Part shown: piece by piece, positions 1 through 64,000 of the stretch
Position numbering within the stretch: position 1 is the first letter of the stretch
Layout of the letters: the number at the start of each line of letters is the position of its first letter
Assembly (NCBI GenBank): GCA_000004985.1
Contig: GG738913.1
Source of the DNA: Naegleria gruberi
Lineage: Eukaryota
Length of the DNA stretch: 64,000 bases
Direction: 5' to 3' (one strand)
The notes under the pieces: model-generated
Database searches by the model: none
The model's input: the letters and a program-made list of their open reading frames with translations, nothing else
What the model was told of the DNA's origin: nothing
Translations under genes and position numbers: made by a program

Positions 1-1
1 A

Positions 2-418
2 GCATCAAGTGCTGCTAATAGCAACTCCGAAGGTACATCATCCCTTACTGGCGGATTATCAAATTTAACATTGAGCAATATTTCAAATACGACGAGGAAA
101 TTATTTTCTTTTGAAAGAAAGAGAAATATGTTCTTGATTGGTGTTTGGTGGCTCTTGTTGACCATCTTGTTTGAATTGTTTATTGGATGGATTAGAGGAG
201 TTGATGGATTGAGTGAATCAAAGGATTATTCTTGGTTATCTTACGTTTCTGTGATGAGATGGGCAAAGAGTCATGTTGTTATTTTGATTGTTGGTGTACA
301 ATTAATGTTCCCAATTCTTATCGGAACACTTGTTATGAGAATGGACGAAAAGGCAGAAATTGTGGACAGAGATTTGAATGAATTACAACATGCTGAACAA
401 GAAAAGAAAACCATGTAA
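2..418 (+). CDS. 3' end of a gene entering from the window edge. The frame is open from nt 2 and encodes a small hydrophobic, TM-rich tail.
   Basis: Frame 2 is open from the first base (ASSAANSNSEGTSSLTGGLSNLTLSNISNTTRK...) and continues into the listed ORF 71..418 with two hydrophobic helices. Stop TAA at 416-418. No recognisable domain. Confidence 0.35.
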   Translation, partial: ASSAANSNSEGTSSLTGGLSNLTLSNISNTTRKLFSFERKRNMFLIGVWWLLLTILFELFIGWIRGVDGLSESKDYSWLSYVSVMRWAKSHVVILIVGVQLMFPILIGTLVMRMDEKAEIVDRDLNELQHAEQEKKTM

Positions 419-523
419 ATAATTTGTAATATAGGATTAATTTTTATTCACTCAATAATCTATTATTATTACAAATTCTCTAAGAAGATTGGACAATCAT
501 TACAACAGGTGAAAGGATAAGAG

Positions 524-1219
524 TTATTTCTTTAAGGATGGAGAATTTGATGGCGTTCTAACCTTAAATCCTAACAATTCGGCAATTTTCACAACTGCCA
601 AAGGACTACTGTACACAGCACTGTTAACAACTGATGCAGGAATCCATCCATTGGCAGATGCTTGATTGGTGAATGAAACATGGAAGGTTTTTTCGCTCAA
701 CTTTTCAAATTTTCTCCATGCAAAAATGTTGGTCGAACGAACAGCACCTTTTTGGAACGAGAAATCTTTTGGAGTTTCGTACAAGTCGTCAACACTTGTT
801 GAAACGTGATTAAGAACATTTTCTTTGGTAAAGAATTTTTCCACACAAAGTAAATCTCTATCAGCAACAAAAGGAACACCTGCAGTATAACAAGTATATC
901 TAATCTTCCACAAATCTCCACTTTCGTCCTTCCATTCTTCCAAAGTATTCGATCTGATCGATCCTTTCTGCACATGATTCGTCTTTTCCAAATCATCAGT
1001 GGAGAAATAGTCCAACAATTGCTTGGCATCATCCATTCCCTCAACAATTACATCTCCCCTGATGATTGTATTGGCATCCCCCTTGTTATCATAAATATCC
1101 ATATTCTGTTTGGTGTGATGATAGTGCATTGCATCGAGGGATGACTTGTTCTGAGCCAATTCATAGGCAGTTTTCCACTTTTCAAGGATTTTCTTCTTTG
1201 ATTCTTCGGTGAGTGGCAT
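524..1219 (-). CDS. START / Bet v1-like lipid-transfer domain protein (231 aa), paralog of 8351..9067.
   Basis: Single-exon ORF. About 45% identity to the 8351..9067 product along the full length (shared YHHTKQ, TxxIRGDVIV, LEEWKD, WxICYxCxxAGxPFVxDRD, FQKGAVRxTNIF, NGWIPxxVVNSA, SNSPSLKK end). Overall pattern fits the StAR-related lipid-transfer fold. Confidence 0.55.
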   Translation of the reverse strand: MPLTEESKKKILEKWKTAYELAQNKSSLDAMHYHHTKQNMDIYDNKGDANTIIRGDVIVEGMDDAKQLLDYFSTDDLEKTNHVQKGSIRSNTLEEWKDESGDLWKIRYTCYTAGVPFVADRDLLCVEKFFTKENVLNHVSTSVDDLYETPKDFSFQKGAVRSTNIFAWRKFEKLSEKTFHVSFTNQASANGWIPASVVNSAVYSSPLAVVKIAELLGFKVRTPSNSPSLKK

Positions 1220-1411
1220 GGTGTTGGTTGTGAGCGGGTTTTTTTTGGTCTAGTTTTGAATTAATTGGATTCTCTTTGATCTTGTAAAAGGAGGAGTTGA
1301 ACAAGTCCTCAAGTTGAGTGTGTGGAGGACTTGATAATCCGCTAGATAAATAAACCGATTCGAAAGTTTACAATTATTTATTAGTTATGTAGAGCATGTC
1401 CACGAGACGAT

Positions 1412-3043
1412 CTATTGAATATCAATATAGGCATATTTCTTCTTCTTTCTTAAACAGAGCCAGAATCCAAGTGCAGTAAGCAAAACAGCCACCAGAACGA
1501 ATGCAGCAGCCAAACAAACTCCAATAATTACTGGAACTCTCCAATAAGGTTGAATAGAAGAGGAGAATTTGTAAGTTGAAATAGTATCATTTGAGGTTGT
1601 GTCAAAGAGGAATACCACTTGTTGGACATCACTTCCAATTTCTTTAGAAACTGCATCGCTGGAGCAGAATTTGATTGAATTGGATCCAACTTGAGCAATT
1701 TGCTTTTCAGTATAGCTTGATATTGTTGGAAGGGTTGGATTGTTAATATTGGACTTTTGTTGTAAAGCATAAATAGCTAATGGGCTACCAGAAACGGTGC
1801 CATCAAATGTAATGCAACTGTCATCGTGAGTTTGTGCAATCAAGTAAACTGGACTCGCAGAAGTAATAGATCCAGATAATTTGGTTCCATCAGCAAGTGT
1901 TGAAATGAATGGTTTTGGTGGAATTGTCTTTTTGATATTACCATAAACAATAATGAGAGAATTGTTAAAAAGGAGATTGTTTGACATATCACAAACCATC
2001 TGTCCATCATTATCAGATGATGGAATAATTGGTGAAATTACAGTTCCAAATTGATATCCACTTCCAATAGTACTTCCACAAGTTATTGAATTTGCTTGAA
2101 TTTTCACTTCGTTTCCATTAATATCCTTCATGTTATCAAATTGATACCAGAATGAGAATGTGCTTTCAAGTTTCTCCAAATAGTGAGCATCATAAAACAT
2201 GTAAGCTCTCAAAACAACAAGCTCATCTTGACTATTTTGATATCTAGTGTCAGCAATATCTTTTGGATTAACATTTGATGCAGGAGCCAGCTCAAATTGA
2301 GGAGATGCTGTTCCATCACAGATTGGTTGTTGTTTTGGGAATGCAAGAGTAATCACTCTATTCCATTGATTACCAGTTTGTAATGAGTAACTGGATGGAT
2401 AGGAAACATCAATCCACTCATTCAATGAAATTTCCTTTGGTTTTGGAGTATCGTTAGGTGAAACATCCAGATAAAATTCATTTCCACCTTCAGACAATGA
2501 AACTGCCTTTGCAAGATTCAATTCAAAACTCAATTTCCTGCAATTTCTTGTCAATTTTCCATATTCATCTCCTTGAACTGAAAGAACATGTTCCGCTTCG
2601 CCACTACCAATAATAGTTACATTCATTTGACTCACATCCCTATTGAAAATTCCATCCAATGTCATTATATCCACAAAAATCTTTTCTTGTCCAGTGAAAT
2701 TTGCATCAAATTTGAAATGTCTCAAATATGAAAATTTAGAAATTGAAAATGTAAAATTTGTATCATGATCGGTAGTAGTAGTAGGATATTCATAAAACAC
2801 TTTCATCAAATAAAAGGAAGGAAGTGGTTGATTGTAAACAAATGTAGCAGATTCCATTGTATTATTATTCAGAGGTAAACTATTCTGCTGATCAATTTGA
2901 TAGATCTTTCCCATCTCGGCAGCAATCTCCTCTCCGTTCGCCACCACCACCACAAACTGATGTGTAAAACTCAAAGCTAAAACCAAGACGCAAATCAACA
3001 AGTGGTGGGTACCAATTGCAATTCGGTGATGATGTTTACACAT
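1412..3043 (-). CDS. Type I membrane glycoprotein of unknown function, with a signal peptide, large N-glycosylated ectodomain, one C-terminal TM helix and a KKKK stop-transfer.
   Basis: The ORF track starts at 3175. The likely true start is the aaaaaaaATG at 3041-3043 (MCKHHHRIAIGTHHLLICVLVLALSFT, a signal peptide). Many NxS/T sites. C-terminal VPVIIGVCLAAAFVLVAVLLTALGFWLCLRKKKK. Confidence 0.5.
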   Translation of the reverse strand: MCKHHHRIAIGTHHLLICVLVLALSFTHQFVVVVANGEEIAAEMGKIYQIDQQNSLPLNNNTMESATFVYNQPLPSFYLMKVFYEYPTTTTDHDTNFTFSISKFSYLRHFKFDANFTGQEKIFVDIMTLDGIFNRDVSQMNVTIIGSGEAEHVLSVQGDEYGKLTRNCRKLSFELNLAKAVSLSEGGNEFYLDVSPNDTPKPKEISLNEWIDVSYPSSYSLQTGNQWNRVITLAFPKQQPICDGTASPQFELAPASNVNPKDIADTRYQNSQDELVVLRAYMFYDAHYLEKLESTFSFWYQFDNMKDINGNEVKIQANSITCGSTIGSGYQFGTVISPIIPSSDNDGQMVCDMSNNLLFNNSLIIVYGNIKKTIPPKPFISTLADGTKLSGSITSASPVYLIAQTHDDSCITFDGTVSGSPLAIYALQQKSNINNPTLPTISSYTEKQIAQVGSNSIKFCSSDAVSKEIGSDVQQVVFLFDTTSNDTISTYKFSSSIQPYWRVPVIIGVCLAAAFVLVAVLLTALGFWLCLRKKKKYAYIDIQ

Positions 3044-3177
3044 TTTTTTTAGATTGTGAAATCTTGCAATTCCGCGTGCTCCTAAAATTAACCCCGCCAT
3101 TAAGGGAGCATTATTCAGAATACTAACTCCTATTAATGGAAGGTAATTGGAAGATCCAACTTTGTACAACAACAATC

Positions 3178-4989
3178 TTATTTATTGTTGTTGTTGTGGA
3201 GAGGAATGCACTGACCGTTGTTGCTTACATTGAGTGTGTTGGAGAGGAGTGGAGTGCCAATCTTGTTGGAAAGTGATGCTTGTGAAATGGAGGTGTGGAT
3301 GTGGGTTCCCTTCACCATTTTGAGAATTACGAAAGTGTCATACTTCTCTGTTGTGGTTTGGTCGCCATCCAATAGTTCAGCAAGTCCATAATATTCTGCT
3401 TCCAATTTGAAAACAGCCCAATCATACATTTTCACGCTCACGTATCCAATTTGTAAGAATTGATAAATTAATTTGAAGAATTTTGATGGTCTATCCACCA
3501 AAAATCTACCCTGTTCATCCATTCCACAATAAGATTCCAATCTATAAATTCTCTTATCAAATCCAGCACGTGCCAAAACTGTTTCGCATACAGTTAATTG
3601 AGTATCTGAAAAGACCAATGTAAAATATCCATCAATCATTCTCTTAGGGCTTGTATTGCCAGTCTTATTGGCTGTTGCTTGTTGCTGCAAATTGTTAGAG
3701 GAAATTGAATTTCTCCTAGACATGGTTGGTATTTGAATCACTGCATTTTGATACTCTTGTGTACTTCTCAATTCTCTCAATCTCTCTACGAATCTTTGAG
3801 GTCTGTCACAAAGGCAAAAGTTGGAAGCAGACAATCTTTCCCAACTTTTCAAATGACTTCTAATGTGAGCATAGTGGAAAAAGTCTGATTTCTTAACTTC
3901 CAAAATCATAATCCACAAACTAGGTACATTGGTTGTTTTTTTGAATTCCAATCGATAATGGATAGCAACTCTTGGAGCTGGTGTAATTTGGAAATTTCTG
4001 ATACAATTGTCAAACATGAGTCTAATCTTGTCTCTTTGTTTTTCAGAGAGTTTCATTCCCATGACAACACCATCATCTCGAACACCAAAAATCAAAGCAC
4101 CTCCATTAGAGTTTAAATAAGCAATCAAATACTCAGTCATTCTTTCTCCTAATTTAGCATAATCTATAACACCTGATTCTGAATTTGTTGAACTAGTAGA
4201 AGTTGCAGTGGTTGTTGGTGAAATTACAAATTGAACATGTGAATGCTCACTCACTGGTGTTTTCTCCAATGAACCAATATTTTCTGCAATGAGCTCCTTT
4301 TCAAGTTTTTGTGATTCCTCCTTATTGGTCGTCTTGAAATTGATATAATCCGAAAAGATTGTCAATTTATAATCAAGTGTATTTCCTTCATCATAATTTA
4401 ATTGTGTTCCAACAGGAAAATCTACATTCTCAATAAAGAACCAATCTTGTTGTTGTTGCTGAGTTTGAATAGAAGGTGATGGTGATACAGTTTTTACAGT
4501 TTTAATATTTAAATTATCGGTATATATAGATAATTTGGAATTTCCTCTCGAACGACCATTATTACCACTATTATCATCATCATCATCATTATTCATATTA
4601 TCACTATTTATATTATTATTATTATTACTATTATTACTATTACTATTTAATATTGTTGTTGTTGTTGTATTATGATGCATGGAAGAGGCTGATGATGGAA
4701 AATCCTTCAGCGATGAAGAAAATGGTGAAGTAATCGATCCAGTCGAAGTATTCGTATGTAAATCATCAATATCCTCATCAAAGCCTACTTTTGTATGATG
4801 ATGAGTAGTAGAAGCACCAACAACACCACTGGGAATATTAGAATTACTATTACTTTCATTGGAAAAGTAGGACCAATTAGAGTTTGTTGTTAAACTCGAA
4901 TGTTGTTCAAAATCTTCATCATCAATAATATCAGAATTGGATGATTTGTTGGTTTTTTCCTGTGGGGAAGTAGGTGGAGATTGTAACAT
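3178..4989 (-). CDS. Protein with an AlbA_2/Schlafen-type domain and a C-terminal BTB_2 (KCTD, K+-channel tetramerisation-type) domain. Long poly-N/S/T low-complexity N-terminus.
   Basis: Single ORF of 603 aa. The central segment VIDYAKLGERMTEYLIAYLNSNGGALIFGVRDDGVVMGMKL matches the Schlafen/AlbA_2 'divergent AAA' core. C-terminal GYFTLVFSDTQLTVCETVLARAGFDKRIYRLESYCGMDEQGRFLVDRPSKFFKLIYQFLQIGYVSV matches BTB_2. Confidence 0.5.
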   Translation of the reverse strand: MLQSPPTSPQEKTNKSSNSDIIDDEDFEQHSSLTTNSNWSYFSNESNSNSNIPSGVVGASTTHHHTKVGFDEDIDDLHTNTSTGSITSPFSSSLKDFPSSASSMHHNTTTTTILNSNSNNSNNNNNINSDNMNNDDDDDNSGNNGRSRGNSKLSIYTDNLNIKTVKTVSPSPSIQTQQQQQDWFFIENVDFPVGTQLNYDEGNTLDYKLTIFSDYINFKTTNKEESQKLEKELIAENIGSLEKTPVSEHSHVQFVISPTTTATSTSSTNSESGVIDYAKLGERMTEYLIAYLNSNGGALIFGVRDDGVVMGMKLSEKQRDKIRLMFDNCIRNFQITPAPRVAIHYRLEFKKTTNVPSLWIMILEVKKSDFFHYAHIRSHLKSWERLSASNFCLCDRPQRFVERLRELRSTQEYQNAVIQIPTMSRRNSISSNNLQQQATANKTGNTSPKRMIDGYFTLVFSDTQLTVCETVLARAGFDKRIYRLESYCGMDEQGRFLVDRPSKFFKLIYQFLQIGYVSVKMYDWAVFKLEAEYYGLAELLDGDQTTTEKYDTFVILKMVKGTHIHTSISQASLSNKIGTPLLSNTLNVSNNGQCIPLHNNNNK

Positions 4990-5351
4990 GATGATGAATG
5001 AATTGTTTGATATATTCCTTTCTCTACTTTGATGATGAAAATTAATATATTTAATATTTAATTATATTGAGCGGAGTATGATGATGATGGCGGATAATGA
5101 AAATTTAAAATTCTTGATGAATTTTCTTGTCGGTATTTTTTCAAAGTTATTTGATTGTTGTTGAATGGGAACCAAAAAAAGGTCTTTTTCATTATCTATT
5201 TAAACTATTTAATATTATTTACTGTATAATATTAAATAGTATTACAATAAATATTACAATAAAATTGAAAAATACAAGATTCGGATGGTTGATCATGTTG
5301 TGAAAAGATATTTTGAGCATCACGGGTCAATAAATCTCAGAACAGTTTTTA

Positions 5352-8267
5352 ATGACCACGTCAGATTTCACACATCAAAAAAAATTAATAGACATGAAGA
5401 GGGGAGGATTGTTTTCGACTATTCCCTCAGTCAATACAAACACCAACAACAATACAACATCATCTTCATCTGCTCTCTATCAAAGATCCTCAATTTCGAA
5501 TAACAATTCGAATAATTTAAATGATAGAATTTCTTCACCTTCCGATAATTCGAATTTTCGACCAATTTCCACTTCTGTTGGTCAACAGCCTTTCAAGTTT
5601 AATCCATCACCAGTTTCGTCTCCAACTTCAACCTTTCCAACAACTAATTTTACTGGAAATCGGTTAAATATTTCCTTGACACATCAAGAACGAAATTCTA
5701 ATAGTAGTGGAGTTTCGTCTGGTGTTTCTTCCTCCTCTTCAATTTTACCACTAGTTTCGAATAACCCTTCTTCCATCAATAGAAAGAATGTCAACATTCC
5801 AATGAATTTTTCTCCAATTAGAGGAGCCAATAGTTTATTCCGAAAGAGTTGGAGAAATTCCAGTGGAGGTTTCTGCTGTAATTTATCCTATTTCGTATTG
5901 GGAATTATTTTCTTCATTTCCTTTCTGACTTTTATTGTTTTTGTTTATTATTCAATGAAAAAATCAAATTCTGCATCAAATTCTTTAAATTCAGGAAATT
6001 CACTTGGAGGAGATGGAATGAATACGAAACATTCCGAATCTACATTGATTCTGTCAACTGTTCAGGATTTTTTCACACGTTTGAGGACTAAGAATGATCA
6101 TAGATTGAAAAATGTGCCACTCGAGGAAGGATACAGTCAATTGTTTGAACACGAAAAGGCAGATCAGGAAACTTTGGAAAGGGCAAGTGACAAGCTCACT
6201 AAAGAAATGAAAGAGGAAATGTTAAAAGTGAAGGAATTTTATAAAAAGACTCCAATCAGTAAGGTATTTGTGGCAGTTGTGAATGATCACTCTCAAGTGA
6301 TGAGTGCTCTGATTGTGGCCAAACAGGAAAGACTTGTGCCATCCCACTTGTCTTTGCCAATTCTTCATGTGGATTCTCATTCAGGTCACAAAATAATTCA
6401 ACACTCAAAGAGTTTGCCAGTTTTGGATTTGAAAAAGAAGAAATCAATTACAGCAATTGAAAAGATGACTGATATCAATAATTTCATTTCCACAAGTCAA
6501 TATTATGATTTATTGGGAGGACACGTTGTTTGGGTTCACAATGATTGGGAAGGATCTCATTTTGCAATGCCAAGAGGTAGACATACAGCAGTTCTTGCCA
6601 AGAGATCCAATGCTAAAAAGGGAAAACCAAAGATTTGCTACAAGAATATGCGTGGAATTTTCTGGGATGGAACTGTCAGTGATTTGACATTTGAAACCAT
6701 GGTAGATGAGAATGGCAAGATTTACAAGAATGAAAAGGCAGTTTGCACAAAATCTGAAAAATTGAAAAAGCAAAAACATGTCAGATGGGATGTTTATTCG
6801 ATGGATCAAATTTCTCGATTGAATCATCAAATTTTCAACAATACTCCATATATTTTACATTTGAATGAGGATTTTTTCACTAGCACAGATCCAACGCTTG
6901 CTAGTTTACTTCCAAGGGATGAATTTGGACACTTGTTTGATATGTTAGCTAATCTCCTCTCTCCAAGTAAGATTTGCTATTCAAAGCCAATTAAAATTCC
7001 AACTAAGGAAGGAGTGGATAAGGTCTGGACCAATGAGGAACACAATAGAGAGTGGATTTCAAAGATTATCGATGAGCTCTTCTTTAAGGGATTAATTTTT
7101 GAAAAGGAGGGTACCAGAGCTCCTAGATATACATTCTATTCACCAGAAGTTTTGGAAATGTGGTGTGGTGGACCAAAAGTAGCTCTGGAAGAATTGAAAA
7201 AGATTAACAAGTTGGTTCTCATCATGTTGGACAATATTCCATTCTATACTCTCTCATTATTGAGATATGAATATGATTTTCCAACTATTCACCAAGTTTG
7301 CAATGTGAACAATTTATTTGGAGTTTGTCCTTCTGTTAGGGTAAGTTTACTTTCTAATAATTTTTCCATTAAAGACTTTTGGAACGTGTAGAGCCCAGCT
7401 CATGAATCAACTGATGTGCAAGTTACCAGAGTTTCAGATTCTTTGAAGAATGTTATCAAGAGAGAAGGTTTACCTGCCTTGATTATTCTTTCCAGAGCTA
7501 ATAGAGAGGGATTCGTCAGTGCTGATAAATTATACAAGATTGAACATTCAGCTCTCAAAGCCATTGAAAAAGGACTCTCTGCTCCAATCTTGCTTCACTA
7601 TTTGGATGGTGCCAAACCACTTTCAGAAGCACAAGAATCAAACAATCAATTGGAACAAGAATATTCCATTTTGCAACACGTTGTCGAGCAAGATATGGAT
7701 GATTTGAGCGTCTATGCACCACTCATGACTGATAGAATTGAAAAATTCAAACAAATGAAGAAATTCATCAAGTACAAGGAACTGAGAGTGATGGAATTAT
7801 TCTATGAAGGTCAAGAATTATTGAAAGAATTTGTCAATCAAGTGGAAGAAAACTTGAGATTTGAAACCCCAATTGTCAAGACTCCATATCAATCTCCAAA
7901 GACTCGTATCAAGATTTGCATCAATATGATTGGTGTTTCCAAATTAATTCCACCTTATTTGAAGTGTGTGATTCAAAGAATGAGACAAGAGAAGAGAATT
8001 AATTTCCTAATCAGTGAAAAATTAGTAGAAACTGCAGGAGAATTCAGACAAATCATCACCTCAGATATTCAAATTGCCAAAATCAGTAATCAAGTGAAGG
8101 AGGACAAGTTTATTTTATTGATGGATATAGGATGTGACAATATTCACAAAGTTTTAGTTCAAACCGAAAGAGGACTCAACAAGTATTTCAGTTCCATGCA
8201 AACCAATGTGGATGGTAAATTAATTCATGACATTATGCAAACTCATTCCAAGAGTTGTAGAAAATAA
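5352..8267 (+). CDS. Type II membrane protein of about 950 aa, function unknown. Two exons joined by a 51-nt intron at 7341..7391.
   Basis: ORFs 5352..7391 and 7416..8267 are in the same frame, separated only by TAG at 7389-7391. The GTAAGT at 7341 and the AG at 7390-7391 remove exactly 51 nt including that stop. aaATG start at 5352. One TM helix (FVLGIIFFISFLTFIVFVYY) after a Ser/Asn-rich N-terminus. Confidence 0.5.
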
Positions 8268-8350
8268 CGAATTGAAATCAATCAATATACAATTATGGAG
8301 TTTAATATAATTTATTCGAAATATATTTACAAAAATATATAAAGCAACAA

Positions 8351-9067
8351 TTACTTCTTCAAAGATGGTGAATTAGTTGGCACTCTGACCTTCTTTCCTA
8401 AAAAATCAGCAACTTTGACCATAGTTAATGGAACTGGATAAATTGCTGAATTGACAACTGCTACTGGAATCCATCCATTAGGTTTTGCTTGATTGGCATA
8501 GGTCACTAAATATGATTTTTCTGAGATTTTCTCATAACGTTGAGCAACGAAAATGTTTGTAGCTCTGACAGCTCCCTTTTGTGGTTTGAAATCTGAAGGA
8601 GGTTCATAAATTTCATCACAACTGGTTGACACAAAGTAATCAACATTATCCCTCGTAAAGAATTTGACAACATAAATGAAATCTCTATCAGAAACAAATG
8701 GAGCTCCAGCAGAAATGCAATAATAACAAATTCTCCACTTGGATCCATCATCATCTTTCCATTCTTCCAATAAATCAACTCTCTTTGAATTGGGATCCAA
8801 TTTTGTGGCAATATTCATGTCCAAAGAAGTGAAATATTCAATAAATTCGTTTGAATTTTCCAAATCATCAACAATGACATCTCCTCTAATGACTGTAGTT
8901 GAATCCCCCTTCAATTCATAAACATCAACCAATTGTTTAGTGTGATGATATTTCATTTCACCATTTTCGCTATCGATGGCTTTTTGGCTGGTCAATTTAT
9001 CAGCAATTTCAAAAGCTTGTTGCCATTTTTCAACGACTTTTTGTTTGATCGACTCGGAGAGAACCAT
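8351..9067 (-). CDS. START / Bet v1-like lipid-transfer domain protein (238 aa), paralog of 524..1219.
   Basis: See 524..1219. Same orientation, about 7 kb apart, identical C-terminal SNSPSLKK. Confidence 0.55.
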   Translation of the reverse strand: MVLSESIKQKVVEKWQQAFEIADKLTSQKAIDSENGEMKYHHTKQLVDVYELKGDSTTVIRGDVIVDDLENSNEFIEYFTSLDMNIATKLDPNSKRVDLLEEWKDDDGSKWRICYYCISAGAPFVSDRDFIYVVKFFTRDNVDYFVSTSCDEIYEPPSDFKPQKGAVRATNIFVAQRYEKISEKSYLVTYANQAKPNGWIPVAVVNSAIYPVPLTMVKVADFLGKKVRVPTNSPSLKK

Positions 9068-9304
9068 TTTCTATTTCTGCACGTGATGAGTTATTGGAGG
9101 TGAATTAGGAATCAGCAAGGGAGCGGTTGATTTGTTTTTCCTATTTTTTTTTAAATTTTTTTTATTTCAGATTGGTGATTGAGAATCATCAATTACCAAT
9201 TCATTATGACTTGTCGCATCAGTCGCAATATCAAGCAGAGGACTAGGAGCAGTTCCTCCCCTTTATGGAATATAAATGGTTATGGATGACGATTTCTGAA
9301 ATCA

Positions 9305-9386
9305 AATTTATGTTTCATAATAGCATTGAATGAATGCATCAAAATCCGTGTTTCCATACATTGGAATATTATGAAACATAAATTTG
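9305..9386. repeat. Perfect 18-19 nt inverted repeat (aaatttatgtttcataata ... tattatgaaacataaattt) with an approximately 45-nt spacer, in an intergenic region.
   Basis: Read directly. The arms lie at about 9305-9323 and 9368-9386 and are reverse complements of each other. Confidence 0.4.
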
Positions 9387-9847
9387 ACATTTCCACAAGC
9401 ACTCATTCTTGAATGTTTTCCTCGATGATGACAATTTTACAATTCCCTTCTTTTCTGAACATTTAATTGACGGAGGTGATTTTGCATTTCTTACAAATCT
9501 TGTTTCATTCAATTTTAAATATGAACATTCCACAACTGCTGTTTGGGTTACTCATGGAGTGTTAGATCTGAATTGAACATTATCCAAACAATATTTCACT
9601 TTTTTCGAAGTAAGACAAGTGTCCTTTCTTAATCAATATTTAATTTATTAAATTGAAATATTTTCAACAACATGCATTATGAAAAAATCAGTTTAATGAA
9701 TTCCAATTTCGGGCGTTTCAGCAAATAATCTCTAGTTTATTTAAACAATAATTGGACTAATTCATTCTGACTTGAAGAGGATCAAAACTCTCATATATTA
9801 ATTTCGATCAAATTGATTTAATCACATATAATTCGATGGACTAATCA

Positions 9848-11056
9848 TTAAAGATTTAGAATCACATCGATATCTTGATATATTTCCCTAATATGTTGTT
9901 TTACTTCAACACTTACATCATTATCACAAAGATAAAGATATTCTAATTCTTTCATAGTTGAAATATGTTTAGCTCCTTCATTGCCTAATGAATTCGTGTG
10001 AATTTCGAGTTCAGTTAGTTGATTCATTTGACTAATATATTTGGCTCCTTCAGCATCAACATTATTACCGCTTATATCCAGCAGGTTTAAATTTTGCAGT
10101 TGACTAATGTATTTACATGCGTTAGTCTGAATAGAATTATCTTCAATGTAAAGTTCTGTTAATTGATTCAATTGACCAAAGTTTTCAAAATTTACTCGAT
10201 CAGTAATCTCATTCGAGCCAATATTTAAAATTGTGAGCTGTTTCATTTCGCTTATATATTTAGCTCCTTCATCTCCAATAAAATTGTCATTAATATTAAG
10301 ATTGATCAACTGCTTCATTTCACTTATATGTTTAGCTCCTTCAGCACCAAATTCATTTCTAACAGTTTCAAGTTCTGTTAAATTGGTCAGTTTAATCAAG
10401 TGCGCAGCTCCTTCCTCATCAATATTGTTTGATGATATCACAAGACTCGTTAGTTGTTTCAGTTCACTAATATATAGAGCTCCATTACTTCTAATATCAT
10501 TCTTACTGATATCAAGATACGTTAATTTCTCTAGTTTACCTATATATTTTGCTCCTTCTTCCTCAATGTTGTTTGAACTAATATTAAGAAGTGTCAACTG
10601 TTTCAATGCACTAATGTGTTTGGCTCCATCGTTTTCAATATTGTTCCTACTAATGTACAGTGTAGTTAATGATTTACTCATCAAGTCAAATACTCCACAA
10701 TTAAACACAACACCTTTGATCCGAAAGTTCACTGACAATGTTTCAATATTTTGTAAAAATTCACCATTCAATTTCACATTGTTTTTACATTTCATATGTA
10801 ATTTCAATCTTTCCAAAATGACATTCAACCACTGTTTTGAAACCAATGCACAATTCATCACAATAAATTTAAAATTACCGGAATAATAATGTAAAACTTC
10901 ATAAATTACATCATCGGGAAGGATGTAATTTTGTTCTTTTAATTTTTTCTTTTTTAATTCTGATTCGGAATTATTTAGCTGATCATTAATAGCATCATCA
11001 TTGTTGAATATTGATTGATCCGACAAGTAACAACCTTCTCTTGCTCGTTTGCTCAT
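9848..11056 (-). CDS. F-box-like / leucine-rich-repeat protein with RNI-type LRRs.
   Basis: At least 10 tandem 24-aa repeats of the form LxxLxxLxIsxNxIxxEGAKxIS. The N-terminal LPDDVIYEVLHYY...VSKQWLNVI is F-box-like. The probable start is the A-rich-context ATG at 11054-11056 (MSKRAREG) rather than the ORF-track start at 11128. Confidence 0.55.
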   Translation of the reverse strand: MSKRAREGCYLSDQSIFNNDDAINDQLNNSESELKKKKLKEQNYILPDDVIYEVLHYYSGNFKFIVMNCALVSKQWLNVILERLKLHMKCKNNVKLNGEFLQNIETLSVNFRIKGVVFNCGVFDLMSKSLTTLYISRNNIENDGAKHISALKQLTLLNISSNNIEEEGAKYIGKLEKLTYLDISKNDIRSNGALYISELKQLTSLVISSNNIDEEGAAHLIKLTNLTELETVRNEFGAEGAKHISEMKQLINLNINDNFIGDEGAKYISEMKQLTILNIGSNEITDRVNFENFGQLNQLTELYIEDNSIQTNACKYISQLQNLNLLDISGNNVDAEGAKYISQMNQLTELEIHTNSLGNEGAKHISTMKELEYLYLCDNDVSVEVKQHIREIYQDIDVILNL

Positions 11057-11358
11057 TTTTTTTAAATTATTGTAAAATCCATTATTGGTGAATGCGAAGT
11101 AATCTATTCGAAATAATATAGCCTGCATTGTAAATCATTGTAATTCATTTATTGTAAGCAAGAATATATTAAAATTATTACAAAAATTTTCTTAACCTTT
11201 CACTTGGCATCATGGGTTCAAAAATTCGTTTAAGGAATTTCCGATGAGATTTCATCAGATGTTAATAGATCGATTACATTGGATGATAGTAATTGATAGT
11301 AATTGTGTATGAACCGCCAAAGCTAAATGTCATTAAACATATTCAGAGATAAAAAAAA

Positions 11359-14300
11359 ATGTCAGCACTCAAACAAGTTAAAATTGCTGCCTTGTTGCTC
11401 AATCTCTTAATTATTAGTTGGTGTTTGAATGTTTTTGGAGCGATTAATAGGTTTTCTGCAACTCCAAAGATATTCAATTTTGGTGGAGGAAATACAAGTA
11501 GGTTTCTATTGAGCTTTCGAATTGGAAACTAATATCAAAAAGTTGGTGATGGTTCGGATGCTAGTTTAGCTGTTTTGCAATCACCATTATCTCTATTTAC
11601 TGACTCTTATGAAAGTGGAGGTGATTTATTTATTGTAGAATCGAATAGAATAAGAAGAATCTTTTCCTCCAATAATACAATTGTAACCATAGCAGGAAAT
11701 GGATATTCTGGCTATACAGGAGAAGGATATCTTGCTCTTGAATCTAGATTATCCACTCCTAGTTCTGTTTTTGTTAAATCCAATGAAATTTACTTTACCA
11801 CATTGGACAGAATTAGAAAAATTGATTCTAAAGGTTATGTCACAACAATTACAGGAAATGGAATTCAACAATTAGGTCAGAATGGTGTATTTGCCAATAT
11901 TTCTTCGGTAAATATACCTTCCTCCTTGATAGTTTCAGATGAAAATGAAATATTCTTTGCTGACACTTTCAATTATCAAATTAGGAAAATATCTGATGGA
12001 ATTATTTCAACAATTTGTGGAATTGGAGAAAGTGGATATGGTGGAGATGATCCAATATTAGCCGTAGATTCTCCGATTGGATTAGTCACAGGAATGGCTT
12101 TAGATTTTGAAAATCGACTCCTCTATTATGTTGATTATGATAATAGACGAATCAAAATGATTAATCTCAATGATGAAATGCTCTATACACATGTTGGCGC
12201 AGGCTCCTTATTTGATGATAATGCTAATCGAAATGAAACTCAATTATCTTCTCCACACTCAATTGCCTTCTCATCCTATTCGGGTGCTCTCTATTATTCT
12301 GAAATTGCTAGTAATTACTCAGTGATTAGACGAGTTTATCAAGATGTGGTCAATACGGTGGTTGGTTCTGGAAATTCTGGTTTCTCTGCTGATGGATCCT
12401 TTGCTACTATTGCACAAATTAACAAACCAAAAAGTATTTGCATTACCAGTGATGAGGATATCATTTTCATTGACAGTGGAAATAACAGAATACGAAAGGT
12501 GCTTCACTCCAATGAAACTTTGATAACCATTTCTGGACAGAATACTTCCTTCAAAGCACCTTTCACAACTCCCATTCAATACTCTCAATTATACAATCCA
12601 ACGAGGATAAAACTATATGAGAACAAGACAATCATCACCGAATCAACAATTGTAAGACAAGTGGTGAATGGAGTAATTTCAATTGTAGCAGGTGTATATG
12701 GTAGCTTTGGAGTTGCACAAGAAGGTGCTTTGGCAACAAGCTCCTATTTGAGCTTTCCTAGAAGTGCTGCATTAGATCTTAATGGCAATATTCTCATAGC
12801 TGATTTCAATAATGGTAAAATCAAATTAATTACCAATAGCAAATCGTACACCTTTGCTGGAAGTAAGGCGACCTTTGGTCAAGAAAATGTGATTGGAACG
12901 GCCACAAGATTGTATAATGGATGTGGTTTCTCCTACTATAATGGAGAATTCTATTGGAATGATAGTGGAAATTGCAGAGTTCTCAAATTGGGAACTGATG
13001 GAATAGTTAGAAGAATTGCTGGCATAACAGGTATATGTGGCTTTTCAGGGGATGGTGGTTTGGCCACCAATGCTCTAATGGGAGTTTCATGGGGATTGAG
13101 TGTCTCACCAAGTGGTGATATTTATGTTGCTGAATCTATTAATTCTAGAATAAGAAAGATTTCGAATGGTATCATTACAACTGTTGCTGGAACATCAGTG
13201 GCTGGATACAATGGAGATGATATTGCTGCCACAAGTGCAAGCCTTAATGGCCCTCCTGCAGTCTTTGCTACCAGCACTGCATACTATTTGGCTGATGCTG
13301 GAAACCGTAGAGTTAGAAAAGTTTCATACAGCACTGGAATAATTACAACCATTGCTGGAAATGGAGCTAGTGGATCTTCTGAGGAGAATATTAATGCCAC
13401 AAGTGCAATTATTGGTACAAGCTCCCCAAGAGCTCTTTGGGTTAGCAATGACGATTCTGTCTATTATGCAGATGTTTCAAATGGAAAGACAAGAGTTGTA
13501 ACTAATGGAATAGTTTCGACCATCGCTGGAACTGGAGTGTTGGGCTATTCAGGAGATGGTGGTTTGGCAACCAATGCCAATTTTAGATGGATATATGGCT
13601 TGTGGATGGTTGGTTCTGACTTATATATTGCTGACAGTACTAATAATGTTATAAGAAAGCTGTCGAATAATATTGTAACCACAGTGGCAGGAACTGGAAA
13701 TGCTAACTTCAATGGAGATGGTATACCAGCTCTCTCTGCAAATATTAACACTGCCAATCAAGTAATTATTCATCCACAAACATCTGAAATGTTCATTCTC
13801 TCATCAGATAGAATCAGAAAGGTCAACACCAATGGCACCATTTCCACAGTGGTTGGAGGTATTGGTGATGGGGCTCAGGCCATATATGCACTCATTAATC
13901 CAACAGATATTCATGTCACCAATAATGGTACAATCTATCTCACAGATTCATTAAATCATTGCATTAGAATGATTACAAGTGATGGAGTTATTTCACTTGT
14001 TGCTGGTTCTTACTATGGTGGTTTTGGAGGTGATAATGGACCTGCTGCTAACGCTGTTTTGAATAGTCCAGAATCTCTATTTGTAAATTCGAAGGGTGAA
14101 ATTTACGTTTCAGATACAGTCAACCATCGAGTAAGAAAAATTGATTTGAATGGAACCATTACCACAGTTGCTGGGAGTGGTTTGGCTGGTTTCTATGGAG
14201 ATGGTGGATTGGCTACAAATGCTAAATTGAGTTATCCTATGGGAATTTACGTATCCAAAAATGGTGACATTTATATTGCTGATTATGGCAATCATAGAAT

Positions 14301-17300
14301 TCGAAAGGTTTTCAGTAATGGAACAATCACCACTATAGCTGGAACTGGAAGCATAAATTATAATGGAGATATTCAGGAGGCAACTTTAACAACTCTTAAT
14401 TCACCAAGAGGAGTTTACATGTCACCAAATGAAGATGAAATTTACATTGCCGATTCGGGAAATAACTTGATTAGAAAAATCAAACTTGATTGTCCATCAG
14501 ATTATGAATTGGACAAGAGATTGGGAGAGTGTGTGCAAATTGTCAAGTGTTTTGGTATTTTGGCCACCGACAACTCAGTTTGTTCTGGAAATGGACAATG
14601 TGTCGATGGAAGCTGTATCTGTAACAACCAAACCTTTACAGGGCCTAACTGCTCTAGTATCACTTGTTTTGGAAAAGTACCTTCAGATTTGATGGTTTGT
14701 AGTGGAAATGGTCAATGCGTTACAGCAAATAATTGCTCATGCCTTTCTGGTTATGTTGGGAATGAATGTCAAGCGAATCTGAATCCATTCTCCATCGAAT
14801 TGTTGAGAAATGAAACTATTTCCAATAATTATAGTTATCAGATTAAGGATAATGGATTGAATATGACAAATTATTATTGGACATGCCAGAATTGGGATCC
14901 AAATATTTCAATTTCAACAAGTGGAAGGAATGCATTCGTAACTTTCAGTTCAGCTTACTCTAAAGTGTATCTGTTGTCGGTTTATGCTTCAATTCCCAAT
15001 TTCAGCCCATATCCTCCAAGAATTTCGAATACTATCCTGTTCACTATTATTTCCCCTAATGTTACCATTCAGCCAAGTTTCAATCAAACAACCAATGAAA
15101 CTCTACAAAATAACCAGACAGTGAACTCAAACCAAACAACAAACAATTCATCCATTCCCGTTCAAAATAATCAAACAATAGCAAACGAAACATCCACTAA
15201 TTCAAACAGTACTGATACCAAAAGCGTTAATATTTCAGGAAAGTTGGGAGTTTTTGGTCTTCCCTCGGTTTTGGTTTCAAAACAGATTGACGTTTCAGCA
15301 GTAATTTCTAATATTTCACTGAACCAAACTTCTATCAATTCGTTCCTATCATGCACTCCTAATTGTACATTAAAAATTTCATATGAATGGAAAATCAATA
15401 TTGATAACAACCAAGCAGCCAATCAAACTGGTTTTACCACTTCCATTTCTTTAGGTAATAATTTGATGAGCTTTAATCCACCAATTCAAATCCAATTCAG
15501 TACAAGTAATGTAAAAGGAGAGAAATTCACACTTTCCCTTGCCCTTTTTTCAAACAATGGAAATATTTCATCGAGTACAAGTATGGATATCGTTACCCCA
15601 GTCCAACCACCAACAGCATCTAATTCCACAACTTCAAAATCATCAAATTATTTAATGAGTGTCAATCCAGAGAAGGGAGTTGCCCTGAGTGACTCATTTT
15701 CAGTTAGTGTCGCATCATGGAATGCACCATCACAAATTCTTCCTCTCAAATATGCTATTGGATTTGTTTCTAATGGAAAGGACGTGAGATTTACAGATTA
15801 TGCACAAACTACTTTGTTCAATATTTACCTTCCTTACTTGATCCAACAATCCAGGGGTCAAGTTTCAGAAATTCAACTCTATCTCTATGTTATGGATGCA
15901 ATTGGAAATGTTGTAACATCTCCAACTGGACTCTCCATTTCAGTTTCTCCTTTTAATGGAACTTCTAGTGAATTGGTCCAAAAAATCAACGAGCTTGGCA
16001 CTACTTCACTAGTAGTTGCATCCTATGATAAATCCTATACAGTTCTCTCAAGTAGTGGAGGAAATTCAAGTGAGTTAGTGTATGAAATTGTGAAAAATAT
16101 TCAAATTGATCCAAAGAATCCAGAAACTGCCCTCACATCCATCACCAGTCTTACATCCACTACGAGTGTAATTAATGAAAATATTGTGAGTGAAGTAGCA
16201 AGTAAGATCACCTCGTTTGTTGATAATGTGAAAGATATCTATGCATACGAAAAGAGAGTATATGGATTTGTCAAAAGCAAGGTTTCACCTGACAATATTC
16301 TCTCTACTGTGACTATTACTTCCAACCTATTAGCAAGTGGAGTTGATAGCGAGAAAACTGTTGGCGTAGTTGATAATGTTGCCTCAATGGTATTGTTAGC
16401 AGAAATTCCAAAACTTCTCACAAGCTCTGAAAAGCTCCAATACATCTCATTCACAACTGGTATGGTGAATATTACAGTTTCTAGTTTCAAGATGACCTCT
16501 CCAATAGAGGGTAATCAACTAATCGAGGAGGAGAACAATAAGGTATCTGCAAATTTGACAAGTATCATGATGGAATATGGAACCTTAAATAAGGAGTGTG
16601 GTCTATCGATGGTCTCCTACACAAAGAACATGAAGTTTGACAATTACACATCAAATACTATTCATGCTTCGAGTATTAACGATTTCAAATTCATTCAAGA
16701 GCAAAATATTGTACGACTCGATAATCTCGAGCATCCAATTGTGCTATCATTCAAATTATCTCATATTCCACAACAAAACAGTTCAGTAAATTCCACATTC
16801 TCCTGCAGATATTGGGATGAAACTAATAAGATATGGAGCGATAGAGGTTGTCAACTTTCCAATATTGACCTGAATGCTGGCACAGTAGAATGTTCATGCA
16901 GCCATACTACAATGTTCACAACATTTGTAGAACAAAAGACTACCAGTATTATGATAGCAATGAAAGAAGAAGTTGCAACATTATATTTTGTACAAATAGC
17001 TCTTGGTGCTGTTTATACTATTGTTGCTTTGGTAATTATTACTGGTTTGATAATATTGAGAAAGGAGCAACCAGTAACAAGTAGACTTATCACCCCATAT
17101 GTAGGAATGGTGGCTCTCATTGCAGAGAGTGTGTTGATTTACATTGTCCAAAGAAGTGTCCTTGTGAGTCAGCTCCTTTCCACAACAGATCCCAAAGTAT
17201 GGGAAGTTGGTGATAATGCTGCCAATATTATTGCAAACAGTGTTGCCATTGTTGTGAATACTTTGAATTTGACTGCTACATTGTGCTATGTGATGCAAGT

Positions 17301-18732
17301 TTCCAGATTCCAATTCCTTAAACATTTGTACAAGCTCTTGTCCGATAATAGATCAGATATGGCAAAGAATGCCAAGATTTTGAAAGTCCTCAAATTGATA
17401 ACCTCTCAGAAAATATTCTTTTCAATTATTGCAATCTTTGCCGTGTTGAATGTTTGTTTCTGGACTCTTTGGGTTGTTCTAGTAAGGACACAAGTCATTG
17501 ATGCCTCTACCTATACCTATATTGTATCATCTTGTTACATTACTTGTATTCTCTTCTTTGGAGCAGTTATTTGCATTGTAGCCATTGCTGATTGGATTAT
17601 TTCCACCAAGAAACACGTAACAGCAGGTCAGGAAAGAAAGAGAAAGACTGTCAGTTTCACCACTCTCAGCTCTGAACCACGAGAATCCATCAAGAAGCGA
17701 CTCTTCTCTCCAAAACAACTCTACGAATGGTTAATTCAAGTTGATGAACCACTCTATTTCCGATTCGAAATGCTCCTCTACATGATTTGCTTTGTCTTCC
17801 AAGTGTTAAATCTTGCCATTGGCTCCTCCAGTCTTTCCTACCGATATGCTGACTTGGATTCATACAAGAAAGCACTTGCTCTCGATGGAATCTCCTTCAT
17901 CTTTGAAGTACTCTATGTGGTGAGTTACTTGTTTGTGTTTGGTGGTTTTGCTCTCTTGATTGCCATATTGTACAAGTACAAGAAGAAGAAACAACATGAT
18001 GAAGCCTCTACTTTTCTCATCAACAAATTGAATGGTGGCAACAATAACAAGGTCGACGAAGGAATCATGAGTGAGGAGATGAGGGATGTGCTAGATAAGA
18101 ACGAAGGCTATCTATTATTCGAAGCCTTCTGTGAGAAGGAATTCTCTCTAGAAAACCTCTACTTGTACTCTGACTTGAAAGCCAATGAAACCATCACCAA
18201 AGGAAGACAATTCACCAACCTAACAACCTTCATGAGATTCATCTTTAATAACTACATCCGAACAGGAAGCACCACAGAAGTGAATATACCAGCCAAGTGT
18301 AGGAATAACTTTTTACTTGTCTATAAGAATGTAGCATCAAGTAGTGAACATATGCAACAACAATTGGGAATTGCTGAGAAGGTGAGTAGGAGTGAGGTGG
18401 AAAGACTCGATAGGAATCTACAGGTGGTTATCAAGAATGATCAAGTAGCTACTTTATCAACTAAAACAACAACTACAACTTCTACTAATGAACAACAACA
18501 ACAAGAAGGAAATATCAAATCTTCATCGCCAGTAGCTGCTGTAGAAAATGTTGATCATGTGGTGGAGGGTGTTGTTTCTGCCTTTGAATTCCTCTACAAG
18601 CAAACATTGGTTAATTTGGGTGATACCTTCTCTCGATTTGTCTTTACGAGTGAATACAAGGAATATTTGGCTTCATTGGAGGCTCAGAAGGTTGTTACGG
18701 TGGAAATTATTGCTGCCTACGGAGATGTTTAA
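11359..18732 (+). CDS. Giant adhesion-GPCR-like receptor of about 2440 aa: signal peptide, about 20 NHL repeats, EGF-like Cys modules, Ser/Thr/Asn-rich stalk, GAIN/GPS motif, 7TM, C-terminal RGS domain.
   Basis: Exon 1 is 11359..11497 (MSALKQVKIAALLLNLLIISWCLNVFG signal peptide). A 45-nt intron at 11498..11542 (GTAGGT..AG) preserves phase. Exon 2 is 11543..18732. NHL motifs (YxADxxNxRIRKI) repeat throughout aa 50-950. EGF-like CxxxxxCSGNGQCV appears twice. The GPS motif is CRYWDETNKIWSDRGCQLSNIDLNAGTVECSCSHTTMFTTF. Seven hydrophobic helices follow. The RGS core is LLFEAFCEKEFSLENLYLYSDL...FIFNNYIRTGSTTEVNIPAKCR. Confidence 0.6.
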
Positions 18733-19003
18733 TCATGTTGTTTGTCATTATGTGATGAAAAGCCTTGAAAAATTTGAGATGAAGATTTTCAGACCATTTT
18801 TTGTGAAAATAAAATTTTTATTATTGTTTTAAATTTGATGTAACGGATTAATTAATCTGTATTACAAAATCTTGACAATTTCAAAGCAAGTAGGCCAATT
18901 ATGTTTCCATTTAGGAAATTCAAGGAAAATTGTACATTCTAATTTTCCGAAATTAATTCGACGCCATACTAAAGACAAGCTCTAAAATGGTGATGGAAAT
19001 TTC

Positions 19004-19351
19004 ATGCATTCTATTCAAATCATTTGTTTGGCCATATTGAAAAAAATGCATTTAAATCTCTTGAGTGTTTCAGTTCCTTTGATTTGTGGTCTTTTATCGT
19101 TTGTTTTATTTCCTGTAACATCTGACAGTTTGAAACCCTTCTTGATAATTGGAATATTGCAGTGTTTTGCATTTGTAGCTTTGTTTGTGGTTGATGTAGT
19201 AACTTGTTTTTGGAAGGATTTTGTGTTGGTTGGATTTATTTTTGCAGTGGGACTTGCTTTGTTTTATAGAAATGATATTTGTTTGATGAGTGACAGGAAT
19301 GCATTGCTTTCGGGATGGTGTCATATTTGTCTTTCTCAAGGATTTTACTAG
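19004..19351 (+). CDS. Small 3-4 TM hypothetical protein (115 aa).
   Basis: ORF with three or four hydrophobic helices. No homology recognised. Could be a non-coding chance ORF. Confidence 0.25.
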   Translation: MHSIQIICLAILKKMHLNLLSVSVPLICGLLSFVLFPVTSDSLKPFLIIGILQCFAFVALFVVDVVTCFWKDFVLVGFIFAVGLALFYRNDICLMSDRNALLSGWCHICLSQGFY

Positions 19352-19417
19352 AAATATTTCAATATTCCTTGATGGATTAATTAATGCTAGAAATTATTTA
19401 TTGAAATATTGAAGAAA

Positions 19418-20825
19418 TTATTGAGCTGGTTTATTTGATCTTAGAGGAGACTTGGAAGCTGTAGTTGTCTTTCTAACACCCAAAACTGAGGAAGGTGTTG
19501 AACCAGTTGATCTCTTTGTTGGTGAGCTTGCTTTGGTTGTTGTAGTTGTTGTCGAAGACTTTTTAGTTGGAGAAGAGGATGGTGACCTAGTGACTGATGT
19601 TGGTTTCTTTACTCCCAAACTTGAGGATGGAGTTGTTGTAGTTCTTGTTTTGGTTGGTGAGACAGATTTGGTGACTGTTTTAGAGACTGTTGGTTGACTT
19701 GATACAGTTGTGGTAGGCTTGGTTGTTGCAGTAGTTGACGAACAAGAGCTACCTTCCTTTGCAATTAAATTCTTAATTGCTGTTTCCAATTCCTTTTGGC
19801 TAAATCCTTCAAGACGCTTTGATTCCTTTCCATGGTGGAAGAGCTTGAACGTTGGTAAGCAGCTAATACGTTCCTTAGAAGTGATAGAGTAGAGTTTTGA
19901 TGTATCTACTTTGATAAATTTAACTTTTTGATTACTGAAAGCTAATTTGCTGTATGGAGTTGCACAAGCAACACAAGCTCCACAATTATCTCCATAATAA
20001 TCTGCAACAACTAGAGAATTATCCTTGAGTACGTGATTATATTCCTCCTCACTCTTGACATAGGTAACAAATTCATCACTCGATCCAGCCAACATGTCCT
20101 TCTTCAAATATTCCTCAGATGGAGAATCAAAGTGTAATAAGCATTCCTCCATTTCATAAGAAGATCCACCAATTACAGTTTCCTTCATTTTTCCATTGTA
20201 GAAAAAGACAAATGTTGGCATTGCATGAACATCACATTTAGACATGATCTTTCTATGTTCATCCACATTGACTTTCATAAAGGTGACATCTGTATGTTTG
20301 GCAGCTAAACTCTCAACATATGGAGTGATAGCCTTACAAGGACTATTAAAGGTACATTAATAAAAAGGAAAGTCAAACAGAAACATACCCACACCAATCA
20401 GCATAGAAATCAACTACAACTTTGGTTTTAGATTTGATTGTATCATCAAAATCTTTTTCCTTAACAATATGAAGGATTCCATTTTCGTAAAATGGTGGTT
20501 CAAGTTGCTTTGCTAACATGTCAGCATTTCTTGATACAATGGATTCACAAAGACCATCCAACTTTTGAACAACTTCTCCTTGGGAAATAAAGAGAAAGGT
20601 CGGAAGACACTTGGCTCCATATTCATCAGCAATGCCACTAAAATTATTAATATCCACCTTAGCAAAATTAACCTTTGGTTTTTCAGAGGCCAATCCCTCA
20701 TAATTAGCATCATAGTCTCTGCAAACACCACAATAAGGTGATGAAAAGTAAACTACAACTGATGGATTTTTAGCGATCAAACTACGAAACTCTTCTTCGG
20801 ATTGAATCTTTGTAAAATTGGTCAT
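19418..20825 (-). CDS. Multi-thioredoxin-domain protein with three TRX-like domains (CGVC, WCGPC and CGAC) and a C-terminal Ser/Thr/Pro-rich mucin-like tail.
   Basis: Exon 1 is 20825..20389, starting MTNFTKIQ at an aaATG and ending DFYADWCG in phase 2. A 46-nt intron lies at 20388..20343 (GTATGT..TAG). Exon 2 is 20342..19418 and completes WCG-PCKA. Classic thioredoxin motifs. The tail is TTATTKPTTTVSSQPTVSKTVTKSVSPTKTRTTTTPSSS. Confidence 0.6.
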
Positions 20826-21140
20826 TTCTATTGATTTATTACTCTCTATAGATTTTAATATACAACAATGCAGTATTAGAAAAAAGATCAAAAAATCGTT
20901 CCTTCCAATGTCTTGCTATTTTTTTTGATGATTAAGGGGAGATAAGGCTCAGAGAGAATGAACTTTAAAATTTACAGAAAAAAAAAGTTCATCTCATCAT
21001 TCGCCATCATCATTAATTTATTCATTTATTTTAATTATAAATGATGAAGTAATAATATTAGTTTTTATGATCGGGATGTATTGGAATTTATTTGCTTAAT
21101 GAGATTATTTACAATAAGAGTAGTAACTTTTCTCTTGAAT

Positions 21141-21728
21141 TTAAACTTGTTGATTTTGTTGAAGAGTTGGATAATGAACACCAATTGGATTGGTTGTGTT
21201 ATAAACAACAGGAACTTGAGTAATGTATTGAGAAGGCATGACTTCTTCCTCTCTCAACATTTGATGAGAGTCTTGCTTTTGAATTGTAATGGAATATCCC
21301 TTCTTCTTCAAAATGATAAAAGTAATTCCAGCTCCACAGGCAAATGTCAAGGAAATCATTGAAATGAGACAACCCAAGAATGTGAAAATCATACCGAATG
21401 GGAATCCACGACGACGACCACGTTGATTTGATTCTCCATCACGATTGTTGTTATCATTATTTTGGTCTTGAGCTGATTCAGGATGCTTATTTCCTTGTTG
21501 TTGACCTTGTTGCTTTCCATCTTGTTGTTTCTTTGGTGGTTTGTTTTGATGGTTTGGAGGCATATTCTTATTAGAATCAGAACCAGATTGTTCATCAGGT
21601 CTTGGTGGCTTACCACCAGAAGGCATTGGTGGTCTTGGTTTGTTATTAGAATCTTGATTTTCTTGAGCGAAAGCAAAAGTCAAAATGAGCAAGAATGCAA
21701 TAGCAAGGAGAAGAAATTGTCTAGACAT
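21141..21728 (-). CDS. Small secreted, membrane-anchored Pro/Gln/Asn-rich protein (195 aa).
   Basis: N-terminal signal peptide MSRQFLLLAIAFLLILTFAFA. Low-complexity PRPPMPSGGKPPRP / QQQGQQQG region. C-terminal TM helix (IFTFLGCLISMISLTFACGAGITFIIL). Confidence 0.4.
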   Translation of the reverse strand: MSRQFLLLAIAFLLILTFAFAQENQDSNNKPRPPMPSGGKPPRPDEQSGSDSNKNMPPNHQNKPPKKQQDGKQQGQQQGNKHPESAQDQNNDNNNRDGESNQRGRRRGFPFGMIFTFLGCLISMISLTFACGAGITFIILKKKGYSITIQKQDSHQMLREEEVMPSQYITQVPVVYNTTNPIGVHYPTLQQNQQV

Positions 21729-22052
21729 GTTGTTGATTCTTTTTGTTTTGTTGATTGAAAGATATTACATGTTCAGATTTTGAATTTATAGCTCTGAAAT
21801 TGGAACTGCTCGTCCGAACTGTCACCAAATGTCACTTCGTTCCAAATAGATGAAGTACTTTGGATTGCGGATTTAGAGTTCCTGTGAATGTTCCATTCAG
21901 TGGAAGATGTTCAGTTGATGAAATAGTTGTTCCTCCTCCAGATTTCAATAAATTTTATATTTTATTTATTATTTTGATGGATGGCAATAACGAAATAGTT
22001 GAATGAAGTAAGGGAATTGTAAATGGGTTAAAGTTTTATTTTATTATGTACA

Positions 22053-25000
22053 TTATTTATCATTACTTGGACTGACAGGAGTGGCAGCAGTGACACCAAT
22101 AGAACCAAAGCCACCAACATCAATCTTCAAGAAGGATTTACTCTTCTTATCGTCATTTTCCAATCTCTTTTCAATCCATCCAATAATTTCAGTATTATCA
22201 CTTTGAATGGCAAGTTGTAAAGCTTGTTCAAGTGAGACAGCTCCAATTTCACACAAATACTTGACAACATTCAATTGAACACGTTTGATGGCCATTTCCA
22301 AAGGTGAAACTCCATTCAATGTCTTGATAGCACTAATGTCAACTTTCAATGGTGAATCAGCTGCTGGAGCGAATTTACCATGGTAATTTCCATTTTCAAC
22401 TAATAATTTAACAACGTTTGGATGTCCATAACCAGCTGCAAAGTGGAGTGGAGTCAATTGTTTGTCTTCTCTTGTGTTGATGACTACTGAACAGTCACAA
22501 CCCTTTTCAATGAGATATTGAGCACAGTCAACTCTGCCACTGATAGCACACAAGATAATTGGTCTCATTTGCAAGTCGTGTCTAGATTGATCAACTGAAA
22601 CATTGTACTTTTCAACAAGCAACTTGACAGCATCCAAATTACCATTCTTAGTAGCAGCATGAATTGGTGGATAGGAATTTTCAGTGTACGATTCTTCATA
22701 ACTTCCACAAGGATCCAATTTAACTTCATCAATCAAATATTCAATAACACTGACATTTCCTCCATAAGCAGCAGCTGAAAGAATTGTTTCGGCTCCCTCT
22801 GTAACAGCACCACTGTTAGCACCCTTTTCAATGAGCTTCTTGACAAGCTCAACTTGAGAATTTTGAGCAGCAAAATAAAGTAATGATTGACCCAAACTAT
22901 TGGAGAAGTTCAAAATGTTTTCCTCAGATGGGTTTTCAAGAGCTGTTTGAACAATCTTGGCACCGACGTGTCCTGGCAAATCCTTACATTGAACAGCAAG
23001 GAAAATTGGTAAATCCTTTCCACCAGAACGCTTTTGACAGTCAACTCCATGGTCAACCAAGAAAGAAGCAGCAGGTGGGCAGTGCAACATGCAATTGTGG
23101 AGAGCAGTATATTCTACAGAGTCAGCAGCACGTTTTTCACTTTCATTGACAAGATTGGTCAATTCTTCACTTGTCAACAAGTTAGCATTCAAAATTAATG
23201 GAATGGCATTCATGTTCTTTGCTCTGATAGCCAAATGCAAGAAGGTTGATGAAGAGTGCATTCCAGAAACAGTGCTACCAATATCGAAACGAGAGAGGGC
23301 AAACTTTGGAACTTTGGAGAAGAGAGTCTTCAAGATGACTTGACATTTTTCCAAACAGAATTCATCATGGAATTGAATTCCAGAAATTACAAATTCAATC
23401 AAGAGATTTCTCAAATTTTCCTTCACTTCACCATCAGAATTATCATCAGATGGTGGAGCAATGAATTCAGAAGCCAATTCTTGTAAGTGGGTTTCAATGG
23501 CTTCAGTAGTGACCAATCCAATAGATCCTGTTTGAGTATTATCACCAATGATACTCTTTCCAATTGAAAGCCACTTGGTCACGAGTGGATTATTATTAAT
23601 GGTGAAGAGAACAGATTGATTTGCTGTTGAGCTAGTTGGAGCCAATGGATTGGAAGGTGCATTCTTGTAACCTGGAGTGGCTAATCTTTCATTGAAAGAG
23701 TTCAACAAGGTAGCATTCATCAACTTTCTAGTATTTGAACCAATCAATGAAACCAACATTGCAAATGGACTCATCTTGCCATACTTTTTCAATTCTTCCA
23801 ATTTAATATTACCATACTTGGAAGCTTCACTTTCTGTAATCTTGTCAACATTTCGTTTAGTTCTAAAGAACAAATTACCACCTCCTCTCTTGAGCAAAAT
23901 CTCCAACATTCTTCCATTTTGATTGTAAATGGCATAGTGCATTGGTGTCCAACCAGCATCATTCTCAACATCAACTTGAGCATCTTCATAAACCAATTTT
24001 GTAACCAAATCAAATTCATTTTCACGAGCACACAAATTCAATGCAGTAAATCCACCATTCTTATCAATTTGATTAATGTTAATCTTACTTTCCTTCTTCT
24101 TTTCCAAGATCATACTCAATAATTCTTCACGTGGTTTCAATTGACCTCCAGAACGTGGTGAAATGCCACGAGGAGACATTCCTCCAGATCTAGGTGAAAT
24201 GGATGAACTAAATTCAGCTGTACCAGAAGTATTTAAACTCAATCCAGGAATATCACTTGCAAGTGTTGAGCTAGCAGTTGCTGTCGAAGAATTTTTACTG
24301 TCAGCAAGTGTCAAATCTCTTGAAATGGCAATGAAATGCAAAGCAGTTTGATCCAAACGATTCTTCTTATTAAAATCAACCCCATTATCCAACAAGAACT
24401 TGGTCAATTTCAAATCCTGATTCTTCACAGCAATATGCAATAAAGAATCCTTGTCAACATAACCCATTTGTGTCAATTGTCTAATTTCTTCACTTGTCAA
24501 ATATTGTTCATCTTCTTCATCATCTGATAAATCTTCTTCTCTCAATCCAGGAGCAATTGTCATTCCTCTTGATGAAGGAGTTTTTGGAGTATCTTCTTTC
24601 GAATAATGTAAATAAGCTAATTTCGAATATTCTCCATTACCAATCAAACTACGAACGTCAGTAAAGGAATGTTGTTCGATCAATTTTACAACTTTGAGAT
24701 GAAGTTGAGTTTGAGAAGATTTCAATTCGTCAATTACGTTTTCAATGGCGTTCATCCATTCTTTACGTTGTTCTTGATTTTCGGCTGAGAACCAATAGGT
24801 GAAAGTGGTTGGGGAGTCTTCAGATTGGTTATTTGATCCTTCCTCATTGGAAGGAGCTGTTGTTTTTAAACCAAAGGTGTTTTCTATTGTTATTCGAAAG
24901 TAAAATTAATATTCGAAAAAAGGTAAAATGATCGAATAATGTGATGATTACTTACGGAAACCTTTGTGATTTTCAATATCTACAATAGTAGAAAAACGAG

Positions 25001-25297
25001 TTAATGGAATCTTTTCTTCATGTTTCTTATCAACTTTCTAAAATCAAATTATTCGAAACTAGACTAAATACAAAAACTTACTTCACTGTCTTTAAAACAC
25101 AACATCTTCCTACCTGTCAAGACTACAAATCTTTTATATGATGACTTTTGAAAGAATTTCTTTTTCGAATTTTCCAAAACGAGTTTTCCACTCTTTTTCA
25201 CACGACCAGCAAATCCAGAACTTCCAACAGCTGAAGCAGCAGCAATTCCAGAAGTGCTGATGGATGTGGATGGAGCAAGTAAGTCAATGGTTGACAT
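22053..25297 (-). CDS. PH-domain / ankyrin-repeat protein of about 1000 aa, in three exons.
   Basis: Exon 1 is 25297..25082 (MSTIDLL...KDSE, phase 0). Intron 1 is 25081..25038 (44 nt, GTAAGT..TAG). Exon 2 is 25037..24956 (KVDKKHEEKIPLTRFSTIVDIENHKGF). Intron 2 is 24955..24884 (72 nt, GTAAGT..TAG). Exon 3 is 24883..22053. The assembled N-terminus is a PH domain ending FTYWFSAENQEQRKEWMNAI. More than 15 ankyrin repeats follow (TALHxAxxxGHxxxVxxLLxxGA pattern). Confidence 0.6.
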
Positions 25298-26893
25298 GTT
25301 TTTTTTTTATGTTTGATTTTTGTGTGTTGATGGATGACTGATGGCAATATTGAAAAGTTTTTACATGACAGGAGATGGAAATAGTACATTGTTGGAGGAT
25401 GAACATCTTTTGCTTGAAGTGAAAGTTTGAGAATGATAAGGATTTGTGTTATCCTAAAGTGATTATGTATTCGATTCGAATGGTGTGAAATTTCATATGG
25501 AGGAAGAACCCATTCAATTTAAACAAATAATAATTATTAATTTTGTTTTAAGTTTAAACTACTATTTTTGAATGCATCTTCAATTCTCTTCAATTCTTTG
25601 CTATGCTTCAATGGTTTGCTTCTTGCATTTCTTTCAAATTTTAAACAAACATAATAAAAGTAAATTATTTCTGAATTTTGTTGAATTCTGATTGAATATG
25701 AGGAATGGACTTTTTTTCGATTGTAAATTACAAAATAAAGTGAAAATATTTTGAGTTGCTTAATAAGCGACCTCAATTCCGAGTTGTTAACAATTTTCCA
25801 TGCTCAAAAAATTATTCAAATGTCTGGAAATAACAAGAAAGGAACTCCACAAAGGAAACAACACACTGTATCATCTCCATCTCATCCTAAACAAAGAGTG
25901 GACCCACTACTCCCTCCCAAAAACTGTTGCGCTCATTAATCTTTGGTAAGGGATTAATTTCTGAGTGAGGTTTTTATCAATATTTCGGAAACATTGTAAA
26001 ATTTTCTTTATTTCACTAACATTTCTTTCTCATATTCGCATTTATCGTTGGTCTGACGTTTTTTTTCTTATCCTTAGGATAATGATATTATCTCAAGACC
26101 TGCTCAATAAAGATTTATATTCTTCAAAGCAGGTTCCAGACTGTTTCACCATTAAGGTGAACAGTCTCTGAGCTTTAATACCCATTTGTTTTTATTAATT
26201 TGCAATGTAACATAAGCTTTATGGTGCTTAATGGTTCCTGGCAATTCAGAATAGTCCAACGACAAACCCGTTGCACTTGAATGTTTTGCTGCATACCCTT
26301 CTATTAATAAGAAAAGTTATGATATTAATACATTGAAACCAGCCATTCAATTCTTTGCAGACGTGGAAGGTTGGCAACTCAATGTAGCTGGTAGTTTTTC
26401 AAGAGTTAAGAAAGGTCTTACTAAAGCCTACTATATTGTGGATCGTTCTAAACTCAAACGTAATGGTTTCTCTTCTTATGATATTAAATCATATGTTGAT
26501 TCGATTTCATCACATAATGAATATAGTATTGATAATAATCTAATAAATATTCGTAAAGTGATTTGACTGTATTCCTTACTCAAACACATTTTCAAATAAT
26601 ATTATCCAATCCGAGATTTATCCAAAAAGCCAAGCCCATAAAAATTCAACCAGATTGCCCTTTTTAATTAAGCCATAATATATCCAAAAAAAGCGGTTTG
26701 GATTCTGGATACTAATTCTAGGAATCAGGATTTTATTTTCAATTATAATAGTCAAGTGAGAACAAGAGGAGCACTATTCTCGATAATACATAATACAAAT
26801 GCTTCAACTAAGAGTGAATCAAATGAATGGACATTTAAAAATTGCTTTGAGCAATTTAAATTGAACTGTAAATATATTGAAGAAACGTTAGAT

Positions 26894-29800
26894 CTATTGG
26901 AGAACCTTTTTACAAGTTTGATATATATTATCCAAACTTTCTGCCATGTGTGATGAATCTGTTGTTCTGGAAATATTGCAAATTTCTCTCAGGGTTTGTT
27001 CATATCTCAATAATTGTGCCCTCATGGACTGATTTTCAAACCTCAAAGCATCCATTGTTGAACTTTTCAATTGTAATAATCCTTTCAATAGATCGACATG
27101 TGTAAAATGTTTGGTCGGCTCCTTTAGAATTTCTAATAGATTATTCATAATTTTGAGATAATGAATACATTCTCCTCTGTGTGTTGAACGAGATTGGATC
27201 ATTGTAATTAAACACCTTCCAAGAATATCATTGAATAGCACCTTTTCCAAAAAAGAATTAGGATGGGAGCAAATAACCTCAAGATTTGGATCTATAAACT
27301 TGTCAATTTCCTTTCTAATAGATTGATGAAGCATGGCCTCTCCTTGTGGAGTACTTAATAACTTGAAAAAGTAATTTTTTCCAACTCCAAATAAACAAGA
27401 TGAACCAGAATCTTCATTCGTTGATATAATACTCAATGTTCTGTTGCAGATCATTTTCATTAAGACACATCCCATTGAGTAAGTGTCACAATTCTTTGAG
27501 ATTTTGAAATTTTCCGTTTGTTTGCCTTCTTCCTCATCATAAACCTCTGGAGCAAGATATTACCATGTCCCTATATTCACTGATATTGAGTGGTTGGATT
27601 GAATAACTTTGGAATTGTCAAAATCAATGAGTTTGGCATGTCCTTCATTGTTGATTATTACATTTGCCAACTTTAAATCTGTACAAAATTTCAGTATTGA
27701 TTTTGAAAACAATAAACATACCTCTGTGTGTGAAATTTAGATTATGCAAACTGATGACACCCTCAAGAACTTCAGTAAAGTACTGTAAAACTTCAATCAA
27801 ATCTTGAGTGGATAAGCAATGCTCCAAATTTAAATAATTTTGGTGCATTTCTGACATTACATGATCCAAAGGAGATCCCATTTCCATAATTAAATAGCTA
27901 TACTTGCTATTATGCAACTCATAAAAATTACATTCAAATGTTTTGACAATACCCTTCAAATTTGGTGTTTTCTGCATTTAAAGTTGTGAGTTAATGGAGT
28001 ATGAGGTAGGAGACTTTTTACGGGCAATTTTTCAACAATTTCTTCAATCCTACCGTCTCTAACATATTGATAGAGTTGAAATAGAAATTGAACATCCTCT
28101 CTAAGTTGTTCGGTCTCTAGGACGTAATTTAAAATCTGTTTGTTCTCATAAAGTTTGTTAATTTTTACACAGTCCAAAATTAGTTCAGTATCCAATTTTT
28201 TAGTCGAGTAGAGGATGGCCAATCCAAAAGTTTTGGTAGCTGTCAAGATAATATTTGAATCGCTTTGTAGGGAATTTGATGCAAATTTCAAAAGTTCACC
28301 TTTTTTCTCAATGAGTGGAGTGATAAGATTCTTTCCATACTTGAATTTTTCAGAGGCGAATTGAATGGAAAGTGGATTTTGAGCAATCGCCATCTGAACT
28401 ATTTGTAAATCCTCTTTGAAAATACCTGGAACTATTTCAAGAAGCAATCCGTTCCTTTCTACATATTCCAATATCTTCATTTTGTCGTTTTTCAATTCTC
28501 TAGAAGCATATTCGAAAGAATAATAGTTTTGAGAAACTGCAAGATCAACTATTGTAGGATTATTCCTCAATCTTTCAGATGCATACTTTAAAGATAGTCC
28601 TCTCGATTTTACAGCAATAGAAACGAGACTTTCATCATCCTGAAAGGAGTTTGGAAGAAATTCCAAAGCATATCCATTAAATTCGAGCAACTCCTTCATT
28701 GTTTCAATGCTTACAGTATTCCAATCTGTAAATTTTTGGAGAAGCATTACATTTCTTTCTGTCAATTCTTTTACAGACATATTTTCCTTCATTTCCAAGT
28801 TTAAATAAGAAAATTCCTGTTTCATCAAGAAATTAATAAACACCTGCAGTGCTGGGCAATCAGTTTTGATTCGAATAAAGTGTTCTAAATAATCCATGCC
28901 ATGGATTATGTTATTTTTCGTAACCTTGTTACCAATACCGCCTCTACTAGTTTCACTTTGAGGAAATACCAAAGCCAATAGAAAATAGTATTGAACGGCC
29001 ATTTCTGATGTTGTTATGGCTACTGCCTTCATATCATCAATCAACTTTTCAATAATTTCAAAAGTATAACTTTGTGAAAGGTTGTTGATATATCTGAAAA
29101 CGATATCGACTCCCAAAATTGTTAGATTTGAAATCATACTTCTTATACTGGAACGATAGTCCATTGCTAGGAACCAGTAATTAATGTTCTTCCAATAAAT
29201 TTCCTTTAACAATTCCAAATTACAACAATTTCTTGATTTCTGTTGAAACATTTTCTTGAAACAAAACTCAATTAATTCAAAATCTTTTTCATCTTGAGTA
29301 GTTTCTACAAATTCTCTAAAAATACTGAAAGATTTGTTAAGGTTACGAATTGACTGATTGTAATATGTTTGTAAGAGCATTGCTTTAAATCTTAAAGTTG
29401 CTTCCTTGGATAGTATTTGACTAATTACACCATTTTCGTCCAACAACATGCTGCATTCCGTGAGAGAGCAATAGCAATGTAGATCTTTTGATTCTTTAAC
29501 TAGCATCAATGCATCAAGAATATCTAGTTGTGTTACATGGGAAATAAAAATGAAATTGTCAATAGATATTCTTTCGTTAATAGAAATGACCTCTTGCGGT
29601 AGGTTTCGAATGCTCTTTTGTCTAAGATTCAACAATTTAAGCAGACTGGGACCAAAATATTTACCTTCATCATCGTACACAATTCCTGAATCACGAAATT
29701 GTTTCTTAGCTGATCCATCACTATTAAATAAAATTGAGGAATATTGAGAGTGGACCAAACCTTTAGTCAGCACAATATAATTCTTTTCATCTAACATCAT

Positions 29801-30934
29801 GAGTTCTCTAATGTCATATCCAAAATCCAATGGATCTGTATTTGTTTCATAATCCATTAATAAATTGAATGCTTGATGAATTTTATCATCCATGATAAAT
29901 TGAAAAGCTTTTTGAATTATTGAATGATCTTTTTTGGTTGGAATCTTAATATTTGGATGTGTGAATTTCATAACAATTTGAGTAGTAGACTTGTAATTAG
30001 TGATTCCTTCGATAGTTACAAATAGTCCATGAATGGTTTCTTGAATATTAGTGAATTTTGTTTGTTTCAATTTTGAACCTTCTTGGTGTTGGCTCATTAA
30101 TTCTTCTACAGTCAATGTCTGAAATAAATCAACACTTTTGTCTTTGTTAATATTGTAAAATTGTAATGTTTTTCCATCATGTGAAATACAGGAAGCTAAT
30201 ATTGGTTGACAAATTGAAATTCTCTTAAAAAAATAACCATTAAAAGTGATATCATTCTTTTCAATATTTGAAATCAATTGAGCAACAACTTGAATCTCTG
30301 TCTTTCCATTTCTAATATCGGCTTCATCTCCATTCAACACAATCTCTTTCAAAATTGTTTCGGTTTTGTAATCATACACTACATACACATTCCTAAATCT
30401 CAATACCATACTATTTGCGAGAAAAATCAATGAATCACATCTTTTAGATTCAAATTTCTCCAAATTAAATCTTTTTTCAAAAGATAGAAATAAAAAAGTC
30501 ACTGGTAATTTTCTGTAAACTGTAAATCGAAATTCCTTTCCCCAAACAATACAAAAAGAATCGTCTAAACTTTGTAAAGGAATTCTTCTTGTACAAGAAA
30601 TCAATTCTCCTGTTTCTTTCTTTTGGAAAATGGAATTTCTTTCCTTTAGTGTAAAATCCAAATCAGATCCAGTCTTCTGGAATGCGTTACCCTCAAATTT
30701 AATTGTCAGCTCTTTTCCTAAAGCTGAAAAACTGTAAGAAAAGAGTTGTACAATAGAATTCACACCTTCACCTTGTAAACTTTTATCAATTACTGTTGAG
30801 TAATGAACAAGCAACATTCCTTTTTCTTCATGACATTCAATTTTTTGAATGGAACAAGTTTCGGGTGAATTTTCTTGGAATAAATGTTGGTGGTGAAAAC
30901 TTACCACAAAATAATTCCCAAATTTGTTCCACAA
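26894..30934 (-). CDS. Large protein with C-terminal DUF4116 repeats followed by a protein kinase domain (HRDLKLAN, DFD). It carries one in-frame TAA at 27562..27560.
   Basis: A 992-aa ORF (30934..27956) holds DUF4116-type repeats (FASExFKxDxxxxLxAV...) in its last about 250 aa. The kinase exons are 27977..27722 and 27678..26894. The intron between them, 27721..27679 (43 nt, GTATGT..CAG), reconstitutes HR|DLKLANVIIN. The splice upstream of 27977 is uncertain; one candidate is donor cccGTAAAA with acceptor tgCAG. The activation segment reads GTW-TAA-YLAPEV. Confidence 0.5.
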
Positions 30935-31815
30935 ATAACTTGCTGATATTTTGAATCAAAGGTTGAACAAGTAATCGAGCCATGTTGTGCGGAATCAAAG
31001 TGAAAACATTGGCAAGTTTTCATTAGTGGACCTGATGTCATTTTTTACTAATAATTACAACGCGGTCATGTTTAAAAAATCTTATTTTTGGTTCACAGTT
31101 TGGAATTTATTTTTCATGTGATGAACACCAAATTGTGAAAGATCTGATTCAGGAAAACAGTCCTTCGAACTGAATTCAATGAACCCAATTCGAGTGAATT
31201 CAGATGCCTGCCCAACAGGTTATGGAATTACAATTGAGGCGACAATGTTACGGCAATTTCCTCTAAAAGGAGAGGTTATGGAGTCGTAAAAGAACTCTCA
31301 AATTGCCAGAGACCTCTACAAGATCTTGATGAGAAGAAAATGGTCGATTTCAAAGGAGAACAATTATGCAGTCGTTTAACATCCCAAGAACTACTTGATT
31401 TAGTTCAGACAGAATTTGGAGAACACTCTATGGACGGATTCGTGAATTAACCACAACAATTCAGTTCAACTCATGGATAGAGAACGACACATTCTTGAAT
31501 CCTTGGGAACAAAATCTAACGAGTTATTGTGTTCCTCCTTTGGGCTAATTTCTCAAGCTCTAGTTCACTGCATAAAGTCAGAACCCCCCGACAGTTCCAA
31601 CAGTTGTTTCTTTTACAATATCTCTATATTAGATATTGCAAAAGAAACAACTATTCCAAACTAATCATTTTGGTCAAGTTTTGCTTCTGATTATTGATGA
31701 TATTGATTAATAGACCAAACTGGAAACCGATTCTGAAACTAATTTCCCTGAACGCCGTAAAATCTGTTATCCGAAACTCACGAATGTCAAGTAACCATTC
31801 AACATCCGTTAAAAA

Positions 31816-34351
31816 ATGTCGCAACTTGATGTCAGCTCACATAATGCAAGAGATTCGTCTATTCCACTCCGTGCTACTACTTCTACCCTTCTAAAACAAT
31901 CAACACTCGAGCAATCGTGTGAGAAAGTAAACGAAAGTTCATTAATCATTGAAACATTTCCTTCCCAACATTCTATTGGAAATCAAACACGAAAGGTTCA
32001 TTCTCCACGTTCAGATCAAACTCTTTCCGAAGAAGAAACAAATTCCATCATTTTGGAAATGAAAGAAATGGACGAAATGTTTCGAACAAACAAGAAGAAA
32101 TCGAAATTTGCACATCTTTATCAATCAAATAAGAAACAAGGTTTAAATCAATCGTTTGCCACATCAGAAAAGTTTAGTTCATCATCCCATAATGAAAATT
32201 TATGTGCATCTTGTTGTGGAACTTTACGTTGGTCAACTGTCATGATTTTGACAGCTGTCTTTTCGATAATGATACTTTTATTTGTTGCAATCATTTCCTC
32301 GATTATTGTTACGAGTTATGATGAGTTGGAAAGAGGAAATTCCAAAGCAGATATGAAAAGAGTTGTCAAAAGTTTTTATGATGAATTTGTGAATTCATTG
32401 GAGGTATGTTTGACTTTTGACAATGAGTTTTAATTGAAATTTTGGATAGATTATGCAAGCAGTTGCTGTTTGGGATGAGCCTTATAAATTATTTCAAAGA
32501 TATTATGATCCATCAGAAAATCAAACTGAACTGGCAGTTGACATGCAACTTTTTTTGGAAACTAATATTGATTCAGCTCAAATGTTGTTGGAAAAACACA
32601 ACTATGCGCTGTTCTATACCTTGAATGGAACTTTAATTGCAAGTAGAGCTCACAATCTTATAGACGAAAGTCAAGATTTATCCGATTTGTCAAAAATTCC
32701 AAAAGAATTATTGGAATTGAATGTAAATTCGAATCCTCTTTTCAGAAATGCAGATAAAGCTGGAACTTCGAATGGTGGTTTCCTTAAAGTTTCGAATGGC
32801 GTAGTAGAAAATAGCAAAATTGTCATGTTAGTGGCGAAACCAGTTTCTCCAAGTAATTTCAATGAAAATAATCCAACTTCTGGATTGATAGTGTATGGTA
32901 GACATGTCACTTATCAAACTAAGGAAAGAAATGTGTTTAGAGCTTCTACATGTGTTAGTTTTTTGAATTTTGACGAAACTTTACAAAAATATTCGAATGT
33001 TAATGCTACGAGAGTTTCAGTAACAAGTAATATTTGGGAGAATGATCAAGTTTTATCCATTGATATGTATGACGACCTCTCTAGTAGAAACTCTCTCGAT
33101 GATCGTCATTGCTATTCGAAATCTGAACTAAACTCAACTTCCCCTCGAGTTGGTTCCATTCAATTCCTTGCCGATCTCAATGGAAACCCAATCCTAGCCA
33201 TCCGATCCGATACTGAACGAAACATTTACCTCCTAGGAGTTCGTTCCTTAGCCCTCTCCATTGCCTTACTAGTTTTTTCATGTATTATTGCAGCCATTGT
33301 AATCATTGCCTTTGTGGAGAGGCGAGTATTGAGGAGAATGTTTAAACTTTCAAGGAGAATTCAGGAAATTACAGCATCACATGATCCTAAACAGAGAATT
33401 GAAATTGGTCGAGGAGGAAACTCAATTAATGCCTCGGAAAGAAATTTGATTTTTGATGAAATTGACACGACGGCGAAATATATTAATGAAATGTTGACTA
33501 GTTTGGATATTGTATTGGAAGAGCAGTTGAAGGAACAGAAAATGTTAAGAAAACTATTGGAAAGAGTGTACACAGCAGAGGAATCAGGAAGTGCCATTAT
33601 GAATGCTGTGAAAGATGTCGTGTTTATTGTGAATGGAGATAGTGGACTAGTTCTGAATGCAAATAACAAGTTTTATGAACAGATGGAGAGGAGTGTGATG
33701 GAAGTGGAGGCAAAGGATCAAGTTTATGTTTCGAATTTGTTTTTGGAAATGAAATCACTCGAAGCCAAATTTCAGAATAATTTGAGAACTGCCTTACTCT
33801 CCCTTAATGATGGAAAATCGCATCTTTTCAGAGGAATGACTCCATCTGGTAAAATTATTAGATACAATGTATTCATTTCCAAAACAAAAGTCATGCAAAA
33901 TAACGAGAAGGTCATTTCATTCCTATTTATGGCAAAGAAGGACGATTCACTTTCTTTAGGAATTGACCAAGAAATCATTAATGAAAAATTTGAGAAAATG
34001 ATTAATAATACGAAAAAGAGAAGAAAATTCCAGAAATTCTGCTCAGAAAAAGGTCAACTCTACAATTTCAAGTTTATTAGAGAAGTAAGGGATTACAAAA
34101 CAACGGAACTTCCAATTGACCGAGCAAGGAAACAATCTGAAATTTGTTCCAACTTTTTGAGGAAAGATTCTCCATTCCCATTGAATATTGGAGCAATTGA
34201 TTTGATTAAGGGAGAAATTGAAAAGATTCTAAAAGAAGAAACACCTCAAATTTCCTTATTTGATGGATTGAATGATATTTTGGAAAGTATTTTGAAATCA
34301 GAAGTTTTTACACTTTACAAAATTCAAAAATCAAATCTTCTCTACACATAA
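31816..34351 (+). CDS. Two-TM sensor-type signalling protein: cytoplasmic N-terminus, TM1, extracellular sensor domain of about 270 aa, TM2, PAS-like segment, C-terminal RGS domain.
   Basis: Exon 1 is 31816..32403. A 46-nt intron at 32404..32449 (GTATGT..TAG) preserves phase. Exon 2 is 32450..34351. TM helices: VMILTAVFSIMILLFVAIISSIIV and YLLGVRSLALSIALLVFSCIIAAIVIIAFV. The RGS-like C-terminus is FQKFCSEKGQLYNFKFIREVRDYK...ICSNFLRKDSPFPLNIGAIDLIKGEIEK...LFDGLNDILESILKSEVFTLY. Confidence 0.5.
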
Positions 34352-34426
34352 CTGTTGCAAATAGATTCAACTTATTAATTTTCCTAGTATTTTATGAACG
34401 ACAGATGACTTTGATGTTTCATTTTA

Positions 34427-36823
34427 TTAGCATTTAAAATTTATATTTGAGATTTCGACTGGAACACAATTAAGACAGGAAAGACTGTTGATTGAATAGT
34501 GAAGGGTAGTTCTATAATTCTTGCAAAGTTCAAAAAGTGCATTATCCGAATCTTTCGAATAATCTAAAAGAAAGTTCAGAACATAGATTATTCTATTGGC
34601 AACTAGGGTATCTGAAGGATTTTCATCAATATATCTTTGAAAGATTCGTCTACTTTCTCTAACTTTCTCTGAAAAGTTTGCTTCTTCACTTTCCACTTCG
34701 AATATTGAAACGAAAGCATTTTGTAAACTTTTGAATTGAGAATTACAATTCGATTGTTCCAATTCGTACAGCCATTCGTCAGGATTAATCGAATTTTCTC
34801 TCAAAATTTCATGAACTGAAATTAAATGTTTCGTTTTTGAATTGAAAATTTCCATTTCCAGTCGGTCAACTGGCCTCAACACGTATTGATTGATTATAAT
34901 GGGAGATACTGAACCACTGTCCACCAAAATTTTACAATCGAGAGTTTGCCCAAAGGTGGCCAATTTTCTGGCGTTCTGAACTATAGGCCCAACAATCGAA
35001 TAAGAACGAAGCGAATTGCTACCTACATTTCCAACAAATGCCATATCTGTAAAAATTCCTATCGAATAACAAAGTTTTCTTTCAGATTTACCATGAATAT
35101 TATCTAAAATCTTGCAAATCTTTAGACTTGCTTCGATTGCACTTGATTCACATTTCTTATTTCCATCGACAAAAGTGAGCTGATATTCGTCCATGCTAAA
35201 AATGTGTAAATCCGAAACTTGCATTGTTTTGCAAAGAGTTGAGAGTCCGTTAGCAATTTTGGAAAAGATATTCGAAAGATCATGGGCTGATGTGTCTTCG
35301 TTGAAGCCAAATAATTTTACGTTTACAACGCTAATTCTGGAATAGTTTAAACCTAATTTGAATAAACTTCCTGTGGTGATTTTTGAACTATTTTGAGAGG
35401 AAGTTGTAGAGTTTCGTAAAGTGGAGGTCTTGATCATTTTGGAAGTGCCAATTTCTGAGGAAACTTTGATGGATTGTTGATCCTTTTCGAATAAGGAAGG
35501 TTTCCACTCAACCTGTTCGAAATTCTTCAATTGATTAAAAACATTTTCTGGAAGAAAGGATTTAAATTCGTTCAGCCAAGTTACCATGTCAAATAAATGT
35601 TCATAAATACTATCCACTTCTTTGAATTTGCTAGAATTGAAATTACATGACTTCAAGTCAAAAGTTTTGATTTTCAAGAATTGATTTTCCAAGAATCGAA
35701 GAGGGTCTGTTACCAAATGACCAATGATAAAACTACACACCACTCCAAATACTATCACTACAATAGCAACTCCCACAGAAATGCCAGAATTAATATTTGT
35801 AGTTTTTTCGACATCTGACTTGAAGACAACCATGTAGAGAATCCAGTGCACGTTCAAAAACTTGTAATCAACTTTTGAAATATCATAACCAACCCCCAGG
35901 CTATATATCTGAAAGAATGAAGGAATTTCTTTTAAATTACCATATTGGGAGCGAACATCTTTCATCAGTTGACCAGCATCTTTGTCAGTTAAATCAAATA
36001 TCGAAACCCTTGATCTCCCTTCACTTGAAGATGAGTTAATTGATGCTCCAATAACCAAATCATTCAATTCTGCCAGTATAACATATCCATTTCCAATTAA
36101 GGTTAATTCTTGTAAAAATTCTTGAATGGAATTCAACATTAGATTCGATTTTGCAATTCCAATCAGCTGCTTTTGTCTAGTATGTAGATAATGTGAAGAG
36201 TTATATATTTTGGTGGAGCAGTAAATTGCCATTCCAGAGTTGACCACCAAATATGGTTCACCAATGATTACATTTGTTTGTAATTCCTCAAATAGTTGTA
36301 AACTCTGATTCCAGTAAGGTTGTTCTGTAACATGATAGGTAGAAGAATCATTTCTAAAAACACTAGTTGTGCTTCCATCTGTTTCGTTAACATTCCAAAA
36401 GATTATTCCCTCGTTTAGTTTCTCTAAATAGGTCAGTATTGTATTTGGTGGATAACCAGTCAAGGTATAGGTATACAATTGATCAGGATAGAAAACTCCC
36501 AATCCAGACGATTTAAAAATCTTGTATTTCTCATACAAATAAACAAGTTTCGGTTTTTCTCCAATTACTCCATTATTAATGTCAGCTGCCAAGCTCATTG
36601 ACAGCTTGATATGTGGTTCTATCTCTGAATTGATATAAGAAACTGTTTTATCCCCCACCTTTCCTATCAAATCTTTTGTCATGTTTTGAAGAGCATTCGT
36701 AGATCCCACAAATGAAGCCAACCAAACAAATATTGAACAAGTTATCAATAGGATAACTATTAGAAAGGTAATAAAAGCTCTCATTGATATGAATCCCATG
36801 CATGCGATGGGTTTCTTTTCCAT
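34427..36823 (-). CDS. Sensor adenylyl/guanylyl cyclase (798 aa) with an ACG-like architecture: N-terminal signal-anchor, extracellular sensor domain, TM, class III cyclase homology domain.
   Basis: Continuous ORF. Hydrophobic FITFLIVILLITCSIFVWLASFVG near the N-terminus and GISVGVAIVVIVFGVVCSFIIGHLV at about aa 340. Catalytic-domain motifs VVNVKLFGFNEDTS and LCYSIGIFTDMAFVGNVGSNSLRSYSIVGPIVQNARKL correspond to (F)ADIxGFT and RIGIHSGxVxxGVIGxxxxxYxVxGxxVNxAxR of class III cyclases. Confidence 0.6.
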   Translation of the reverse strand: MEKKPIACMGFISMRAFITFLIVILLITCSIFVWLASFVGSTNALQNMTKDLIGKVGDKTVSYINSEIEPHIKLSMSLAADINNGVIGEKPKLVYLYEKYKIFKSSGLGVFYPDQLYTYTLTGYPPNTILTYLEKLNEGIIFWNVNETDGSTTSVFRNDSSTYHVTEQPYWNQSLQLFEELQTNVIIGEPYLVVNSGMAIYCSTKIYNSSHYLHTRQKQLIGIAKSNLMLNSIQEFLQELTLIGNGYVILAELNDLVIGASINSSSSEGRSRVSIFDLTDKDAGQLMKDVRSQYGNLKEIPSFFQIYSLGVGYDISKVDYKFLNVHWILYMVVFKSDVEKTTNINSGISVGVAIVVIVFGVVCSFIIGHLVTDPLRFLENQFLKIKTFDLKSCNFNSSKFKEVDSIYEHLFDMVTWLNEFKSFLPENVFNQLKNFEQVEWKPSLFEKDQQSIKVSSEIGTSKMIKTSTLRNSTTSSQNSSKITTGSLFKLGLNYSRISVVNVKLFGFNEDTSAHDLSNIFSKIANGLSTLCKTMQVSDLHIFSMDEYQLTFVDGNKKCESSAIEASLKICKILDNIHGKSERKLCYSIGIFTDMAFVGNVGSNSLRSYSIVGPIVQNARKLATFGQTLDCKILVDSGSVSPIIINQYVLRPVDRLEMEIFNSKTKHLISVHEILRENSINPDEWLYELEQSNCNSQFKSLQNAFVSIFEVESEEANFSEKVRESRRIFQRYIDENPSDTLVANRIIYVLNFLLDYSKDSDNALFELCKNYRTTLHYSINSLSCLNCVPVEISNINFKC

Positions 36824-37428
36824 TAGCTTTTCCTTTTCGTCTGTTTCTGAATGATTTGAACTTTCTTCAGAACTTTCGTCTTGTTTCTTTCAAAACATTA
36901 GCTACAGAGAGATTTTGAAAACTTACTGGTTCATAAGGAATAATTTGAATGGTCATCTTTTTTTAAAGTTATTTTAGCTATTATCATTGCTAATCATCAT
37001 TACATAACTACCCAAATAAGGTCAATTGAGTTTTTAGCATGGTACTGAAGTTTTTGCTTGATGGCAGGTGACAGACCTTTGATGTCTTCATTCTTTCATT
37101 TATCCATTTACGATTTGAAATTTTGTGATTTTCATTTTTTATTGTAAATGTTATTGTAAACTTTGAAAATTAGTTTCGAATCAAAAAATTACATAAATTT
37201 AATCTGTTCAATTTTCATACAATGAAAAACTTGAAGTATCATTGTAAAAAACAAAGAAAATTAGGAGTATTGAAAAAAAACTCCTCAATTTTCACGCAAC
37301 TCCCCCGCAATTTCTCCCACATCCACACTCAACCTTTGGGAAGAATCCTGTAATCCAAACATGCATTGCAAAATCTCAACATTTTCACTCCGTTCCAAAC
37401 CAACTCCGTAATTTGAAAACTAAAAAAA

Positions 37429-39337
37429 ATGCAAAAATTCAACGCCGGCGTTCTGTTGATGACCCTAATGGTCGCCATCAGCATGCTCCTGTTATTAACG
37501 AGCCAATCAGTGAGAGCCGATTTGCCAGTCCATTGCTTGTATAATTCCACAGCTCCTGGAGTTTGGGAATTTGAATTGACTGATCAAAACATGAGTGGAG
37601 ATGATGTTGCTGCCAAGTGCGATATTCGTGCTCCAATTCAAGCAACCCGTACAATGAAAGTCTATTTGCAAATGCCAGATATTGCCATTGATGAGAAGGG
37701 AAATACTGGATTCTTTACTTTGGTTTATGATCAAGGCTTTGAAGTTGTTGTTGGTGGAAATAAGTATTGGGCCTTTTTTAATTATACAACTGCTGGAAAG
37801 GGTATGTTTTTATTAATATTCAATGATAACAATAACAAAATTAATATCATCATTTTCATTAATTAATTAATCATGATGATGAAATTTAATAATTAATTTT
37901 ATGATGATGCAAATAATTTTGATTGGATGCGGAATGTGGTATGATGGATAATTAAATATCTAATGATTTTTTGCATGATTTTTGTGCAATGCAATGATGT
38001 TGATGTGGTGAATATGAACATACAGACTCTCAAGGAAATGACATTATCATTTCAAACTGTGATCGTACTTTCACTGGTTGGTATCATGAAGCTAAGGTCA
38101 AGGCCAAGTCTTGGGGATGTTACAGAGCCAGAAGACTCTCATTGCTCCAAGGATCTACTGCTACTCCAAATAAGTTTACTCATACTGTTGCTCCTAGACC
38201 AAACTATAAGGGAATGGTTTTCAAGAATGACATGTCTTTGATTAATGATTTGAATGCTTTGCATGCTAAGGGAGAAATCTCATGGAAGGCCAAGCCAATG
38301 CAAGAATGGGAAAATCAACCACTTGAAACTGTTGTTCCAAAATTCGGTCAAAGAAGTGAATCTTTCAGATTGAAGCAACGTAGAGAACATACCAAGTTTA
38401 TGAGAGCTAAATTCGGTGAACAAGCCAACAAGAAGGTCTTGCTCGAATTGAGAAGTGAAGATTTCAGCAAGGCTGCTGGTAACTTGACTTTCCATCATTT
38501 GAGAGATATTGCTGCTAAGGGTTTCGTTTCCATTCCAAAAGCTTTTGACTGGAGAAATGTCAATGGTCAAGACTTTGTTTCACCAATTAGATCCCAAGGT
38601 CAATGCGGATCTTGCTACAGGTAAGTTTAGTTTTTGAGAATTTGTTGAAATTTAACGAATTACTTGAACAGTTTTTCAACAACTGCCATGATGGAAGCCA
38701 GAAAGAGAGTTTTCACTCAAAACAAGGAACAACCAGTTTACAGTCCAGAAAATATCATTTCATGCTCTTTCTACTCTCAAGGATGTGATGGTGGTTTTGC
38801 CTATCTCAGTAAGTAATATTATTTAATATTTCGGTTTGATTAATCAAAAATATAGTTTCCAAATGGGGTGAAGACTTTGGAATTATCGCTGAGCAATGTG
38901 ATCCATACACTGGAACTCCACACAAGTGCAATCTCAATCAAGCTTGTTCAACCAGACAATACTGGACCAATTATAGATATACTGGTGGTTATTATGGTGC
39001 TGTCACTGTTGAAAATATGCAATTGGATGTCTTAAAGTATGGTCCACTTTCTGTCTCTATGGAAGTTTACAATGATCTCTTCAATTATCACAGTGGTATT
39101 TATAGACATGTTTCATCATCAAAGCTTACTTCTCCAGTTCCAAATCCATTCGAACTCACTAACCATGTTGTTTTGATTGTTGGTTGGGGTGAAAATGAAA
39201 AGGGCGAAAAATATTGGATTGTCAAGAACAGTTGGGGAACATCATTTGGAATGGATGGTTATTTCTTGATTGCTAGAGGTGTTGATGAATGTGCTATTGA
39301 ATCTGAAAATGCTTCTGCTATTCCAACTCAACCATAA
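37429..39337 (+). CDS. Cathepsin C (dipeptidyl peptidase I), a papain-family cysteine protease with an N-terminal exclusion domain. Four exons.
   Basis: Exons are 37429..37801, 38026..38620, 38672..38808 and 38856..39337. Introns are 224, 51 and 47 nt (GTATGT..CAG, GTAAGT..CAG, GTAAGT..TAG) and are phase-consistent. The exclusion domain (CLYNSTAPGVWEFELTD...FFNY...NCDRTFTGWYHE) aligns with human CTSC DTPANCTYLDLLGTWVFQV...FFKY...YCNETMTGWVHD. The catalytic region is [35 protein letters not shown]...QGCDGGFAYL...HVVLIVGWG...YWIVKNSWGTSFGMDGYF. Confidence 0.75.
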
Positions 39338-39745
39338 ATTGATCATTTGGAATAAACAATTTAAATTTTTGAATCATATATTGGATTAAGGAAAATCAAC
39401 TATCTTTGTAATTCTTTCAAGCGATAAAAAGTTGTGGAAGTGAAAGTGGCTTCGATCCACTGCCTCAGAATCAACAAATGCAGGTGTTCTTTTGTGTTCT
39501 CCCTGACTGAACTATTCACCTCCAACCATCTCTGTAATTTTCTCTCCATGTGAACTTGCATGTACAAGAAAAAACTTCACATTGTGGTTCTCAAATTTTT
39601 AATAATTCATATAAACAGTTAACACAAAATTGTTAATTTTTCCACATTGCCACTCCTAACCGAAATGATAAGGTATATTCTCCATCAAATTTTCTTTAAT
39701 TTAACCGATTACACATTTTGCATCCTCATCAAATAATCAAAAAAT

Positions 39746-39795
39746 NNNNNNNNNNNNNNNNNNNNNNNNNNNNNNNNNNNNNNNNNNNNNNNNNN
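39746..39795. other. Assembly gap, one of seven N-runs: 39746-39795, 42290-42339, 57445-57619, 60059-60108, 61092-61141, 62170-62219 and 63343-64000.
   Basis: Runs of n in the sequence. Six of them are exactly 50 nt, which is the scaffolder default. Confidence 1.
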
Positions 39796-39797
39796 TG

Positions 39798-41283
39798 GAA
39801 GCAAGTAGTAGAATTGGAGGAAGAGTTTGTTCCGATGCCGAGAGAGGAATTGAAATTGGAGGTATGTTCATGATGAAATTGTCCCATATTTAAATATTTA
39901 AATATTCGTGTGGGAAATATTTAAATATTCATGTGAAAATTATGAAAATTATAATGTCAAATAATGTGTGAAATTGAATTGATGAAAAAATTCCATGACA
40001 GGTGAATTTGTTCATGGAGAAGGAAGCATGTTGTGGGATGTGATGGTGAATCAATTGAAAGTTCCACTCAAATTTACTCATGATCTTTCAAAGGAAACTC
40101 CAAAGGAATGTGGATTGGGAATGTTGATTGGTAGGTTTTCTTCCAAATGAGTTTAGGATGACATCTATTCGTATAATACTAATAATTATTCAAAACAGAT
40201 GGTAAAATTGTTGAAATGGATAGTCCAATATTCCAAAAGGTTTTGGAAATTCTTGGACAATTGACTGCTGATGATGAATTAAAATCATCTAAGGATATGA
40301 CTTTGAAGGAATGGCTCATTTGGAGAGATGTTCCACAACAATATCACTTGTTGATTGATTCAATTCTTGCTCAAACCAATTCAAGCTGTCTCCATACTCA
40401 CAGTGCTAAGGGAGCTCAAGAAGAAGATTTGAATGGTGAATCCAATCCTCAAATTGGTTACGGAAATTATCACATTCAAGGAAAGAATACTATGGAACAT
40501 TCATTAATTCCATACTTGACCAAAAATATCAAGAAGAATCAAATCAAATTGAATTATATTGTTCAATCCATTGATTACAGTTCTAAATTAATCAAAATTA
40601 ATGGAGGAGAAATTACCTGTGATAAGATTATTCTCACAGTTCCATTGACCACATTGAGAAATCGTTTGATTCAATTCACCCCTGAATTGTCACCATTGAG
40701 AAAACACTTGATTCAAAATCAATTCCACATGCACGGAGGTTGCAAGATTATTCTCGGTTTTAAGAAACCATTCTGGAAGGATCAAATTCCAAATGTGAAT
40801 GTTGTCTGTGTGGGAGATCAAGATCCACTCATTTCTCAATTCTGGTTCTCATCCACATCAAAGGAACAAACTGAAAAATATGGACATATCATTACTGGTT
40901 TCTCAATGAGTAATAGAGCTGATAATGGACTGATTTTGGGAGAGGAAGAAATCAAGGATCACTTTAGAAAATTCATTCAAAAGACCTTTGATTTAAATGA
41001 TAAAAATGATGGATTCATTGGTGGAAAGATTCGTAATTGGCAAGATGTTCAACACGTTGCAGGCGCCTATTCATTTGCCTACACAAGTGACTCATCGAGA
41101 AGAAACTATATTAAAAATCCAAGAGTTCTCCTCTCTCAACCAATTGATTCCAAGCTTTACTTTGCCGGAGAATTATACTGTGCTCACTCTCCTGCCACTA
41201 TTCACGGAGCTATGGAAACTGGAAGAGATGCTGCTTTGAGATTGATTAATGAAAGTTCTCCTCAAAGAGTTAGCAAACTTTAA
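39798..41283 (+). CDS. Flavin-containing amine oxidase family protein. The 5' end is lost in the 39746..39795 gap. At least three exons.
   Basis: Exons are 39798..39861 (EASSRIGGRVCSDAERGIEIGG, the amine-oxidase RIGGRV motif), 40002..40130 (GEFVHGEGSMLWDVM...) and 40199..41283. Introns are 39862..40001 and 40131..40198 (GTATGT..CAG, GTAGGT..CAG). The C-terminus YFAGELYCAHSPATIHGAMETGRDAALRL is the FAD-binding terminal motif. Confidence 0.55.
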
Positions 41284-41369
41284 ATTAAACACAATTTTCA
41301 AAATCAAAAACCTTAACCATTATTCTTCTTAATACTATTAACAGATTACAACATACTGGTGAGAAAAAA

Positions 41370-42650
41370 ATGCAACATTGGTTAGTTGGTGATTTGATAT
41401 CTGTGATTGCTCCATTCCTCTCCGTCCGAGAGAGGATAATCTTTACTAGAATCAACAGGACATGGTATCATACAATTCACATGTTGCAAAATATGTGGAA
41501 GGATGTTTATTGCAATTTATATCAATTTGATAGGACTGTTGATCCTTTTCCAATAGATGATGACTGTGATGATGAAATGGACAATGAAAATACGGATTGG
41601 TTCAAAAAGCTATGCACTTGTTTCAACAAGTTCCCTAAAAAGATTAAAATTGAAATCAAAATGGAAAACTCGGAACAAATAATATCATCCAAAAAGTTTG
41701 ATTCTACATGTTATGGAAATATAAATCTAATATTTCCATGGAGTTTGGACATTCTAGAGGGTAAAATTGAAAGATATCAAATGGCATTACAAGATGGCCA
41801 AGAAGCTGATCTCTGTGTATTCCAAGAATGTTCCACCTATTTCCAATTCAATTTTAATTTGAGAGAATACTATGATGATATCAGATCTATTCATGGTGCC
41901 CAGGCAGCACGTTCCAAGCTAAAGAGCATTTACACTTGTTGTTTGTTCTATGAAATTATGAGTTTGGGACATTATGTTCCCAATCTCTTTCAAGATCAAG
42001 CAAGAATACATCCTTGCTCACTTTCTTCAGAGAATAGCACTCGAGTACCACTTGCTACTCTACTATTTGCCACTCTCAATGATTGCTATCCTTGGGAGGA
42101 TCTAGAGGATTTAGATTACTGTAATATTTCTCCAAACTTTGATGGTCCTGCTTGTTTGTGGTTATCGAGTGATAAATTCATGGAAATTATAGAGTCAATC
42201 TATTTCGACTTTGAGGAGAAGGAATTTAATCAATTAGAGAAGGAAACATTCAAGGCATTTGGTAGAATTGATGGTCAAAGTCCGTCTTTNNNNNNNNNNN
42301 NNNNNNNNNNNNNNNNNNNNNNNNNNNNNNNNNNNNNNNCATTGGTTAGTTGGTGATTTGATATCTGTGATTACTCCATTCCTCTCCGTCCGAGAGAGGA
42401 TAATCTGTACTAGAATCAACAGGAATTTAATCAATTAGAGAAGGAAACATTCAAGGCATTTGGTAGAATTGATGGTCAAAGTCCGTTCTTTTACTTTGAT
42501 GCCGGAGGAGTAATTGAAGAGGTTATACACAATGTAAGCTTTGAAATTGTTCAGCCTCAATCTGCTTCTTCTTTATTGGATGCCATCGATGAGGAGGGAA
42601 AGAAGAGCATTGTGAAGGTAACGAGGCAGGAAGCAAGAAGTTTTTTTTGA
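41370..42650 (+). CDS. Hypothetical Cys-rich protein spanning the 42290..42339 gap.
   Basis: The 328-aa ORF runs into the N-gap. The same frame resumes after it (EFNQLEKETFKAFGRIDGQSPFFYFDAGGVIEEV...). Sequence on both sides of the gap duplicates nearby text: 42340-42415 repeats 41386-41455 and 42421-42485 repeats 42225-42288. Local assembly is unreliable. Confidence 0.3.
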
Positions 42651-43043
42651 ATGGAAATTAATAATTGGCGCGGTATGAAATTAACGACAAAACTAGCCGT
42701 TACATTTTTAAAATATTAAATTTTTTAAATTTTTAGAACAAGAAGCGGAAAAGAAGGACGACAATTAACTGCGCTTTCTAGTAAAGAAGTAAAATGTGTG
42801 AAATTATATTGTTACTAGTAGGAGTCAATTTCGTTTCATTCCGAGGAGCTTGATATTTATTTTCCAACAAGAAAAAACTAACCAGACACTTCTTTCCCAT
42901 TCAAGCTTACTTTCACCTCATACAATTTCATCATGATTCCTTAGCCTTTGATTACCATCATCATCATCATGATCAATTAGATTACGATAATCTTTACAGC
43001 TGACTATGATGATGGAAAAGATGAAAAAGACAAACAACAAAAA

Positions 43044-44513
43044 ATGACCATAGATTCGACTTGGTCCCAACTCGTTGATATGTTGATCAAGGATTATTAT
43101 TCAACATCATCATACGGAACATTTTCATCTATACTACACAACAGTGTTGGTGGTCAGAATCATCATACGGATCAAAATATAGAAGAATATGCATCGACAA
43201 GAACTTCATGGTTATTATCATCACTATTTGGAAGTTTGTCTTTTGATACCAATAATAATAATTATGTAAATTATAATAATGATGGAGAAATGTATAATAA
43301 TAATGGTGGATATTCTATTTTACAATCAGTGTCGAATACTACAGCTACACAGACAGTCTCAGCTATTTTGGATCATTTTCCTCCGTGGATGTGTCTTGTT
43401 ACCTTTACTTTGATTGTTGTCTTTTTCATTATTTGTTGCATACAAACCTATAGGATGAGTAGAAGGAAGGGAGGATCATTCGTATTGGGTAGAATTTCAC
43501 TCAAGAATATTAAGAGAATTCTCTTTTGTTGTTGTTACGATTCACAATCACAAGTTTTATCGTGGAATATTCCTCTTCAATTTTCCTTTCAATTTCTCAT
43601 TACTTTTGGGATTAGGACATTACATGCCTTCTTTTTGCAATACTTTTTCGAGAGTACTTATGAACATACTTGTTTCCAATATCTTGACAGTACTACTGGA
43701 AGATTGAGAAGAACTTGTCCATTGATTAATGTTGTGGACTCGGCAACTTCTATCATGATTAAATCAACTTACATTTTGTTGGCATTGTTTTGGGCAGAGT
43801 TGGCCTATAATGCCTCCTTCTATTACAAACCAACAAATTGTAAGAGAATGGAAAGAATTACTAGAAGACTATATTGGGCATTCATTGGATTGTACTATTT
43901 CTGTGTGAGTTGTGGATTTATTGGATTGACATTGACTAGAACTAATCCTTCCTATTTCCTTGTAGCTATTATTCTTGTATTTGATATTAGTATTCCAATA
44001 TTATTTATTGCATTCACATTTATATTGAGAGGACTTACACACAAAGTTTCTCTTCCTGTAATTATATCAAGACACTTGAAGAGAGTGTCAATTATCAGTT
44101 TAATATTGGGATTGTATCTTGGAATATTGCCAATTGTGAGAATTATTAACATGGTATTGAAGAATTTTGTTTATGCTTCAAGTGGATACAATGCTACATC
44201 CTCCATTTTGGAAGTTATCATACAGGCACTCTTCCTCTACTTGCCATCTATTGTAATTTTTGGAATTGTTGTCGCTCCAACAAGTATCAGTTTCCTTCAT
44301 GCAAATGTTGTTGATAGAAATATTAAGGCCAATAATTGGAAATCCAAATGGAAAGCCAAACAAGCTCTAACAAGAGGAGAGGATGGATTCTACACGAGTA
44401 ATGAAAATGATTATATCAGAACAGGACTCGATGGTGTAACGTTGGGTAATTTCGATTACAAGGAAATTAGTTTGGAAGAAGATTCACGAGCTGTTATTGG
44501 TGGTGAATACTAA
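43044..44513 (+). CDS. Seven-TM membrane protein of 489 aa, GPCR-like topology, family unknown.
   Basis: Seven well-spaced hydrophobic helices after an N/Y-rich N-terminal region of about 110 aa. No motif recognised. Confidence 0.4.
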   Translation: MTIDSTWSQLVDMLIKDYYSTSSYGTFSSILHNSVGGQNHHTDQNIEEYASTRTSWLLSSLFGSLSFDTNNNNYVNYNNDGEMYNNNGGYSILQSVSNTTATQTVSAILDHFPPWMCLVTFTLIVVFFIICCIQTYRMSRRKGGSFVLGRISLKNIKRILFCCCYDSQSQVLSWNIPLQFSFQFLITFGIRTLHAFFLQYFFESTYEHTCFQYLDSTTGRLRRTCPLINVVDSATSIMIKSTYILLALFWAELAYNASFYYKPTNCKRMERITRRLYWAFIGLYYFCVSCGFIGLTLTRTNPSYFLVAIILVFDISIPILFIAFTFILRGLTHKVSLPVIISRHLKRVSIISLILGLYLGILPIVRIINMVLKNFVYASSGYNATSSILEVIIQALFLYLPSIVIFGIVVAPTSISFLHANVVDRNIKANNWKSKWKAKQALTRGEDGFYTSNENDYIRTGLDGVTLGNFDYKEISLEEDSRAVIGGEY

Positions 44514-44931
44514 AGGTAATGAACATCATTAAGGAAAATATCATTGAAACATGCGCCGACCTCGCTCATTAAACAACATGAATATTATCCAAATCTAATC
44601 TCTTCGAAACTATTCTATTGGTTTCATCGACTGTCAATATTCTTTTTTTCTAAAACTAAACCTGTCTAAACCGTATGACTACCTATCAATGGTGGACAAT
44701 ATTTCCAATGAGAGGCCTTCACGTCCAGATTAGGATAGAATTAATACCAACCAAGTTGACTAACAAACAAAAAAGAATCAAAGAAAAATTCATCACACCC
44801 AAAGCAGAGTATCGTCATGACCAAGTCTAATCATCACCAACACATTGAAAATCACACAACAAGGCTTCCACTCACTGCCTTGTTATTTCCCACTACACCT
44901 CTGCAGACACTTTCTATTCTAAACATACCTA

Positions 44932-47253
44932 ATGTCAATAACAACACAACATTTCGAAAATTTTAACAATAACAACCACTCCTCACAAACCAATGTGCAA
45001 AACACTGCTTCTAGTACCTCAACAAGTGGCAGCAGTCCAAGAAATAACTCTCACAGAATTAATAGACAATCATTAGAATCTAGATGGAGACTCCGAGAAC
45101 GTTCTAGAAGATATTCAGTTGCCTTGTCAACTAATAGTGGTGGAAGTGCTAGTCCTCCATCAACTTCAACAACTTCAACCTCTGCAGCCAATAATAATAA
45201 CAATTCGAATAATGATTCGTTTGTTTCTTCTCAAAGTTTTGGATCCAATGAAGAAACACAGCCACAACAGCAACAACAATCAACACCAAGCTCTAGAAGT
45301 TCCTCACTCTTTGATGCTTCCCAAATTCAGAAAAACATTAAAAAGAGAGGCAGTAGTTTGGGAGCTAATTTCATTTCTGGTCGAGATAACAAGACGAATA
45401 GTGTTGATGGAGTGGTTTTTAATGGAACTCAGAGAGATACCTCTCTGTCACTTGCAGTAATGGATTCCTCATTGGCTAATGGTCCAGTTTCAATGACCTA
45501 TGGTTCTGTTGATGCATTGAGAAATAGATTTTTGGACTTTGTGAAATCTTGTGGAAGCCAATCAAAACATTTGAAGAATCCACAATTGGATGAAGAGTTT
45601 GAGGTTAAATTATTGTTTATGGACTATTTCTATGATGGAAGTACTAGAAAACCATCAAAATTATTGAAAGATGTGCCAACTGTTTTGACCTTGTTGGATG
45701 TTTACTGTCATCATTTGGTTTTTCATTTTGATGATTGGCATTCACTTCCAGAAAGTGAAGATGAATATCCATATTTCAAACATATTGTGGAAACAGTCAT
45801 TCCTGATAAGGAAAAGTTCAAATGGATGAATCATTCGAGATTTGAACAATTTTTAATTGAAAAGTATCAAGATGCCATCTCTAAGGATTATCCACCACTT
45901 CGTTCTGATGAGATTTTGTTGAATCAACAAGAAACCAAGGAGAAGGAATCATCTTTTTCAACTACTACTGAGCAAACCAACAATTCATTGGATAATCTCC
46001 ATGCTAGACCAACCATTAGTTTATTACCTGAAAATTCTTATCAGGAAACTGAGGAATTGAGAAGAGACAGTGTTGCCAGTGATGATTCAAGCACTTCTGA
46101 TAGTAATGTAGTCATTACTGAGAATAGTTCCAACCCAATTCCAAAACCAACGCACAGAGTTGGTGTTTTGGAGGAAATTCACATGTTATGCGACATGTTC
46201 TTCTATGAATTGGAAGATTTATTTGTTCTCTATCAAGAAAAGAATCAAAACTATGTTCACAAATGGGTTCAACTTGGTTTAAAGAATGGATCGATTCCAA
46301 CCTATGTCATTGAAGTGTACCGTAAGAAATTGGAATATAACGAGAGTACGCAATCTCAATTCACAGTTGATGCCAGTGATTTTGTTTCACAACATGTCAT
46401 TGATAAGGATTGGAAGTTTTTGAGATATATGTGTAAGGAATATTCACCAGATTGGTATTGCTCTTACAAGGATATTGGAAATGTTGTGCAGTGGACCACT
46501 AAGAGAGATTACACAACCGATAATTTGAAATTGAGAAACTCCAAAATTGTTGGTTATATTAATTTGCCAATGGAGGATGTTGTGAAATCCTTCTCATTTG
46601 ATCATCATTTTTCATATGCCTTTGAGAATATTGAATTCCACAATTATCATCCAATCAATGCTAGTAATTCATTGCACAAGTATCCCTCTGCAACAGTTTC
46701 GGGTACATTCAATTTAAGTTCAGTCTTCTCAAAGAGAAGTATAGAGCAAGTTATTTCATGTAGATCAGTATTTGTGGGTAACGAATTGACTGAACACATG
46801 ATATTGTTCAAATCATGTGATTTATCACCAAACGAAAGTAGTAACTCCAAGAAGGGAAAGGTTAAATTCATGGGTCTTCGTCTCGTTTCTAAAATTGATA
46901 ATAACAGAACTAGATATTGTGAATTGAGGTCGGGAAATCTTGGGGGTGTTTTGAATTCTTCCCTAATTATTAACAATCCAATAATTAATAAGAAAGTTGT
47001 AAAAGGAGTTCATGGAGGATTAATTAATGTATTGAAACTTTTGAAGAATAATGGATTTCCATTCCCAGATGAGAAGGAGAATCACGTAGCTCGTGTTTGG
47101 ATTGATTATTGTAAACAGTATTGCAATGTTGATGTGAAATCTCTGTATGGACAATCAGCAGTAAGAACCATTGATTTATCACATAGCAAGACCAAGTACA
47201 GCAATGATGATTCCTCTTCCTCAACAACAGAAACAACATCATCCAATAAATAA
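44932..47253 (+). CDS. Member A (773 aa) of a three-gene tandem paralog family of unknown function. It has an extra Ser/Asn/Gln-rich N-terminal extension.
   Basis: The C-terminal ~500 aa align with 47677..49275 and 49493..51127. Shared motifs include YVHKWVQ vs YCKKWMQ/YCKKWLQ, ILFKSC vs FLYKSCNSDT/ILYKSCNSDT, and the C-terminal WIDYCKQYCNVD vs WRTFCEYCREYFKVD/WRTFCDYCREHYKID. Confidence 0.45.
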   Translation: MSITTQHFENFNNNNHSSQTNVQNTASSTSTSGSSPRNNSHRINRQSLESRWRLRERSRRYSVALSTNSGGSASPPSTSTTSTSAANNNNNSNNDSFVSSQSFGSNEETQPQQQQQSTPSSRSSSLFDASQIQKNIKKRGSSLGANFISGRDNKTNSVDGVVFNGTQRDTSLSLAVMDSSLANGPVSMTYGSVDALRNRFLDFVKSCGSQSKHLKNPQLDEEFEVKLLFMDYFYDGSTRKPSKLLKDVPTVLTLLDVYCHHLVFHFDDWHSLPESEDEYPYFKHIVETVIPDKEKFKWMNHSRFEQFLIEKYQDAISKDYPPLRSDEILLNQQETKEKESSFSTTTEQTNNSLDNLHARPTISLLPENSYQETEELRRDSVASDDSSTSDSNVVITENSSNPIPKPTHRVGVLEEIHMLCDMFFYELEDLFVLYQEKNQNYVHKWVQLGLKNGSIPTYVIEVYRKKLEYNESTQSQFTVDASDFVSQHVIDKDWKFLRYMCKEYSPDWYCSYKDIGNVVQWTTKRDYTTDNLKLRNSKIVGYINLPMEDVVKSFSFDHHFSYAFENIEFHNYHPINASNSLHKYPSATVSGTFNLSSVFSKRSIEQVISCRSVFVGNELTEHMILFKSCDLSPNESSNSKKGKVKFMGLRLVSKIDNNRTRYCELRSGNLGGVLNSSLIINNPIINKKVVKGVHGGLINVLKLLKNNGFPFPDEKENHVARVWIDYCKQYCNVDVKSLYGQSAVRTIDLSHSKTKYSNDDSSSSTTETTSSNK

Positions 47254-47372
47254 TCGTATAATTAACTATAATATTATTAGTCATTGCCAATATATAGTAC
47301 GCTGTAGCAATAAACGAGACAAATGTGATCACGTAATTTCGTTTTATTCGACTTGATAGATAAAATAGTGTA

Positions 47373-47443
47373 GGGGCGGTGGTGTAATGGTAACATCGCA
47401 GCCTCCAAAGCTGTGGCCGGGGGTTCGATTCCCCCTCGCCCCC
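47373..47443 (+). tRNA. tRNA-Trp (anticodon CCA).
   Basis: Cloverleaf folded by hand. Acceptor GGGGCGG/TCGCCCC. D-arm GTGT-AATGGTA-ACAT. Anticodon stem GCAGC/GCTGT with loop CTCCAAA (anticodon CCA at 47405-47407). 4-nt variable loop. T-arm GGGGG-TTCGATT-CCCCC. Discriminator C. Confidence 0.85.
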
Positions 47444-47676
47444 TACATTTTGCTTTTTTCTTTTTAAAATTATTCTATTAAGCTTTTCTCGTACTCTTAA
47501 TTTTCAATTCCAATTGTCACTCTTCAAACTTGAAAAATTAGCAAATTATTTCAAAAATATTTTTCAAAATTTTATCTTTAAAACCAAAAAGTAATGAATC
47601 ATCTCCAACATCTCCAAATATCAACAAACATGTAACGCAAGAACAATATCTCTCCCATCAACACTTATCTTTTTTT

Positions 47677-49275
47677 ATGACAGCAACCGCTATGACAGCT
47701 GCTGACCTACAAAAATCCAAAAAAATGTCATTTAGAAACAAGACGAATCCGCCTAAAGTATGCAAATGTCTTCCTAAAATTCCATTCGAAGTGTTGATTG
47801 GTTGTTTTCAAGAGAGTGAAAGGGTTTCGTTTCAAAGTGCTTCAAGTTTTTATTCGAATGCTTTTGGTCAAGGAAGACGAAACACCTTTTCTGGAAAGAG
47901 TTGTCTGTATCGAACTGTAGACTTACGAACAAAATTTGAAGAATATCTTTACGATAACTTGCCAATATTCGACAGTGAAGTCATTTGTCAAAAATTACAA
48001 TTTCTTGACATTTTCTGTGAGTCAATGAAAATCAAAGGAAAACCTCTCTATCACATTAGAGATGTCTTTTCACTTTGCAATACTTATCTTTATGAACTCA
48101 TTAAGGGTATTGAACAAGATGGTTCTGTCATTATCCACAACAATAGTTTGGAATATTCCTTCCTTAAACAGTTTAGTTGTGTTGTGAGTGAGAATGAAGA
48201 GTTGTTGCCAGTTTTTTCCAGTCATGAATATTTGAAGAGTTGGTTTAGTAAGAAACAGAAAGAATTGTTGGAATGGAAAGTGGACGAAACTTTTCAGCAC
48301 ACAACTGAGGAATATCAAGATGATCAACTTGGCATTTTGATCACCATGTTTGTCAATCAAATGCATGGACATTTCTTATATTTCCAAGAAAAGAATTCCA
48401 AATATTGCAAAAAATGGATGCAAGAAAACATTACAGAGCTACCGAAACATTTATTCGAATGTCTAAAAAGTGCTGCAGAAAAAACACAAAAATACAGAGA
48501 TCATCTTGCCTACAGCCACAACGATGGCTTTTCCATTCCCAAAATTATCGATGCAGATTTTGAGATTATCCACCACTTGTCGAATCTCAGAAGTTCCAGT
48601 TGGAAAATGCTTTCCATCAGCAAACTCAATGAAATTCTTTCATTTTCATCAACGGAGAATTTCACATCTTGTCCAAAAGGAAAAATTCACAAATTTGTAT
48701 ATTATGAACCTTACAATATTCTCCAGTTGACCAAAGCAATGTTATCATACAAATATGATCGTCCTTCTGAATTTTACAAACTTGGTGAGTGTCAAGAATA
48801 TCAAAAACTAGATGTCAATAATTCTTCCAAAAAGTATTCGACAGTTGTCATGCCTGTCAGTTTACAACTCAACTCTATCCTGCCAAAACGTCAAACCACA
48901 TCAATCTTTGCCACCAAAGCAAAATTCATCAATACTGAACTAGTCGAAACTACTTTCCTTTACAAATCATGCAATTCAGATACCAAGAATCCATACCTCA
49001 CACTTGGTGGATTTATCCTACAAAAAGACGATACGAATCGAACAAGAATAATCGATTCGAAAATGTATCATTTTGGAGGAATTTTACAAACTGATTTTGC
49101 GTTGAGTTTATTTGTGGCAAAATCAAGGAAAGAGTTGAAACCGAGGGTTGAGTGGATGATGGAGAAGGTGAGGGAGAAAGGTTTCGTATTGGATGAAGAG
49201 AAGGAATTGGTGTGGAGAACGTTTTGTGAATATTGTAGAGAATATTTTAAGGTGGATCCGAATGAATTGGAATAA
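47677..49275 (+). CDS. Member B (532 aa) of the tandem paralog family.
   Basis: About 45-50% identity to 49493..51127 across the full length: ...KYCKKWMQENITELPKHLFECLK / KYCKKWLQDNLPILPKHLFEDLK; TLGGFILQKDDTNRTRIIDSKMYHFGGILQTDF / TVGGFIIQKDDVDRCRIIDLKMFNMGGFLQSDF. Confidence 0.5.
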   Translation: MTATAMTAADLQKSKKMSFRNKTNPPKVCKCLPKIPFEVLIGCFQESERVSFQSASSFYSNAFGQGRRNTFSGKSCLYRTVDLRTKFEEYLYDNLPIFDSEVICQKLQFLDIFCESMKIKGKPLYHIRDVFSLCNTYLYELIKGIEQDGSVIIHNNSLEYSFLKQFSCVVSENEELLPVFSSHEYLKSWFSKKQKELLEWKVDETFQHTTEEYQDDQLGILITMFVNQMHGHFLYFQEKNSKYCKKWMQENITELPKHLFECLKSAAEKTQKYRDHLAYSHNDGFSIPKIIDADFEIIHHLSNLRSSSWKMLSISKLNEILSFSSTENFTSCPKGKIHKFVYYEPYNILQLTKAMLSYKYDRPSEFYKLGECQEYQKLDVNNSSKKYSTVVMPVSLQLNSILPKRQTTSIFATKAKFINTELVETTFLYKSCNSDTKNPYLTLGGFILQKDDTNRTRIIDSKMYHFGGILQTDFALSLFVAKSRKELKPRVEWMMEKVREKGFVLDEEKELVWRTFCEYCREYFKVDPNELE

Positions 49276-49492
49276 AGTTGTTGTTTCGAATAAGTTTAGG
49301 TTCCGGAAATTTGGTTTCGGATTAAAAGTTGATTGTAAATTATTTGGTGATTGTAAACTAATTAACTTTCAACATTATTTGTTTCTTATTAATATTGTCG
49401 TTTCCCGAACTAATGTTCAAGATTTTGAAGTTTAGTTTGTTTGGGCAATTCATGTCTTTTAAGAAATTTGATATTTCACGAAAGTTGACACG

Positions 49493-51127
49493 ATGAAAAA
49501 CGAAGAGAATCATTTTCAAACATTAAAAAAAAATAACTTAACAACCTATTCGAAATCCTATTCGAAAGGTCCATTAGAAATGTCGAGTGATGGTTATGAA
49601 CTGTTAACGATTCCACTTGAAGCTGTTATTGGCTTTAAAAACGTTCTCTCCAAGAAATCTTCTTCCCAAACATTAAAATCTAGCCGAAGTGTTTCGTCCG
49701 CAGCCAAGACGAAACCTACACAATCTAACGTGGAAGAAATTCGATACAAATTCGAAGAATATATTTCTTCAGGTGAATTAGAAGAATCCTCACAAATTTC
49801 CCTTCAAAAACTTCAACTTTTGGATTGGTTTTATGATCCAAAAAGGAAAAGATCAATAACTGTGAAAAATCAAGTGGAATTATTCACAACATGTAATTCG
49901 TATCTGTTCGATTTGATTAAACAGAGTGATGAGTCAGGATTGATGATTCAGGAAGATCAGAGTGTGGAGTTTCCATTTCTGTCACAATTTGATGTCATTG
50001 TGCAGGAAAATCAAAAGATTTTGCCAATTTTTTCATCACACAAATATTCGAAAGAGTGGTTTTTGAAGAAACAACAAGAATTGAAAGAGTTTCAACAGAA
50101 AAGATCATCCACCTCGACAGGAATTGATCTATCGTCTGAAGATATTGCCAGGGATTATGAGGAATTTCAAGATTATCAATTGGATATTTTGGTTGTAATG
50201 ATTATCAATCAAATGAAAGATTATTTCAGTTATTTCCATAATGAAAATGCAAAATATTGTAAAAAATGGTTGCAAGATAATTTGCCAATTCTACCAAAAC
50301 ACTTGTTTGAAGATTTAAAGATCAAACATGACAGAATTCAAAAGTTTAAAGATTTACTTTCGTATAAGGAACAAGATATGGTCTATAGCACGATACTTGA
50401 TTCAGATTTTGAATTTATTAAGCATTTATCTGAAAGTACATCCGATTGGAAACTATTCGAAAAATCTAAAATTAACTCAGTTCATGTCTTTACCTCAAAA
50501 GAGAATTACACGAGTGTTTCTGGCACAAAAACCATGAAATATGTCTATTATCATCCGTACGATATTCACAAAGCAAGTAAGGGGTTTCTCTCGTTTGATT
50601 TTGCAGAACAAGATGGCATGTTCACTTGTGGAGAATTTAGAGATTACAAACAATTGGATATTAACAATTCATCCAGAAAGTATTCAAGTGCAGTTCGTTC
50701 ATGTACAATAGATCTAGGGAAATTCTTCTCCAAACGTCATAATGAAACTGTTGTGACTTCTAAGGCCAAATTCATTGGTAATGAGCTAGTAGAAACCATT
50801 ATACTTTACAAATCATGTAACAGTGATACTACACAAAAAAACAAATTCCTAACTGTTGGTGGATTTATTATTCAGAAAGATGATGTTGACAGATGCAGAA
50901 TCATTGATTTGAAAATGTTTAACATGGGTGGTTTTTTACAGAGCGATTTCATTGTAAACTTTGGAATTAAAAATCATTTGAAACAGATGGGACCCATGGT
51001 AAGTCAAATGATGAAAGAAGTTGAGGAAAGTAATTACAAAATTGATTCAGAAAACAAACCAATTTGGAGAACATTTTGTGATTATTGTAGAGAACATTAC
51101 AAAATTGATGCTAACCTGCTTGAATAA
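49493..51127 (+). CDS. Member C (544 aa) of the tandem paralog family.
   Basis: See 47677..49275. Confidence 0.5.
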   Translation: MKNEENHFQTLKKNNLTTYSKSYSKGPLEMSSDGYELLTIPLEAVIGFKNVLSKKSSSQTLKSSRSVSSAAKTKPTQSNVEEIRYKFEEYISSGELEESSQISLQKLQLLDWFYDPKRKRSITVKNQVELFTTCNSYLFDLIKQSDESGLMIQEDQSVEFPFLSQFDVIVQENQKILPIFSSHKYSKEWFLKKQQELKEFQQKRSSTSTGIDLSSEDIARDYEEFQDYQLDILVVMIINQMKDYFSYFHNENAKYCKKWLQDNLPILPKHLFEDLKIKHDRIQKFKDLLSYKEQDMVYSTILDSDFEFIKHLSESTSDWKLFEKSKINSVHVFTSKENYTSVSGTKTMKYVYYHPYDIHKASKGFLSFDFAEQDGMFTCGEFRDYKQLDINNSSRKYSSAVRSCTIDLGKFFSKRHNETVVTSKAKFIGNELVETIILYKSCNSDTTQKNKFLTVGGFIIQKDDVDRCRIIDLKMFNMGGFLQSDFIVNFGIKNHLKQMGPMVSQMMKEVEESNYKIDSENKPIWRTFCDYCREHYKIDANLLE

Positions 51128-51663
51128 ATTGGGTAACCAATTTAATCTTTACTGAAAGCGTGACATGAAAATGATTAGTTTTTATCCTTAATTGGTTGAA
51201 TAACATTTTCATATAGTAAATTGAACATTTTGGTGAAATTGCAAATGTCAGATTTACCCTCATTCTCAATAACATCCTTCAACAATTGAATAATCACATC
51301 AAAATTATTAAATTCCTTCATTTTCTTATTGAGTTCATTCAATTTTAATTCTTAAATTTCCATTTTCCCATTTAAATATTTCAGAAATTGAAACATTACA
51401 AACAATTGCCAAAAATAATTGTGACAAAAAAGCAATACTATAATAATCATGTTCTTTTGTAAATTGAATTAATTCATTTGTTAAATTGGTGAATCTACTT
51501 TTGTGTGAATTGAATTACATGATTGATCACACTCCAAGGTATCACATCACTTGTTAATTATCTACCATCATGTCATTCCAAAAGCTATTTTAAAACTGAC
51601 ACAAAGGTCCAAAAAAAAATACAACAACAACATCTTTACACACCATTAACAAAATAGTTTCGA

Positions 51664-53010
51664 ATGTCTTTCAACAGTTTCAACCTACTCACAAGCGATA
51701 ACGATACCGATCAAGAAATAGAATCCACTTCTCACAAGCAAGAAAATGCTCCTTCTACTGATGAAGATTTCACTACTTCTGAAGATTATAAAGGTTTCCA
51801 AGTTTTAAAAAAGAAAAGTAAAGGAAGGAAACATCCTTTCCGTGCAGAGAACAAGTCAGAGTCAGCTCTTAAAAACAAACTCAAGAAAGACTCTGATTTG
51901 AATATGCATCATTCCCAAACAACTGAGAACAAGTCAGCTCTTCAAAACAGTTTACCAGAACAACTCAAGAAAGACTCTCAATTTGTGGTAGTTGACAAGT
52001 ACCTTGCCAGTGGTAAAGTGCAGTTACATTCCATTGTTACCAAACCAGAAAATTTTAAAACAATGTATGTGATTTATGATTCTAGTTGTGATCTAGCACT
52101 TGGAGACGAGTTACAAATTACACAAGATTGCACAAGTTTATCCTCCACTACCTTTACAAAAATTAATACAGAAGATACTCAAGGATGTATTGTTTCCTCT
52201 GGTTTGCTTATTATGAAAGAAGGAAAGGGATTTTTCATGGAGAATAAGTTTTCATATGGAAAAATTACTTTTTCCTACATGATGAAGGAGCTAGACAAGG
52301 ATTTGACCGAATTACCAGATGATATCAAAGAAGAATTTCAGCATTGTGTGAAACAGTTTACCGATGAAGAGATCAAACAACTGAAGGGAGCCATCAATCT
52401 CATCAACGAGGATATGCAGAAATTCATGATACCACATTTGTTCATTGAAAAAATAACTCGATTTTTCACAAGATTTAGTGAAGATTTGCAGAGATTAGAT
52501 ACTGAGCGCGATATAGATGAAGAAGGATGTGCTTTCAAAAACTTTTCTCCTCCAAAAGGAAAGCTAGAATCTGTAGAAAAACTCATAAGAAAGAAAACAG
52601 AGACTTTGGATTATCGTAAAAATAACAATCTTGATATGAAAATGAGATTTAAAATGTATGACATCTTAAGTGAAGATTACATTAAGGATATGAACGATCT
52701 ATACCTTTGGAATGCAGTTATAGAATGTGTAGAAGAAACCAACTCAATTCCAACCGATCCCAATGACATGCTTTCTGGATTGAACTCAATTGATGTTCCA
52801 CTCGTAAATCTCAACACAAGAATCAAAGGCAGACAAAATCGTCTTTTATGTAGACTATTTATTGTTAATGCTGACCATGATTTTAGACTAAACACAAAAA
52901 TTAGAGACAAAGAGAGGAGGAAGAGAAGCGAATATAAAACGGAAGAAGTTTGGATGACTAAGGAAAATCTCCCAAAGAGCTTTTCCAAACTAGCAGAATT
53001 ATTTCCTTAA
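51664..53010 (+). CDS. Hypothetical acidic protein of 448 aa.
   Basis: Continuous ORF with eukaryotic aaATG context. No domain recognised. Confidence 0.35.
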   Translation: MSFNSFNLLTSDNDTDQEIESTSHKQENAPSTDEDFTTSEDYKGFQVLKKKSKGRKHPFRAENKSESALKNKLKKDSDLNMHHSQTTENKSALQNSLPEQLKKDSQFVVVDKYLASGKVQLHSIVTKPENFKTMYVIYDSSCDLALGDELQITQDCTSLSSTTFTKINTEDTQGCIVSSGLLIMKEGKGFFMENKFSYGKITFSYMMKELDKDLTELPDDIKEEFQHCVKQFTDEEIKQLKGAINLINEDMQKFMIPHLFIEKITRFFTRFSEDLQRLDTERDIDEEGCAFKNFSPPKGKLESVEKLIRKKTETLDYRKNNNLDMKMRFKMYDILSEDYIKDMNDLYLWNAVIECVEETNSIPTDPNDMLSGLNSIDVPLVNLNTRIKGRQNRLLCRLFIVNADHDFRLNTKIRDKERRKRSEYKTEEVWMTKENLPKSFSKLAELFP

Positions 53011-53149
53011 CATATTAACATGGATATTGCATAGATAATTTCCATCATGTGAAGAATAAATTCCACCACACTGCAAAACCTGAAAAGGGCCATATTGCAG
53101 ATATTGGATGATCATTGGCTTAATTGTTTGTGTTCCGAAATCATAAAAA

Positions 53150-54831
53150 ATGTCCAAACTTGTCTTCAGCAGCAGCACTGATGTATCACCTCAAGAAATA
53201 ACAAGAGAAAAGAACAAAGAATCCGATGACGAGGAAATAGAAATTGAAGAAAAGTTTCAACGAAAGGAATTGTTGTCTTCATCCAATACATCTAATAGAA
53301 AAATGAGAAGAAGAGGCTCTGTGATGGTTTATGAAAGTTTTTTCTCATCAGAAAATAATATCCTCAATATTTACCCACAAGCGAAAAGTAATATCCAAGA
53401 ATATTTCAAAAATAGTGAGTTCAAGTTTGAAGAAGAAATTAGTATTACAAAATCAATTTTTGAAAAAGAAACAATGCATTTAGTTCTTGTCCCCTATTCG
53501 AAATTGAATGAATTTGATTTGAATTCATGTTCCAAAGTAATGGTTCTTGGTTTTTTAGTACTGACCAGTTTGCAAGGTTTTGTTTTCAAAATCAATAGCA
53601 AAAAGCTGCAATTTCAAAAACAGGATCCAAATACTGAAGAAGAACAAACTGACAATGATGATGAAAGAAATTCATCCAATAAGAGAAAAAGAAATATGAA
53701 AGAAAATGGATCAAAGAAAAGAAAAGTTTCAACAATCACCAAAGAAATTAATTACTCTGATAATTTGAAAGAAATACTTCAAGAATATGAAATTAATGGT
53801 AAAATTGCTACGAAAATAAGAAATGATGATAAGGTAGCTCTCTATTTTAAACTTGATAATGGGTTTTTAAAGATAATTCACTATTTTGATAATAGTTCAG
53901 AGAATGTGAAAGGCATGCAAATTATCAAATCCATTCAGCATGACAATATTAATCAGATTTTTCAATTTAAGAAACTGTCCATAACTAGCTCACAATTAGA
54001 TGAATTGTTTTTTGAAAACATTTCAGTTACAACCAAATCAGAACCAACAATATTTGATAGAGGATGGATTATCGTTGAGAATAAATTTCAACACTTCCAC
54101 ATAGGTTCCACAACAGTCAATCACTCGAACAGTATTCAATAACATTTTCACAATTTGTTGGTGATATTATTACTTTCATTATTTACCTGAACCAAAAAGA
54201 TTTGAATACCAAATTATTATGTTTTATCAAGTTAATGATGGATGCTATTGAAGCAGTTAATATATTACATGAAAATAATATTATTCATTGTGATATTTCA
54301 ATTAGAAATGTTGGCATGTTATTTACAAAACATGTCATGACATCATATGCCAAAGAAAAAAGCTCAATATTGGAAGCATTGCCAAATGTTTCAAACTGTA
54401 ATTTCATTTTGATTGATTTCAATCATTGTAAAGTGGAAGGACAAGAACAAGCAACATTGAACATTTTTCCAGAATGTAATTTTAAAAAAGAAAATATTTT
54501 CTTTCCATTTATATCAGAGGCATACTATCCTACAGATGAATTGGTTCAATTTACAAAAGAACATGATTATTATAGTATTGCTTTAGTTTTGTCACAATTA
54601 TTTTTGGCAATTGTTTGTAATGTTTCAATTTCTGAAATATTTAAATGGGAAAATGGAAATTTAAAAGAATCAGTATTGAGCGAACTCAATAAGAAAATGA
54701 AGGAATTTAATAATTTTGATGTGATTATTCAATTGTTGAAGGATGTTATTGAGAATGAGGGTAAATCTGACATTTGCAATTTCACCAAAACATTCAATTT
54801 ACTATATGAAAATGTTATTCAACCCAATTAA
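53150..54831 (+). pseudogene. Copy 1 of a protein-kinase-like gene with degenerate catalytic motifs (HCDISIRNV / LIDFNHCKV). Disrupted relative to copy 2 at 61142..62351.
   Basis: Two ORFs (53150..54142 and 54202..54831) lie in different frames. Copy 2 reads through the same region in one frame (…SEPTIFVTFSQFVGDIITFIIYLNQNDLNTKLL…). Copy 1 has an insertion of about 83 nt carrying a TAA after ...SEPTIF, plus a 1-nt indel. No GT..AG pair rescues the frame. Confidence 0.4.
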
Positions 54832-54904
54832 GGATAAAAACTAGTAGTAAAGTATACATCATTGTTGCAACAAATTTTGTTATGATATAATGTGTGAGTA
54901 TTAT

Positions 54905-56993
54905 TTATTGAATGAAACATTTCTTCTTTTCATCATCAATTTCCGAATCAAATTGTGAATCTTCATCAGCACCACCACTCTTTGATTGCTTCTTCTTCAA
55001 TCTCTTTCTATATTTTTCCATCTTTTTTTCATATTCCTCAACTTGTTTAAAGTATGAATCTGGTGGCCATTTGTTTTCAGTAACATGTTTCAGATTTTCA
55101 CCTGTCAAAAGTTCCCATTCCCTTCTTGCTTTCATTGGACCATAATTTGTAGAGATGAAATGGAGACAAAAGTTGGCCAATTGATTGGCTTCATAAGTTT
55201 GAGCTAGTAATAGTAGACCTATAATGTCAATGTCAGCTTTTTCAATTCCTTGAGCAACTGATTTGTCAATATTTTTCGAGATGAAAATTTCACACATTGA
55301 GGTCAATCCAGACATGCCATATTCGTTGGCCAAGCTCAACAATCCAACAGCATTTCTTTCATTGATGGTAGAGTGAGCAGAGTACAGATATTCGAATAGG
55401 GCGTGGAATTCACTTATTCTATTCTCATTCTCACCAATTTCACCACTCAAATCTACTTGCCTTGATGAGTGCTCTACGAAATTGCCCTCAAACATTGTTC
55501 TGAATACATCACAATTAGCAGAGAGGAATAGTTTGTGTCCCTGAAAATTCTTGGAAGAATCAGTTGTGGAAAAGACAATTTCGACATCGGAGTGAGTTTT
55601 CTTATCAAAGTACTTTTTCTTAATTTCACTACCCAATAGATCATTAAGATAGGTTTCAATACTTTCATTGAACACATCTTCCTCTCCTCTCTGGTAATTA
55701 CTGACTATATTGTCAGTGTATTCACATTCAAAGATGGTAGATGCAATCTTGACCTTATTGAGAAATTGATCTTTTTTACACCTTTCCAGCATAGTTTCCG
55801 ATCCTCCATAATATTGGATTTCCAATAGGGATTTGAAAGCCCTATGATGAATAGTGTTGGAGAGTCTGAATTTCAATATATTCGGCTCATTCTCATCAAT
55901 AGAGACAGATGAGAAACCACTCACTCTACCTCCATTAATTTTGGCACTCAATTTTTCAAATGCTTCATGTGAATAGCTATTCATTCCAGCATCTCTACAC
56001 ACCAATACGTCATCGAATAATTTTCTAATAACTTTGGAGGGAACACAAGCCAACACCAATGAATGGGCCTTAATTTCCACATCAATGTCCTTAGTGGAAT
56101 TGTAAATAACAAACTTGGTATCACAGCAAAAATCACTATCCAGAAGGTTTTTAAAACCCTTGCCATAATTTGAGCTTTCCACATAAATCCAAGGAGCTTT
56201 ACCAGCTGGAGGCATTACAGGAGGAGTTGGTTCAATATCTTCAGAGTTTCCAATCACTACCTTCTTTCTTCCTTTTTTTGAAGATTTGGACTCGTCAATT
56301 GCTTGTGAAATTGCCAAATTGAAGAGTTTATCAATATTGTACATGGTTCTAGAGCTTGTAACAATGGATCCTGAAGCAGGTGAGTTCTGTACCATTTGCT
56401 CAATCATTTCCTGAGTGATTATTGAGTCACGATCCGCATCAGAGACAAGATCACTCTTACACCCAACCAATATGATCTATTTGAATAGAAAGGGAATATT
56501 AAATGAATACATTGGTATATGGAATGGTCAACTTACTGGAATATCAGGACAGTGATGAATCAATTCTGGAATCCATTTTGATTTGACATTTGCAAATGAA
56601 GCTCGATTGACCATTGAAAAACTGAATCATTTTGTTAGAGAAATAACCACTGAAAAACATACCAAACAAAGAAGACATCAGTTCCTGGATATGAAAGAGG
56701 TCTCAATCTGTCATAATCTAGTCAATTGTCAAATTGTCACAATTATTAACAACAATTTCAACATACCTTCTTGACCAGCAGTATCCCACAATCCAACATT
56801 ATAATTTCTATTTCCATATGTCACATTAGCACTCTTCCGAAATCAATTTAACTGTCATCAAATTACTTACGTAATTGTCAAAAACTGTTGGAACATAATC
56901 TTCGGGAAATGAATTTGTGGTGGAGGCAATCAAAAGACAACTCTTTCCGACGGCGCCATCACCAACAACTACCAATTTCAAGCTATTGTCCAT
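54905..56993 (-). CDS. racA: RhoBTB-type atypical Rho GTPase (Rho GTPase domain plus two BTB domains). Three exons.
   Basis: Exon 1 is 56993..56871 ([41 protein letters not shown]). Intron 1 is 37 nt (GTAAGT..AAG). Exon 2 runs 56833 to about 56768 ([22 protein letters not shown], donor GTATGT). The last exon is 56476..54905 ([10 protein letters not shown]... then two BTB-like regions and a basic/acidic tail). The GTPase plus tandem BTB architecture is that of RhoBTB, as in Dictyostelium RacA. Confidence 0.7.
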
Positions 56994-57674
56994 TATTATG
57001 TACACGTTGATGTGAGTTTGTTATTTTTTTTTGATTTTGTTTTCAAAGTACCATTGAACAAGGAACTCTTACAAAAATTTGATTAATGATTACTTTATTC
57101 AGATTTAAGATCATAATTAAAATTCAAAAACAACTTTATTAGTAGGATAGTTTGTAAACTTCAATTTCTTCAACTTTGCATTTCAACAATCTATAAAAAA
57201 AATAGTCAACATTCTTCTACTCTAGGAGGACATGATGATTTTCGGAGTGGTTTTACATCATGAAACTACCAAACTTTCACAGCATCATCTCAACATCATC
57301 TAAATAGTAGTAATAGTAATAATTGTTTTTGGTGGATTATCATCATCATTTTGGAATTTATTTTTCATGATGGAAAATCACACGTTGATGTTTAATCATC
57401 CGATCATTCACCTACCATCATCAATGTTGTTTTACATTAAAATANNNNNNNNNNNNNNNNNNNNNNNNNNNNNNNNNNNNNNNNNNNNNNNNNNNNNNNN
57501 NNNNNNNNNNNNNNNNNNNNNNNNNNNNNNNNNNNNNNNNNNNNNNNNNNNNNNNNNNNNNNNNNNNNNNNNNNNNNNNNNNNNNNNNNNNNNNNNNNNN
57601 NNNNNNNNNNNNNNNNNNNCATCATTCTGTTTTATGCTTCTCCAATAGGAAAATGGTGGAGTGATAGGGTTTTT

Positions 57675-58373
57675 ATGATTGAGGCATTGAAGAGTGATGT
57701 ATGTTTAATAAGAAACTGTTCTGAGGAAATACGGACTGATAGAGAAATTATTGACATGATTATTGACATAGATGCAGCAAGTTCTTTTCAATATATTGGA
57801 AAATTCAAGGAAGATGAAGATATTGTGAAAAAGGCACTATTTAAATCAAACTTCACGATTCTACATTATATCAATAGTGATTTTCTGCTTAATAATAGAG
57901 AACTAGTTCTCACAATATTGAAAAGTAACGGAAAGTATATTAACGAAATGCCAGAGGCAATCCAAAAGGATAGAGAATGCTTTTTCCTAGCTGCAAGAAC
58001 GCCTTATTTTACATCCAAAGTTCAATCTCTTTACAAAATAATAGAGAGTGACAGAGAGGATTTCAAATCAATTCTGCAATTTAATCCGGACCTTTTGGAG
58101 AAGACCATTTTCAAAGACGACAGAGAGCTTCTTAAAGAGGCTCTTTCACACTGTGGATTTTGTCTCAGATTTGCAAGTGAAGAATTCAAGGCAGATAAGG
58201 AACTTGTTTTGACAGCCGTAACAAAAAATGGATCTGCCCTTATGTATGCCTCTCCAAAACTCAAAGATTGTGAAGAGATTGTCTTGGCAGCTGTAACGAA
58301 TGATGGAAAAGCAATTCGATTTGCTTCAAAGAGATTATCGAATCAGAAAACTCTAAATTGTAATATTTATTAA
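57675..58373 (+). CDS. DUF4116-repeat protein (232 aa visible). The N-terminus may be lost in the 57445..57619 gap.
   Basis: Repeats of about 35 aa: CGFCLRFASEEFKADKELVLTAVTKNGSALMYASPKLKDCEEIVLAAVTNDGKAIRFASKRLSN. Same repeat type as in the 26894..30934 kinase. Confidence 0.45.
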   Translation: MIEALKSDVCLIRNCSEEIRTDREIIDMIIDIDAASSFQYIGKFKEDEDIVKKALFKSNFTILHYINSDFLLNNRELVLTILKSNGKYINEMPEAIQKDRECFFLAARTPYFTSKVQSLYKIIESDREDFKSILQFNPDLLEKTIFKDDRELLKEALSHCGFCLRFASEEFKADKELVLTAVTKNGSALMYASPKLKDCEEIVLAAVTNDGKAIRFASKRLSNQKTLNCNIY

Positions 58374-58999
58374 CGTCTCTGGTCTACAATGAGTATACAC
58401 ATTTTGGCGATCGACGATTGGCGAAAATTGCCACTTGAATTTTACGAATAGTTTCATTCGCTTAATGAAATTGGAGATCTCCAGATGAAAATTGCGATTG
58501 GTTTTTTGAAAAAGACCAAAATTCCAACATATGTGGGATATTTGTTATTAAAATTACAAAGAAATTCTTTTAGAAGAGTCAACACCATATTTTCTAGCAT
58601 CTACATAATCCTTTGGATCTTGTGAATATCTCAGTATCACAAATGGAATCACTCTCACAGTAGCCATTCCAATAATTCACTTCATCAAGTACATCATACC
58701 TCTGTTGATTCTTGGTGTAATTTCACATCTATTAACTCCAAGAATTTCACCACATCATCTCATCATGATTTAAATAATTTTATATTGCCACTAAAATCAG
58801 ATTCACATGATAATTTGGAAAACTTTCAATCTAGTATTGTTCAGCATGGTCGATCCCATCAGATAAAATCACTTCCGAATATTTTCCTATTGGTTATCAT
58901 GATGATAGGTACATGTATTCCATATCATAAACATTCGGAATGAATTCAACATCTTTTCCCTTAAAACCAGCTAATCTTCATTAAGGAACCTTAAAAAAA

Positions 59000-60058
59000 A
59001 TGAGATTCGTCAGAGAGCGTCTTGAAGTCGTTACCTGTTACATTCCTTTCAGTGGTGAGGCGGTTGGTGATAACACTTCTCAAACTTTCCAGAAGACTCC
59101 TGGTAAGAACCATTATCCATCCAATGCTTGCTTTAACGTTTTTTGGTATCAACAACCAACATGGACACCACCTATCTGCAAGTATCTAATAGAATATTAT
59201 GATACTCTCAAATCATTACCAAGTGCTTCGGAAGGTACTAGTGCTGTTGTTAGATTAAGTTCCACAAGAAAAACTGGTAACAACGCTTTTATTAGAAGTT
59301 CAGGCTCTGGATTTTACATTCTTCCCAACACAATTATTACAAATAGTCATGTTGAAGCTGAACTTGAGAGAATTGGTGGTAAAATAACTGCATTCAGCAA
59401 TGCATGGAACAATAGCAATTCAACAATTTTGCCTACCAGGATCAGAACCTTGCATTCTGGGAAAACTATCAAAGATTCCCAATTGGGTAATTTATTTCCG
59501 GTCACTTATAGTTGGGTTGGAAGAGATCCTATCACTACCAAAGTAGGAGACTTTGATTACTTTGATGTCACCGCAATGGACTTTACTACTGGTTCTCTTG
59601 GTAATAAGGTTTTTTTCATTCCTTCTCCAAGAATTTTGCAACCTAATGATGAAATTATTTCTCTTTCTTATCCAGGAGACAAGCATCAACAACCTCCTTA
59701 TTCTAGTAGCCTTACTTATGTTGATTGGGCTCCAAGTGAATCCTTTTTGAAGGACAATATCTTTAATGGCTACGGAAAGTTATGTGCAAGTGTTGGGACG
59801 ATTATGCACCCATACAAATTGTCAGAAAATGGATTTGTAGAAAAAGATGAAAACTTTCGTTACGATTCGTCTAATCAAGAATGTTTGGCAAGCTCTGAAT
59901 GCTTAATATATGGAAGTTCTGGTGGTGTTATGATTTCAAAATTCTCACAAGTGTATCAAATTGGAGAGTATACATTAGTTGAGTTTAATGCTATCCACAC
60001 TGGTGGAGAGTTTGTTCGATGTTCAGATTGTTTGAAAGAAAGTTCATCTGCTTACATA
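59000..60058 (+). CDS. Trypsin-like (chymotrypsin-fold, Trypsin_2-type) serine peptidase. The 3' end runs into the 60059..60108 gap.
   Basis: NAFIRSSGSGFYILPNTIITNSHV (His region) ... DFDYFDV (Asp) ... CLIYGSSGGVMISKF (GxSGG Ser motif), in the canonical His-Asp-Ser order. Confidence 0.45.
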
Positions 60059-60695
60059 NNNNNNNNNNNNNNNNNNNNNNNNNNNNNNNNNNNNNNNNNN
60101 NNNNNNNNTTCTATATCATTATAGATCATGTACATCAGGTTGGTAAAGTTTCAATAAGTGGTCCTTTTTCAAGATTTCATCCTATTCGTCATAGTTGAAG
60201 AAGTGTGATTGAGGGAAGAAATCTTTAAATATGAAAGTTAAAATAAATTTGATGTTCGATGTATACTCACCAAATGGAACATTTTCATGTCAGGATTCAA
60301 TATGTTTTGATGAGAAACTCAAAAGTTATAGTTGACCTATTTTACTTCACAACTTCCCTTTTCACTTCATACTTTTATATCTACAGACTTGAACTTTTGA
60401 AATTTCATATGAAAGTGATTATAAATGTTGTTAATGGTGATATAGACTATATAATCTCATTAAAGGATTTTGAAATTATCATTCTTCCTATAGTTTCATT
60501 TATGAAATTTTAATCTGACATTATTTACAAAGTTAATATTTTATAAATTGAAAAACTAAATATACCACGTTGTTCTACTCATCATTTCCTATCGAATGAT
60601 ATAAAATTTAATGATATTTGAATAAGTTTATAATTTTGGGCTAGGGTTTGAAGGTTGGGTTTAGAATAATTCTATTTTTAGAATTGGGTTTGGGT

Positions 60696-61091
60696 TTGGG
60701 TTTGGGTTTGGGTTTGGGTTTGGGTTTGGGTTTGGGTTTGGGTTTGGGTTTGGGTTTGGGTTTGGGTTTGGGTTTGGGTTTGGGTTTGGGTTTGGGTTTG
60801 GGTTTGGGTTTGGGTTTGGGTTTGGGTTTGGGTTTGGGTTTGGGTTTGGGTTTGGGTTTGGGTTTGGGTTTGGGTTTGGGTTTGGGTTTGGGTTTGGGTT
60901 TGGGTTTGGGTTTGGGTTTGGGTTTGGGTTTGGGTTTGGGTTTGGGTTTGGGTTTGGGTTTGGGTTTGGGTTTGGGTTTGGGTTTGGGTTTGGGTTTGGG
61001 TTTGGGTTTGGGTTTGGGTTTGGGTTTGGGTTTGGGTTTGGGTTTGGGTTTGGGTTTGGCCCTGGGTTTGGGTTTGGGTTTGGGTTTGGGT
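60696..61091. repeat. (GGGTTT)n telomere-like hexamer microsatellite of about 66 units with one variant unit. Degenerate TAGGGTTTGAAGGTTGGGTTTAG units precede it at 60638-60670. It ends in an N-gap.
   Basis: Read directly. ORFs 60641..61183 (PKPKPK...) and the first 150 aa of 60648..62351 (GLGLGL...) are translations of this repeat, not genes. Confidence 0.95.
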
Positions 61092-61141
61092 NNNNNNNNN
61101 NNNNNNNNNNNNNNNNNNNNNNNNNNNNNNNNNNNNNNNNN

Positions 61142-62351
61142 ATATTTATTCACAGTGCCAAGTATCATCAAAGAATATTTCAAAAATAGTGAATTTAGAT
61201 TTGAAGAAGAAATTAGTATTACAAAATCAACATTTGAAACTGAAACAATGCTCTTAACGCTTGTACCTTATTCGAAATTGAATGAATTTGATTTGAATTC
61301 ATGTACCAAAGTAATGGTTGTTGGTTTTTTAGTTCTGACCAGTTTACAAGGTTTTATTTTCCAAATCGATAGCAAAAAGCTGCAATTTCAAAAACAGGAT
61401 CCAAATACTGAAGAACAAACTGAAAAGCATGATGAAGAGAATTCATCCAATAAGAGAAAAAGAAATAATAGCAAAGAAACAGGATCAAAGAAAAGAAAAG
61501 TTTCAACAATCACCAAAGAAATTAATTATTCTGACAATTTGAAAGAAATACTTCAAGAATATGACATTAATGGTAAAACAGCTACGAAAATAAGAAATGA
61601 TGATAAGGTAGCTCTTTATTTTAAACTTGATAGTGGGTTTTTAAAGATAGTTCACTATTTTGATAATAGTTCAGAGAATGTGAAAGGCATGCAAAGTATC
61701 AAATCCATTCAACATGACAATATTAATCAGATTTTTCAATTCAAGAAACTCTCCATAACTATCTCACAATTAGATGAATTGTTTTTTGAAAGAATTTCAC
61801 TTACAACCAAATCAGAACCAACAATATTTGTAACATTTTCACAATTTGTTGGTGATATTATTACTTTCATTATTTACCTGAACCAAAATGATTTGAATAC
61901 CAAATTATTATGTTTTATCAAGTTAATGATGGATGCTATTGAAGCAGTTAATATATTACATGAAAATAATATTATTCATTGTGATATTTCAATTAGAAAT
62001 GTTGGCATGTTATTTACAAAACCTGTCATGACATCATATGCCAAAGAAAAAAGCTCAATATTGGAAGCATTGCCAAATGTTTCAAACTTTAATTTCATTT
62101 TGATTGATTTCAATCATTGTAAAGTGGAAGGACAAGAACAAGCTAAATGGAACATTTTTCCAGAATGTANNNNNNNNNNNNNNNNNNNNNNNNNNNNNNN
62201 NNNNNNNNNNNNNNNNNNNAATTTTGATGTGATTATTCAATTGTTGAAGGATGTTATTGAGAATGAGGGTAAATCTGACATTTGCAATTTCACCAAAACG
62301 TTCAATTTACTATATGAAAATGTCATTCAACCAATTAAGAATAAAAACTAG
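61142..62351 (+). CDS. Copy 2 of the kinase-like gene (duplicate of 53150..54831). It begins in a gap, contains an internal gap at 62170..62219, and has a continuous reading frame.
   Basis: About 90% nt identity to copy 1 over 53370..54831. Single frame through the region where copy 1 is broken. Confidence 0.45.
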
Positions 62352-62377
62352 TAAAGTTTACATCATTGTTTGAATAT

Positions 62378-63342
62378 TTATTGAATGAAACATTTCTTCT
62401 TTTCATCATCAATTTCCGAATCAAATTGTGAATCTTCATCAGCACCTCCACTCTTTGATTGCTTCTTCTTCAATCTCTTTCTATATTTTTCCATCTTTTT
62501 TTCATATTCCTCAACTTGTTTAAAGTATGAATCTGGTGGCCATTTGTTTTCAGTAACATGTTTCAGATTTTCACCTGTTAAAAGTTCCCATTCCCTTCTT
62601 GCTTTCATTGGACCATAATTTGTAGATATGAAATGGAGACAAAAGTTGGCCAATTGATTGGCTTCATAAGTTTGAGCTAGTAACAGTAGACCTATAATGT
62701 CAATGTCAGCTTTTTCAATTCCTTGAGCTACTGATTTGTCAATATTTTTCGAGATGAAAATTTCACACATTGAGGTCAATCCAGACATGCCATATTCGTT
62801 GGCCAAGCTCAACAATCCAACAGCATTTCTTTCATTGATGGTAGAGTGAGCAGAGTACAGATATTCGAATAGGGCATGGAATTCACTTATTCTATTCTCA
62901 TTCTCACCAATTTCACCACTCAAATCTACTTGCCTTGATGAGTGCTCTACGAAATTGCCCTCAAACATTGTTCTGAATACATCACAATTAGCAGAGAGGA
63001 ATAGTTTGTGTCCCTGAAAATTCTTGGAAGAATCAGTCGTGGAAAAGACAATTTCGACATCGGAGTGAGTTTTCTTATCAAAGTACTTTTTCTTAATTTC
63101 ACTACCCAATAGATCATTAAGATAGGTTTCAATACTTTCATTGAACACATCTTCCTCTCCTCTCTGGTAATTACTGACTATATTGTCAGTGTATTCACAT
63201 TCAAAGATGGTAGATGCAATCTTGACCTTATTGAGAAATTGATCTTTTTTACACCTTTCCAGCATAGTTTCCGATCCTCCATAATATTGGATTTCCAATA
63301 GGGATTTGAAAGCCCTATGATGAATAGTGTTGGAGAGTCTGA
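62378..63342 (-). CDS. racA: Copy 2 of the last racA (RhoBTB) exon. About 99% identical to 54905..55870. Truncated by the terminal N-run at 63343..64000.
   Basis: Near-identical sequence. For example, 62385..62618 matches 54912..55145 with one substitution. Confidence 0.55.
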
Positions 63343-64000
63343 NNNNNNNNNNNNNNNNNNNNNNNNNNNNNNNNNNNNNNNNNNNNNNNNNNNNNNNNNN
63401 NNNNNNNNNNNNNNNNNNNNNNNNNNNNNNNNNNNNNNNNNNNNNNNNNNNNNNNNNNNNNNNNNNNNNNNNNNNNNNNNNNNNNNNNNNNNNNNNNNNN
63501 NNNNNNNNNNNNNNNNNNNNNNNNNNNNNNNNNNNNNNNNNNNNNNNNNNNNNNNNNNNNNNNNNNNNNNNNNNNNNNNNNNNNNNNNNNNNNNNNNNNN
63601 NNNNNNNNNNNNNNNNNNNNNNNNNNNNNNNNNNNNNNNNNNNNNNNNNNNNNNNNNNNNNNNNNNNNNNNNNNNNNNNNNNNNNNNNNNNNNNNNNNNN
63701 NNNNNNNNNNNNNNNNNNNNNNNNNNNNNNNNNNNNNNNNNNNNNNNNNNNNNNNNNNNNNNNNNNNNNNNNNNNNNNNNNNNNNNNNNNNNNNNNNNNN
63801 NNNNNNNNNNNNNNNNNNNNNNNNNNNNNNNNNNNNNNNNNNNNNNNNNNNNNNNNNNNNNNNNNNNNNNNNNNNNNNNNNNNNNNNNNNNNNNNNNNNN
63901 NNNNNNNNNNNNNNNNNNNNNNNNNNNNNNNNNNNNNNNNNNNNNNNNNNNNNNNNNNNNNNNNNNNNNNNNNNNNNNNNNNNNNNNNNNNNNNNNNNNN

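What the first reader, a model, noticed from the sequence alone, without database searches (positions are those of the whole stretch)
11359..18732. Adhesion-GPCR with a built-in GAP: NHL-repeat / EGF / GAIN-GPS / 7TM / RGS fusion of about 2440 aa
One polypeptide combines a large beta-propeller-type NHL ectodomain of about 20 repeats, EGF-like modules, a mucin-like stalk, a GPS autoproteolysis motif directly before 7 TM helices, and a cytoplasmic RGS domain. The combined architecture of NHL ectodomain, GAIN-cleaved adhesion-type 7TM and self-contained RGS is not a textbook arrangement as far as I know. Receptor-RGS fusions are known (plant AtRGS1-type 7TM-RGS) and GPS/GAIN-7TM is the hallmark of metazoan adhesion GPCRs. 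It may represent an amoebozoan lineage in which ligand binding, possibly after GAIN-mediated shedding of the NHL ectodomain, directly controls G-alpha GTPase acceleration. The GPS reads ...VECSCSHT|TMFTTF, that is HT-T rather than the canonical HL-T/S, so the cleavage competence is itself a question.
Basis: partly seen in the sequence, partly recalled or inferred. Interest (0 to 1): 0.8.

Follow-up and report, generated by a model that had tools for sequence, protein, structure and literature searches.

The report
Naegleria receptor with built-in RGS
This is a real 2,442-residue surface-receptor gene of the amoeboflagellate Naegleria gruberi that joins an adhesion-receptor-like outer part to a seven-helix membrane domain and a G-protein off-switch (RGS) domain. 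It belongs to a "7TM RGS" receptor family already described in Naegleria fowleri, so it is a new member, not a new kind.

Summary
ATG 11359, a 45-nt GT..AG intron and one open exon to 18732 give a 2442-aa protein. It is identical to the annotated but uncharacterised Naegleria gruberi protein XP_002670636.1 (D2VZ75). Domain order: signal peptide, 18 NHL blades, 2 EGF modules, a REJ-like module, a GAIN domain with GPS, 7 TM helices, and an RGS box.

- The organism is a heterolobosean, not an amoebozoan.
- The GPS–7TM–RGS architecture is published. Bosch et al. 2022 describe 28 "7TM RGS" proteins in N. fowleri, many with GPS and EGF modules, and showed GAP activity for three RGS boxes.
- The 7TM has a generic GPCR fold but no detectable relationship to the adhesion/secretin 7tm_2 family.
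- H-T|T is not a decayed site. It is the family consensus (85 of 88 representatives), with His-2, Thr+1, Phe+3 and Phe+6 nearly invariant.

Most likely function: a receptor-GAP whose ectodomain controls RGS-accelerated GTP hydrolysis on Naegleria G-alpha. Cleavage and tethered agonism are untested.

New here: the NHL-propeller subfamily, the predicted full GAIN fold with a REJ-like module, and the conserved HT|T variant.

Verdict: new member of a known kind, moderate interest.

The parts
11359..11497 (+). Exon 1: start codon and signal peptide (aa 1-27 = 11359-11439) plus the start of the first NHL blade
   Evidence: hydrophobic N-terminus, KD 2.12. The spliced product equals XP_002670636.1.
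11498..11542 (+). 45-nt GT..AG intron
   Evidence: Splicing restores the frame. A second gene in the window has a similar 46-nt intron. No transcript data could be checked.
11545..14484 (+). NHL-repeat ectodomain, aa 48-1027: 18 blades of about 55 aa, enough for three six-bladed beta-propellers
   Evidence: Pfam TEN_NHL 1.7e-52 and NHL 4.5e-43. Blade count from the (I/V)xT(I/V)AG and DxxNxxIRK motifs. No DNA-level tandem repeat. Propeller number is inferred, not modelled.
14491..14775 (+). Two EGF-like modules, aa 1030-1124
   Evidence: Pfam EGF_2 4.9e-8 (2 stretches) and EGF_Teneurin 4e-6 (2 stretches), both above cut-off.
14776..15945 (+). REJ-like module, aa 1125-1514, containing the Asn/Thr/Ser-rich N-glycan insert (aa 1226-1275 = 15079-15228)
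   Evidence: No direct Pfam hit at E<=10. The region aligns at E 4e-62 with P0001 aa 6-395. That stretch carries Pfam REJ PF02010 above cut-off in P0001, P0003 and P0008. Insert composition.
15946..16938 (+). GAIN domain, aa 1515-1845: helical subdomain A (about aa 1555-1666) and beta-sandwich subdomain B (about aa 1681-1844)
   Evidence: AF2 model (subdomain A pLDDT 79-93). Foldseek PDB top hits are CD97 8ikj 8e-10, BAI3 4dlo 1.5e-8, BAI2 8oek, CL1 4dlq, ADGRL3 8vti and GPR56 5kvm. The only PDB sequences with weak similarity are adhesion GPCRs.
16801..16926 (+). GPS motif, aa 1800-1841: four Cys (1801, 1816, 1830, 1832), two Trp (1804, 1811), the tripeptide H1834-T1835|T1836 (16903-16911) and the Stachel-like strand TMFTTFV
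   Evidence: Pfam GPS 28.6 bits. Residue-level alignment to ADGRF1 and ADGRL3 places HTT on HLT. Family conservation.
16969..17979 (+). Seven-helix membrane domain, aa 1856-2192, with a 50-aa basic ICL3 (aa 2067-2116)
18082..18669 (+). RGS box, aa 2227-2422, split by a 76-aa low-complexity insert (aa 2310-2385 = 18331-18558)
   Evidence: Pfam RGS 32.7 bits. RGS16 5e-5. Equivalents of RGS4 S85, E87, N88 and N128 are S2248, E2250, N2251 and N2294. D163 and R167 correspond to D2407 and R2411 in GDTFSRF. The insert length varies among homologues.
18730..18732 (+). Stop codon

Best explanation
The gene encodes a Naegleria gruberi member of the heterolobosean GPS/GAIN-7TM-RGS receptor family, the '7TM RGS' proteins of Bosch et al. 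2022. A heavily N-glycosylated ectodomain of about 194 kDa is displayed outside the cell. It consists of three NHL propellers, two EGF modules, a REJ-like module and a GAIN domain. A GPCR-fold seven-helix bundle links it to a cytoplasmic RGS box.

The RGS box most likely acts as a GTPase-accelerating protein on one or more Naegleria G-alpha subunits, some of which self-activate. The receptor would therefore hold G signalling off. Ligand binding, adhesion or force on the ectodomain would change that GAP output, either through the 7TM or by removing the receptor from the membrane, as for plant AtRGS1.

The GAIN domain keeps the catalytic His(-2) and Thr(+1) and a TxFxxF(I/L/V) strand. Autoproteolysis at H1834-T1835|T1836, giving a CTF of 68.8 kDa, and a tethered-peptide step are therefore plausible.

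Shown: gene model, domain content, topology, family membership, conservation. Inferred: GAP activity of this particular RGS box, cleavage, and the direction of regulation.
For: - The protein is identical to an annotated N. gruberi protein.
- Pfam NHL, EGF, GPS and RGS are all above their cut-offs.
- There are seven TM segments, and the sequon distribution fits an N-out, C-in topology.
- The GAIN fold is supported by Foldseek hits to six adhesion-GPCR GAIN structures at E 8e-10 to 5e-4 and by GPS-level sequence matches to ADGRF1, ADGRL3, ADGRG3 and ADGRG1.
- The RGS residues that contact G-alpha in RGS4 are kept.
- The family is large: 91 representatives at E<1e-30 with the same GPS-7TM-RGS order, and all named ones are Naegleria or Willaertia.
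- Nf 7TM RGS1 is the family member P0010/FDP41_005437. The primer-encoded termini of Nf 7TM RGS4 (NKEM... and ...VVYGI) match the subgroup closest to this protein.
- Bosch et al. measured GAP activity and G-alpha binding for Nf 7TM RGS2-4 (PMC9283941).
- H(-2), T(+1), F(+3) and F(+6) are invariant or nearly so in 88 family representatives.
Against: - There is no experiment on this protein or on any N. gruberi member.
- The Pfam RGS match covers only profile positions 3-82, and the box carries a 76-aa insert. GAP competence is inferred from conserved contact residues.
The assignment of Nf 7TM RGS4 to the closest subgroup rests on primer-encoded end peptides only.
- P(-1) is Thr, whereas the adhesion-GPCR consensus is Leu or Ile (PMC13197933).
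- The AF2 model is of low confidence around the Stachel (pLDDT about 52-56).
- Nothing shows how the 7TM would transmit to the RGS box.
Confidence: 0.7

Rival explanations
1. It is a genuine G-protein-activating (GEF-type) adhesion GPCR. NTF removal exposes the TMFTTFV tethered agonist, the 7TM activates G-alpha, and the fused RGS only shortens the signal as built-in desensitisation.
Against: The 7TM has no detectable relation to 7tm_2. True adhesion receptors matched the family profile only over the GPS. Relatives without a GAIN domain share the TM6-TM7-RGS core and the PLxFR motif, so the 7TM belongs with 7TM-RGS proteins. The plant precedent, AtRGS1, acts as a GAP and not as a GEF (established knowledge).
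Confidence: 0.15
2. The GAIN domain is not cleaved. H-T-T is a non-cleaving variant, and the GAIN/REJ module is only a rigid stalk. Regulation would follow the AtRGS1 route of phosphorylation and endocytosis, not a tethered peptide.
For: P(-1) Thr departs from the Leu/Ile consensus. Several metazoan adhesion GPCRs are uncleaved. In 37 of 88 family members P(-3) is Asn, which creates an N-H-T glycosylation sequon on the site. ICL3 is long and basic with Ser/Thr.
Against: His(-2) and Thr(+1), the catalytic base and nucleophile, are invariant or nearly so across 88 diverged representatives, as are F(+3) and F(+6). A purely structural strand would not obviously need the His. This argument is indirect.
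Confidence: 0.35
3. It is a gene-model artefact: two or more neighbouring genes (ectodomain protein, 7TM protein, RGS protein) read as one.
For: In N. lovaniensis and for one N. gruberi paralogue, the database models are split or truncated (P0003 with P0006, and P0005).
Against: The open frame of 7190 nt is continuous with no stop. More than 60 representatives from several species carry GPS, 7TM and RGS in one polypeptide. The split models break inside TM helices, which points to annotation error in those models. N. fowleri family members are transcribed.
Confidence: 0.03

Closest known systems
Naegleria fowleri 7TM RGS proteins (Nf 7TM RGS1-4; Bosch, Jeck and Siderovski 2022, PMC9283941)
   Same: Same family by sequence. 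Nf 7TM RGS1 (= P0010/FDP41_005437) scores 781 bits over GPS-7TM-RGS. It has the same order, GPS then 7TM then C-terminal RGS, and EGF modules in the ectodomain. The RGS boxes of three members are proven GAPs for Naegleria G-alpha.
   Different: This protein carries 18 NHL blades where the described members have EGF arrays or lectin domains. NHL is not mentioned in that paper. No 1:1 N. fowleri orthologue was found; the best matches are 44-54% identical EGF-type members. The full GAIN fold, the REJ-like module and the HT|T consensus are not discussed there.
Plant AtRGS1-type 7TM-RGS proteins
   Same: A seven-TM domain with a C-terminal RGS box, acting as a receptor-GAP on self-activating G-alpha (established knowledge; summarised).
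   Different: From established knowledge, not tested here: AtRGS1 is about 460 aa and has essentially no ectodomain, GAIN or GPS. Homology of its 7TM to this one was not tested because no sequence was available.
Metazoan adhesion GPCRs (class B2, e.g. ADGRL3, ADGRE5/CD97, ADGRB3, ADGRF1)
   Same: A GAIN domain with GPS immediately before TM1, adhesion-type ectodomain modules, four Cys and two Trp, His(-2), Thr(+1) and a TxFxx-hydrophobic Stachel pattern.
   Different: The 7TM is not of the 7tm_2 family. P(-1) is Thr, not Leu/Ile. An RGS box is fused to the C-terminus. The lineage is Discoba.
Polycystin-1 / suREJ / PKDREJ ectodomain (REJ module followed by GAIN-GPS)
   Same: A REJ-like module directly upstream of a GAIN-GPS. 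These proteins are non-adhesion-GPCR GAIN carriers that self-cleave.
   Different: From established knowledge, polycystin-1 has an 11-TM, PLAT and channel-like C-terminal part, whereas this protein has 7TM-RGS. The REJ assignment is indirect for this protein, with no Pfam hit of its own.
Teneurin-type NHL propeller and EGF modules
   Same: The best Pfam models for the ectodomain are TEN_NHL and EGF_Teneurin.
   Different: Only the repeat types are shared. From established knowledge, teneurins are type II proteins with one NHL propeller and a YD shell. Here 18 blades sit on a type I-oriented receptor.

Membership tests
Heterolobosean 7TM RGS receptor family (Bosch et al. 2022) | Seven predicted transmembrane helices | tested here: met
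   Seven hydrophobic segments at aa 1856-2192. Seven helices in both AF2 models.
Heterolobosean 7TM RGS receptor family (Bosch et al. 2022) | RGS box C-terminal to TM7 on the same polypeptide | tested here: met
   Pfam RGS 32.7 bits against a cut-off of 23.9 at aa 2227-2309, with the conserved C-terminal helix GDTFSRF. No stop between TM7 and the RGS.
Heterolobosean 7TM RGS receptor family (Bosch et al. 2022) | Sequence homology of the 7TM-RGS core to N. fowleri members | tested here: met
   The profile search finds P0010 (= Nf 7TM RGS1 by primer peptides) at 781 bits and P0004 (N. fowleri) at 956 bits over the whole core.
Heterolobosean 7TM RGS receptor family (Bosch et al. 2022) | GAP activity of the RGS box on Naegleria G-alpha | not testable with these tools
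   Only conservation of G-alpha contact residues could be checked.
Adhesion GPCR (class B2) | GAIN domain with GPS motif directly N-terminal to TM1 | tested here: met
   Pfam GPS is above cut-off. Foldseek gives E 8e-10 to 5e-4 to six adhesion-GPCR GAIN structures. There are 22 residues from T1836 to TM1.
Adhesion GPCR (class B2) | 7TM domain of the secretin/adhesion family (Pfam 7tm_2) | tested here: not met
Adhesion GPCR (class B2) | Consensus cleavage tripeptide His - Leu/Ile | Ser/Thr | tested here: not met
   The site is H-T|T. His and the Thr nucleophile are present, but P(-1) is Thr, here and in 85 of 88 family representatives (consensus from PMC13197933).
Adhesion GPCR (class B2) | Autoproteolysis into non-covalently bound NTF and CTF; tethered-agonist activation | not testable with these tools
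   Needs protein biochemistry. The TxFxxF(I/L/V) pattern is conserved, but that strand is also structural.
RGS domain (PF00615) | Profile match above the curated cut-off | tested here: met
   32.7 bits against 23.9. RGS16, RGS5, RGS3, RGS10, RGS2, RGS4 and RGS8 are hit in the PDB search.
RGS domain (PF00615) | G-alpha switch-contact residues (RGS4 S85, E87, N88, N128, D163, R167) | tested here: met
   The equivalents are S2248, E2250, N2251, N2294, D2407 and R2411. The RGS4 sequence was recalled from memory and checked by its residue numbering.
NHL-repeat beta-propeller | Repeated NHL units in multiples that can close a six-bladed propeller | tested here: met
   Pfam NHL 4.5e-43 and TEN_NHL 1.7e-52. 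There are 18 blades. Closure into three propellers is inferred and not modelled.
Polycystin-1 / REJ-type ectodomain | REJ domain (PF02010) upstream of the GPS | tested here: inconclusive
   No direct hit at E<=10. The homologous stretch of P0001, P0003 and P0008 scores 28-41 bits against a cut-off of 25 and aligns to aa 1125-1530 at E 4e-62.
Plant AtRGS1-type 7TM-RGS | Homologous 7TM domain | not tested
   No AtRGS1 sequence or AFDB library was available. Only the architecture is shared.

The most novel reading that the evidence does not exclude
The heterolobosean H-T|T GAIN domain is a working autoprotease, and its TxFxxF strand is a tethered ligand for a non-class-B 7TM. Shedding or pulling on the NHL ectodomain would then switch a fused RGS GAP, making this an 'inverse adhesion GPCR' that signals by releasing G-alpha from GAP control. 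That would place GAIN-controlled 7TM signalling outside Amorphea. It would show that the GAIN/Stachel module can drive a 7TM unrelated to 7tm_2, whether through ancient origin, module transfer or convergence.
Probability: 0.25. Interest if true: 0.75.

Novelty: new member of a known kind. Interest (0 to 1): 0.35.

Why it matters
How 7TM-RGS proteins sense anything is still open, even for plant AtRGS1. [quoted passage not shown]

This family offers a concrete handle on that question. It has a predicted complete GAIN domain, invariant catalytic residues and a conserved Stachel-like strand in front of the 7TM, plus swappable ectodomains (NHL, EGF arrays, Kelch-like, lectin).

If the H-T|T site cleaves, the accepted P(-1) Leu/Ile rule would widen. 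GAIN-based mechanosensing would also be shown in Discoba, which bears on the origin of adhesion-GPCR logic.

The N. fowleri relatives are surface proteins of a lethal pathogen. For this particular gene the practical value is modest, because it is one uncharacterised paralogue among dozens.

Tried and rejected
- Amoebozoan origin: rejected. The protein is an exact match to an N. gruberi protein, and all named relatives are Naegleria or Willaertia.
- Adhesion-type 7TM: rejected at sequence and profile level. The fold searches do not discriminate between GPCR classes.
- Direct Pfam REJ or GAIN call on this protein: none at E<=10. Only transitive support is available.
- Recent tandem duplication of the NHL blades at DNA level: none.
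- A 1:1 NHL-bearing orthologue in N. fowleri or N. lovaniensis: not found. The closest core homologues have EGF-type ectodomains. NHL-bearing members exist in N. gruberi (P0016, P0027, P0020, P0005), N. fowleri (FDP41_008291) and Willaertia (P0066), but they are more distant in the core.
- The look-up of encoding contigs for neighbouring ORFs and for P0005: nothing on record.
- The P0001 contig is cut at its 5' end, so its ectodomain is unknown.
- The AFDB50 fold library was unavailable, so similarity to AtRGS1-type 7TM models could not be tested.
- MAFFT misplaced the C-terminal RGS helices into the insert. The family alignment and a weak HMMER alignment were used for that segment.
- Homologue search for the neighbouring CHASE4-RGS gene: no hits.
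Full report
OBSERVATION

The region holds one long gene on the + strand. An ATG at 11359 opens a 139-nt exon that encodes a hydrophobic signal peptide. A 45-nt GT..AG intron (11498-11542) joins it in frame to a 7190-nt exon that runs without a stop to 18732. The product is 2442 aa. Unspliced, the ATG frame stops inside the intron. The long exon has no Met before residue 231, so the spliced model is the only one that yields a signal peptide and a complete first repeat.

The exhaustive profile search returned a database protein of exactly this sequence (identity checked). It is Naegleria gruberi XP_002670636.1 / EFC37892.1 / UniProt D2VZ75, locus NAEGRDRAFT_74387, named only 'predicted protein'. 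The window is therefore N. gruberi (Heterolobosea, Discoba) and not an amoebozoan. The gene model, intron included, already exists in the public annotation.

DOMAIN CONTENT

Pfam calls these families above their curated cut-offs:
- TEN_NHL (1.7e-52) and NHL (4.5e-43).
- EGF_2 and EGF_Teneurin, two modules.
- GPS (28.6 bits against 22.5).
- RGS (32.7 bits against 23.9).

A repeat parse gives 18 NHL blades of about 55 aa between residues 47 and 1027. That is enough for three six-bladed propellers. This is an inference, because no propeller model was made. There is no DNA-level tandem repeat.

Hydropathy gives a signal peptide and exactly seven membrane segments at residues 1856-2192. There are 45 N-x-S/T sequons before TM1 and two after TM7. 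This fits an outside N-terminus and a cytoplasmic RGS box.

The stretch between the EGF modules and the GPS has no Pfam hit of its own, even at E<=10. Residues 1125-1530 nevertheless align at E 4e-62 with the homologue P0001. The aligned part of P0001, P0003 and P0008 carries Pfam REJ above cut-off, at 28-41 bits. It sits inside this REJ-like module and is absent from P0001.

GAIN DOMAIN AND GPS

An AlphaFold2 model of residues 1515-2442 was built from nine sequences (mean pLDDT 68). It shows, in order:
- a helical bundle with pLDDT 79-93;
- a beta-sandwich ending at the GPS;
- seven long helices;
- a helical C-terminal domain.

Foldseek against the PDB puts adhesion-GPCR GAIN structures on top:

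| Structure | Receptor | E-value |
|---|---|---|
| 8ikj | CD97 | 8e-10 (654 columns, GAIN plus 7TM) |
| 4dlo | BAI3 | 1.5e-8 |
| 8oek | BAI2 | 1.3e-7 |
| 4dlq | latrophilin-1 | 1.7e-7 |
| 8vti | ADGRL3 | 2.6e-7 |
| 5kvm | GPR56 | 4.9e-4 |

At sequence level, the only PDB chains with any similarity to residues 1515-1850 are adhesion GPCRs (ADGRF1 0.002, ADGRL3, ADGRG3, ADGRG1). They align over the GPS so that H1834-T1835-T1836 lies on H-L-T. The four Cys and two Trp of the motif are present. The predicted fold is thus a complete GAIN domain and not only a GPS motif.

The model is weak around the last strand (pLDDT about 52-56). The position of the Stachel inside the sandwich is therefore not shown.

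THE H-T|T SITE

I examined 88 family representatives that have a GPS in front of the 7TM-RGS core.
- With no constraint on the tripeptide, the count was HT|T 82, HA|T 3 and HL|T 3. All three HL|T sites are in one crustacean adhesion GPCR.
- Excluding that protein and near-duplicates, P(-1) is Thr in 85 of 88 and P(+1) is Thr in 87 of 88.
- F(+3) and F(+6) are each present in 86 of 88, and position +7 is Ile, Leu or Val in 80 of 88.

The family consensus is CxC(N/D/T/S)-H-T|T-x-F-(S/A/T)-(A/T/S)-F-(I/L/V)-E. H-T|T is a conserved lineage-specific variant that keeps the catalytic base and the nucleophile. It is not a decayed site.

This argues for a constrained function. It does not prove cleavage, because the same strand is structural. 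In 37 of 88 members P(-3) is Asn, which creates an N-H-T sequon on the site. I cannot explain this.

THE SEVEN-HELIX DOMAIN

No Pfam 7TM family matches at E<=10. A 22-sequence profile of the family 7TM finds no solved GPCR sequence at E<=10.

Two true adhesion GPCRs turned up in the profile search, P0151 (Darwinula) and P0097, with 7tm_2 scores of 123 and 100 bits. They matched the family profile only over the GPS positions. hhalign of the family 7TM profile against their aligned 7TM domains gives probability 0.4% over 32 columns. The template alignment has only two sequences, so that test is weak.

A separate AF2 model of residues 1838-2200 (pTM 0.73) gave these results:
- No Foldseek hit at or below E 0.001, and a mixture of class B1 and class A receptors at E 0.07-0.3.

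The bundle therefore has a GPCR fold but cannot be assigned to the adhesion/secretin class.

More distant hits of the profile search are shorter 7TM-RGS proteins without a GPS. They share TM6-TM7-RGS and a PLxFR motif before TM6; one such hit, from Willaertia, has a Pfam RGS call. This places the 7TM with 7TM-RGS proteins. It suggests that the GAIN module was joined to, or lost from, that scaffold.

THE RGS BOX

The Pfam match covers profile positions 3-82. A 76-residue low-complexity insert follows (aa 2310-2385) and varies in length among homologues. The conserved last helices come after it (F..L....NLGDTFSRF).

The best solved relatives are RGS16 (5e-5), RGS5, RGS3, RGS10, RGS2, RGS4 and RGS8.

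I aligned the box to RGS4, whose sequence I recalled from memory and validated by its residue numbering. The G-alpha contact residues correspond as follows:
- S85, E87, N88 and N128 correspond to S2248, E2250, N2251 and N2294.
- D163 and R167 correspond to D2407 and R2411 in the family alignment and in a weak HMMER alignment.

GAP competence is thus plausible but inferred.

FAMILY AND LITERATURE

The profile search of 1.84 billion representatives gives 867 hits at E<=0.001 and 91 at E<=1e-30. Most of the latter span GPS-7TM-RGS in proteins of 1200-2700 aa. Every named one is from N. gruberi, N. fowleri, N. lovaniensis or Willaertia magna. The rest are unnamed metagenome contigs.

Ectodomains differ between paralogues: long EGF arrays, Kelch-like repeats, B-lectin, or NHL. 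NHL-bearing members are N. gruberi P0016, P0027, P0020 and P0005, N. fowleri FDP41_008291 and Willaertia P0066.

The closest core relatives of this protein are 44-54% identical and have EGF-type ectodomains. The NHL block therefore looks shuffled onto a conserved REJ-GAIN-7TM-RGS core.

Bosch, Jeck and Siderovski (J Biol Chem 2022, PMC9283941) report the following:
- N. fowleri has 28 '7TM RGS' proteins.
- Their ectodomains carry EGF repeats and lectin domains.
- The RGS boxes of Nf 7TM RGS2-4 have GAP activity and bind specific G-alpha subunits, including self-activating ones.

From their primer table, Nf 7TM RGS1 is P0010/FDP41_005437. The end peptides of Nf 7TM RGS4 (NKEM... and ...VVYGI) match the P0001/P0002/P0006 subgroup, which is nearest to this protein. 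That last link is an inference from short peptides.

De Mendoza et al. 2014 (PMC3971589) already list 7TM-RGS architectures in many bikonts. No paper in the held library mentions both Naegleria and 'GAIN domain'. The 2026 adhesion-GPCR review does not mention Naegleria.

MECHANISM

Most likely (about 0.7) the protein is a receptor-GAP. The RGS box accelerates GTP hydrolysis on Naegleria G-alpha, and the ectodomain modulates that activity, as proposed for the N. fowleri family and for plant AtRGS1.

Shown: architecture, topology, family membership and conservation of catalytic-type residues. Inferred: GAP activity of this box, cleavage at H1834-T1835|T1836, and any Stachel-to-7TM step.

Rivals:
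- A GEF-type adhesion GPCR with a self-limiting RGS (0.15).
- An uncleaved GAIN used only as a stalk, with AtRGS1-like regulation (0.35; this concerns the cleavage step only and is compatible with the receptor-GAP reading).
- A fused gene model (0.03).

VERDICT

The lineage assignment, the 'adhesion-type 7TM' and the claim that the arrangement is unknown do not survive.

What this work adds:
- the NHL-propeller subfamily;
- the predicted full GAIN fold with a REJ-like module;
- the family-wide H-T|T / TxFxxF consensus;
- the negative result on 7tm_2 membership.

The finding is a new member of a known kind. Interest is 0.35.

Noticed in passing
window 31816-34351 (+), intron 32404-32449: A second receptor-RGS gene of a different build lies about 13 kb downstream. 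It is an 829-aa protein with a cytoplasmic N-terminus, a TM helix, a Pfam CHASE4 sensor domain of the kind found in bacterial sensors (5.5e-7, above cut-off), a second TM helix, a linker of about 220 aa and a C-terminal RGS (2.1e-8). The word-index homologue search found no relatives. A CHASE4-RGS fusion may be more unusual than the finding itself.
   Followed up: partly
window 53386-55201 vs 61160-62674; ORFs 54905-56470(-) and 62378-63298(-): There is a recent segmental duplication about 7.5-7.8 kb apart, 90-99% identical at DNA level. The two BTB-domain ORFs are 100% identical over 306 aa, and the adjacent + strand ORFs are 87-96% identical.
   Followed up: partly
window about 60563-61170 (+), inside ORF 60648-62351: A long array of a 12-nt tandem unit (34 or more registered copies, mostly 99% identical) lies inside an ORF with no Pfam match.
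   Followed up: no
window 44932-47253, 47677-49275, 49493-51127 (+): Three consecutive same-strand paralogous ORFs (23-42% identity) have no Pfam family. They form a small tandem gene family of unknown function.
   Followed up: no
window 3178-4989 (-): A 603-aa ORF combines a Schlafen AlbA_2 domain (7.6e-10) with a BTB_2 domain (1.6e-5).
   Followed up: no
window 524-1219 (-) and 8351-9067 (-): Two ORFs about 8 kb apart are 51% identical over 238 aa. Their families were not examined.
   Followed up: no
related proteins P0003 + P0006 (N. lovaniensis C9374_004465/004464), P0005 (N. gruberi), P0074 + P0156 (N. fowleri FDP41_008291/008292): Several database gene models of this family appear to be split or truncated inside the 7TM. 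P0003 ends in TM1 and P0006 starts around TM2-TM3, and their locus tags are consecutive. P0005 ends after TM2. These are probably annotation errors and not real truncations.
   Followed up: partly
family GPS sites (88 representatives): In 37 of 88 members the residue before His(-2) is Asn, so the cleavage tripeptide itself forms an N-H-T N-glycosylation sequon. This is unexplained. The window protein has Ser at that position.
   Followed up: no
related protein P0110 (JGI metagenome, 750 aa): A distant 7TM-RGS relative carries alpha/beta-hydrolase Pfam hits (Abhydrolase_4, 9.4e-6) in its N-terminal part, ahead of the 7TM and RGS. This is another example of ectodomain swapping on this scaffold.
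   Followed up: no

What the first reader, a model, noticed from the sequence alone, without database searches (positions are those of the whole stretch)
27476..27722. Single in-frame TAA inside the kinase activation-segment motif of the DUF4116 kinase (GTW-stop-YLAPE)
Across about 4 kb this gene is open in one frame (allowing two mapped 43-50-nt introns) except for one TAA at 27562..27560. That codon falls exactly at the variable 'x' of the conserved GT-P-x-Y-[LM]-APE motif, and the frame continues undisturbed afterwards (YLAPEVYDEEEGK...). HRD, DFD and APE are otherwise all present. A one-base substitution (CAA/GAA/AAA/TAC to TAA) is enough. Possibilities are a base-call error, a very young nonsense allele or pseudogene, or programmed readthrough. 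TAA is clearly a normal stop elsewhere in this window, so global codon reassignment is excluded.
Basis: seen in the sequence. Interest (0 to 1): 0.5.

Follow-up and report, generated by a model that had tools for sequence, protein, structure and literature searches.

The report
Stop codon in a deletion-broken kinase
The stop codon is really in this Naegleria gruberi sequence, but it lies in a kinase gene copy already broken by a 903-base deletion that removed the ATP-binding half, so it is most likely an ordinary second hit in a decaying gene copy and not a recoding signal.

Summary
The window is Naegleria gruberi NEG-M. The TAA at 27562..27560 (minus strand) is there and reads GTW*YLAPE. The gene is not otherwise intact.

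A 99%-identical metagenome contig (L001) carries 903 bp that the window lacks, exactly at 27972/27971. That DNA encodes a linker, a real 41-nt intron and the kinase N-lobe (glycine loop GKGAQG, VVLK lysine, alpha-C region).

In the window the upstream DUF4116 frame runs out of frame into the remnant and stops at TGA 27958..27956. The reference annotation already splits the locus into two models, NAEGRDRAFT_74392 and 74391.

Every intact relative with DNA available has GAA (Glu) where the window has TAA. These are L001, L003 and L002. A second NEG-M copy on an 8.9-kb contig (NAEGRDRAFT_76621) also has Glu there.

The remnant also carries three private missense changes. TAA ends 17 of 24 long ORFs in the window.

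Verdict: a nonsense mutation in a deletion-disabled allele or pseudogene. Readthrough is not supported. A base-call error cannot be excluded without reads, but it would not change the biology.

The parts
27560..27562 (-). In-frame TAA in the activation segment (GTW*YLAPE). It is GAA (Glu) in intact relatives, so it is a single G-to-T change at 27562.
   Evidence: The aligned codon is GAA in L001, L003 and L002. Glu is present in P0002, P0003, P0005 and P0036.
27971..27972 (-). Deletion junction. 903 bp present in the intact gene (L001 about 971..1873) are missing here. There is 2-nt GA microhomology at the junction and an AACTTTA 7-mer near both breakpoints.
   Evidence: BLAST blocks: L001 1..970 matches window 28940..27971, and L001 1872..2849 matches window 27972..26995. 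Junction sequences. The 903-bp segment is found nowhere else in the window.
27972..28021 (-). It is spurious. This stretch is coding sequence (VKSLLPHTPLTHNFKCR) in intact copies, and its apparent acceptor is the deletion junction.
   Evidence: P0006; L001 spliced ORF.
27956..27958 (-). TGA that ends the upstream DUF4116 reading frame five codons after the junction (...NFKCR-KHQI*).
   Evidence: It is the stop of the annotated model P0001 / NAEGRDRAFT_74392.
27956..30817 (-). Annotated CDS NAEGRDRAFT_74392 (953 aa): an N-terminal region plus DUF4116 repeats, truncated by the deletion frameshift.
   Evidence: P0001 is 100% identical and lies on a 236,320-bp scaffold.
28153..28708 (-). Four DUF4116 repeats.
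   Evidence: Pfam PF13475 E=1.6e-36, 4 stretches. Coordinates are computed from residue positions.
27722..27971 (-). Kinase remnant, first part (KTPNLKGIV...LHNLNFTHR, subdomains IV to VIb). It carries the private changes R-to-K at 27943 and S-to-L at 27832.
27679..27721 (-). Genuine 43-nt intron (GTATGT...GTACAG) that splits the HR|D codon. It is conserved in L001, with 2 substitutions.
   Evidence: The P0002 model splices it as THRDLKL.
26894..27678 (-). Kinase remnant, second part (DLKLAN...DFD...GTW*YLAPE...C-terminal tail...TAG). It contains the TAA and the private T-to-S change at 27583.
26894..27454 (-). Separately annotated 186-aa model NAEGRDRAFT_74391 (MICNRTLS...KKVLQ). It is the tail of the remnant downstream of the TAA.
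   Evidence: P0035 sequence. Accession and 236,320-bp scaffold.

Best explanation
The window carries a disabled copy of a Naegleria gruberi DUF4116-linker-Ser/Thr-kinase gene. It is most simply one haplotype of the heterozygous NEG-M genome.

Shown: compared with an intact gene at the same locus in a closely related strain, this copy has lost 903 bp. The lost DNA comprises 287 codons plus 1 nt of coding sequence and a 41-nt intron. It covered the linker and the kinase N-lobe: glycine loop, VAIK-type lysine and alpha-C.

Shown: because the lost intron had carried the frame change, the deletion puts the upstream DUF4116 frame out of register with the remaining C-lobe. Translation from the gene's start ends at TGA 27958..27956.

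Inferred: the 3' kinase remnant is therefore untranslated or useless and is drifting.

Shown: the remnant carries three private missense changes and one GAA-to-TAA transversion.

Inferred: the order of events (deletion first), and that the small NEG-M contigs holding intact-type sequence are the other allele.
For: Organism and annotation:
- P0001 is 100% identical to the window and is labelled N. gruberi.

The deletion:
- L001 aligns at 99.6% and 99.1% on either side of 27972/27971 but has 903 extra bp between.
- After removing 41-nt and 43-nt GT..AG introns, L001 gives one open 921-codon frame. It has DUF4116 x4 and Pkinase profile positions 5-241.
- The window's kinase match starts only at profile position 68.

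Same locus:
- L001 abuts L004 from the same sample (about one base short of meeting on window coordinates).
- L004 continues collinearly through the window's downstream genes for 10 kb at about 98% identity.

The codon:
- It is GAA in L001, L003 and L002.
- Glu is present in P0002, P0003, P0005 and P0036.

Drift in the remnant:
- The window differs from P0002 at 4 of 252 remnant codons (K, L, S, stop). L001 sides with P0002 at all four.
- Upstream, the window differs from P0006 at 1 of 270 codons.

Second copy in the same assembly:
- Intact-type sequence lies on an 8,914-bp contig (NAEGRDRAFT_76621) and a 1,525-bp contig (NAEGRDRAFT_77043). The latter spans the left breakpoint.

Reference annotation and background:
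- The annotation already breaks the locus into 74392 and 74391.
- TAA terminates 17 of 24 long ORFs here.
- Naegleria is described as a mainly heterozygous diploid, and heterozygosity is reported for N. gruberi (PMC9928731).
Against: - No reads were available, so neither the T at 27562 nor the deletion junction is independently verified in NEG-M.
- The DNA of the two small NEG-M contigs could not be fetched. Their allelic status, as opposed to a paralogous one, is inferred from protein identity only.
- The counts are too small to prove relaxed constraint statistically (4 versus 0 private protein changes).
- The P0002 model leaves the expected frame after ...STHRG, so the 'intact' NEG-M copy may also have a C-terminal problem or a modelling artefact.
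- A GT..AG stretch that would restore the frame does exist (28021..27972). Use of it as a cryptic splice is not excluded by sequence alone.
Confidence: 0.85

Rival explanations
1. Only the T at 27562 is a base-call or consensus error. The haplotype truly has GAA, but the copy is still disabled by the deletion.
For: It is a single base, all relatives have G, and no reads could be inspected.
Against: The same roughly 400-bp stretch carries three other private substitutions that change amino acids. The haplotype is therefore truly diverged, and not just noisy at one site. By my recollection the reference is a multi-fold Sanger consensus; this was not checked here. Even if true, this rival changes nothing functionally, because the N-lobe is gone and the frame is broken.
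Confidence: 0.08
2. Both the deletion and the TAA are artefacts of the main scaffold, for example a rearranged or mutated clone used in the consensus. NEG-M would then have only the intact gene, now stranded on the 1.5-kb and 8.9-kb contigs.
For: Intact-type sequence sits on small leftover contigs of the same assembly. The locus in a related strain is intact.
Against: The 2-nt microhomology at the junction cannot drive a false assembly join. The window differs from the small contigs on both sides of the junction: T/F upstream, and K/L/S/stop downstream. That pattern is expected for two real haplotypes. Heterozygosity is reported for N. gruberi (PMC9928731).
Confidence: 0.05
3. The gene is functional. 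The 50-nt stretch 28021..27972 is spliced, and the UAA is read through or decoded as Glu, as UAA is in Blastocrithidia. The product would be a DUF4116 protein fused to a kinase C-lobe.
For: A GT..AG interval of the right phase exists. The frame is open after the TAA. The replaced residue is Glu, the amino acid that UAA encodes in Blastocrithidia nonstop (abstract of PMC12153298).
Against: - The product would have no glycine loop, catalytic lysine or alpha-C.
- The 'intron' is coding sequence in intact copies. Its donor GTAAAA differs from the GTAAGT and GTATGT of the two verified introns.
- No relative has a stop here.
- TAA is the main terminator in the window, and no long ORF contains one.
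- GAA is simply one of the nine sense codons or stops that are one step from TAA.
- The only tRNA in the window is Trp-CCA.
- No paper was found on readthrough in Naegleria.
Confidence: 0.02

Closest known systems
Disabled allele or young pseudogene with multiple lesions (deletion plus nonsense) in a heterozygous diploid genome
   Same: An intact counterpart exists at about 99% identity. The copy has a frameshifting deletion flanked by microhomology and a premature stop. Its few private substitutions are mostly protein-changing. The reference annotation fragments it into two models.
   Different: Only half of the gene is affected. The upstream 953-codon DUF4116 ORF is still open and could still make a kinase-less protein. 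Allelic status, as opposed to duplicate status, within NEG-M is not proven here.
Naegleria DUF4116-linker-kinase family (NAEGRDRAFT_76621, NAEGRDRAFT_74877, 'protein kinase' XP_002673831, N. lovaniensis C9374_005323 and C9374_005304)
   Same: Same architecture when the deleted part is restored: DUF4116 repeats, a linker of about 180-290 aa, a Ser/Thr kinase with HRDLK, DFD in place of DFG, G-T/K-x-x-Y-[LM]-[AS]-PE, and a C-terminal ITMIQ...coiled-coil tail.
   Different: The window copy lacks the linker and the N-lobe and has a stop at the second variable position of the activation-segment motif. Close relatives have Glu there. More distant paralogues have L, P, S, A or T.
Programmed stop-codon readthrough, or dual-meaning UAA (Glu/stop) as in Blastocrithidia nonstop
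   Same: An in-frame UAA with an open homologous frame downstream, and the ancestral residue is Glu.
   Different: There is no conservation of the stop, the context matches no readthrough context I know of, the upstream frame is broken, the catalytic N-lobe is absent, and UAA is the dominant terminator in the window.
Solved eukaryotic Ser/Thr kinases (CDKL3 3zdu, ERK2, JNK1, MST1/2)
   Same: The intact relative P0002 aligns over the whole catalytic core, E=5.5e-14 to about 1e-11.
   Different: It is only a generic kinase-fold relative at about 25-30% identity, and no specific subfamily can be assigned. The window copy retains only the C-lobe.

Membership tests
Eukaryotic protein kinase (Pfam PF00069), catalytically competent | Glycine-rich loop GxGxxG in the N-lobe | tested here: not met
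   The window's Pkinase match starts at profile position 68. GKGAQG is present in L001 and P0002 within the 903 bp missing from the window.
Eukaryotic protein kinase (Pfam PF00069), catalytically competent | Beta-3 lysine (VAIK) and alpha-C glutamate | tested here: not met
   The VVLKV and PERTEKLF segments of L001 and P0002 lie in the deleted DNA. The window has no counterpart.
Eukaryotic protein kinase (Pfam PF00069), catalytically competent | Catalytic loop HRDxxxxN and the Mg-binding DFG motif | tested here: met
   HRDLKLAN is restored by the 43-nt intron. DFD replaces DFG, as in all family members.
Eukaryotic protein kinase (Pfam PF00069), catalytically competent | Uninterrupted activation segment through APE | tested here: not met
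   GTW-TAA-YLAPE at 27562..27560.
DUF4116 repeat proteins (PF13475) | Repeats of about 49 aa scoring above the Pfam gathering threshold | tested here: met
   E=1.6e-36, 124 bits against a cutoff of 24.9, 4 stretches.
Programmed stop-codon readthrough | The stop codon is conserved at the same position in orthologues | tested here: not met
   GAA in L001, L003 and L002. Glu in P0002 and P0036, and other sense residues in paralogues. Two JGI metagenome scans found no further copies.
Programmed stop-codon readthrough | Leaky stop and stimulatory 3' context (for example UGA-CUAG, UAG-CARYYA) | tested here: not met
   The context is UGG UAA UAU CUU. The list of known contexts comes from my own knowledge.
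Programmed stop-codon readthrough | The upstream ORF is in frame and the extended product is functional | tested here: not met
   The upstream ORF ends at TGA 27958..27956, out of frame with the remnant, and the N-lobe is absent.
Programmed stop-codon readthrough | Ribosome occupancy or peptides downstream of the stop | not testable with these tools
   No expression data are available here.
Stop-codon reassignment (UAA sense) | In-frame UAA is frequent in conserved genes, and UAA is rare as a terminator | tested here: not met
   17 of 24 long ORFs end in TAA. ORFs up to 2,385 codons contain none.
Pseudogene or null allele | Disabling lesions relative to an intact close homologue | tested here: met
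   A 903-bp frameshifting deletion plus a nonsense codon, compared with L001 at 99% identity.
Pseudogene or null allele | Same genomic locus as the intact gene (an allele or orthologue, not a dispersed copy) | tested here: met
   L001 plus L004 are collinear with window 28940..15351. This holds for the related strain.
Pseudogene or null allele | The intact-type contigs within NEG-M are the allelic haplotype | tested here: inconclusive
   Only protein models were available (P0002, P0006), because the contig DNA is not retrievable. The search with the neighbouring ankyrin ORF returned no N. gruberi model at all.
Pseudogene or null allele | Relaxed constraint on the remnant | tested here: inconclusive
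   4 private protein-altering changes in 252 codons, against 0 on the P0002 lineage. The numbers are too small for a test.

The most novel reading that the evidence does not exclude
The deletion haplotype is not simply dead. It may be maintained because its still-open 953-codon ORF yields a kinase-less DUF4116 protein that modulates the full-length kinase made from the other haplotype. More exotically, the cryptic 50-nt splice plus low-level UAA-to-Glu decoding could give a DUF4116-C-lobe pseudokinase scaffold.
Probability: 0.04. Interest if true: 0.4.

Novelty: new member of a known kind. Interest (0 to 1): 0.12.

Why it matters
The value is mainly in annotation and method.
- NAEGRDRAFT_74392 and NAEGRDRAFT_74391 are two fragments of one disrupted DUF4116-kinase gene. 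They should not be counted as independent genes or as a kinase in the N. gruberi kinome.
- The intact form can be reconstructed from L001 and NAEGRDRAFT_76621/77043.
- The locus is a small, concrete example of haplotype-specific gene decay in a heterozygous, mostly clonally propagated amoeba. It shows a microhomology-flanked deletion followed by point lesions.
- It is a caution for sequence-only reading. A GT..AG interval that conveniently restores the frame can hide a deletion, and checking for HRD/DFG/APE alone misses a lost N-lobe.
- It has no bearing on recoding or readthrough biology.

Tried and rejected
- Very short GT..AG intervals that would skip the TAA (17 nt and 70 nt, starting at the GTAA of TGG-TAA). 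Inspected by eye on the sequence. They shift the frame into immediate stops and would remove APE.
- Exact-protein look-ups of window ORFs and of P0001 and P0002, to find independent assemblies carrying the TAA. Nothing is on record.
- Two JGI metagenome scans for the site, one exact and one degenerate at the codon level. Both gave 0 hits.
- Handing the stop-containing kinase sequence to the representative-library search. P0002 was used instead.
- A synteny test of the 8.9-kb NEG-M contig through the neighbouring ankyrin gene. The search returned the metagenome copy (P0026, on L004) and N. lovaniensis and Willaertia orthologues, but no N. gruberi model. It was uninformative for NEG-M but gave L004.
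- A suppressor tRNA in the window. Only tRNA-Trp(CCA) was found.
- Literature. PRJEB11402 could not be traced. No paper links DUF4116 with Naegleria. None reports readthrough in Naegleria. Fritz-Laylin 2010 and 2011 are not held.
- The 1,012-bp presence/absence segment downstream was checked for domains and repeats. Nothing was found.

Full report
**What is in the sequence**

On the minus strand the window reads ...AAT ATA GGG ACA TGG TAA TAT CTT GCT CCA GAG..., that is NIGTW*YLAPE. The TAA lies at 27562..27560. Upstream, a canonical 43-nt intron (27721..27679, GTATGT...GTACAG) joins ...NLNFTHR to DLKLANVIINNEGHAKLIDFD. Downstream, the frame stays open for 221 codons to TAG 26896..26894.

Pfam scores the conceptual product as DUF4116 (E=1.6e-36, four repeats) plus Pkinase (E=1.7e-25). 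The kinase match covers only profile positions 68-242 of 263. There is no glycine loop, no VAIK lysine and no alpha-C helix. The statement that the gene is otherwise intact is not.

**Where the window comes from**

A search with the conceptual protein returned one strong hit, P0001. It is 100% identical, labelled 'predicted protein [Naegleria gruberi]', and lies on a 236,320-bp scaffold. It is NAEGRDRAFT_74392.

The tail downstream of the TAA is annotated as a separate 186-aa gene on the same scaffold, NAEGRDRAFT_74391 (P0035). The reference annotation therefore already treats the locus as broken.

**The decisive comparison**

A search with the kinase part found these relatives:
- P0002 (NAEGRDRAFT_76621), on a separate 8,914-bp NEG-M contig. 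It is 98% identical, has a complete N-lobe (SKIGKGAQGIVFKC...VVLKV...PERTEKLF) and reads GTWEYLAPE.
- P0006 (NAEGRDRAFT_77043), on a 1,525-bp contig. It is identical to the window's DUF4116 part but continues ...NFKCR-DLYWTIL....
- P0004, from an ENA metagenome.

The contig of P0004 (L001, 2,849 bp, ERZ929261) aligns as follows:
- L001 1..970 matches window 28940..27971 at 99.6%.
- L001 1872..2849 matches window 27972..26995 at 99.1%.

The window span is 1,946 bp against 2,849 bp in L001, so the window lacks 903 bp. The junction reads ...AACTTTAAATGCAGA|AAACACC.... It has a 2-nt GA microhomology and an AACTTTA 7-mer close to both breakpoints. The missing segment occurs nowhere else in the 64 kb.

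**What the missing DNA encodes**

Removing two canonical introns from L001 gives a single open frame of 921 codons. The introns are 41 nt (GTAAGT..AAAG, L001 1162..1202) and 43 nt. The frame has DUF4116 x4 and Pkinase profile positions 5-241, E=4.7e-34.

The 903 bp comprise 862 coding nucleotides (287 codons plus 1 nt) and the 41-nt intron. They encode the linker and the whole kinase N-lobe.

The deletion is a multiple of three at the DNA level. It removes the intron that carried the frame change, so the upstream frame and the remaining kinase exon end up out of register. Translation from the gene's start ends five codons after the junction.

Three points count against it:
- Its 3' end is the deletion junction itself.
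- Its sequence is translated (PVKSLLPHTPLTHNFKCR) in L001 and P0006.
- Its donor GTAAAA differs from the GTAAGT and GTATGT donors of the two verified introns.

**Same locus, not a dispersed copy**

A second contig from the same metagenome sample (L004, 10,708 bp) starts one base after L001 ends. It completes the same C-terminus (...NIYQTCKKVLQ*). It then runs collinearly with window 26993..15351 through the PH/ankyrin gene and beyond, at about 98% identity.

In a closely related strain, the intact DUF4116-kinase therefore occupies exactly this position. The window copy is the same locus after a deletion.

**The stop codon itself**

The aligned codon is GAA in L001, in L003 (a 51-55% identical relative) and in L002 (a 38-42% identical DUF4116-kinase from a Logan assembly). 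Glu is also present in P0002, and in N. lovaniensis P0036. More distant paralogues have L, P, S, A or T at this position, as expected for a variable position. The window's TAA is therefore a derived G-to-T transversion at 27562.

Over the 252 remnant codons shared with P0002, the window differs at four positions:
- R to K at 27943
- S to L at 27832
- T to S at 27583
- E to stop at 27562

L001 agrees with P0002 at all four, so all four are private to the window lineage. P0002 has no private change over the same codons. Upstream of the junction, the window differs from P0006 at 1 of 270 codons. This pattern fits drift in a remnant that is no longer translated, but the counts are too small for a formal test.

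**Recoding and readthrough**

- TAA terminates 17 of 24 long ORFs in the window, and ORFs of up to 2,385 codons contain none. Reassignment is excluded.
- No relative shares the stop.
- The context UGG-UAA-UAU-CUU matches none of the readthrough contexts I know of (my own knowledge).
- The only tRNA in the window is Trp-CCA.
- Any product would lack the ATP-binding lobe.
- The coincidence that the lost residue is Glu, which UAA encodes in Blastocrithidia nonstop (PMC12153298), is explained by GAA being one mutational step from TAA.

**Allele, paralogue or artefact**

The same assembly holds intact-type sequence on two small contigs. These differ from the main scaffold by a few residues on both sides of the junction. 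That is the usual signature of a second haplotype that could not be merged across a structural difference.

Naegleria is described as mainly a heterozygous diploid, and heterozygosity is reported for N. gruberi (PMC9928731).

I could not fetch the DNA of those contigs or any reads. Two points therefore remain inferred:
- that the small contigs are allelic and not a recent duplicate;
- that the junction and the T at 27562 are present in real NEG-M DNA.

A 2-nt microhomology cannot cause a false assembly join, and private SNPs flank the junction. I therefore rate a pure artefact as unlikely.

**Family context**

The library-wide search with P0002 found 11 proteins at E<=1e-30. Those whose source I looked up are from N. 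gruberi and N. lovaniensis. They share this architecture: DUF4116 repeats, a linker, a Ser/Thr kinase with DFD in place of DFG, and a C-terminal ITMIQ...coiled-coil tail.

The closest solved structures are generic Ser/Thr kinases: CDKL3, ERK2, JNK1 and MST1/2, with E of about 1e-14 to 1e-11.

**Verdict**

The TAA is a real feature of the deposited sequence. It is most probably a genuine nonsense substitution, and it is a secondary lesion in a gene copy already inactivated by a 903-bp microhomology-flanked deletion. The finding is ordinary: a young pseudogene or null allele. Its main use is to correct the gene models and to show how an invented intron can mask a deletion.

Noticed in passing
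window 25466..26477: A 1,012-bp intergenic segment between the kinase remnant and the PH/ankyrin gene is absent from the collinear metagenome contig L004. The junction shows CAT/AA microhomology. The segment is unique in the window, and its small ORFs have no Pfam match. It is a second indel polymorphism of the same style as the 903-bp deletion.
   Followed up: partly
P0002 (NAEGRDRAFT_76621), corresponding to window ~27130..27170 (approximate): The annotated model of the 'intact' NEG-M copy leaves the window/L001 frame after ...SRSTHRG and ends RMYSLSQNYE*, which is the +1 frame of the window sequence. This implies a 1-nt indel in the 8.9-kb contig or a modelling artefact. That copy may therefore lack the C-terminal tail.
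   Followed up: no
window 27975..27977 (minus strand): The deletion junction places an ATG (from ...AAATGCAGA) in frame with the kinase remnant (MQKTPNLKGIV...). This gives a 110-codon ORF if the 43-nt intron is unspliced. It is probably meaningless.
   Followed up: no
window 27625..27633 (minus strand) and relatives: All members of this Naegleria DUF4116-kinase family examined have DFD instead of the canonical DFG Mg-binding motif (P0002, P0003, P0005, L001, P0038 and others).
   Followed up: partly
window 28202..28204 (minus strand): One codon in the last DUF4116 repeat differs in all three haplotypes: Thr in the window, Phe in P0006 and Ser in L001.
   Followed up: no
window 22053..25297 (minus strand): The 900-aa ankyrin-repeat ORF probably has an upstream exon that looks PH-like by eye (about 25064..25297). 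The N. lovaniensis and Willaertia orthologues are PH plus ankyrin proteins of about 1,000 aa. No N. gruberi protein model was returned for this ORF in the search.
   Followed up: partly
window 47373..47443 (+): tRNA-Trp (CCA) is the only tRNA found in the window.
   Followed up: no
window 30903..31041 (minus strand): A possible 5' exon (MTSGPLMKTCQCFHFDSAQHGSITCSTFDSKYQQVICGTNLGIILW, followed by GTAAGT) lies upstream of the annotated start of NAEGRDRAFT_74392. I found no convincing in-frame acceptor, so the true start of the gene is unresolved.
   Followed up: partly

What the first reader, a model, noticed from the sequence alone, without database searches (positions are those of the whole stretch)
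31816..36823. Tail-to-tail pair of sensor-domain signalling genes: 2TM-sensor-PAS-RGS protein next to an ACG-like sensor cyclase
Gene 31816..34351 has the topology of a bacterial-style sensor (TM1, extracytoplasmic domain of about 270 aa, TM2), but its output is a PAS-like segment plus an RGS domain. The convergent neighbour 34427..36823 has an extracellular sensor domain, one TM and a single class III cyclase catalytic domain. Like Dictyostelium ACG, it would need to homodimerise. The two genes' stop codons are 76 bp apart. A receptor that turns off G-alpha beside a receptor that makes cAMP/cGMP could form a coupled environmental-sensing module. The sensor-TM-PAS-RGS combination itself looks unusual.
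Basis: partly seen in the sequence, partly recalled or inferred. Interest (0 to 1): 0.7.

Follow-up and report, generated by a model that had tools for sequence, protein, structure and literature searches.

The report
Two unrelated Naegleria receptor genes, adjacent
Two neighbouring genes of the amoeba Naegleria gruberi encode a bacterial-style membrane sensor ending in a G-protein "off-switch" (RGS) domain and a sensor ending in a cyclase-like domain that has lost its catalytic residues; nothing links them beyond adjacency, though the first architecture is an undescribed receptor type.

Summary
The window is Naegleria gruberi.

**Gene 1** (31816..32403 + 32450..34351, one 46-nt intron, 829 aa) reads TM1, CHASE4 ectodomain, TM2, HAMP, coiled coil, PAS, RGS.
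- It belongs to an uncharacterised family in Heterolobosea (Naegleria, Willaertia, Acrasis). All 35 members examined carry an RGS domain.
- It appears to be missing from public protein sets.
- Its own RGS keeps both key Asn residues but has lost Ser85, Glu87 and Arg167 (RGS4 numbering).

**Gene 2** (34427..36823, minus strand, 798 aa) reads TM1, dCache_1-fold ectodomain, TM2, HAMP-like segment, disordered linker, cyclase-homology domain, helical tail.
- The cyclase domain is homologous by fold and profile but falls below the Pfam threshold.
- It lacks the first metal Asp (Lys503), the substrate Lys, and the transition-state Asn and Arg (Gln616, Lys620). It is probably a pseudo-cyclase, not an ACG-like enzyme.

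**Pairing.** The genes are convergent, with stops 75 nt apart. The pairing is absent from all eight related loci examined. With 229 RGS genes in this genome, about two to three chance RGS–cyclase adjacencies are expected.

The parts
31816..32403 (+). Gene 1, exon 1: Ser/Thr/Asn/Lys-rich cytosolic N-terminus (aa 1-140), TM1 (aa 141-166, 32236..32313) and the start of the ectodomain
   Evidence: ORF and hydropathy. aa 134-202 of the exon-1 ORF align to positions 4-72 of the family profile.
32404..32449 (+). Gene 1 intron, 46 nt, GTATGT...ATAG
   Evidence: Read from the sequence. Removing it restores the frame. Not confirmed by RNA data.
32450..33226 (+). Gene 1 ectodomain, continuing from 32314: CHASE4 sensor of about 290 aa
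   Evidence: Pfam CHASE4 28.8 bits against GA 26.2. 28 of 35 family members hit CHASE4. The family profile hits PDB 9p50_A (chain named 'Diguanylate cyclase') at E 1.8e-8 over these positions. The AF2 model has pLDDT about 90 here.
33227..33310 (+). Gene 1 TM2
   Evidence: Kyte-Doolittle peak of 3.25. Continuous helix in the AF2 model.
33311..33607 (+). Gene 1 HAMP domain plus coiled-coil linker
   Evidence: Pfam HAMP is sub-threshold in gene 1 (13.6 bits) but hits 25 of 35 family members. The family profile hits Af1503 HAMP at E 2.6e-4.
33608..33943 (+). Gene 1 cytoplasmic PAS domain
33962..34351 (+). Gene 1 RGS domain and stop codon
34352..34426 (.). 75-nt spacer between the two stop codons
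   Evidence: Read from the sequence.
34484..34798 (-). Gene 2 C-terminal helical domain (aa 676-780) with the conserved DEWxYELEQ motif; no known family
   Evidence: Alignment A1. Helices in the AF2 model. No Pfam hit.
34844..35350 (-). Gene 2 degenerate cyclase-homology domain (aa 492-660)
   Evidence: Profile A3 against PDB class III cyclases, E 1e-4. Foldseek TM 0.64-0.66 to 5oyh and 6aob. Key positions are K503, I541, D545, S609, Q616 and K620.
35351..35515 (-). Gene 2 low-complexity linker of variable length (aa 437-491)
   Evidence: pLDDT 22-32. Gapped and variable in A1.
35516..35710 (-). Gene 2 HAMP-like segment and the highly conserved helix WLNEFKSFLPExxFNQL (aa 372-436)
   Evidence: Densest run of invariant columns in A1. 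It is the only region that hhalign aligns to the gene-1 family HAMP, and only weakly, at probability 11%.
35711..35785 (-). Gene 2 TM2 (aa 347-371)
   Evidence: Hydropathy.
35798..36703 (-). Gene 2 ectodomain with the dCache_1 fold (aa 41-342)
   Evidence: Foldseek against PctA/B/C, Mlp24/37 and CtaA ligand-binding domains: E 6e-9 to 1e-7, TM 0.62-0.75. Pfam dCache_1 is sub-threshold in paralogues.
36710..36823 (-). Gene 2 start codon and TM1 (aa 15-38), missing from the public model P0001
   Evidence: ORF and hydropathy. TM1 is conserved in paralogues P0002-P0006.

Best explanation
Two independent, convergently transcribed Naegleria gruberi receptor genes lie next to each other. Each belongs to its own lineage-specific expanded family, and the adjacency is most likely coincidental.

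**Gene 1** is a receptor-GAP built on a bacterial-type sensor chassis.
- Shown: the domain order CHASE4 ectodomain between two TM helices, then HAMP, coiled coil, PAS and a C-terminal R4-like RGS domain.
- Inferred by analogy with bacterial CHASE4/HAMP sensors: the protein works as a dimer, and ligand binding to the ectodomain is relayed through TM2, HAMP and PAS.
- Inferred by analogy with 7TM-RGS proteins acting on the self-activating G-alpha subunits of Naegleria: this relay changes how the RGS domain reaches G-alpha-GTP and so tunes GTP hydrolysis.
- This particular copy has diverged at four of six G-alpha contact positions. Its GAP strength or its G-alpha partner may therefore differ from the rest of the family.

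**Gene 2** is a dCache_1/HAMP receptor whose cytoplasmic class III cyclase-homology domain has lost most of the catalytic residues.
- It is predicted not to make cAMP or cGMP.
- Purifying selection on its HAMP-adjacent helix, on the cyclase-like dimerisation scaffold and on a novel helical tail suggests it signals in another way: through regulated dimerisation, through scaffolding, or by titrating active cyclase partners.
For: **Organism.** Gene 2 is 100% identical to an N. gruberi predicted protein.

**Gene 1 architecture**
- Pfam RGS and CHASE4 score above threshold.
- The family profile hits RGS10, RGS2 and RGS18 at E 1e-13, PDB chain 9p50_A (named 'Diguanylate cyclase'), which I take to be a CHASE4 ectodomain structure, at 1.8e-8, and HAMP at 2.6e-4.
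- The AF2 model has mean pLDDT 82.8.

**Gene 1 family**
- 270 representatives at E<=1e-3, 50 of them at E<=1e-10.
- All 35 aligned members carry RGS, 28 carry CHASE4 and 25 carry HAMP.
- Sources are N. gruberi, N. lovaniensis, Willaertia magna, Acrasis kona and metagenomes.
- The family keeps S85, E87, N88, N128, D163 and R167 in 24-31 of 35 members.

**Literature context**
- N. fowleri G-alpha subunits are self-activating, and RGS domains of 7TM-RGS proteins accelerate their GTPase (PMC9283941).
- PA2072 has the same CHASE4-TM-PAS chassis with a different output domain (PMC12625894).

**Gene 2**
- dCache_1 and cyclase folds, and cyclase homology by profile.
- HMMER aligns family 'ysivGpllsnakkl' to 'LVGDTVNTASRM' and 'ILGDAVNVAARL', so Asn becomes Ser/Gln and Arg becomes Lys.
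- No F-x-D-I-x-G-F-T-type motif occurs in any of the 8 members.
- The position of the first Asp is K/H/Q/E across the family.

**Independence of the two genes**
- None of 8 related loci repeats the pairing.
- Chance expectation is 2.3-3.2 adjacent pairs per genome (using 229 RGS from PMC3971589).
- There is another RGS gene in the window.
Against: - The eight comparison loci hold paralogues or distant relatives (40-48% and 29-35% identity), not proven orthologues. Absence of synteny is therefore weak negative evidence.
- The chance estimate uses literature counts. The gene total and the cyclase count for N. gruberi come from memory, and the estimate assumes random gene order.
- No expression data were available, so co-regulation cannot be excluded, nor can antisense interference across the 75-nt spacer.
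- Gene 1's own RGS lacks Ser85, Glu87 and Arg167, so the GAP function is less certain for this copy than for the family.
- HMMER did not align the N-terminal half of the gene 2 cyclase domain. The Lys503 and Ile541 assignments rest on motif-level manual alignment plus the predicted strand/helix order, in a model of only moderate confidence (mean pLDDT 58.5; about 70 in the cyclase domain).
- The intron is predicted, not verified by RNA.
Confidence: 0.72

Rival explanations
1. One reading: the two genes form a coupled environmental-sensing module. One receptor turns off G-alpha, the other makes cAMP or cGMP, and selection keeps them together.
For: Immediate tail-to-tail adjacency with a 75-nt spacer. 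Both are 2TM receptors with PAS-like double-module ectodomains and a HAMP or HAMP-like segment. In animals, G-alpha proteins regulate adenylyl cyclases (general knowledge).
Against: Convergent genes share no promoter. The pairing is absent from 8 of 8 related loci. About 2-3 such adjacencies are expected by chance. The cyclase domain lacks its catalytic residues. The two ectodomain families are not detectably related.
Confidence: 0.07
2. Gene 2 is an active but non-canonical nucleotide cyclase, either as a homodimer or as a heterodimer with another of the many Naegleria cyclases.
For: The cyclase fold is kept. The second metal Asp is kept as Asp or Glu (D545). Invariant G598, N599, G601, R606 and N617, and a mostly conserved Lys620, suggest a constrained pocket. 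UniRef names the N. fowleri and N. lovaniensis homologues 'Guanylate cyclase domain-containing protein'.
Against: The first metal Asp is replaced by K/H/Q/E. The substrate Lys is Ile. The transition-state Asn is Ser/Gln/Asp/Thr, and the Arg is Lys/Ile/Asn. The domain therefore supplies neither complete half of a canonical class III active site, even within a heterodimer. No Pfam hit. A disordered linker of about 55 aa replaces the rigid helical connection from HAMP to the domain.
Confidence: 0.13
3. Gene 1 is a decaying or neofunctionalised copy. Its RGS domain no longer acts as a GAP and serves only as a G-alpha-binding or scaffolding module, or does nothing.
For: Gene 1 differs from its own family at S85Q, E87Y, D163E and R167L. 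Its RGS score is 37.7 bits (E 3.1e-09), against a best family E-value of 3.9e-18. The gene is absent from public protein sets. Some RGS domains are known to have lost GAP activity (PMC3971589, citing Anantharaman 2011).
Against: 829 codons are open in a 33% G+C genome, with a clean intron. Asn88 and Asn128 are retained. The RGS fold is modelled with confidence.
Confidence: 0.3

Closest known systems
Pseudomonas aeruginosa PA2072 and related bacterial CHASE4 sensors (PMC12625894, PMC13277305)
   Same: A CHASE4 ectodomain flanked by two TM helices, followed by a cytoplasmic PAS domain and an output domain. Dimeric transmembrane signalling is presumed.
   Different: The output is GGDEF-EAL (c-di-GMP turnover) in bacteria. 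Here it is a eukaryotic RGS domain, and a HAMP domain is inserted. Known bacterial ligands (extracellular ATP, heme, copper) cannot be transferred. The host is a eukaryote.
7TM-RGS receptor-GAPs (Arabidopsis AtRGS1; the 28 N. fowleri 7TM-RGS proteins, PMC9283941)
   Same: A membrane receptor with a C-terminal RGS domain, thought to give ligand control of GTP hydrolysis on self-activating G-alpha. The same organismal lineage uses this logic.
   Different: Seven TM helices against two. There is no CHASE4, HAMP or PAS relay. The RGS domains tested in N. fowleri are from other proteins.
Dictyostelium ACG
   Same: A membrane-anchored extracellular sensor domain followed by a single cytoplasmic class III cyclase-homology domain that would pair as a dimer.
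   Different: ACG has a CHASE-type sensor and a catalytically competent domain. Gene 2 has a dCache_1-fold sensor, a HAMP-like segment, a disordered linker, a cyclase domain without the first metal Asp, substrate Lys, Asn or Arg, and an extra helical tail.
Bacterial dCache_1 chemoreceptor ligand-binding domains (PctA/B/C, Mlp24/Mlp37, CtaA)
   Same: The fold of the gene 2 ectodomain (Foldseek TM 0.62-0.75), placed between two TM helices and followed by a HAMP-like segment.
   Different: The output is not an MCP signalling domain. Where the amino-acid-binding R-x-W-Y motif would be expected, gene 2 reads Q-P-Y-W. That motif is recalled from memory and was not formally aligned.
Degenerate cyclase-homology domains, for example the non-catalytic half-sites of pseudo-heterodimeric cyclases such as soluble adenylyl cyclase C2 (PDB 4clf hits)
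   Same: The cyclase fold is retained with loss of some catalytic residues, and the likely role is dimer formation.
   Different: Those domains still supply one complete half of an active site. Gene 2 supplies neither half.

Membership tests
RGS domain (Pfam PF00615) | Sequence score above the curated threshold | tested here: met
   37.7 bits against 23.9, aa 512-622 of the exon-2 ORF.
RGS domain (Pfam PF00615) | All-helical RGS-box fold | tested here: met
RGS domain (Pfam PF00615) | G-alpha contact/GAP residues (RGS4 S85, E87, N88, N128, D163, R167) | tested here: inconclusive
RGS domain (Pfam PF00615) | GTPase-accelerating activity on a G-alpha | not testable with these tools
   Needs a biochemical assay.
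CHASE4 extracellular sensor (Pfam PF05228) | Sequence score above the curated threshold | tested here: met
   28.8 bits against 26.2. 28 of 35 relatives also hit, best E 7.5e-14. The family profile hits PDB 9p50_A at E 1.8e-8.
CHASE4 extracellular sensor (Pfam PF05228) | Located between two TM helices, facing outward | tested here: met
   TM1 is aa 141-166 and TM2 is aa 456-483. Orientation is inferred, not tested.
HAMP domain (PF00672), gene 1 | Sequence score above threshold, directly after TM2 | tested here: inconclusive
   13.6 bits against 25 in gene 1. 25 of 35 relatives hit at E<=0.01. The family profile hits Af1503 HAMP at E 2.6e-4.
PAS domain, gene 1 | PAS fold (five-stranded sheet with flanking helices) | tested here: met
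7TM-RGS receptor-GAPs (AtRGS1 type) | Seven transmembrane helices N-terminal to the RGS domain | tested here: not met
   Only two hydrophobic segments.
Class III nucleotidyl cyclase catalytic domain (PF00211), gene 2 | Sequence score above the curated threshold | tested here: not met
   No hit at E<=1 for gene 2. Paralogues score 13.3-20.3 bits against 21.9.
Class III nucleotidyl cyclase catalytic domain (PF00211), gene 2 | Cyclase-homology fold and homology | tested here: met
   Foldseek E 1.7e-6, TM 0.64-0.66 to 5oyh and 6aob. Family profile E 1e-4 to 6sir, 5oyh and OaPAC.
Class III nucleotidyl cyclase catalytic domain (PF00211), gene 2 | Two metal-binding aspartates | tested here: not met
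   The first is Lys503 (K/H/Q/E across the family). The second is kept as D545 (D or E). No F-x-D-I-x-G-F-T-like motif in 8 of 8 members. The first-Asp assignment is by manual motif alignment.
Class III nucleotidyl cyclase catalytic domain (PF00211), gene 2 | Transition-state Asn and Arg (G-D-x-V-N-x-A-x-R) | tested here: not met
   HMMER alignment to LVGDTVNTASRM and ILGDAVNVAARL gives GPIVQNARK, that is Gln616 and Lys620.
Class III nucleotidyl cyclase catalytic domain (PF00211), gene 2 | Substrate-specifying Lys/Asp (or Glu/Cys) pair | tested here: not met
   Ile541 and Ser609, both invariant in the family. The Ile541 assignment is by manual alignment.
dCache_1 sensor (PF02743), gene 2 | Sequence score above threshold | tested here: not met
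   No hit in gene 2. Paralogues score 14.9-17.5 bits against 45.
dCache_1 sensor (PF02743), gene 2 | Double-module Cache fold with a long N-terminal stalk helix | tested here: met
   Foldseek TM 0.62-0.75 to PctA/B/C, Mlp24/37 and CtaA. Secondary-structure order in the model agrees.
Dictyostelium ACG-type sensor cyclase | Catalytically competent single cyclase domain behind an extracellular sensor | tested here: not met
   Catalytic residues are missing (rows above). No direct alignment or phylogeny with ACG was run.
Conserved functional gene pair | Adjacency conserved in related genomes or more frequent than chance | tested here: not met
   0 of 8 related loci. Expected chance pairs 2.3-3.2 per genome. 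Orthology of the loci is not established.

The most novel reading that the evidence does not exclude
CHASE4-HAMP-PAS-RGS proteins are a second class of ligand-gated receptor-GAPs, evolved independently of 7TM-RGS proteins. A bacterial-type two-TM sensor chassis, possibly acquired horizontally together with the CHASE4 histidine-kinase-like sensors, is wired directly to heterotrimeric G-protein inactivation in Heterolobosea. Beside it, dCache-HAMP pseudo-cyclase receptors form a conserved non-catalytic signalling family.
Probability: 0.4. Interest if true: 0.6.

Novelty: new variant of a known kind. Interest (0 to 1): 0.35.

Why it matters
- Naegleria G-alpha subunits are self-activating, so GAPs rather than GPCRs set the signalling state (PMC9283941). 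A family of RGS proteins gated by a bacterial-style CHASE4/HAMP/PAS relay would be a direct route from extracellular chemistry to G-protein shut-off. It would also show prokaryotic sensor modules being re-used in a eukaryotic pathway.
- The family occurs in the pathogen's genus and could matter for how these amoebae sense prey or host.
- The gene 2 family warns that part of the very large 'cyclase' count in Naegleria may be pseudo-enzymes.
- The pairing itself, which was the core of the original finding, appears to be ordinary gene-dense adjacency.

Tried and rejected
- **Word-indexed protein search with spliced gene 1:** no hits at all. Repeating it with the family profile gave only peripheral bacterial-type sensors and one unrelated RGS protein. 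Family membership therefore rests on the exhaustive representative search with the exon-2 ORF.
- **Exact-sequence contig look-ups for the N. gruberi proteins P0001 and P0002:** not on record. N. gruberi paralogue neighbourhoods could therefore not be examined.
- **hhalign of the two families:** only a weak TM2/HAMP match at probability 11%, and no ectodomain similarity. I dropped the idea that the two sensors are the same sequence family.
- **Closest gene-1 relative (environmental contig L007):** it has a convergent neighbour 26 bp away. That fragment carries a terpene-synthase-like NDLLSYHKD motif (motif recalled from memory) and does not match the gene-2 profile.
- **AFDB fold library:** unavailable, so taxonomic spread by structure was not tested.
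- **Anantharaman et al. 2011 (Gene 475:63):** the paper most likely to have catalogued RGS architectures in Naegleria could not be read. The supplements of de Mendoza 2014 are not held. 'Undescribed' therefore means not found in the searchable library.
- **Pseudogene idea for gene 1:** considered and not favoured, because the ORF is intact.

Full report
**Source and gene models**

The window is AT-rich, about 33% G+C. It comes from Naegleria gruberi: the minus-strand ORF 34427..36823 is 100% identical to an N. gruberi 'predicted protein' (P0001).

Gene 1 is not a single ORF. A 205-codon ORF starting at 31816 and a 632-codon ORF ending at 34351 lie in different frames. A 46-nt GTATGT...ATAG intron at 32404..32449 joins them in frame, giving 829 aa. 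The splice is supported because exon 1, including TM1, aligns to the N-terminal part of the family profile. It has not been checked against RNA.

Gene 2 is a single 798-codon ORF. The public model starts at Met48 and so omits a hydrophobic segment that is conserved in the paralogues. The stop codons are 75 nt apart.

**Gene 1 architecture**

- Hydropathy gives two strong TM segments, aa 141-166 and 456-483.
- Pfam places a CHASE4 domain between them (28.8 bits, threshold 26.2) and an RGS domain at the C-terminus (37.7 bits, threshold 23.9). HAMP is sub-threshold and no PAS model hits.
- An exhaustive HMMER search with the exon-2 ORF found 270 representatives at E<=1e-3. Many are full length, but the best is only 35% identical.
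- Of 35 aligned members, all have RGS, 28 have CHASE4, 25 have HAMP, and 7-13 hit each of several PAS models.
- The family profile hits R4-type RGS structures at E about 1e-13, PDB chain 9p50_A (named 'Diguanylate cyclase'), which I take to be a CHASE4 ectodomain structure, at 1.8e-8, Af1503 HAMP at 2.6e-4, and PAS domains at about 3e-4.

**Distribution of the gene 1 family**

Named members come from N. gruberi (at least four annotated paralogues), N. lovaniensis, Willaertia magna and Acrasis kona. The rest come from metagenomes and read-archive assemblies. This is a multigene family across Heterolobosea.

Gene 1 itself has no entry above 35% identity in either protein collection. It appears to be unannotated.

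I found no paper describing a CHASE4- or HAMP-linked RGS protein. The most relevant catalogue, Anantharaman 2011, could not be read.

**Likely mechanism of gene 1**

The sensor chassis is that of bacterial CHASE4 proteins such as PA2072, which reads CHASE4 between two TMs, then PAS, then GGDEF-EAL. The PA2072 CHASE4 domain has a long scaffold helix, a PAS-like membrane-distal subdomain and a smaller membrane-proximal one (PMC12625894). Bacterial CHASE4 ligands already include extracellular ATP, heme and copper (PMC12625894, PMC13277305), so the ligand here cannot be inferred.

The output logic matches the 7TM-RGS receptor-GAPs of plants and Naegleria. In N. fowleri, several G-alpha subunits exchange nucleotide spontaneously, and RGS domains of 7TM-RGS proteins accelerate their GTPase (PMC9283941).

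I therefore infer a dimeric, ligand-modulated GAP. The domain order is shown. Signal relay and GAP activity are inferred.

One caveat is specific to this copy. Aligned to RGS4, the family keeps S85, E87, N88, N128, D163 and R167 in 24-31 of 35 members. Gene 1 reads Q, Y, N, N, E, L (RGS4 sequence from memory, numbering verified in the script). Both critical Asn residues remain, but three contacts are lost.

**Gene 2 architecture**

Gene 2 has two TM segments, aa 15-38 and 347-371, not one.

Pfam finds nothing at E<=1. Seven homologues at 40-48% identity exist in N. gruberi, N. fowleri and N. lovaniensis. They give only sub-threshold dCache_1 and Guanylate_cyc hits.

The AlphaFold model is moderate overall, with mean pLDDT 58.5. 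It is better in the ectodomain (70-88) and in the cyclase-like domain (about 70). Foldseek matches the two domains as follows:
- the ectodomain to dCache_1 ligand-binding domains of amino-acid chemoreceptors, at E down to 6e-9 and TM 0.62-0.75;
- aa 492-660 to guanylyl and adenylyl cyclase catalytic domains, at TM 0.64-0.66.

A domain-only family profile hits class III cyclases in the PDB at E 1e-4.

The segment after TM2 is the most conserved part of the family. It is the only part that aligns, weakly, to the HAMP region of the gene 1 family. A disordered, length-variable linker of about 55 aa then precedes the cyclase-like domain. A helical tail of about 105 aa with a DEWxYELEQ motif follows it.

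**Catalytic competence of gene 2**

HMMER aligns the family segment 'ysivGpllsnakkl' to 'LVGDTVNTASRM' (rhodopsin-guanylyl cyclase) and 'ILGDAVNVAARL' (photoactivated adenylyl cyclase).
- The transition-state Asn is Gln616 in gene 2, and Ser, Asp or Thr in paralogues.
- The transition-state Arg is Lys620, and Ile or Asn in some paralogues.
- The base-specifying Asp position is an invariant Ser609.

In the N-terminal half, which HMMER could not align, three points apply:
- no member contains an F-x-D-I-x-G-F-T-like motif;
- placing G506-F507 on the canonical G-F puts Lys503 at the first metal Asp, where the family has K/H/Q/E;
- aligning the conserved Phe551 places D545 (D or E in the family) at the second metal Asp and Ile541 at the substrate Lys.

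The domain thus offers neither complete half of a class III active site. I call it a probable pseudo-cyclase. The residual chance of non-canonical activity is listed as a rival.

**Are the two genes a module?**

They are convergent, so they cannot share a promoter.

I fetched 10 kb on either side of four gene-2 relatives (N. fowleri x2, N. lovaniensis x2). I did the same for four gene-1 relatives (N. lovaniensis, Willaertia x2, and the closest relative on an environmental contig). I scanned all six frames with both family profiles. No locus holds the partner family, and no called gene near the gene-2 relatives has a Pfam RGS hit on record. The convergent neighbour of the closest gene-1 relative carries a terpene-synthase-like motif instead.

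N. gruberi encodes 229 RGS proteins (PMC3971589). N. fowleri encodes 107 RGS and 80 cyclase proteins (PMC9283941). With about 15,700 genes and about 100 cyclases in N. gruberi (my recollection of the genome paper), random placement gives 2.3-3.2 adjacent RGS/cyclase pairs and a 90-96% chance of at least one.

The same 64-kb window holds a second RGS gene. It is a 2385-aa NHL/EGF/GPS/multi-TM/RGS protein at 11575..18732.

Profile comparison shows no similarity between the two ectodomain families, although both belong to the broad PAS-like double-module class.

The negative synteny evidence is limited because the compared genes may be paralogues, and no expression data could be consulted. Overall I rate the coupling hypothesis at about 7%.

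**Verdict**

What remains of interest is gene 1. It is an apparently unannotated member of an undescribed heterolobosean family that wires a bacterial-type CHASE4/HAMP/PAS sensor to an RGS domain. This is a new variant of the receptor-GAP idea. It is interesting to signalling specialists but not startling, given how freely Naegleria recombines signalling domains.

Noticed in passing
window 11575..18732 (+): A single 2385-codon ORF encodes NHL/teneurin-type repeats, EGF modules, a GPS motif (aa 1743-1782), six to seven hydrophobic segments (aa 1800-2134) and an RGS domain (aa 2170-2252). It is an adhesion-receptor-like 7TM-RGS protein and the second RGS gene in this window.
   Followed up: partly
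window 36683..36823 (-), the first 47 codons of gene 2: The public N. gruberi model of gene 2 (P0001, 751 aa) begins at Met48 and lacks TM1, which is conserved in paralogues. The deposited model looks truncated at the N-terminus.
   Followed up: yes
window 31816..34351 (+): Gene 1 has no entry above 35% identity in either large protein collection. It seems to be missing from the public N. gruberi protein set.
   Followed up: partly
window 27956..30934 (-): A 992-codon ORF with four DUF4116 repeats at its C-terminus (Pfam E 4e-37), immediately upstream of gene 1 on the opposite strand.
   Followed up: partly
window 60648..62351: A long simple repeat that translates as (LG)n, followed by two runs of N (assembly gaps) inside an ORF whose remainder has a kinase-like look ('HCDISIRN'). 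The repeat explains the GC-skew spike of 0.384 at 60-62 kb.
   Followed up: no
window 37429..38800 (+): Several short ORFs in different frames look like exons of a cathepsin C/papain-type cysteine protease ('QGQCGSCY'), just upstream of the gene 2 start. Not scanned against Pfam.
   Followed up: no
window 3178..4989 (-) and 22053..24755 (-): A Schlafen AlbA_2 plus BTB protein, and a large ankyrin-repeat protein. Neither is related to the finding.
   Followed up: no
P0007 (N. gruberi protein, 1272 aa; not in the window): A GT10 fucosyltransferase domain fused N-terminally to a gene-2-family protein. This is probably two neighbouring genes merged in the public annotation.
   Followed up: no
L007 10439..10879 (-): The closest relative of gene 1 sits on an environmental read-archive contig. 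It has a convergent neighbour only 26 bp away whose fragment carries a terpene-synthase-like NDLLSYHKD motif (motif recalled from memory).
   Followed up: partly

What the first reader, a model, noticed from the sequence alone, without database searches (positions are those of the whole stretch)
44932..51127. Three head-to-tail paralogs of an uncharacterised protein family, with a tRNA-Trp(CCA) gene between members A and B
The products of 44932..47253, 47677..49275 and 49493..51127 share a domain of about 500 aa with conserved Cys/Trp landmarks (KYCKKW[ML]Q, [FI]LYKSCNSDT, TxGGFIxQKDDxxRxRIIDxKM, C-terminal WRTFCxYCRExxKxD). B and C are about 45-50% identical and A is more diverged, with a long low-complexity N-terminal extension. 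This looks like stepwise local duplication rather than one recent event. I cannot match the domain to any family I know. The conserved C-terminal WxxxCxYC pair could be a small metal- or disulfide-containing module. A tRNA-Trp gene sits in the 420-bp spacer between A and B; tRNA genes can act as chromatin boundaries or as targets of tRNA-gene-directed retrotransposons in dictyostelids.
Basis: seen in the sequence. Interest (0 to 1): 0.5.

Follow-up and report, generated by a model that had tools for sequence, protein, structure and literature searches.

The report
Naegleria START-domain lipid-binding gene trio
Three neighbouring genes of the amoeboflagellate Naegleria gruberi belong to a lineage-specific, never-annotated family. 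Its C-terminal half is a highly diverged START lipid-binding domain, so the "unknown domain" is an unrecognised branch of a well-known fold, and the tRNA-Trp gene between two of them is an ordinary bystander.

Summary
Three intact same-strand ORFs lie at the stated coordinates: A 773 aa, B 532 aa, C 544 aa. A genuine tRNA-Trp(CCA) sits between A and B.

Corrections:
- The window is Naegleria gruberi (Heterolobosea), not a dictyostelid. B is identical to an N. gruberi "predicted protein".
- B and C are 42% identical. A matches them at 23-28%, significant only over about 330 aa by BLAST.
- A belongs to a different, deep clade with an N. lovaniensis orthologue. C is closer to an unlinked paralog than to B. 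The trio is therefore not a simple stepwise local duplication.

An exhaustive HMMER search found a family of at least 42 clusters. Every named member is from Naegleria or Willaertia and is labelled "hypothetical". No member hits Pfam.

The "WxxxCxYC" motif is a non-conserved helix, not a metal module.

Most likely function: cytosolic lipid or sterol binding, transfer or sensing. Modest novelty.

The parts
44932..47253 (+). Gene A, 773 aa. Member of the 'A clade'; its orthologue is N. lovaniensis C9374_002784.
   Evidence: ORF. It is 50% identical over 587 aa to P0004. Tree.
44932..45504 (+). Low-complexity, presumably disordered N-terminal extension of A (aa 1-191; Ser/Asn/Thr/Gln-rich).
   Evidence: Translation. 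No counterpart in B or C. Boundary mapped.
45505..46371 (+). Helical N-domain of A (aa 192-480), with a large insertion relative to B and C.
   Evidence: Alignments. Conserved landmarks LRxxF, KLxFxDxFYD, H183 and W259.
46372..47049 (+). START (helix-grip) domain of A (aa 481-706).
   Evidence: Aligned to the START domain of the C model. BLAST to B and C over this region.
47373..47443 (+). tRNA-Trp (anticodon CCA), followed by a T-run (a pol III terminator by inference).
   Evidence: ARAGORN. Rfam RF00005 at 57.5 bits. Sequence.
47677..49275 (+). Gene B, 532 aa. From the second Met (47692) it is identical to the N. gruberi 'predicted protein' P0002.
47911..48516 (+). Helical N-domain of B (aa 79-280).
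48517..49176 (+). START domain of B (aa 281-500).
49493..51127 (+). Gene C, 544 aa. This is the protein that was modelled.
   Evidence: Model m86c85dab0531 has pLDDT 85.4 and pTM 0.85.
49727..50368 (+). Helical N-domain of C (aa 79-292; about 8 helices plus a short beta-hairpin). No detectable relatives.
50369..51028 (+). START domain of C (aa 293-512). Topology: a1, b1-b3, a2/a3, b4-b9, long a4.
51059..51100 (+).
   Evidence: Modelled as helix H523-536. Conservation: Y531 31/40, C532 29/40, C529 8/40.

Best explanation
A, B and C are three members of a multigene family. Among named organisms it is confined to Naegleriidae (Naegleria gruberi, N. fowleri, N. lovaniensis, Willaertia magna), and N. 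gruberi has at least 9 copies.

Each protein has four parts:
1. A disordered, low-complexity N-terminus.
2. A family-specific alpha-helical domain of about 210 aa.
3. A highly diverged but topologically canonical START / helix-grip domain of about 220 aa.
4. One extra C-terminal helix.

Shown: the fold, the homology chain to bona fide START proteins, the taxonomic range and the age of the duplicates.

Inferred: like other START proteins, they enclose a hydrophobic ligand (a phospholipid, sphingolipid or sterol) in the cavity between the beta-sheet and the long C-terminal helix. They would act as cytosolic lipid carriers or lipid sensors. The helical N-domain, confidently packed against START in the model, would provide targeting or an output function. 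Near-invariant charged residues on the START strands (K349, K440, D464) are candidates for buried head-group contacts.

The three genes are adjacent but are not a simple duplication series. B and C come from an old tandem duplication within one clade. A is from another, much older clade. The tRNA-Trp gene is an independent pol III gene that happens to occupy the A-B spacer.
For: Organism:
- B is 100% identical to N. gruberi P0002.

Family:
- Exhaustive HMMER gave 71 hits, 42 with E<1e-30.
- Named members are only Naegleria and Willaertia, all labelled 'hypothetical' or 'predicted'.

Fold:
- The AF2 model from 43 sequences has pLDDT 85.4 and pTM 0.85, with an a-bbb-aa-bbbbbb-a topology.
- The Foldseek PDB top 31 are all START domains, led by STARD10 at E 6e-8.
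- The significant matches in the viral library are giant-virus START proteins.

Sequence link:
- The family profile reaches proteins whose C-domain is Pfam START. P0066 has RGS plus PF01852 at 25.6 bits, above the gathering score of 22.
- hhalign of the family C-domain against those C-domains gives 99.85%, E 1.6e-30, over 240 columns.

Constraint and age:
- pN is 0.39 against a saturated pS of 0.72 for B-C.
- The ORFs are intact and an orthologue of A exists in N. lovaniensis.

Clade structure.
Against: - No member reaches Pfam START or any other Pfam model, even at E<=10.
- The family profile finds no START chain in PDB by sequence. START membership therefore rests on a predicted structure and on a two-step homology chain.
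- Some START and SRPBCC domains are not lipid carriers; they serve in localisation, as enzymes or as receptors.
- The N-domain has no assigned function.
- No expression data were examined.
Confidence: 0.75

Rival explanations
1. The START-like domain is retained only as a scaffold. The proteins would then not be lipid carriers. They could instead be protein-interaction or localisation modules (as proposed for the DLC/STARD13 START domain) or small-molecule enzymes or receptors of the wider SRPBCC/Bet v 1 superfamily.
For: - Sequence identity to lipid-transfer START domains is only 6-15%.
- Pfam START does not detect any member.
- An extra C-terminal helix and a tightly packed N-domain (pTM 0.85) could occlude the usual lid helix.
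Against: - The full nine-strand topology with a2/a3 is the START type.
Confidence: 0.2
2. The helical N-domain is a degenerate, expanded RGS domain. The family would then be a decayed offshoot of RGS-START proteins and would still act on G-alpha subunits.
For: - The nearest outgroup proteins are RGS (N-terminal) plus START-like (C-terminal) in the same order; 10 of the 24 weak hits scanned carry RGS.
- The full-length hhalign alignment extends from START back over the RGS a8-a9 helices. With relaxed MAC it reaches the first RGS helix.
- The HMMER alignment to P0045 covers 'KHDVFPRFVRSK' against the family's 'eDlFslFqkkn'.
- N. gruberi has an expanded G-alpha repertoire (PMC3971589).
Against: - Domain-only hhalign gives probability 0.3-2.9%, P 0.016-0.16.
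- HMMs of N-domain segments never rank real RGS segments above 9,600 shuffled decoys.
- No RGS Pfam hit occurs in any of 43 members at E<=10.
Confidence: 0.12
3. One reading: a wholly unknown ~500-aa domain with a C-terminal Cys-based metal or disulfide module, generated by stepwise local duplication, with the tRNA as a functional boundary or retroelement target.
For: - No Pfam or PDB sequence match.
- B and C do share CxxC in the last helix.
- The three genes are adjacent and co-oriented.
Against: - START fold and homology are established.
- The Cys pair is present in only a minority: C529 8/40. A has IDYCKQYC and P0001 has CDYA. The segment is helical.
- A and B/C lie in separate deep clades.
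- The organism is not a dictyostelid.
- No repeats or retroelement ORFs lie around the tRNA.
Confidence: 0.03

Closest known systems
Eukaryotic START (StAR-related lipid transfer) domains: STARD10, STARD2/PCTP, CERT/STARD11, STARD3/4/5, StAR (Pfam PF01852)
   Same: - Same helix-grip fold and element order (a1, b1-3, a2/a3, b4-9, long a4) and a similar size of about 220 aa.
- Foldseek E down to 6e-8.
   Different: - Only 6-15% identity.
- PF01852 does not detect any of 43 members.
- An extra conserved C-terminal helix is present.
- The domain is always fused to a family-specific ~210-aa helical domain, rather than to PH, RhoGAP, thioesterase, MENTAL or homeodomain partners.
- The ligand is unknown.
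RGS-START proteins of uncultured protists (P0051, P0058, P0060, P0066, P0069 and others). The architecture is noted for several eukaryotes in de Mendoza et al. 2014 (PMC3971589).
   Same: - These are the closest sequence relatives of the C-terminal domain: hhalign 99.85%, E 1.6e-30.
- They share the order of an N-terminal helical domain followed by START.
   Different: - They carry a Pfam-detectable RGS domain of ~120 aa. A, B and C carry a ~210-aa helical domain with no significant similarity to RGS.
- They are shorter overall, at ~420-450 aa.
Giant-virus START-domain proteins (Pithovirus, Bodo saltans virus, Fadolivirus and others)
   Same: Same fold by Foldseek, E 5e-7 to 2e-5.
   Different: - They are single-domain ~200-220-aa proteins.
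- No sequence-level relation was detected.

Membership tests
START / StARkin (helix-grip, SRPBCC superfamily) | Helix-grip fold: N-terminal helix, nine-stranded antiparallel sheet with two short helices after b3, and a long C-terminal helix lying across the sheet. | tested here: met
START / StARkin (helix-grip, SRPBCC superfamily) | Sequence match to the curated model PF01852 above its gathering score. | tested here: not met
   0 of 43 family members match, even at E<=10.
START / StARkin (helix-grip, SRPBCC superfamily) | Homology, by profile methods, to proteins that do pass PF01852. | tested here: met
   The family profile hits P0066, which has RGS plus START at 25.6 bits against a gathering score of 22. 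hhalign of the C-domain against the relatives' C-domains gives 99.85%, E 1.6e-30.
START / StARkin (helix-grip, SRPBCC superfamily) | Internal hydrophobic tunnel that binds one lipid or sterol molecule. | not testable with these tools
There is no binding assay.
RGS domain (PF00615), for the N-terminal helical domain | Sequence or profile similarity to RGS. | tested here: not met
   No Pfam RGS hit in 43 members. Domain-only hhalign probability is at most 2.9%. HMM segments do not separate real RGS segments from 9,600 shuffles. Only an anchored extension of the START alignment reaches into RGS.
RGS domain (PF00615), for the N-terminal helical domain | Nine-helix RGS bundle fold. | tested here: inconclusive
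Cys-based zinc or disulfide module (C-terminal WxxxCxYC) | Conserved set of metal-ligating or paired cysteines in a knuckle or loop geometry. | tested here: not met
   C529 8/40 and C532 29/40. A has I...C...C and P0001 has C..A. The segment is an alpha-helix, H523-536.
Local tandem gene array from one duplication series | Adjacent, co-oriented copies that are each other's closest relatives. | tested here: not met
   The adjacency and orientation part is met. The closest-relative part fails. A groups with P0004, P0005 and P0006 and lies far from B and C. C's nearest relative is the unlinked P0001.
tRNA gene | Cloverleaf match with an anticodon and a covariance-model score above threshold. | tested here: met
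   ARAGORN calls Trp(CCA). Rfam RF00005 scores 57.5 bits against a gathering score of 29. A T-run lies downstream.

The most novel reading that the evidence does not exclude
The ~210-aa helical N-domain is a new fold that has replaced, or evolved beyond recognition from, the RGS domain of RGS-START ancestors. The Naegleriidae expansion (at least 9 copies in N. gruberi) would then be a family of lipid-gated signalling proteins. Ligand occupancy of the START cavity would be read out through the tightly packed N-domain and the extra C-terminal helix, possibly feeding into the unusually large G-protein signalling system of Naegleria.
Probability: 0.15. Interest if true: 0.5.

Novelty: new variant of a known kind. 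Interest (0 to 1): 0.3.

Why it matters
- It assigns a fold and a plausible biochemical role (lipid or sterol binding) to a family of "hypothetical proteins" that current domain libraries do not detect. The family occurs in Naegleria, including the pathogen N. fowleri, and in Willaertia.
- Lineage-specific lipid-handling proteins in N. fowleri could interest work on sterol and lipid metabolism as a drug-target area.
- The family is also a test case of START domains that are invisible to PF01852.
- Beyond that, the result is ordinary. The gene cluster and the tRNA have no evident special mechanism.

Tried and rejected
1. Pfam scans of A, B, C and all 43 family members, at E up to 10, gave nothing relevant.
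2. PDB sequence searches with C alone and with the family profile gave only low-complexity artefacts.
3. The word-indexed homologue search returned only the two N. gruberi proteins, even with a 43-sequence profile. The exhaustive HMMER search was needed.
4. The first AF2 run, with 4 sequences, gave a poor model of pLDDT 42. It was superseded by the 43-sequence run.
5. The afdb50 fold library was unavailable.
6. The RGS origin of the N-domain looked suggestive in anchored alignments. It was rejected as unsupported by domain-only hhalign and by a decoy-calibrated HMM search.
8. Synteny with N. lovaniensis: only the family genes match and the flanks do not. There is no tRNA at that locus.
9. Exact look-ups of the B and P0001 contigs found no record in that collection.
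10. Literature searches for Naegleria START or RGS-START found no description of this family.
Full report
**Observation**

A is at 44932..47253 (773 aa), B at 47677..49275 (532 aa) and C at 49493..51127 (544 aa). All are on the + strand and uninterrupted.

A single tRNA gene, tRNA-Trp(CCA), lies at 47373..47443 on the same strand, in the A-B spacer. ARAGORN and Rfam (RF00005, 57.5 bits) agree on it. It is followed by a T-run, and it is the only tRNA in the 64-kb window.

B and C are 42% identical over 517 aa (E 1e-140). By BLAST, A is similar to B (23%) and C (28%) only over its last ~330 residues. A multiple alignment shows that A also keeps the N-terminal landmarks, with large insertions and a 190-aa low-complexity extension.

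tblastn finds no further copies in the window. The copies are not assembly duplicates:
- Only two short stretches show 64-75% nucleotide identity.
- Synonymous sites are saturated: pS 0.72 for all three pairs, against pN 0.39-0.51.

**Organism**

A homologue search with C returned two "predicted proteins" of Naegleria gruberi. One of them, P0002, is identical to B from its second methionine. The window is therefore N. gruberi (Discoba, Heterolobosea, Naegleriidae), not a dictyostelid. The window GC of about 33% fits this.

**The family**

The word-indexed search never went beyond the two N. gruberi proteins. An exhaustive HMMER search of 1.84 billion representatives with a profile of A, B, C and P0001 did better. 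It found 71 proteins, 42 of them with E<1e-30 and matched over nearly the full profile.

Every member that carries a name is a "hypothetical" or "predicted" protein of one of four species:
- N. gruberi: P0001, P0002 (=B), P0007, P0016, P0023, P0030, P0037
- N. fowleri
- N. lovaniensis
- Willaertia magna

The rest sit on short metagenome contigs. With A and C, N. gruberi has at least nine members.

BLAST and a neighbour-joining tree of 40 full-length members give the following picture:
- A groups with P0004 (N. lovaniensis C9374_002784, 50% identity over 587 aa), P0005 and P0006.
- B, C, P0001 and P0003 form another clade, far away in the tree.
- Within that clade, C is closer to the unlinked P0001 (47%) than to its neighbour B (42%).

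So B and C descend from an old tandem duplication that was followed by dispersal. A is a member of a much older lineage that merely lies next to them.

In N. lovaniensis the orthologue of A lies next to a different family member (P0013, opposite strand), with a succinyl-CoA ligase gene in between. That locus has no tRNA and no shared flanking genes.

**What the protein is**

No member of the family hits any Pfam model, even at E<=10. The family profile finds nothing real among PDB sequences.

The weak tail of the exhaustive search was informative. Those proteins match only the C-terminal ~250 profile positions.
- 10 of the 24 scanned carry an N-terminal RGS domain.
- One of them (P0066) also passes Pfam START: PF01852, 25.6 bits against a gathering score of 22.
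- Another gives a weak hit to DUF3074.

A profile-profile comparison of the family's C-terminal domain with the C-terminal domains of these proteins gives 99.85% probability and E 1.6e-30 over 240 columns.

AlphaFold2 with only four sequences gave a poor model (pLDDT 42). With the 43-sequence alignment it gave a confident one for C (pLDDT 85.4, pTM 0.85):
- Residues 1-75 are disordered.
- Residues 79-292 form about eight helices and a short hairpin.
- Residues 293-512 have the canonical START order: a1, b1-b3, a2/a3, b4-b9, long a4.
- A further helix spans 523-536.

The fold searches agree:
- Foldseek against the PDB: the top 31 hits are all START domains. These are STARD10 (E 6e-8), CERT, STARD13, STARD5, STARD4, STARD3, PCTP and a bacterial START.
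- Viral structure library: the significant matches that carry a name are giant-virus START proteins.

The "unknown 500-aa domain" is therefore two domains. The C-terminal one is a strongly diverged START domain.

**The N-terminal domain**

The outgroup has RGS in the equivalent position, so I tested whether the helical domain is a decayed RGS.

Anchored alignments were suggestive. The full-length hhalign alignment runs back from START over the RGS a8-a9 helices. With relaxed settings it pairs the family's LRxKFxxFL motif with the first RGS helix.

Every test without the START anchor failed:
- Domain-only hhalign gives probabilities of 0.3-2.9%.
- HMMs of N-domain segments never rank genuine RGS segments above 9,600 shuffled decoys.
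- No RGS hit occurs in Pfam.

I treat the RGS origin as unsupported, at about 12%. The N-domain has no known relatives.

**The cysteine motif**

The WxxxCxYC motif is modelled as an alpha-helix (H523-536), and the pair is not conserved:
- C529 occurs in 8/40 members and C532 in 29/40.
- Many members instead have DYCxxYC.
- A reads IDYCKQYC and P0001 reads CDYA.

A metal or disulfide module is not supported. The truly conserved positions include R84, F87, F109, H183, M236 and W259 in the N-domain, and D305, W319, K349, S393, K396, K440, G456 and D464 in the START domain.

**How it most likely works**

Shown:
- The proteins have a two-domain architecture with a START fold.
- They are ancient paralogs under constraint.
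- Among named organisms they are confined to Naegleriidae.

Inferred from established knowledge of START domains:
- A single hydrophobic ligand (phospholipid, sphingolipid or sterol) is held in the tunnel between the sheet and helix a4.
- The proteins act as soluble lipid carriers or sensors.
- The conserved charged residues on the strands are candidates for buried polar contacts.
- The N-domain and the extra C-terminal helix, confidently packed with START (pTM 0.85), would supply targeting or an output function.

Confidence is about 0.9 for the fold and family assignment and about 0.55-0.6 for actual lipid binding. The main rival (about 0.2) is that the START fold is used for something other than lipid carriage.

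The tRNA-Trp gene shows no link to the family. It has no associated repeat or retroelement, and it is absent from the N. lovaniensis locus.

**Novelty and verdict**

The family is undescribed. All members are "hypothetical", there is no Pfam model, and no literature was found. RGS-START architectures are mentioned only generically in PMC3971589.

It belongs to a well-known fold class. I rate it a new variant of a known kind: a Pfam-invisible START branch fused to a lineage-specific helical domain. Interest is modest, at about 0.3.

Noticed in passing
window 11575..18732 (+): A 2385-aa ORF combines NHL/teneurin-NHL repeats, EGF-like domains, a GPS (GPCR proteolysis site) motif and an RGS domain. 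This is an adhesion-GPCR-like receptor fused to RGS.
   Followed up: no
window 32453..34351 (+): A 632-aa protein has an N-terminal CHASE4 sensor domain (28.8 bits, just above the gathering score) and a C-terminal RGS domain. It is a second RGS protein in the same 64 kb as the START family, whose nearest relatives are RGS-START proteins.
   Followed up: no
window 44932..47253 and 49493..51127: A and C never came back from the protein databases, although B (P0002) and P0001 did. They may be missing from the N. gruberi reference gene set. However, the word index also missed the N. fowleri and N. lovaniensis members, and B itself is absent from the representative list, so this is not conclusive.
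   Followed up: partly
L001 (N. lovaniensis PYSW02000016.1) 4283..7180 (-) and 10001..12346 (+): Two family members (P0013 and P0004, the orthologue of A) lie in divergent orientation around a succinyl-CoA ligase beta gene. Family members therefore cluster in another species too, but with different partners and no shared flanks. Willaertia magna has two >90% identical copies on one contig.
   Followed up: partly
window 27956..30934 (-) and 57675..58373 (+): Two proteins are built of DUF4116 repeats.
   Followed up: no
window 3178..4989 (-): A protein combines a Schlafen AlbA_2 domain with BTB_2. Further BTB proteins lie at 54905..56470 (-) and 62378..63298 (-).
   Followed up: no
window 60001..64000: There is a strong local GC skew (+0.38 at 60001-62000), followed by a drop in GC to 21.7% at 62001-64000.
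   Followed up: no
L002 (JGI metagenome 3300062526 contig Ga0606088_0082) 9325..10608: The RGS + START relative P0066 lies on a 20-kb contig. Its other genes (kinase, RING, OATP, NHL, ion channel) and fragmented gene calls indicate an uncultured eukaryote. The organism was not identified.
   Followed up: partly

What the first reader, a model, noticed from the sequence alone, without database searches (positions are those of the whole stretch)
53150..63342. Segmental duplication of a kinase-like gene plus racA (RhoBTB) with unequal divergence between the two halves
53150..56993 (kinase-like gene then racA on the opposite strand) reappears at 61142..63342 in the same relative arrangement. The racA part is about 99% identical. 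The kinase-like part is only about 90% identical, with many non-synonymous differences. Two explanations fit that pattern. A real duplication could have kept racA homogenised by gene conversion while leaving the neighbour free to diverge. Alternatively the scaffold could be a collapsed-haplotype or chimeric artefact. Copy 2 is flanked by the telomere-like repeat and three gaps, so an artefact must be excluded first.
Basis: seen in the sequence. Interest (0 to 1): 0.55.

Follow-up and report, generated by a model that had tools for sequence, protein, structure and literature searches.

The report
Unmerged second copy at Naegleria chromosome end
A 2.4-kb stretch near a Naegleria gruberi chromosome end appears twice in the draft assembly, but the second copy is two read-sized fragments placed beyond the telomere repeat, so it is probably an unmerged alternative version of the same locus; this is ordinary for a heterozygous draft genome.

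Summary
The repeat is real in the sequence, but its limits differ from the finding. Copy 2 (61142-62169 and 62220-63342) matches only 53367-54478 and 54712-55869 of copy 1, and it is cut by gaps on both sides and in the middle.

The unequal divergence is also real, but it does not follow gene borders. A sharp change-point lies inside the kinase-like gene, at an 83-nt insertion that only copy 1 carries (54057-54139). Left of it, synonymous divergence (dS) is 0.12-0.27. Right of it, dS is 0.016 in the kinase 3' part and 0.038 in racA. All 7 racA differences are synonymous. The pattern therefore reflects mosaic ancestry, such as a gene-conversion or recombination tract ending at a heterology. It is not racA-specific homogenisation, and it is not sequencing error.

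The window is N. gruberi NEG-M. Copy 2 lies distal to 68 TTTGGG repeats, the candidate telomere, which point outward. It consists of 1028- and 1123-nt contigs with no unique flanks. The right-hand part differs by 0.7%, close to the published allelic average of 0.58%.

My best reading (about 0.5) is an uncollapsed haplotype misplaced by the scaffolder. A real tandem duplication across an interstitial telomere array (about 0.27) and a collapsed paralogous chromosome end (about 0.18) are not excluded. Interest is low.

The parts
53150..54056 (+). Copy 1, kinase-like gene, 5' segment (302 codons, open frame). The part from 53367 onward is the old-divergence segment.
   Evidence: ORF. Compared with copy 2, dS is 0.27 (53369-53698) and 0.12 (53699-54055), with dN/dS 0.36. 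Derived changes are symmetric, 25 in copy 1 and 22 in copy 2.
54057..54139 (+). 83-nt insertion present only in copy 1. It shifts the frame and brings a TAA stop at 54140-54142. It marks the divergence change-point.
   Evidence: Absent from copy 2 and from outgroup L001. Its ends are AT...AA, and the boundary cannot be shifted, so it is not a GT-AG intron, whereas the racA introns are 37-60 nt GT-AG. No source found in the window or in the fetched loci. Change-point at 54027, interval 54020-54053.
54140..54831 (+). Copy 1, kinase-like gene, 3' segment with the catalytic-loop-like HCDISIRN and DFN motifs. A 1-nt insertion at 54823 causes an early stop.
   Evidence: 98.2% identical to copy 2 and dS 0.016. 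Sub-threshold Pfam kinase hits. All 39 protein-kinase hits among the 41 PDB hits align this region, with HRDLAARN matching HCDISIRN. The extra C at 54823 is absent from copy 2 and copy 3.
54905..56993 (-). Copy 1 racA (RhoBTB-type: Rho GTPase plus BTB). Five exons; identical to XP_002670692.1 of N. gruberi NEG-M.
   Evidence: All 633 residues of P0060 map exactly, except one residue that spans an exon junction, with four GT-AG introns of 37-60 nt. Pfam Ras E = 4e-41 and BTB E = 4e-22. The best named relatives are racA-like proteins.
51176..51481 (-). Copy 3: an inverted, truncated relic of the kinase-like 3' end, lying inside a gap-free contig.
   Evidence: 94.9% identical to 54532-54843 and 97.7% to 62220-62350, with 3-nt and 2-nt deletions.
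60684..61091 (+). (TTTGGG)68 telomere-type array with the G-rich strand running 5'->3' to the right. Degenerate repeats lie only on its left side.
   Evidence: Tandem repeat finder: period 6, 68 copies, 98% matches. It is the only such array in the window; 64 matches against 0.35 expected. TTTGGG is the in-silico candidate telomere of N. gruberi (PMC3622300).
61142..62169 (+). Copy 2, contig a (1028 nt). It holds kinase-like codons from about 73 to 415, in an open frame without the 83-nt insertion.
   Evidence: Flanked by 50-N gaps at 61092-61141 and 62170-62219.
62220..63342 (.). Copy 2, contig b (1123 nt). It holds the kinase-like 3' end (62220-62351, + strand), a shorter spacer, and the last 321 codons of racA (62378-63342, - strand).
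   Evidence: 13 substitutions and 3 indels (1, 3 and 31 nt) against 54712-55869. The racA protein is identical to copy 1 over the 320 sense codons compared. Followed by Ns to the end of the window.

Best explanation
Copy 2 is probably not a tandem duplicate at this position. It is a second, genuinely different version of the same ~2.4-kb subtelomeric segment, most likely the other haplotype of heterozygous N. gruberi NEG-M. The Sanger assembler could not merge it with copy 1 because of about 8% divergence and indels of 83, 31, 3, 3, 3, 1 and 1 nt. The scaffolder then placed its two read-sized contigs in the only free space, past the telomere repeat at the end of the chromosome.

The unequal divergence is a real mosaic of ancestry. 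To the right of an 83-nt insertion in copy 1's kinase-like gene, the two versions separated recently (dS 0.016-0.038). To the left they belong to lineages that are at least as old as the split from a sister Naegleria (dS 0.12-0.27). The likely mechanism is that homologous recombination or gene conversion spread from the telomere side and stopped at the 83-nt heterology. Alternatively, the 83 nt is filler left by the event that joined a foreign 5' part to copy 1.

Shown: the repeat, the change-point, the synonymous-site step, the disruption of copy 1, and the layout of telomere array and gaps. Inferred: allelic status, scaffolder behaviour, and the conversion mechanism.
For: 1. The 68 TTTGGG repeats are oriented outward, with degenerate repeats only on the proximal side, and copy 2 lies distal to them (PMC3622300).

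2. The copy 2 contigs are 1028 and 1123 nt long. Each is bounded by N-runs, and both are collinear with copy 1 from first base to last, with no unique junction or flank. Adding the roughly 233 nt that the internal gap stands for gives about 2.4 kb, which would fit the paired end reads of one small-insert clone (inference).

3. Right of the change-point the copies differ by 0.7% in racA and 1.8% in the kinase 3' part. The published average polymorphism for this mosaic heterozygous genome is 0.58% (PMC3507753 citing Fritz-Laylin 2010; heterozygous diploid or polyploid status).

4. The same window holds an independent case of redundant sequence beside a 50-N gap. The contig after 42290-42339 restarts with 41376-41460 joined to 42220-42289, which is an in-frame 759-nt deletion variant of the same gene. 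The assembler therefore leaves structural variants unmerged, and 50 N is a placeholder.

5. The differences are biological, not errors. Transitions and transversions are 28:28. Codon positions 1, 2 and 3 carry 13, 16 and 27 changes. dN/dS is 0.36. Derived changes are symmetric, 25 against 22.

6. The change-point is at 54027 (interval 54020-54053), beside the insertion. There are 8 differences in the 135 nt to its left and 1 in the 192 nt to its right (p = 0.004). Synonymous sites left against right give p = 1.5e-5.
Against: - Left of the change-point, dS (0.18 overall) exceeds the racA dS to a different Naegleria lineage (0.09-0.10). Copy 2 also shares about 3 derived bases with that lineage's racA-adjacent kinase remnant. 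That is unusual for simple alleles. It requires an ectopic (paralogous) origin of one haplotype's 5' part.
- True mates of a haplotig would place it on top of copy 1, not 7.7 kb to the right. The placement argument assumes the scaffolder pushed it to the nearest free space.
- Real duplications of these genes do exist: copy 3 in the same contig, and a racA paralog, XP_002672175.1, on another scaffold.
- I could not establish whether the scaffold ends at 63342 or continues after a real gap of at least 658 N.
- No read-depth data were available.
Confidence: 0.5

Rival explanations
1. The layout is real as assembled. The terminal ~7.7 kb (from about 53367 to the telomere) was duplicated onto the chromosome end, leaving an interstitial TTTGGG array between the two blocks, as with tandem yeast Y' elements. 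Gene conversion keeps the interior of the blocks nearly identical. The edge of the block and the part beyond the 83-nt heterology escape conversion and diverge. The distal copy's racA 5' half and everything beyond it are collapsed onto copy 1 in the assembly.
For: - It explains why the scaffolder placed copy 2 to the right of the telomere contig, in the same order and orientation, with minimal gaps.
- It explains why contig 2a starts where homology to copy 1 is weakest, 84% in the first 100 nt, because edges of converted duplicates diverge most.
- It explains why the left part is far older than allelic level.
- Local duplication has happened here before, as copy 3 shows.
Against: - Contig 2a carries no telomere repeat at its left end, and no junction is visible.
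- The array is 98-99% perfect, which suits a maintained terminal telomere better than an old interstitial relic.
- At normal coverage, the unique parts of a real copy should give deeper and longer contigs than about 1 kb.
- Divergence in the right-hand part matches the allelic average.
Confidence: 0.27
2. Copy 2 belongs to another chromosome end, or another locus, that shares a near-identical distal block with this one. Ectopic subtelomeric conversion homogenises sequence towards the telomere. The identical distal part collapsed in the assembly, and false mate links attached the diverged fragments to this scaffold, making it chimeric. If the scaffold continues after 63342, the sequence that follows would be the flank of that other locus.
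For: - Similarity rises towards the telomere, from 84% to 100%, which is the classic subtelomere pattern.
- The main contig ends at 57444, soon after the racA 5' end, as contigs do at the edges of collapsed repeats.
- A dispersed racA paralog exists on another scaffold.
- The old 5' part fits paralogy.
- If the terminal N-run (at least 658 nt) is a real gap, it could stand for the collapsed remainder of racA.
Against: - A full-dosage paralog should have assembled leftwards into its own unique proximal flank and sat in another scaffold, rather than ending as a 1-kb orphan contig.
- No other kinase-like gene of N. gruberi is present in the protein databases, although copies 1 to 3 are themselves unannotated.
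Confidence: 0.18
3. There is no mosaic. The two copies have one age throughout, and the kinase-like 5' part simply evolves faster, through relaxed or positive selection, while racA is conserved.
For: - racA has dN = 0, and the kinase-like gene looks dispensable. Copy 1 is disrupted, the L001 relative is frameshifted, and L002 keeps only a remnant.
Against: - Synonymous divergence itself steps from 0.12-0.27 down to 0.016-0.038 (Fisher p = 1.5e-5).
- dN/dS in the fast part is 0.36, not 1 or more.
- The step is abrupt and lies inside one gene.
Confidence: 0.03
4. Copy 2 is not a real genomic sequence. It is low-quality reads or a chimeric clone of copy 1.
For: - The contigs are read-sized. Clusters of differences lie within 30 nt of the two ends of contig 2a (53374-53396 and 54453-54458).
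Against: - Excluding the first 40 nt, the left part is still only 92.6% identical.
- The changes respect the codon structure, and the frame stays open for 342 codons.
- About half of the differences are copy-1-derived when judged against the outgroup.
- Several copy 2 states are shared with copy 3 or L001.
Confidence: 0.02

Closest known systems
False segmental duplications caused by uncollapsed haplotypes in whole-genome shotgun assemblies (described by Kelley and Salzberg 2010; cited from my own knowledge, not read here)
   Same: One copy is a small contig flanked by gaps and placed near its counterpart in the same orientation. Identity is high but interrupted by indels. The source genome is heterozygous.
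   Different: The left third is far more diverged (dS 0.18) than ordinary alleles. The fragments sit 7.7 kb away, past a telomere array, rather than in the adjacent gap. Half-depth, the defining test, could not be measured.
Subtelomeric block duplications separated by interstitial telomere repeats and homogenised by ectopic conversion (for example tandem yeast Y' elements; from my own knowledge)
   Same: A telomere-type array lies between two copies of a terminal block. Similarity increases towards the telomere. Pseudogenes and relics of a small gene family lie nearby.
   Different: No junction, second terminal array or independent flank is visible. The array is almost perfect. Nothing comparable has been described for Naegleria, as far as my searches showed.
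Gene-conversion tracts that end at a large heterology
   Same: The step in synonymous divergence is abrupt and lies within about 30 nt of an 83-nt insertion present in only one partner.
   Different: The order of events is unknown: the insertion may have come first and acted as a barrier, or it may be filler created by the event. There is no population or pedigree data.
Dictyostelium RacA and animal RhoBTB proteins
   Same: An N-terminal Rho/Ras-type GTPase domain is followed by BTB and BACK regions. The best named hits are racA and racA-like proteins, at 33-37% identity over 93% of the query.
   Different: Pfam detects only one BTB domain above threshold. The protein is already annotated in N. 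gruberi as 'rho family small GTPase', XP_002670692.1. Its function in Naegleria is untested.

Membership tests
RhoBTB / RacA | N-terminal Rho-family GTPase domain | tested here: met
   Pfam Ras PF00071, E = 4e-41, residues 6-168 of the 633-aa product encoded by 56993..54905.
RhoBTB / RacA | BTB domain or domains C-terminal to the GTPase (two in canonical RhoBTB, the first split) | tested here: inconclusive
   One BTB (residues 398-512, E = 4e-22) and a weak BACK hit are found. A first, split BTB is not detected by Pfam at E <= 0.001. Full-length similarity to racA-like proteins covers 93% of the query.
Eukaryotic protein kinase superfamily (the 'kinase-like' gene) | A significant match to a kinase domain profile | tested here: not met
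   Only sub-threshold hits: Pkinase_fungal at 19.7 bits against a cut-off of 24.1, and PK_Tyr_Ser-Thr at 16.9 against 23.1. PDB phmmer E is about 0.03, although 39 of the 41 hits are protein kinases.
Eukaryotic protein kinase superfamily (the 'kinase-like' gene) | Catalytic motifs: glycine-rich loop, VAIK lysine, HRD...N, DFG, APE | tested here: inconclusive
   Read from the sequence: HCDISIRN aligns with HRDLAARN of ABL1. DFN replaces DFG. A DYYSIALVL motif resembles subdomain IX. No glycine-rich loop is recognisable. The protein works like a divergent kinase or pseudokinase at best. The family is an orphan, with 2 relatives among 1.84 billion representatives.
Haplotype-derived false duplication | One copy is a small contig bounded by gaps, collinear with its counterpart, with no unique junction | tested here: met
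   Contigs of 1028 and 1123 nt between N-runs, collinear with 53367-55869 from end to end.
Haplotype-derived false duplication | Divergence at allelic level | tested here: inconclusive
   The right part differs by 0.7-1.8%, against a genome average of 0.58%. The left part differs by about 8%, with dS 0.18, above the racA dS to a sister lineage.
Haplotype-derived false duplication | The read depths of the two copies sum to single-copy depth | not testable with these tools
   No reads or depth data were accessible. The N. gruberi scaffold itself could not be fetched.
Real tandem subtelomeric duplication with an interstitial telomere array | A sequenced junction from telomere repeat into copy 2, and a second terminal array distal to copy 2 | tested here: not met
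   A 50-N gap separates the array from copy 2. Contig 2a begins without any TTTGGG unit. Only one array is present in the window. Absence from a gapped draft is weak evidence.
Gene-conversion / recombination mosaic | An abrupt, significant change in synonymous divergence along one alignment | tested here: met
   dS is 0.18 left of the step and 0.016-0.038 right of it, Fisher p = 1.5e-5. The maximum-likelihood change-point is at 54027, interval 54020-54053.

The most novel reading that the evidence does not exclude
The scaffold is correct. On this reading a Naegleria chromosome end carries a tandem, Y'-like duplication of its last ~7.7 kb, separated by an interstitial (TTTGGG)n array. Telomere-side gene conversion would be halted at an 83-nt insertion, so that one kinase-like copy decays while the other stays intact. 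That would be the first described case of telomere-mediated subtelomere amplification in a heterolobosean.
Probability: 0.25. Interest if true: 0.45.

Novelty: new member of a known kind. Interest (0 to 1): 0.2.

Why it matters
Mainly as quality control. Anyone counting gene duplicates, RhoBTB genes or interstitial telomere repeats in the N. gruberi NEG-M draft should not take this 'duplication' at face value.

Two small positive points remain.

- The locus gives a clean example of a recombination or conversion tract that ends within about 30 nt of an insertion heterology.
- It reveals an unannotated, orphan kinase-like gene family that is decaying in the N. gruberi lineage. Copy 1 is disrupted, copy 3 is a relic, and the relatives are frameshifted or reduced to remnants.

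If the layout were real, it would say something new about how Naegleria chromosome ends evolve.

Tried and rejected
- **The 83-nt segment as an intron.** Rejected. Its boundaries are AT...AA and cannot be shifted, whereas the racA introns are 37-60 nt GT-AG.
- **The 83-nt segment copied from nearby.** No match of 16 nt or more anywhere in the window or in loci L001-L003.
- **Copy 2 differences as sequencing error.** Rejected on codon-position bias, the transition:transversion ratio, the open frame and polarisation against the outgroup.
- **Selection alone explaining the unequal identity.** Rejected by the step at synonymous sites.
- **Fetching the N. gruberi scaffold to see whether it continues past 63342.** Four exact-protein look-ups found nothing on record. 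Only the scaffold length, 236,320 nt, was obtained. That length does not settle whether the final 658 Ns are a gap or padding.
- **Conserved kinase-racA synteny in relatives.** L002 (93% nt identity in racA) has only a ~120-nt kinase remnant in a different orientation, followed by an unrelated gene. L003 has an unrelated neighbour.
- **Other paralogs of the kinase-like gene.** A word-index search and a full HMMER scan found only P0001 and P0062.
- **The original genome paper and a review.** Neither is held in the library. The heterozygosity figures are therefore second-hand.
- **Structure prediction of the kinase-like protein.** Not attempted. There is no usable alignment depth, and it would not bear on the duplication question.


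Full report
**What the window is.** The sequence is nuclear DNA of Naegleria gruberi strain NEG-M. The 633-residue product of the five-exon gene at 56993..54905 (minus strand) is identical to XP_002670692.1 / EFC37948.1, 'rho family small GTPase [Naegleria gruberi strain NEG-M]'. That protein lies on a 236,320-nt scaffold. GC content is about 33%. The window contains seven N-runs: 39746-39795, 42290-42339, 57445-57619, 60059-60108, 61092-61141, 62170-62219 and 63343-64000. This is a gapped Sanger-era draft.

**Check of the observation.** A direct repeat is present and far beyond chance, but its limits differ from the finding. Copy 2 is two short contigs, 61142-62169 (1028 nt) and 62220-63342 (1123 nt). 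They align to copy 1 at 53367-54478 and 54712-55869. The first 217 nt of the kinase-like gene and the 5' 1.1 kb of racA have no second copy, because copy 2 runs into Ns on both sides. The order and orientation of the genes are the same in both copies.
- racA is 99.3% identical (7 substitutions in 965 nt).
- The kinase-like gene is 91% identical only over its 5' 690 nt, and 98.2% over the next 339 nt.
- Per-100-nt identity climbs from 84 to 100 going left to right.

**Anatomy of the divergence.** I aligned copy 1, copy 2, a third partial copy and a metagenomic relative (L001, about 80% nt identity).
- Copy 1 carries an 83-nt insertion (54057-54139) that copy 2 and L001 lack. It shifts the frame and creates a stop at 54140. 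Its ends are AT...AA and cannot be slid, so it is not an intron. The four racA introns are 37-60 nt and GT-AG. No source for the 83 nt was found.
- Copy 1 also has an extra C at 54823 that brings the stop forward. Copies 2 and 3 lack it.
- Copy 1's kinase-like gene therefore looks disrupted, while copy 2 is open over all 342 visible codons.
- Nei-Gojobori estimates (copy 1 against copy 2):

| Segment | dS | dN |
|---|---|---|
| 53369-53698 | 0.27 | 0.10 |
| 53699-54055 | 0.12 | 0.037 |
| 54142-54477 | 0.016 | 0.019 |
| racA | 0.038 | 0 |

- All 7 racA differences are silent. Synonymous differences left against right of the insertion give Fisher p = 1.5e-5.
- A single-change-point likelihood scan puts the step at 54027, with a 2-logL interval of 54020-54053, about 30 nt from the insertion. 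There are 8 differences in the 135 nt to its left and 1 in the 192 nt to its right, p = 0.004.

**The differences are biological.** Transitions and transversions are 28:28. Codon positions 1, 2 and 3 carry 13, 16 and 27 changes. dN/dS is 0.36. Derived states split evenly, 25 in copy 1 and 22 in copy 2. Against a sister Naegleria lineage (L002, from the same metagenome as L001), racA dS is 0.09-0.10. The left part of the repeat (dS 0.18) is therefore older than that lineage split, and the right part is younger. In a short patch, copy 2 shares about three derived bases with the kinase remnant that sits beside racA in L002. This is weak evidence that copy 2's 5' part is the original neighbour of racA.

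**What the genes are.**
- racA is a RhoBTB-type protein: Pfam Ras E = 4e-41 and BTB E = 4e-22, plus a weak BACK hit. Its best named relatives are racA and racA-like proteins of dictyostelids and animals, at 33-37% identity. N. fowleri and N. lovaniensis orthologues are 52-53% identical.
- The neighbour is only 'kinase-like'. Pfam hits fall below the curated cut-offs. PDB phmmer hits have E about 0.03; 39 of the 41 are protein kinases (the other two are an arginine kinase, a non-homologous phosphagen kinase, and a query-derived row), and these align HCDISIRN with the HRDLAARN catalytic loop. DFG is replaced by DFN, and no glycine-rich loop is evident.
- The kinase-like family is an orphan. There is one relative in 5.8 billion clustered proteins and two in a full HMMER scan of 1.84 billion representatives. 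None is an N. gruberi gene model.
- Its members look decayed: copy 1 is disrupted, copy 3 is a relic, L001 has a 10-nt frameshifting deletion, and L002 keeps about 120 nt.

**Context.** At 60684-61091 there are 68 TTTGGG units on the plus strand at 98% regularity, with degenerate variants only on the left. This is the only such array in the window.
- TTTGGG is the candidate telomere repeat of N. gruberi. That assignment was inferred in silico from position and orientation in the assembly (PMC3622300).
- By general telomere knowledge, the G-rich strand runs 5'->3' towards the chromosome end. The chromosome end therefore points right, and copy 2 lies beyond it.
- The copy 2 contigs are read-sized, have no unique flanks, and together span about 2.4 kb. 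That would fit the paired reads of one small-insert clone (inference).
- The strain is described as a heterozygous mosaic with an average polymorphism of 0.58% (PMC3507753 citing the genome paper). This is close to the 0.7% seen in the racA part.
- The same window shows how this assembly treats structural variants. The contig after the 50-N gap at 42290 restarts with 41376-41460 fused to 42220-42289. That is the same gene with an in-frame 759-nt deletion, leaving 152 nt of redundant sequence.
- Real duplication also occurs in this lineage. Copy 3 (51176-51481, inverted, 95%) lies inside a gap-free contig. A decaying racA paralog (XP_002672175.1, 89% aa identity, GTPase motifs damaged) lies on another scaffold.

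**Weighing the explanations.** All readings agree on two points. Copy 2 is a real, distinct sequence. The unequal divergence is a mosaic of ancestry with its breakpoint at the 83-nt heterology. Conversion or recombination from the telomere side that stops at the heterology is the simplest mechanism. The alternative is that the 83 nt is filler from the event that joined a foreign 5' part to copy 1. The readings differ on where copy 2 lives.
- **An uncollapsed haplotype pushed to the free end of the scaffold (about 0.5).** For it: the position beyond the telomere array, the orphan read-sized contigs, the allelic-level right part, the heterozygous genome, and the precedent at 42290. Against it: the very old left part, and the expectation that true mates should place the contigs on top of copy 1.
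- **A real tandem terminal duplication with an interstitial telomere array (about 0.27).** It explains the placement and the divergent edge. It lacks any visible junction, and the array is nearly perfect.
- **A paralogous chromosome end whose identical distal part collapsed, giving a chimeric scaffold (about 0.18).** It fits the gradient towards the telomere and the contig break at 57444. It does not explain why contig 2a fails to extend into its own unique flank.
- **Selection alone, or sequencing error.** Both are contradicted by the data above.

I could not determine whether the scaffold ends at 63342. The last 658 Ns may be padding or a real gap, and this matters for the second and third readings.

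**Comparison with what is known, and verdict.** The case resembles the well-known false segmental duplications produced by heterozygosity in shotgun assemblies. It also resembles subtelomeric paralogs homogenised by ectopic conversion. Neither would surprise a specialist. racA is already annotated. The kinase-like family is unannotated but appears to be a decaying orphan. I rate the finding as a new member of a known kind, of low interest (0.2). The most novel reading still open is a Y'-like, telomere-mediated subtelomere duplication in Naegleria, at about 0.25 probability.

**What would settle it.** The decisive data are read depth for the version-specific junction k-mers, and long reads across 53-61 kb.

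Noticed in passing
window 41376-42491 (gap 42290-42339): The contig after the 50-N gap restarts with 42340-42424 = 41376-41460 (97.6%), joined directly to 42421-42491 = 42220-42289 (98.6%). This is the same gene (ORF from 41370) with an in-frame 759-nt deletion flanked by AGG microhomology. The gap is probably spurious, and the 152 nt are redundant allelic or clone-variant sequence.
   Followed up: partly
window 51176-51481 (- strand): An inverted, truncated relic of the kinase-like gene's last ~100 codons lies between two unrelated genes in a gap-free contig. It is 95% identical to 54532-54843 and carries 3-nt and 2-nt deletions. With copy 1 it forms a 3.1-kb-spaced inverted repeat around the 51664-53010 gene.
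   Followed up: partly
window 53150-54831 and 61142-62351; loci L001, L002: The kinase-like gene has no N. gruberi gene model. It has only two relatives in 1.84 billion representative proteins: P0001, 74% identical by that scan, frameshifted by a 10-nt deletion in its contig, and P0062, 33% identical. This is an orphan family that seems to be decaying.
   Followed up: partly
protein P0061 = XP_002672175.1 (another N. gruberi scaffold, 312,004 nt): A second annotated racA-type gene is 89% identical to the window's racA. Its GTPase motifs are damaged (GDGAVGKS changed to GDSKVGKS, DTAGQE lost) and it is truncated after residue 491. It is probably a decaying dispersed paralog.
   Followed up: partly
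window 47677-49275 and 49493-51127 (+ strand): Two adjacent genes of 532 and 544 aa are diverged tandem paralogs, sharing 67-72% nt identity over the aligned stretches (162 and 345 nt). The second has no Pfam match; the first was not scanned.
   Followed up: no
window 524-1133 and 8351-8960: A 66%-identical direct repeat pairs two minus-strand ORFs of about 230 aa, which are another pair of local paralogs.
   Followed up: no
window 47373-47443 (+ strand): A tRNA-Trp (CCA) gene, the only tRNA in the window.
   Followed up: no
window 57675-58373 and 27956-30934: Two DUF4116-repeat proteins (Pfam E = 5e-44 and 4e-37). One of them lies between racA and the telomere array.
   Followed up: no
window 59000-60058 (+ strand, runs into gap 60059): The last gene before the telomere contig is an open frame of more than 353 aa with no Pfam hit at E <= 0.01. 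It contains TNSHV and GSSGG motifs reminiscent of a trypsin-like serine protease. That impression comes from reading the sequence only.
   Followed up: no
locus L002 2645-2848: In the sister Naegleria contig, racA is followed within about 90 nt by a ~120-nt kinase-like remnant on the same strand as racA, whereas the two are convergent in the window. An unrelated secreted or membrane protein gene comes next. The racA neighbourhood has therefore been rearranged between close lineages.
   Followed up: partly
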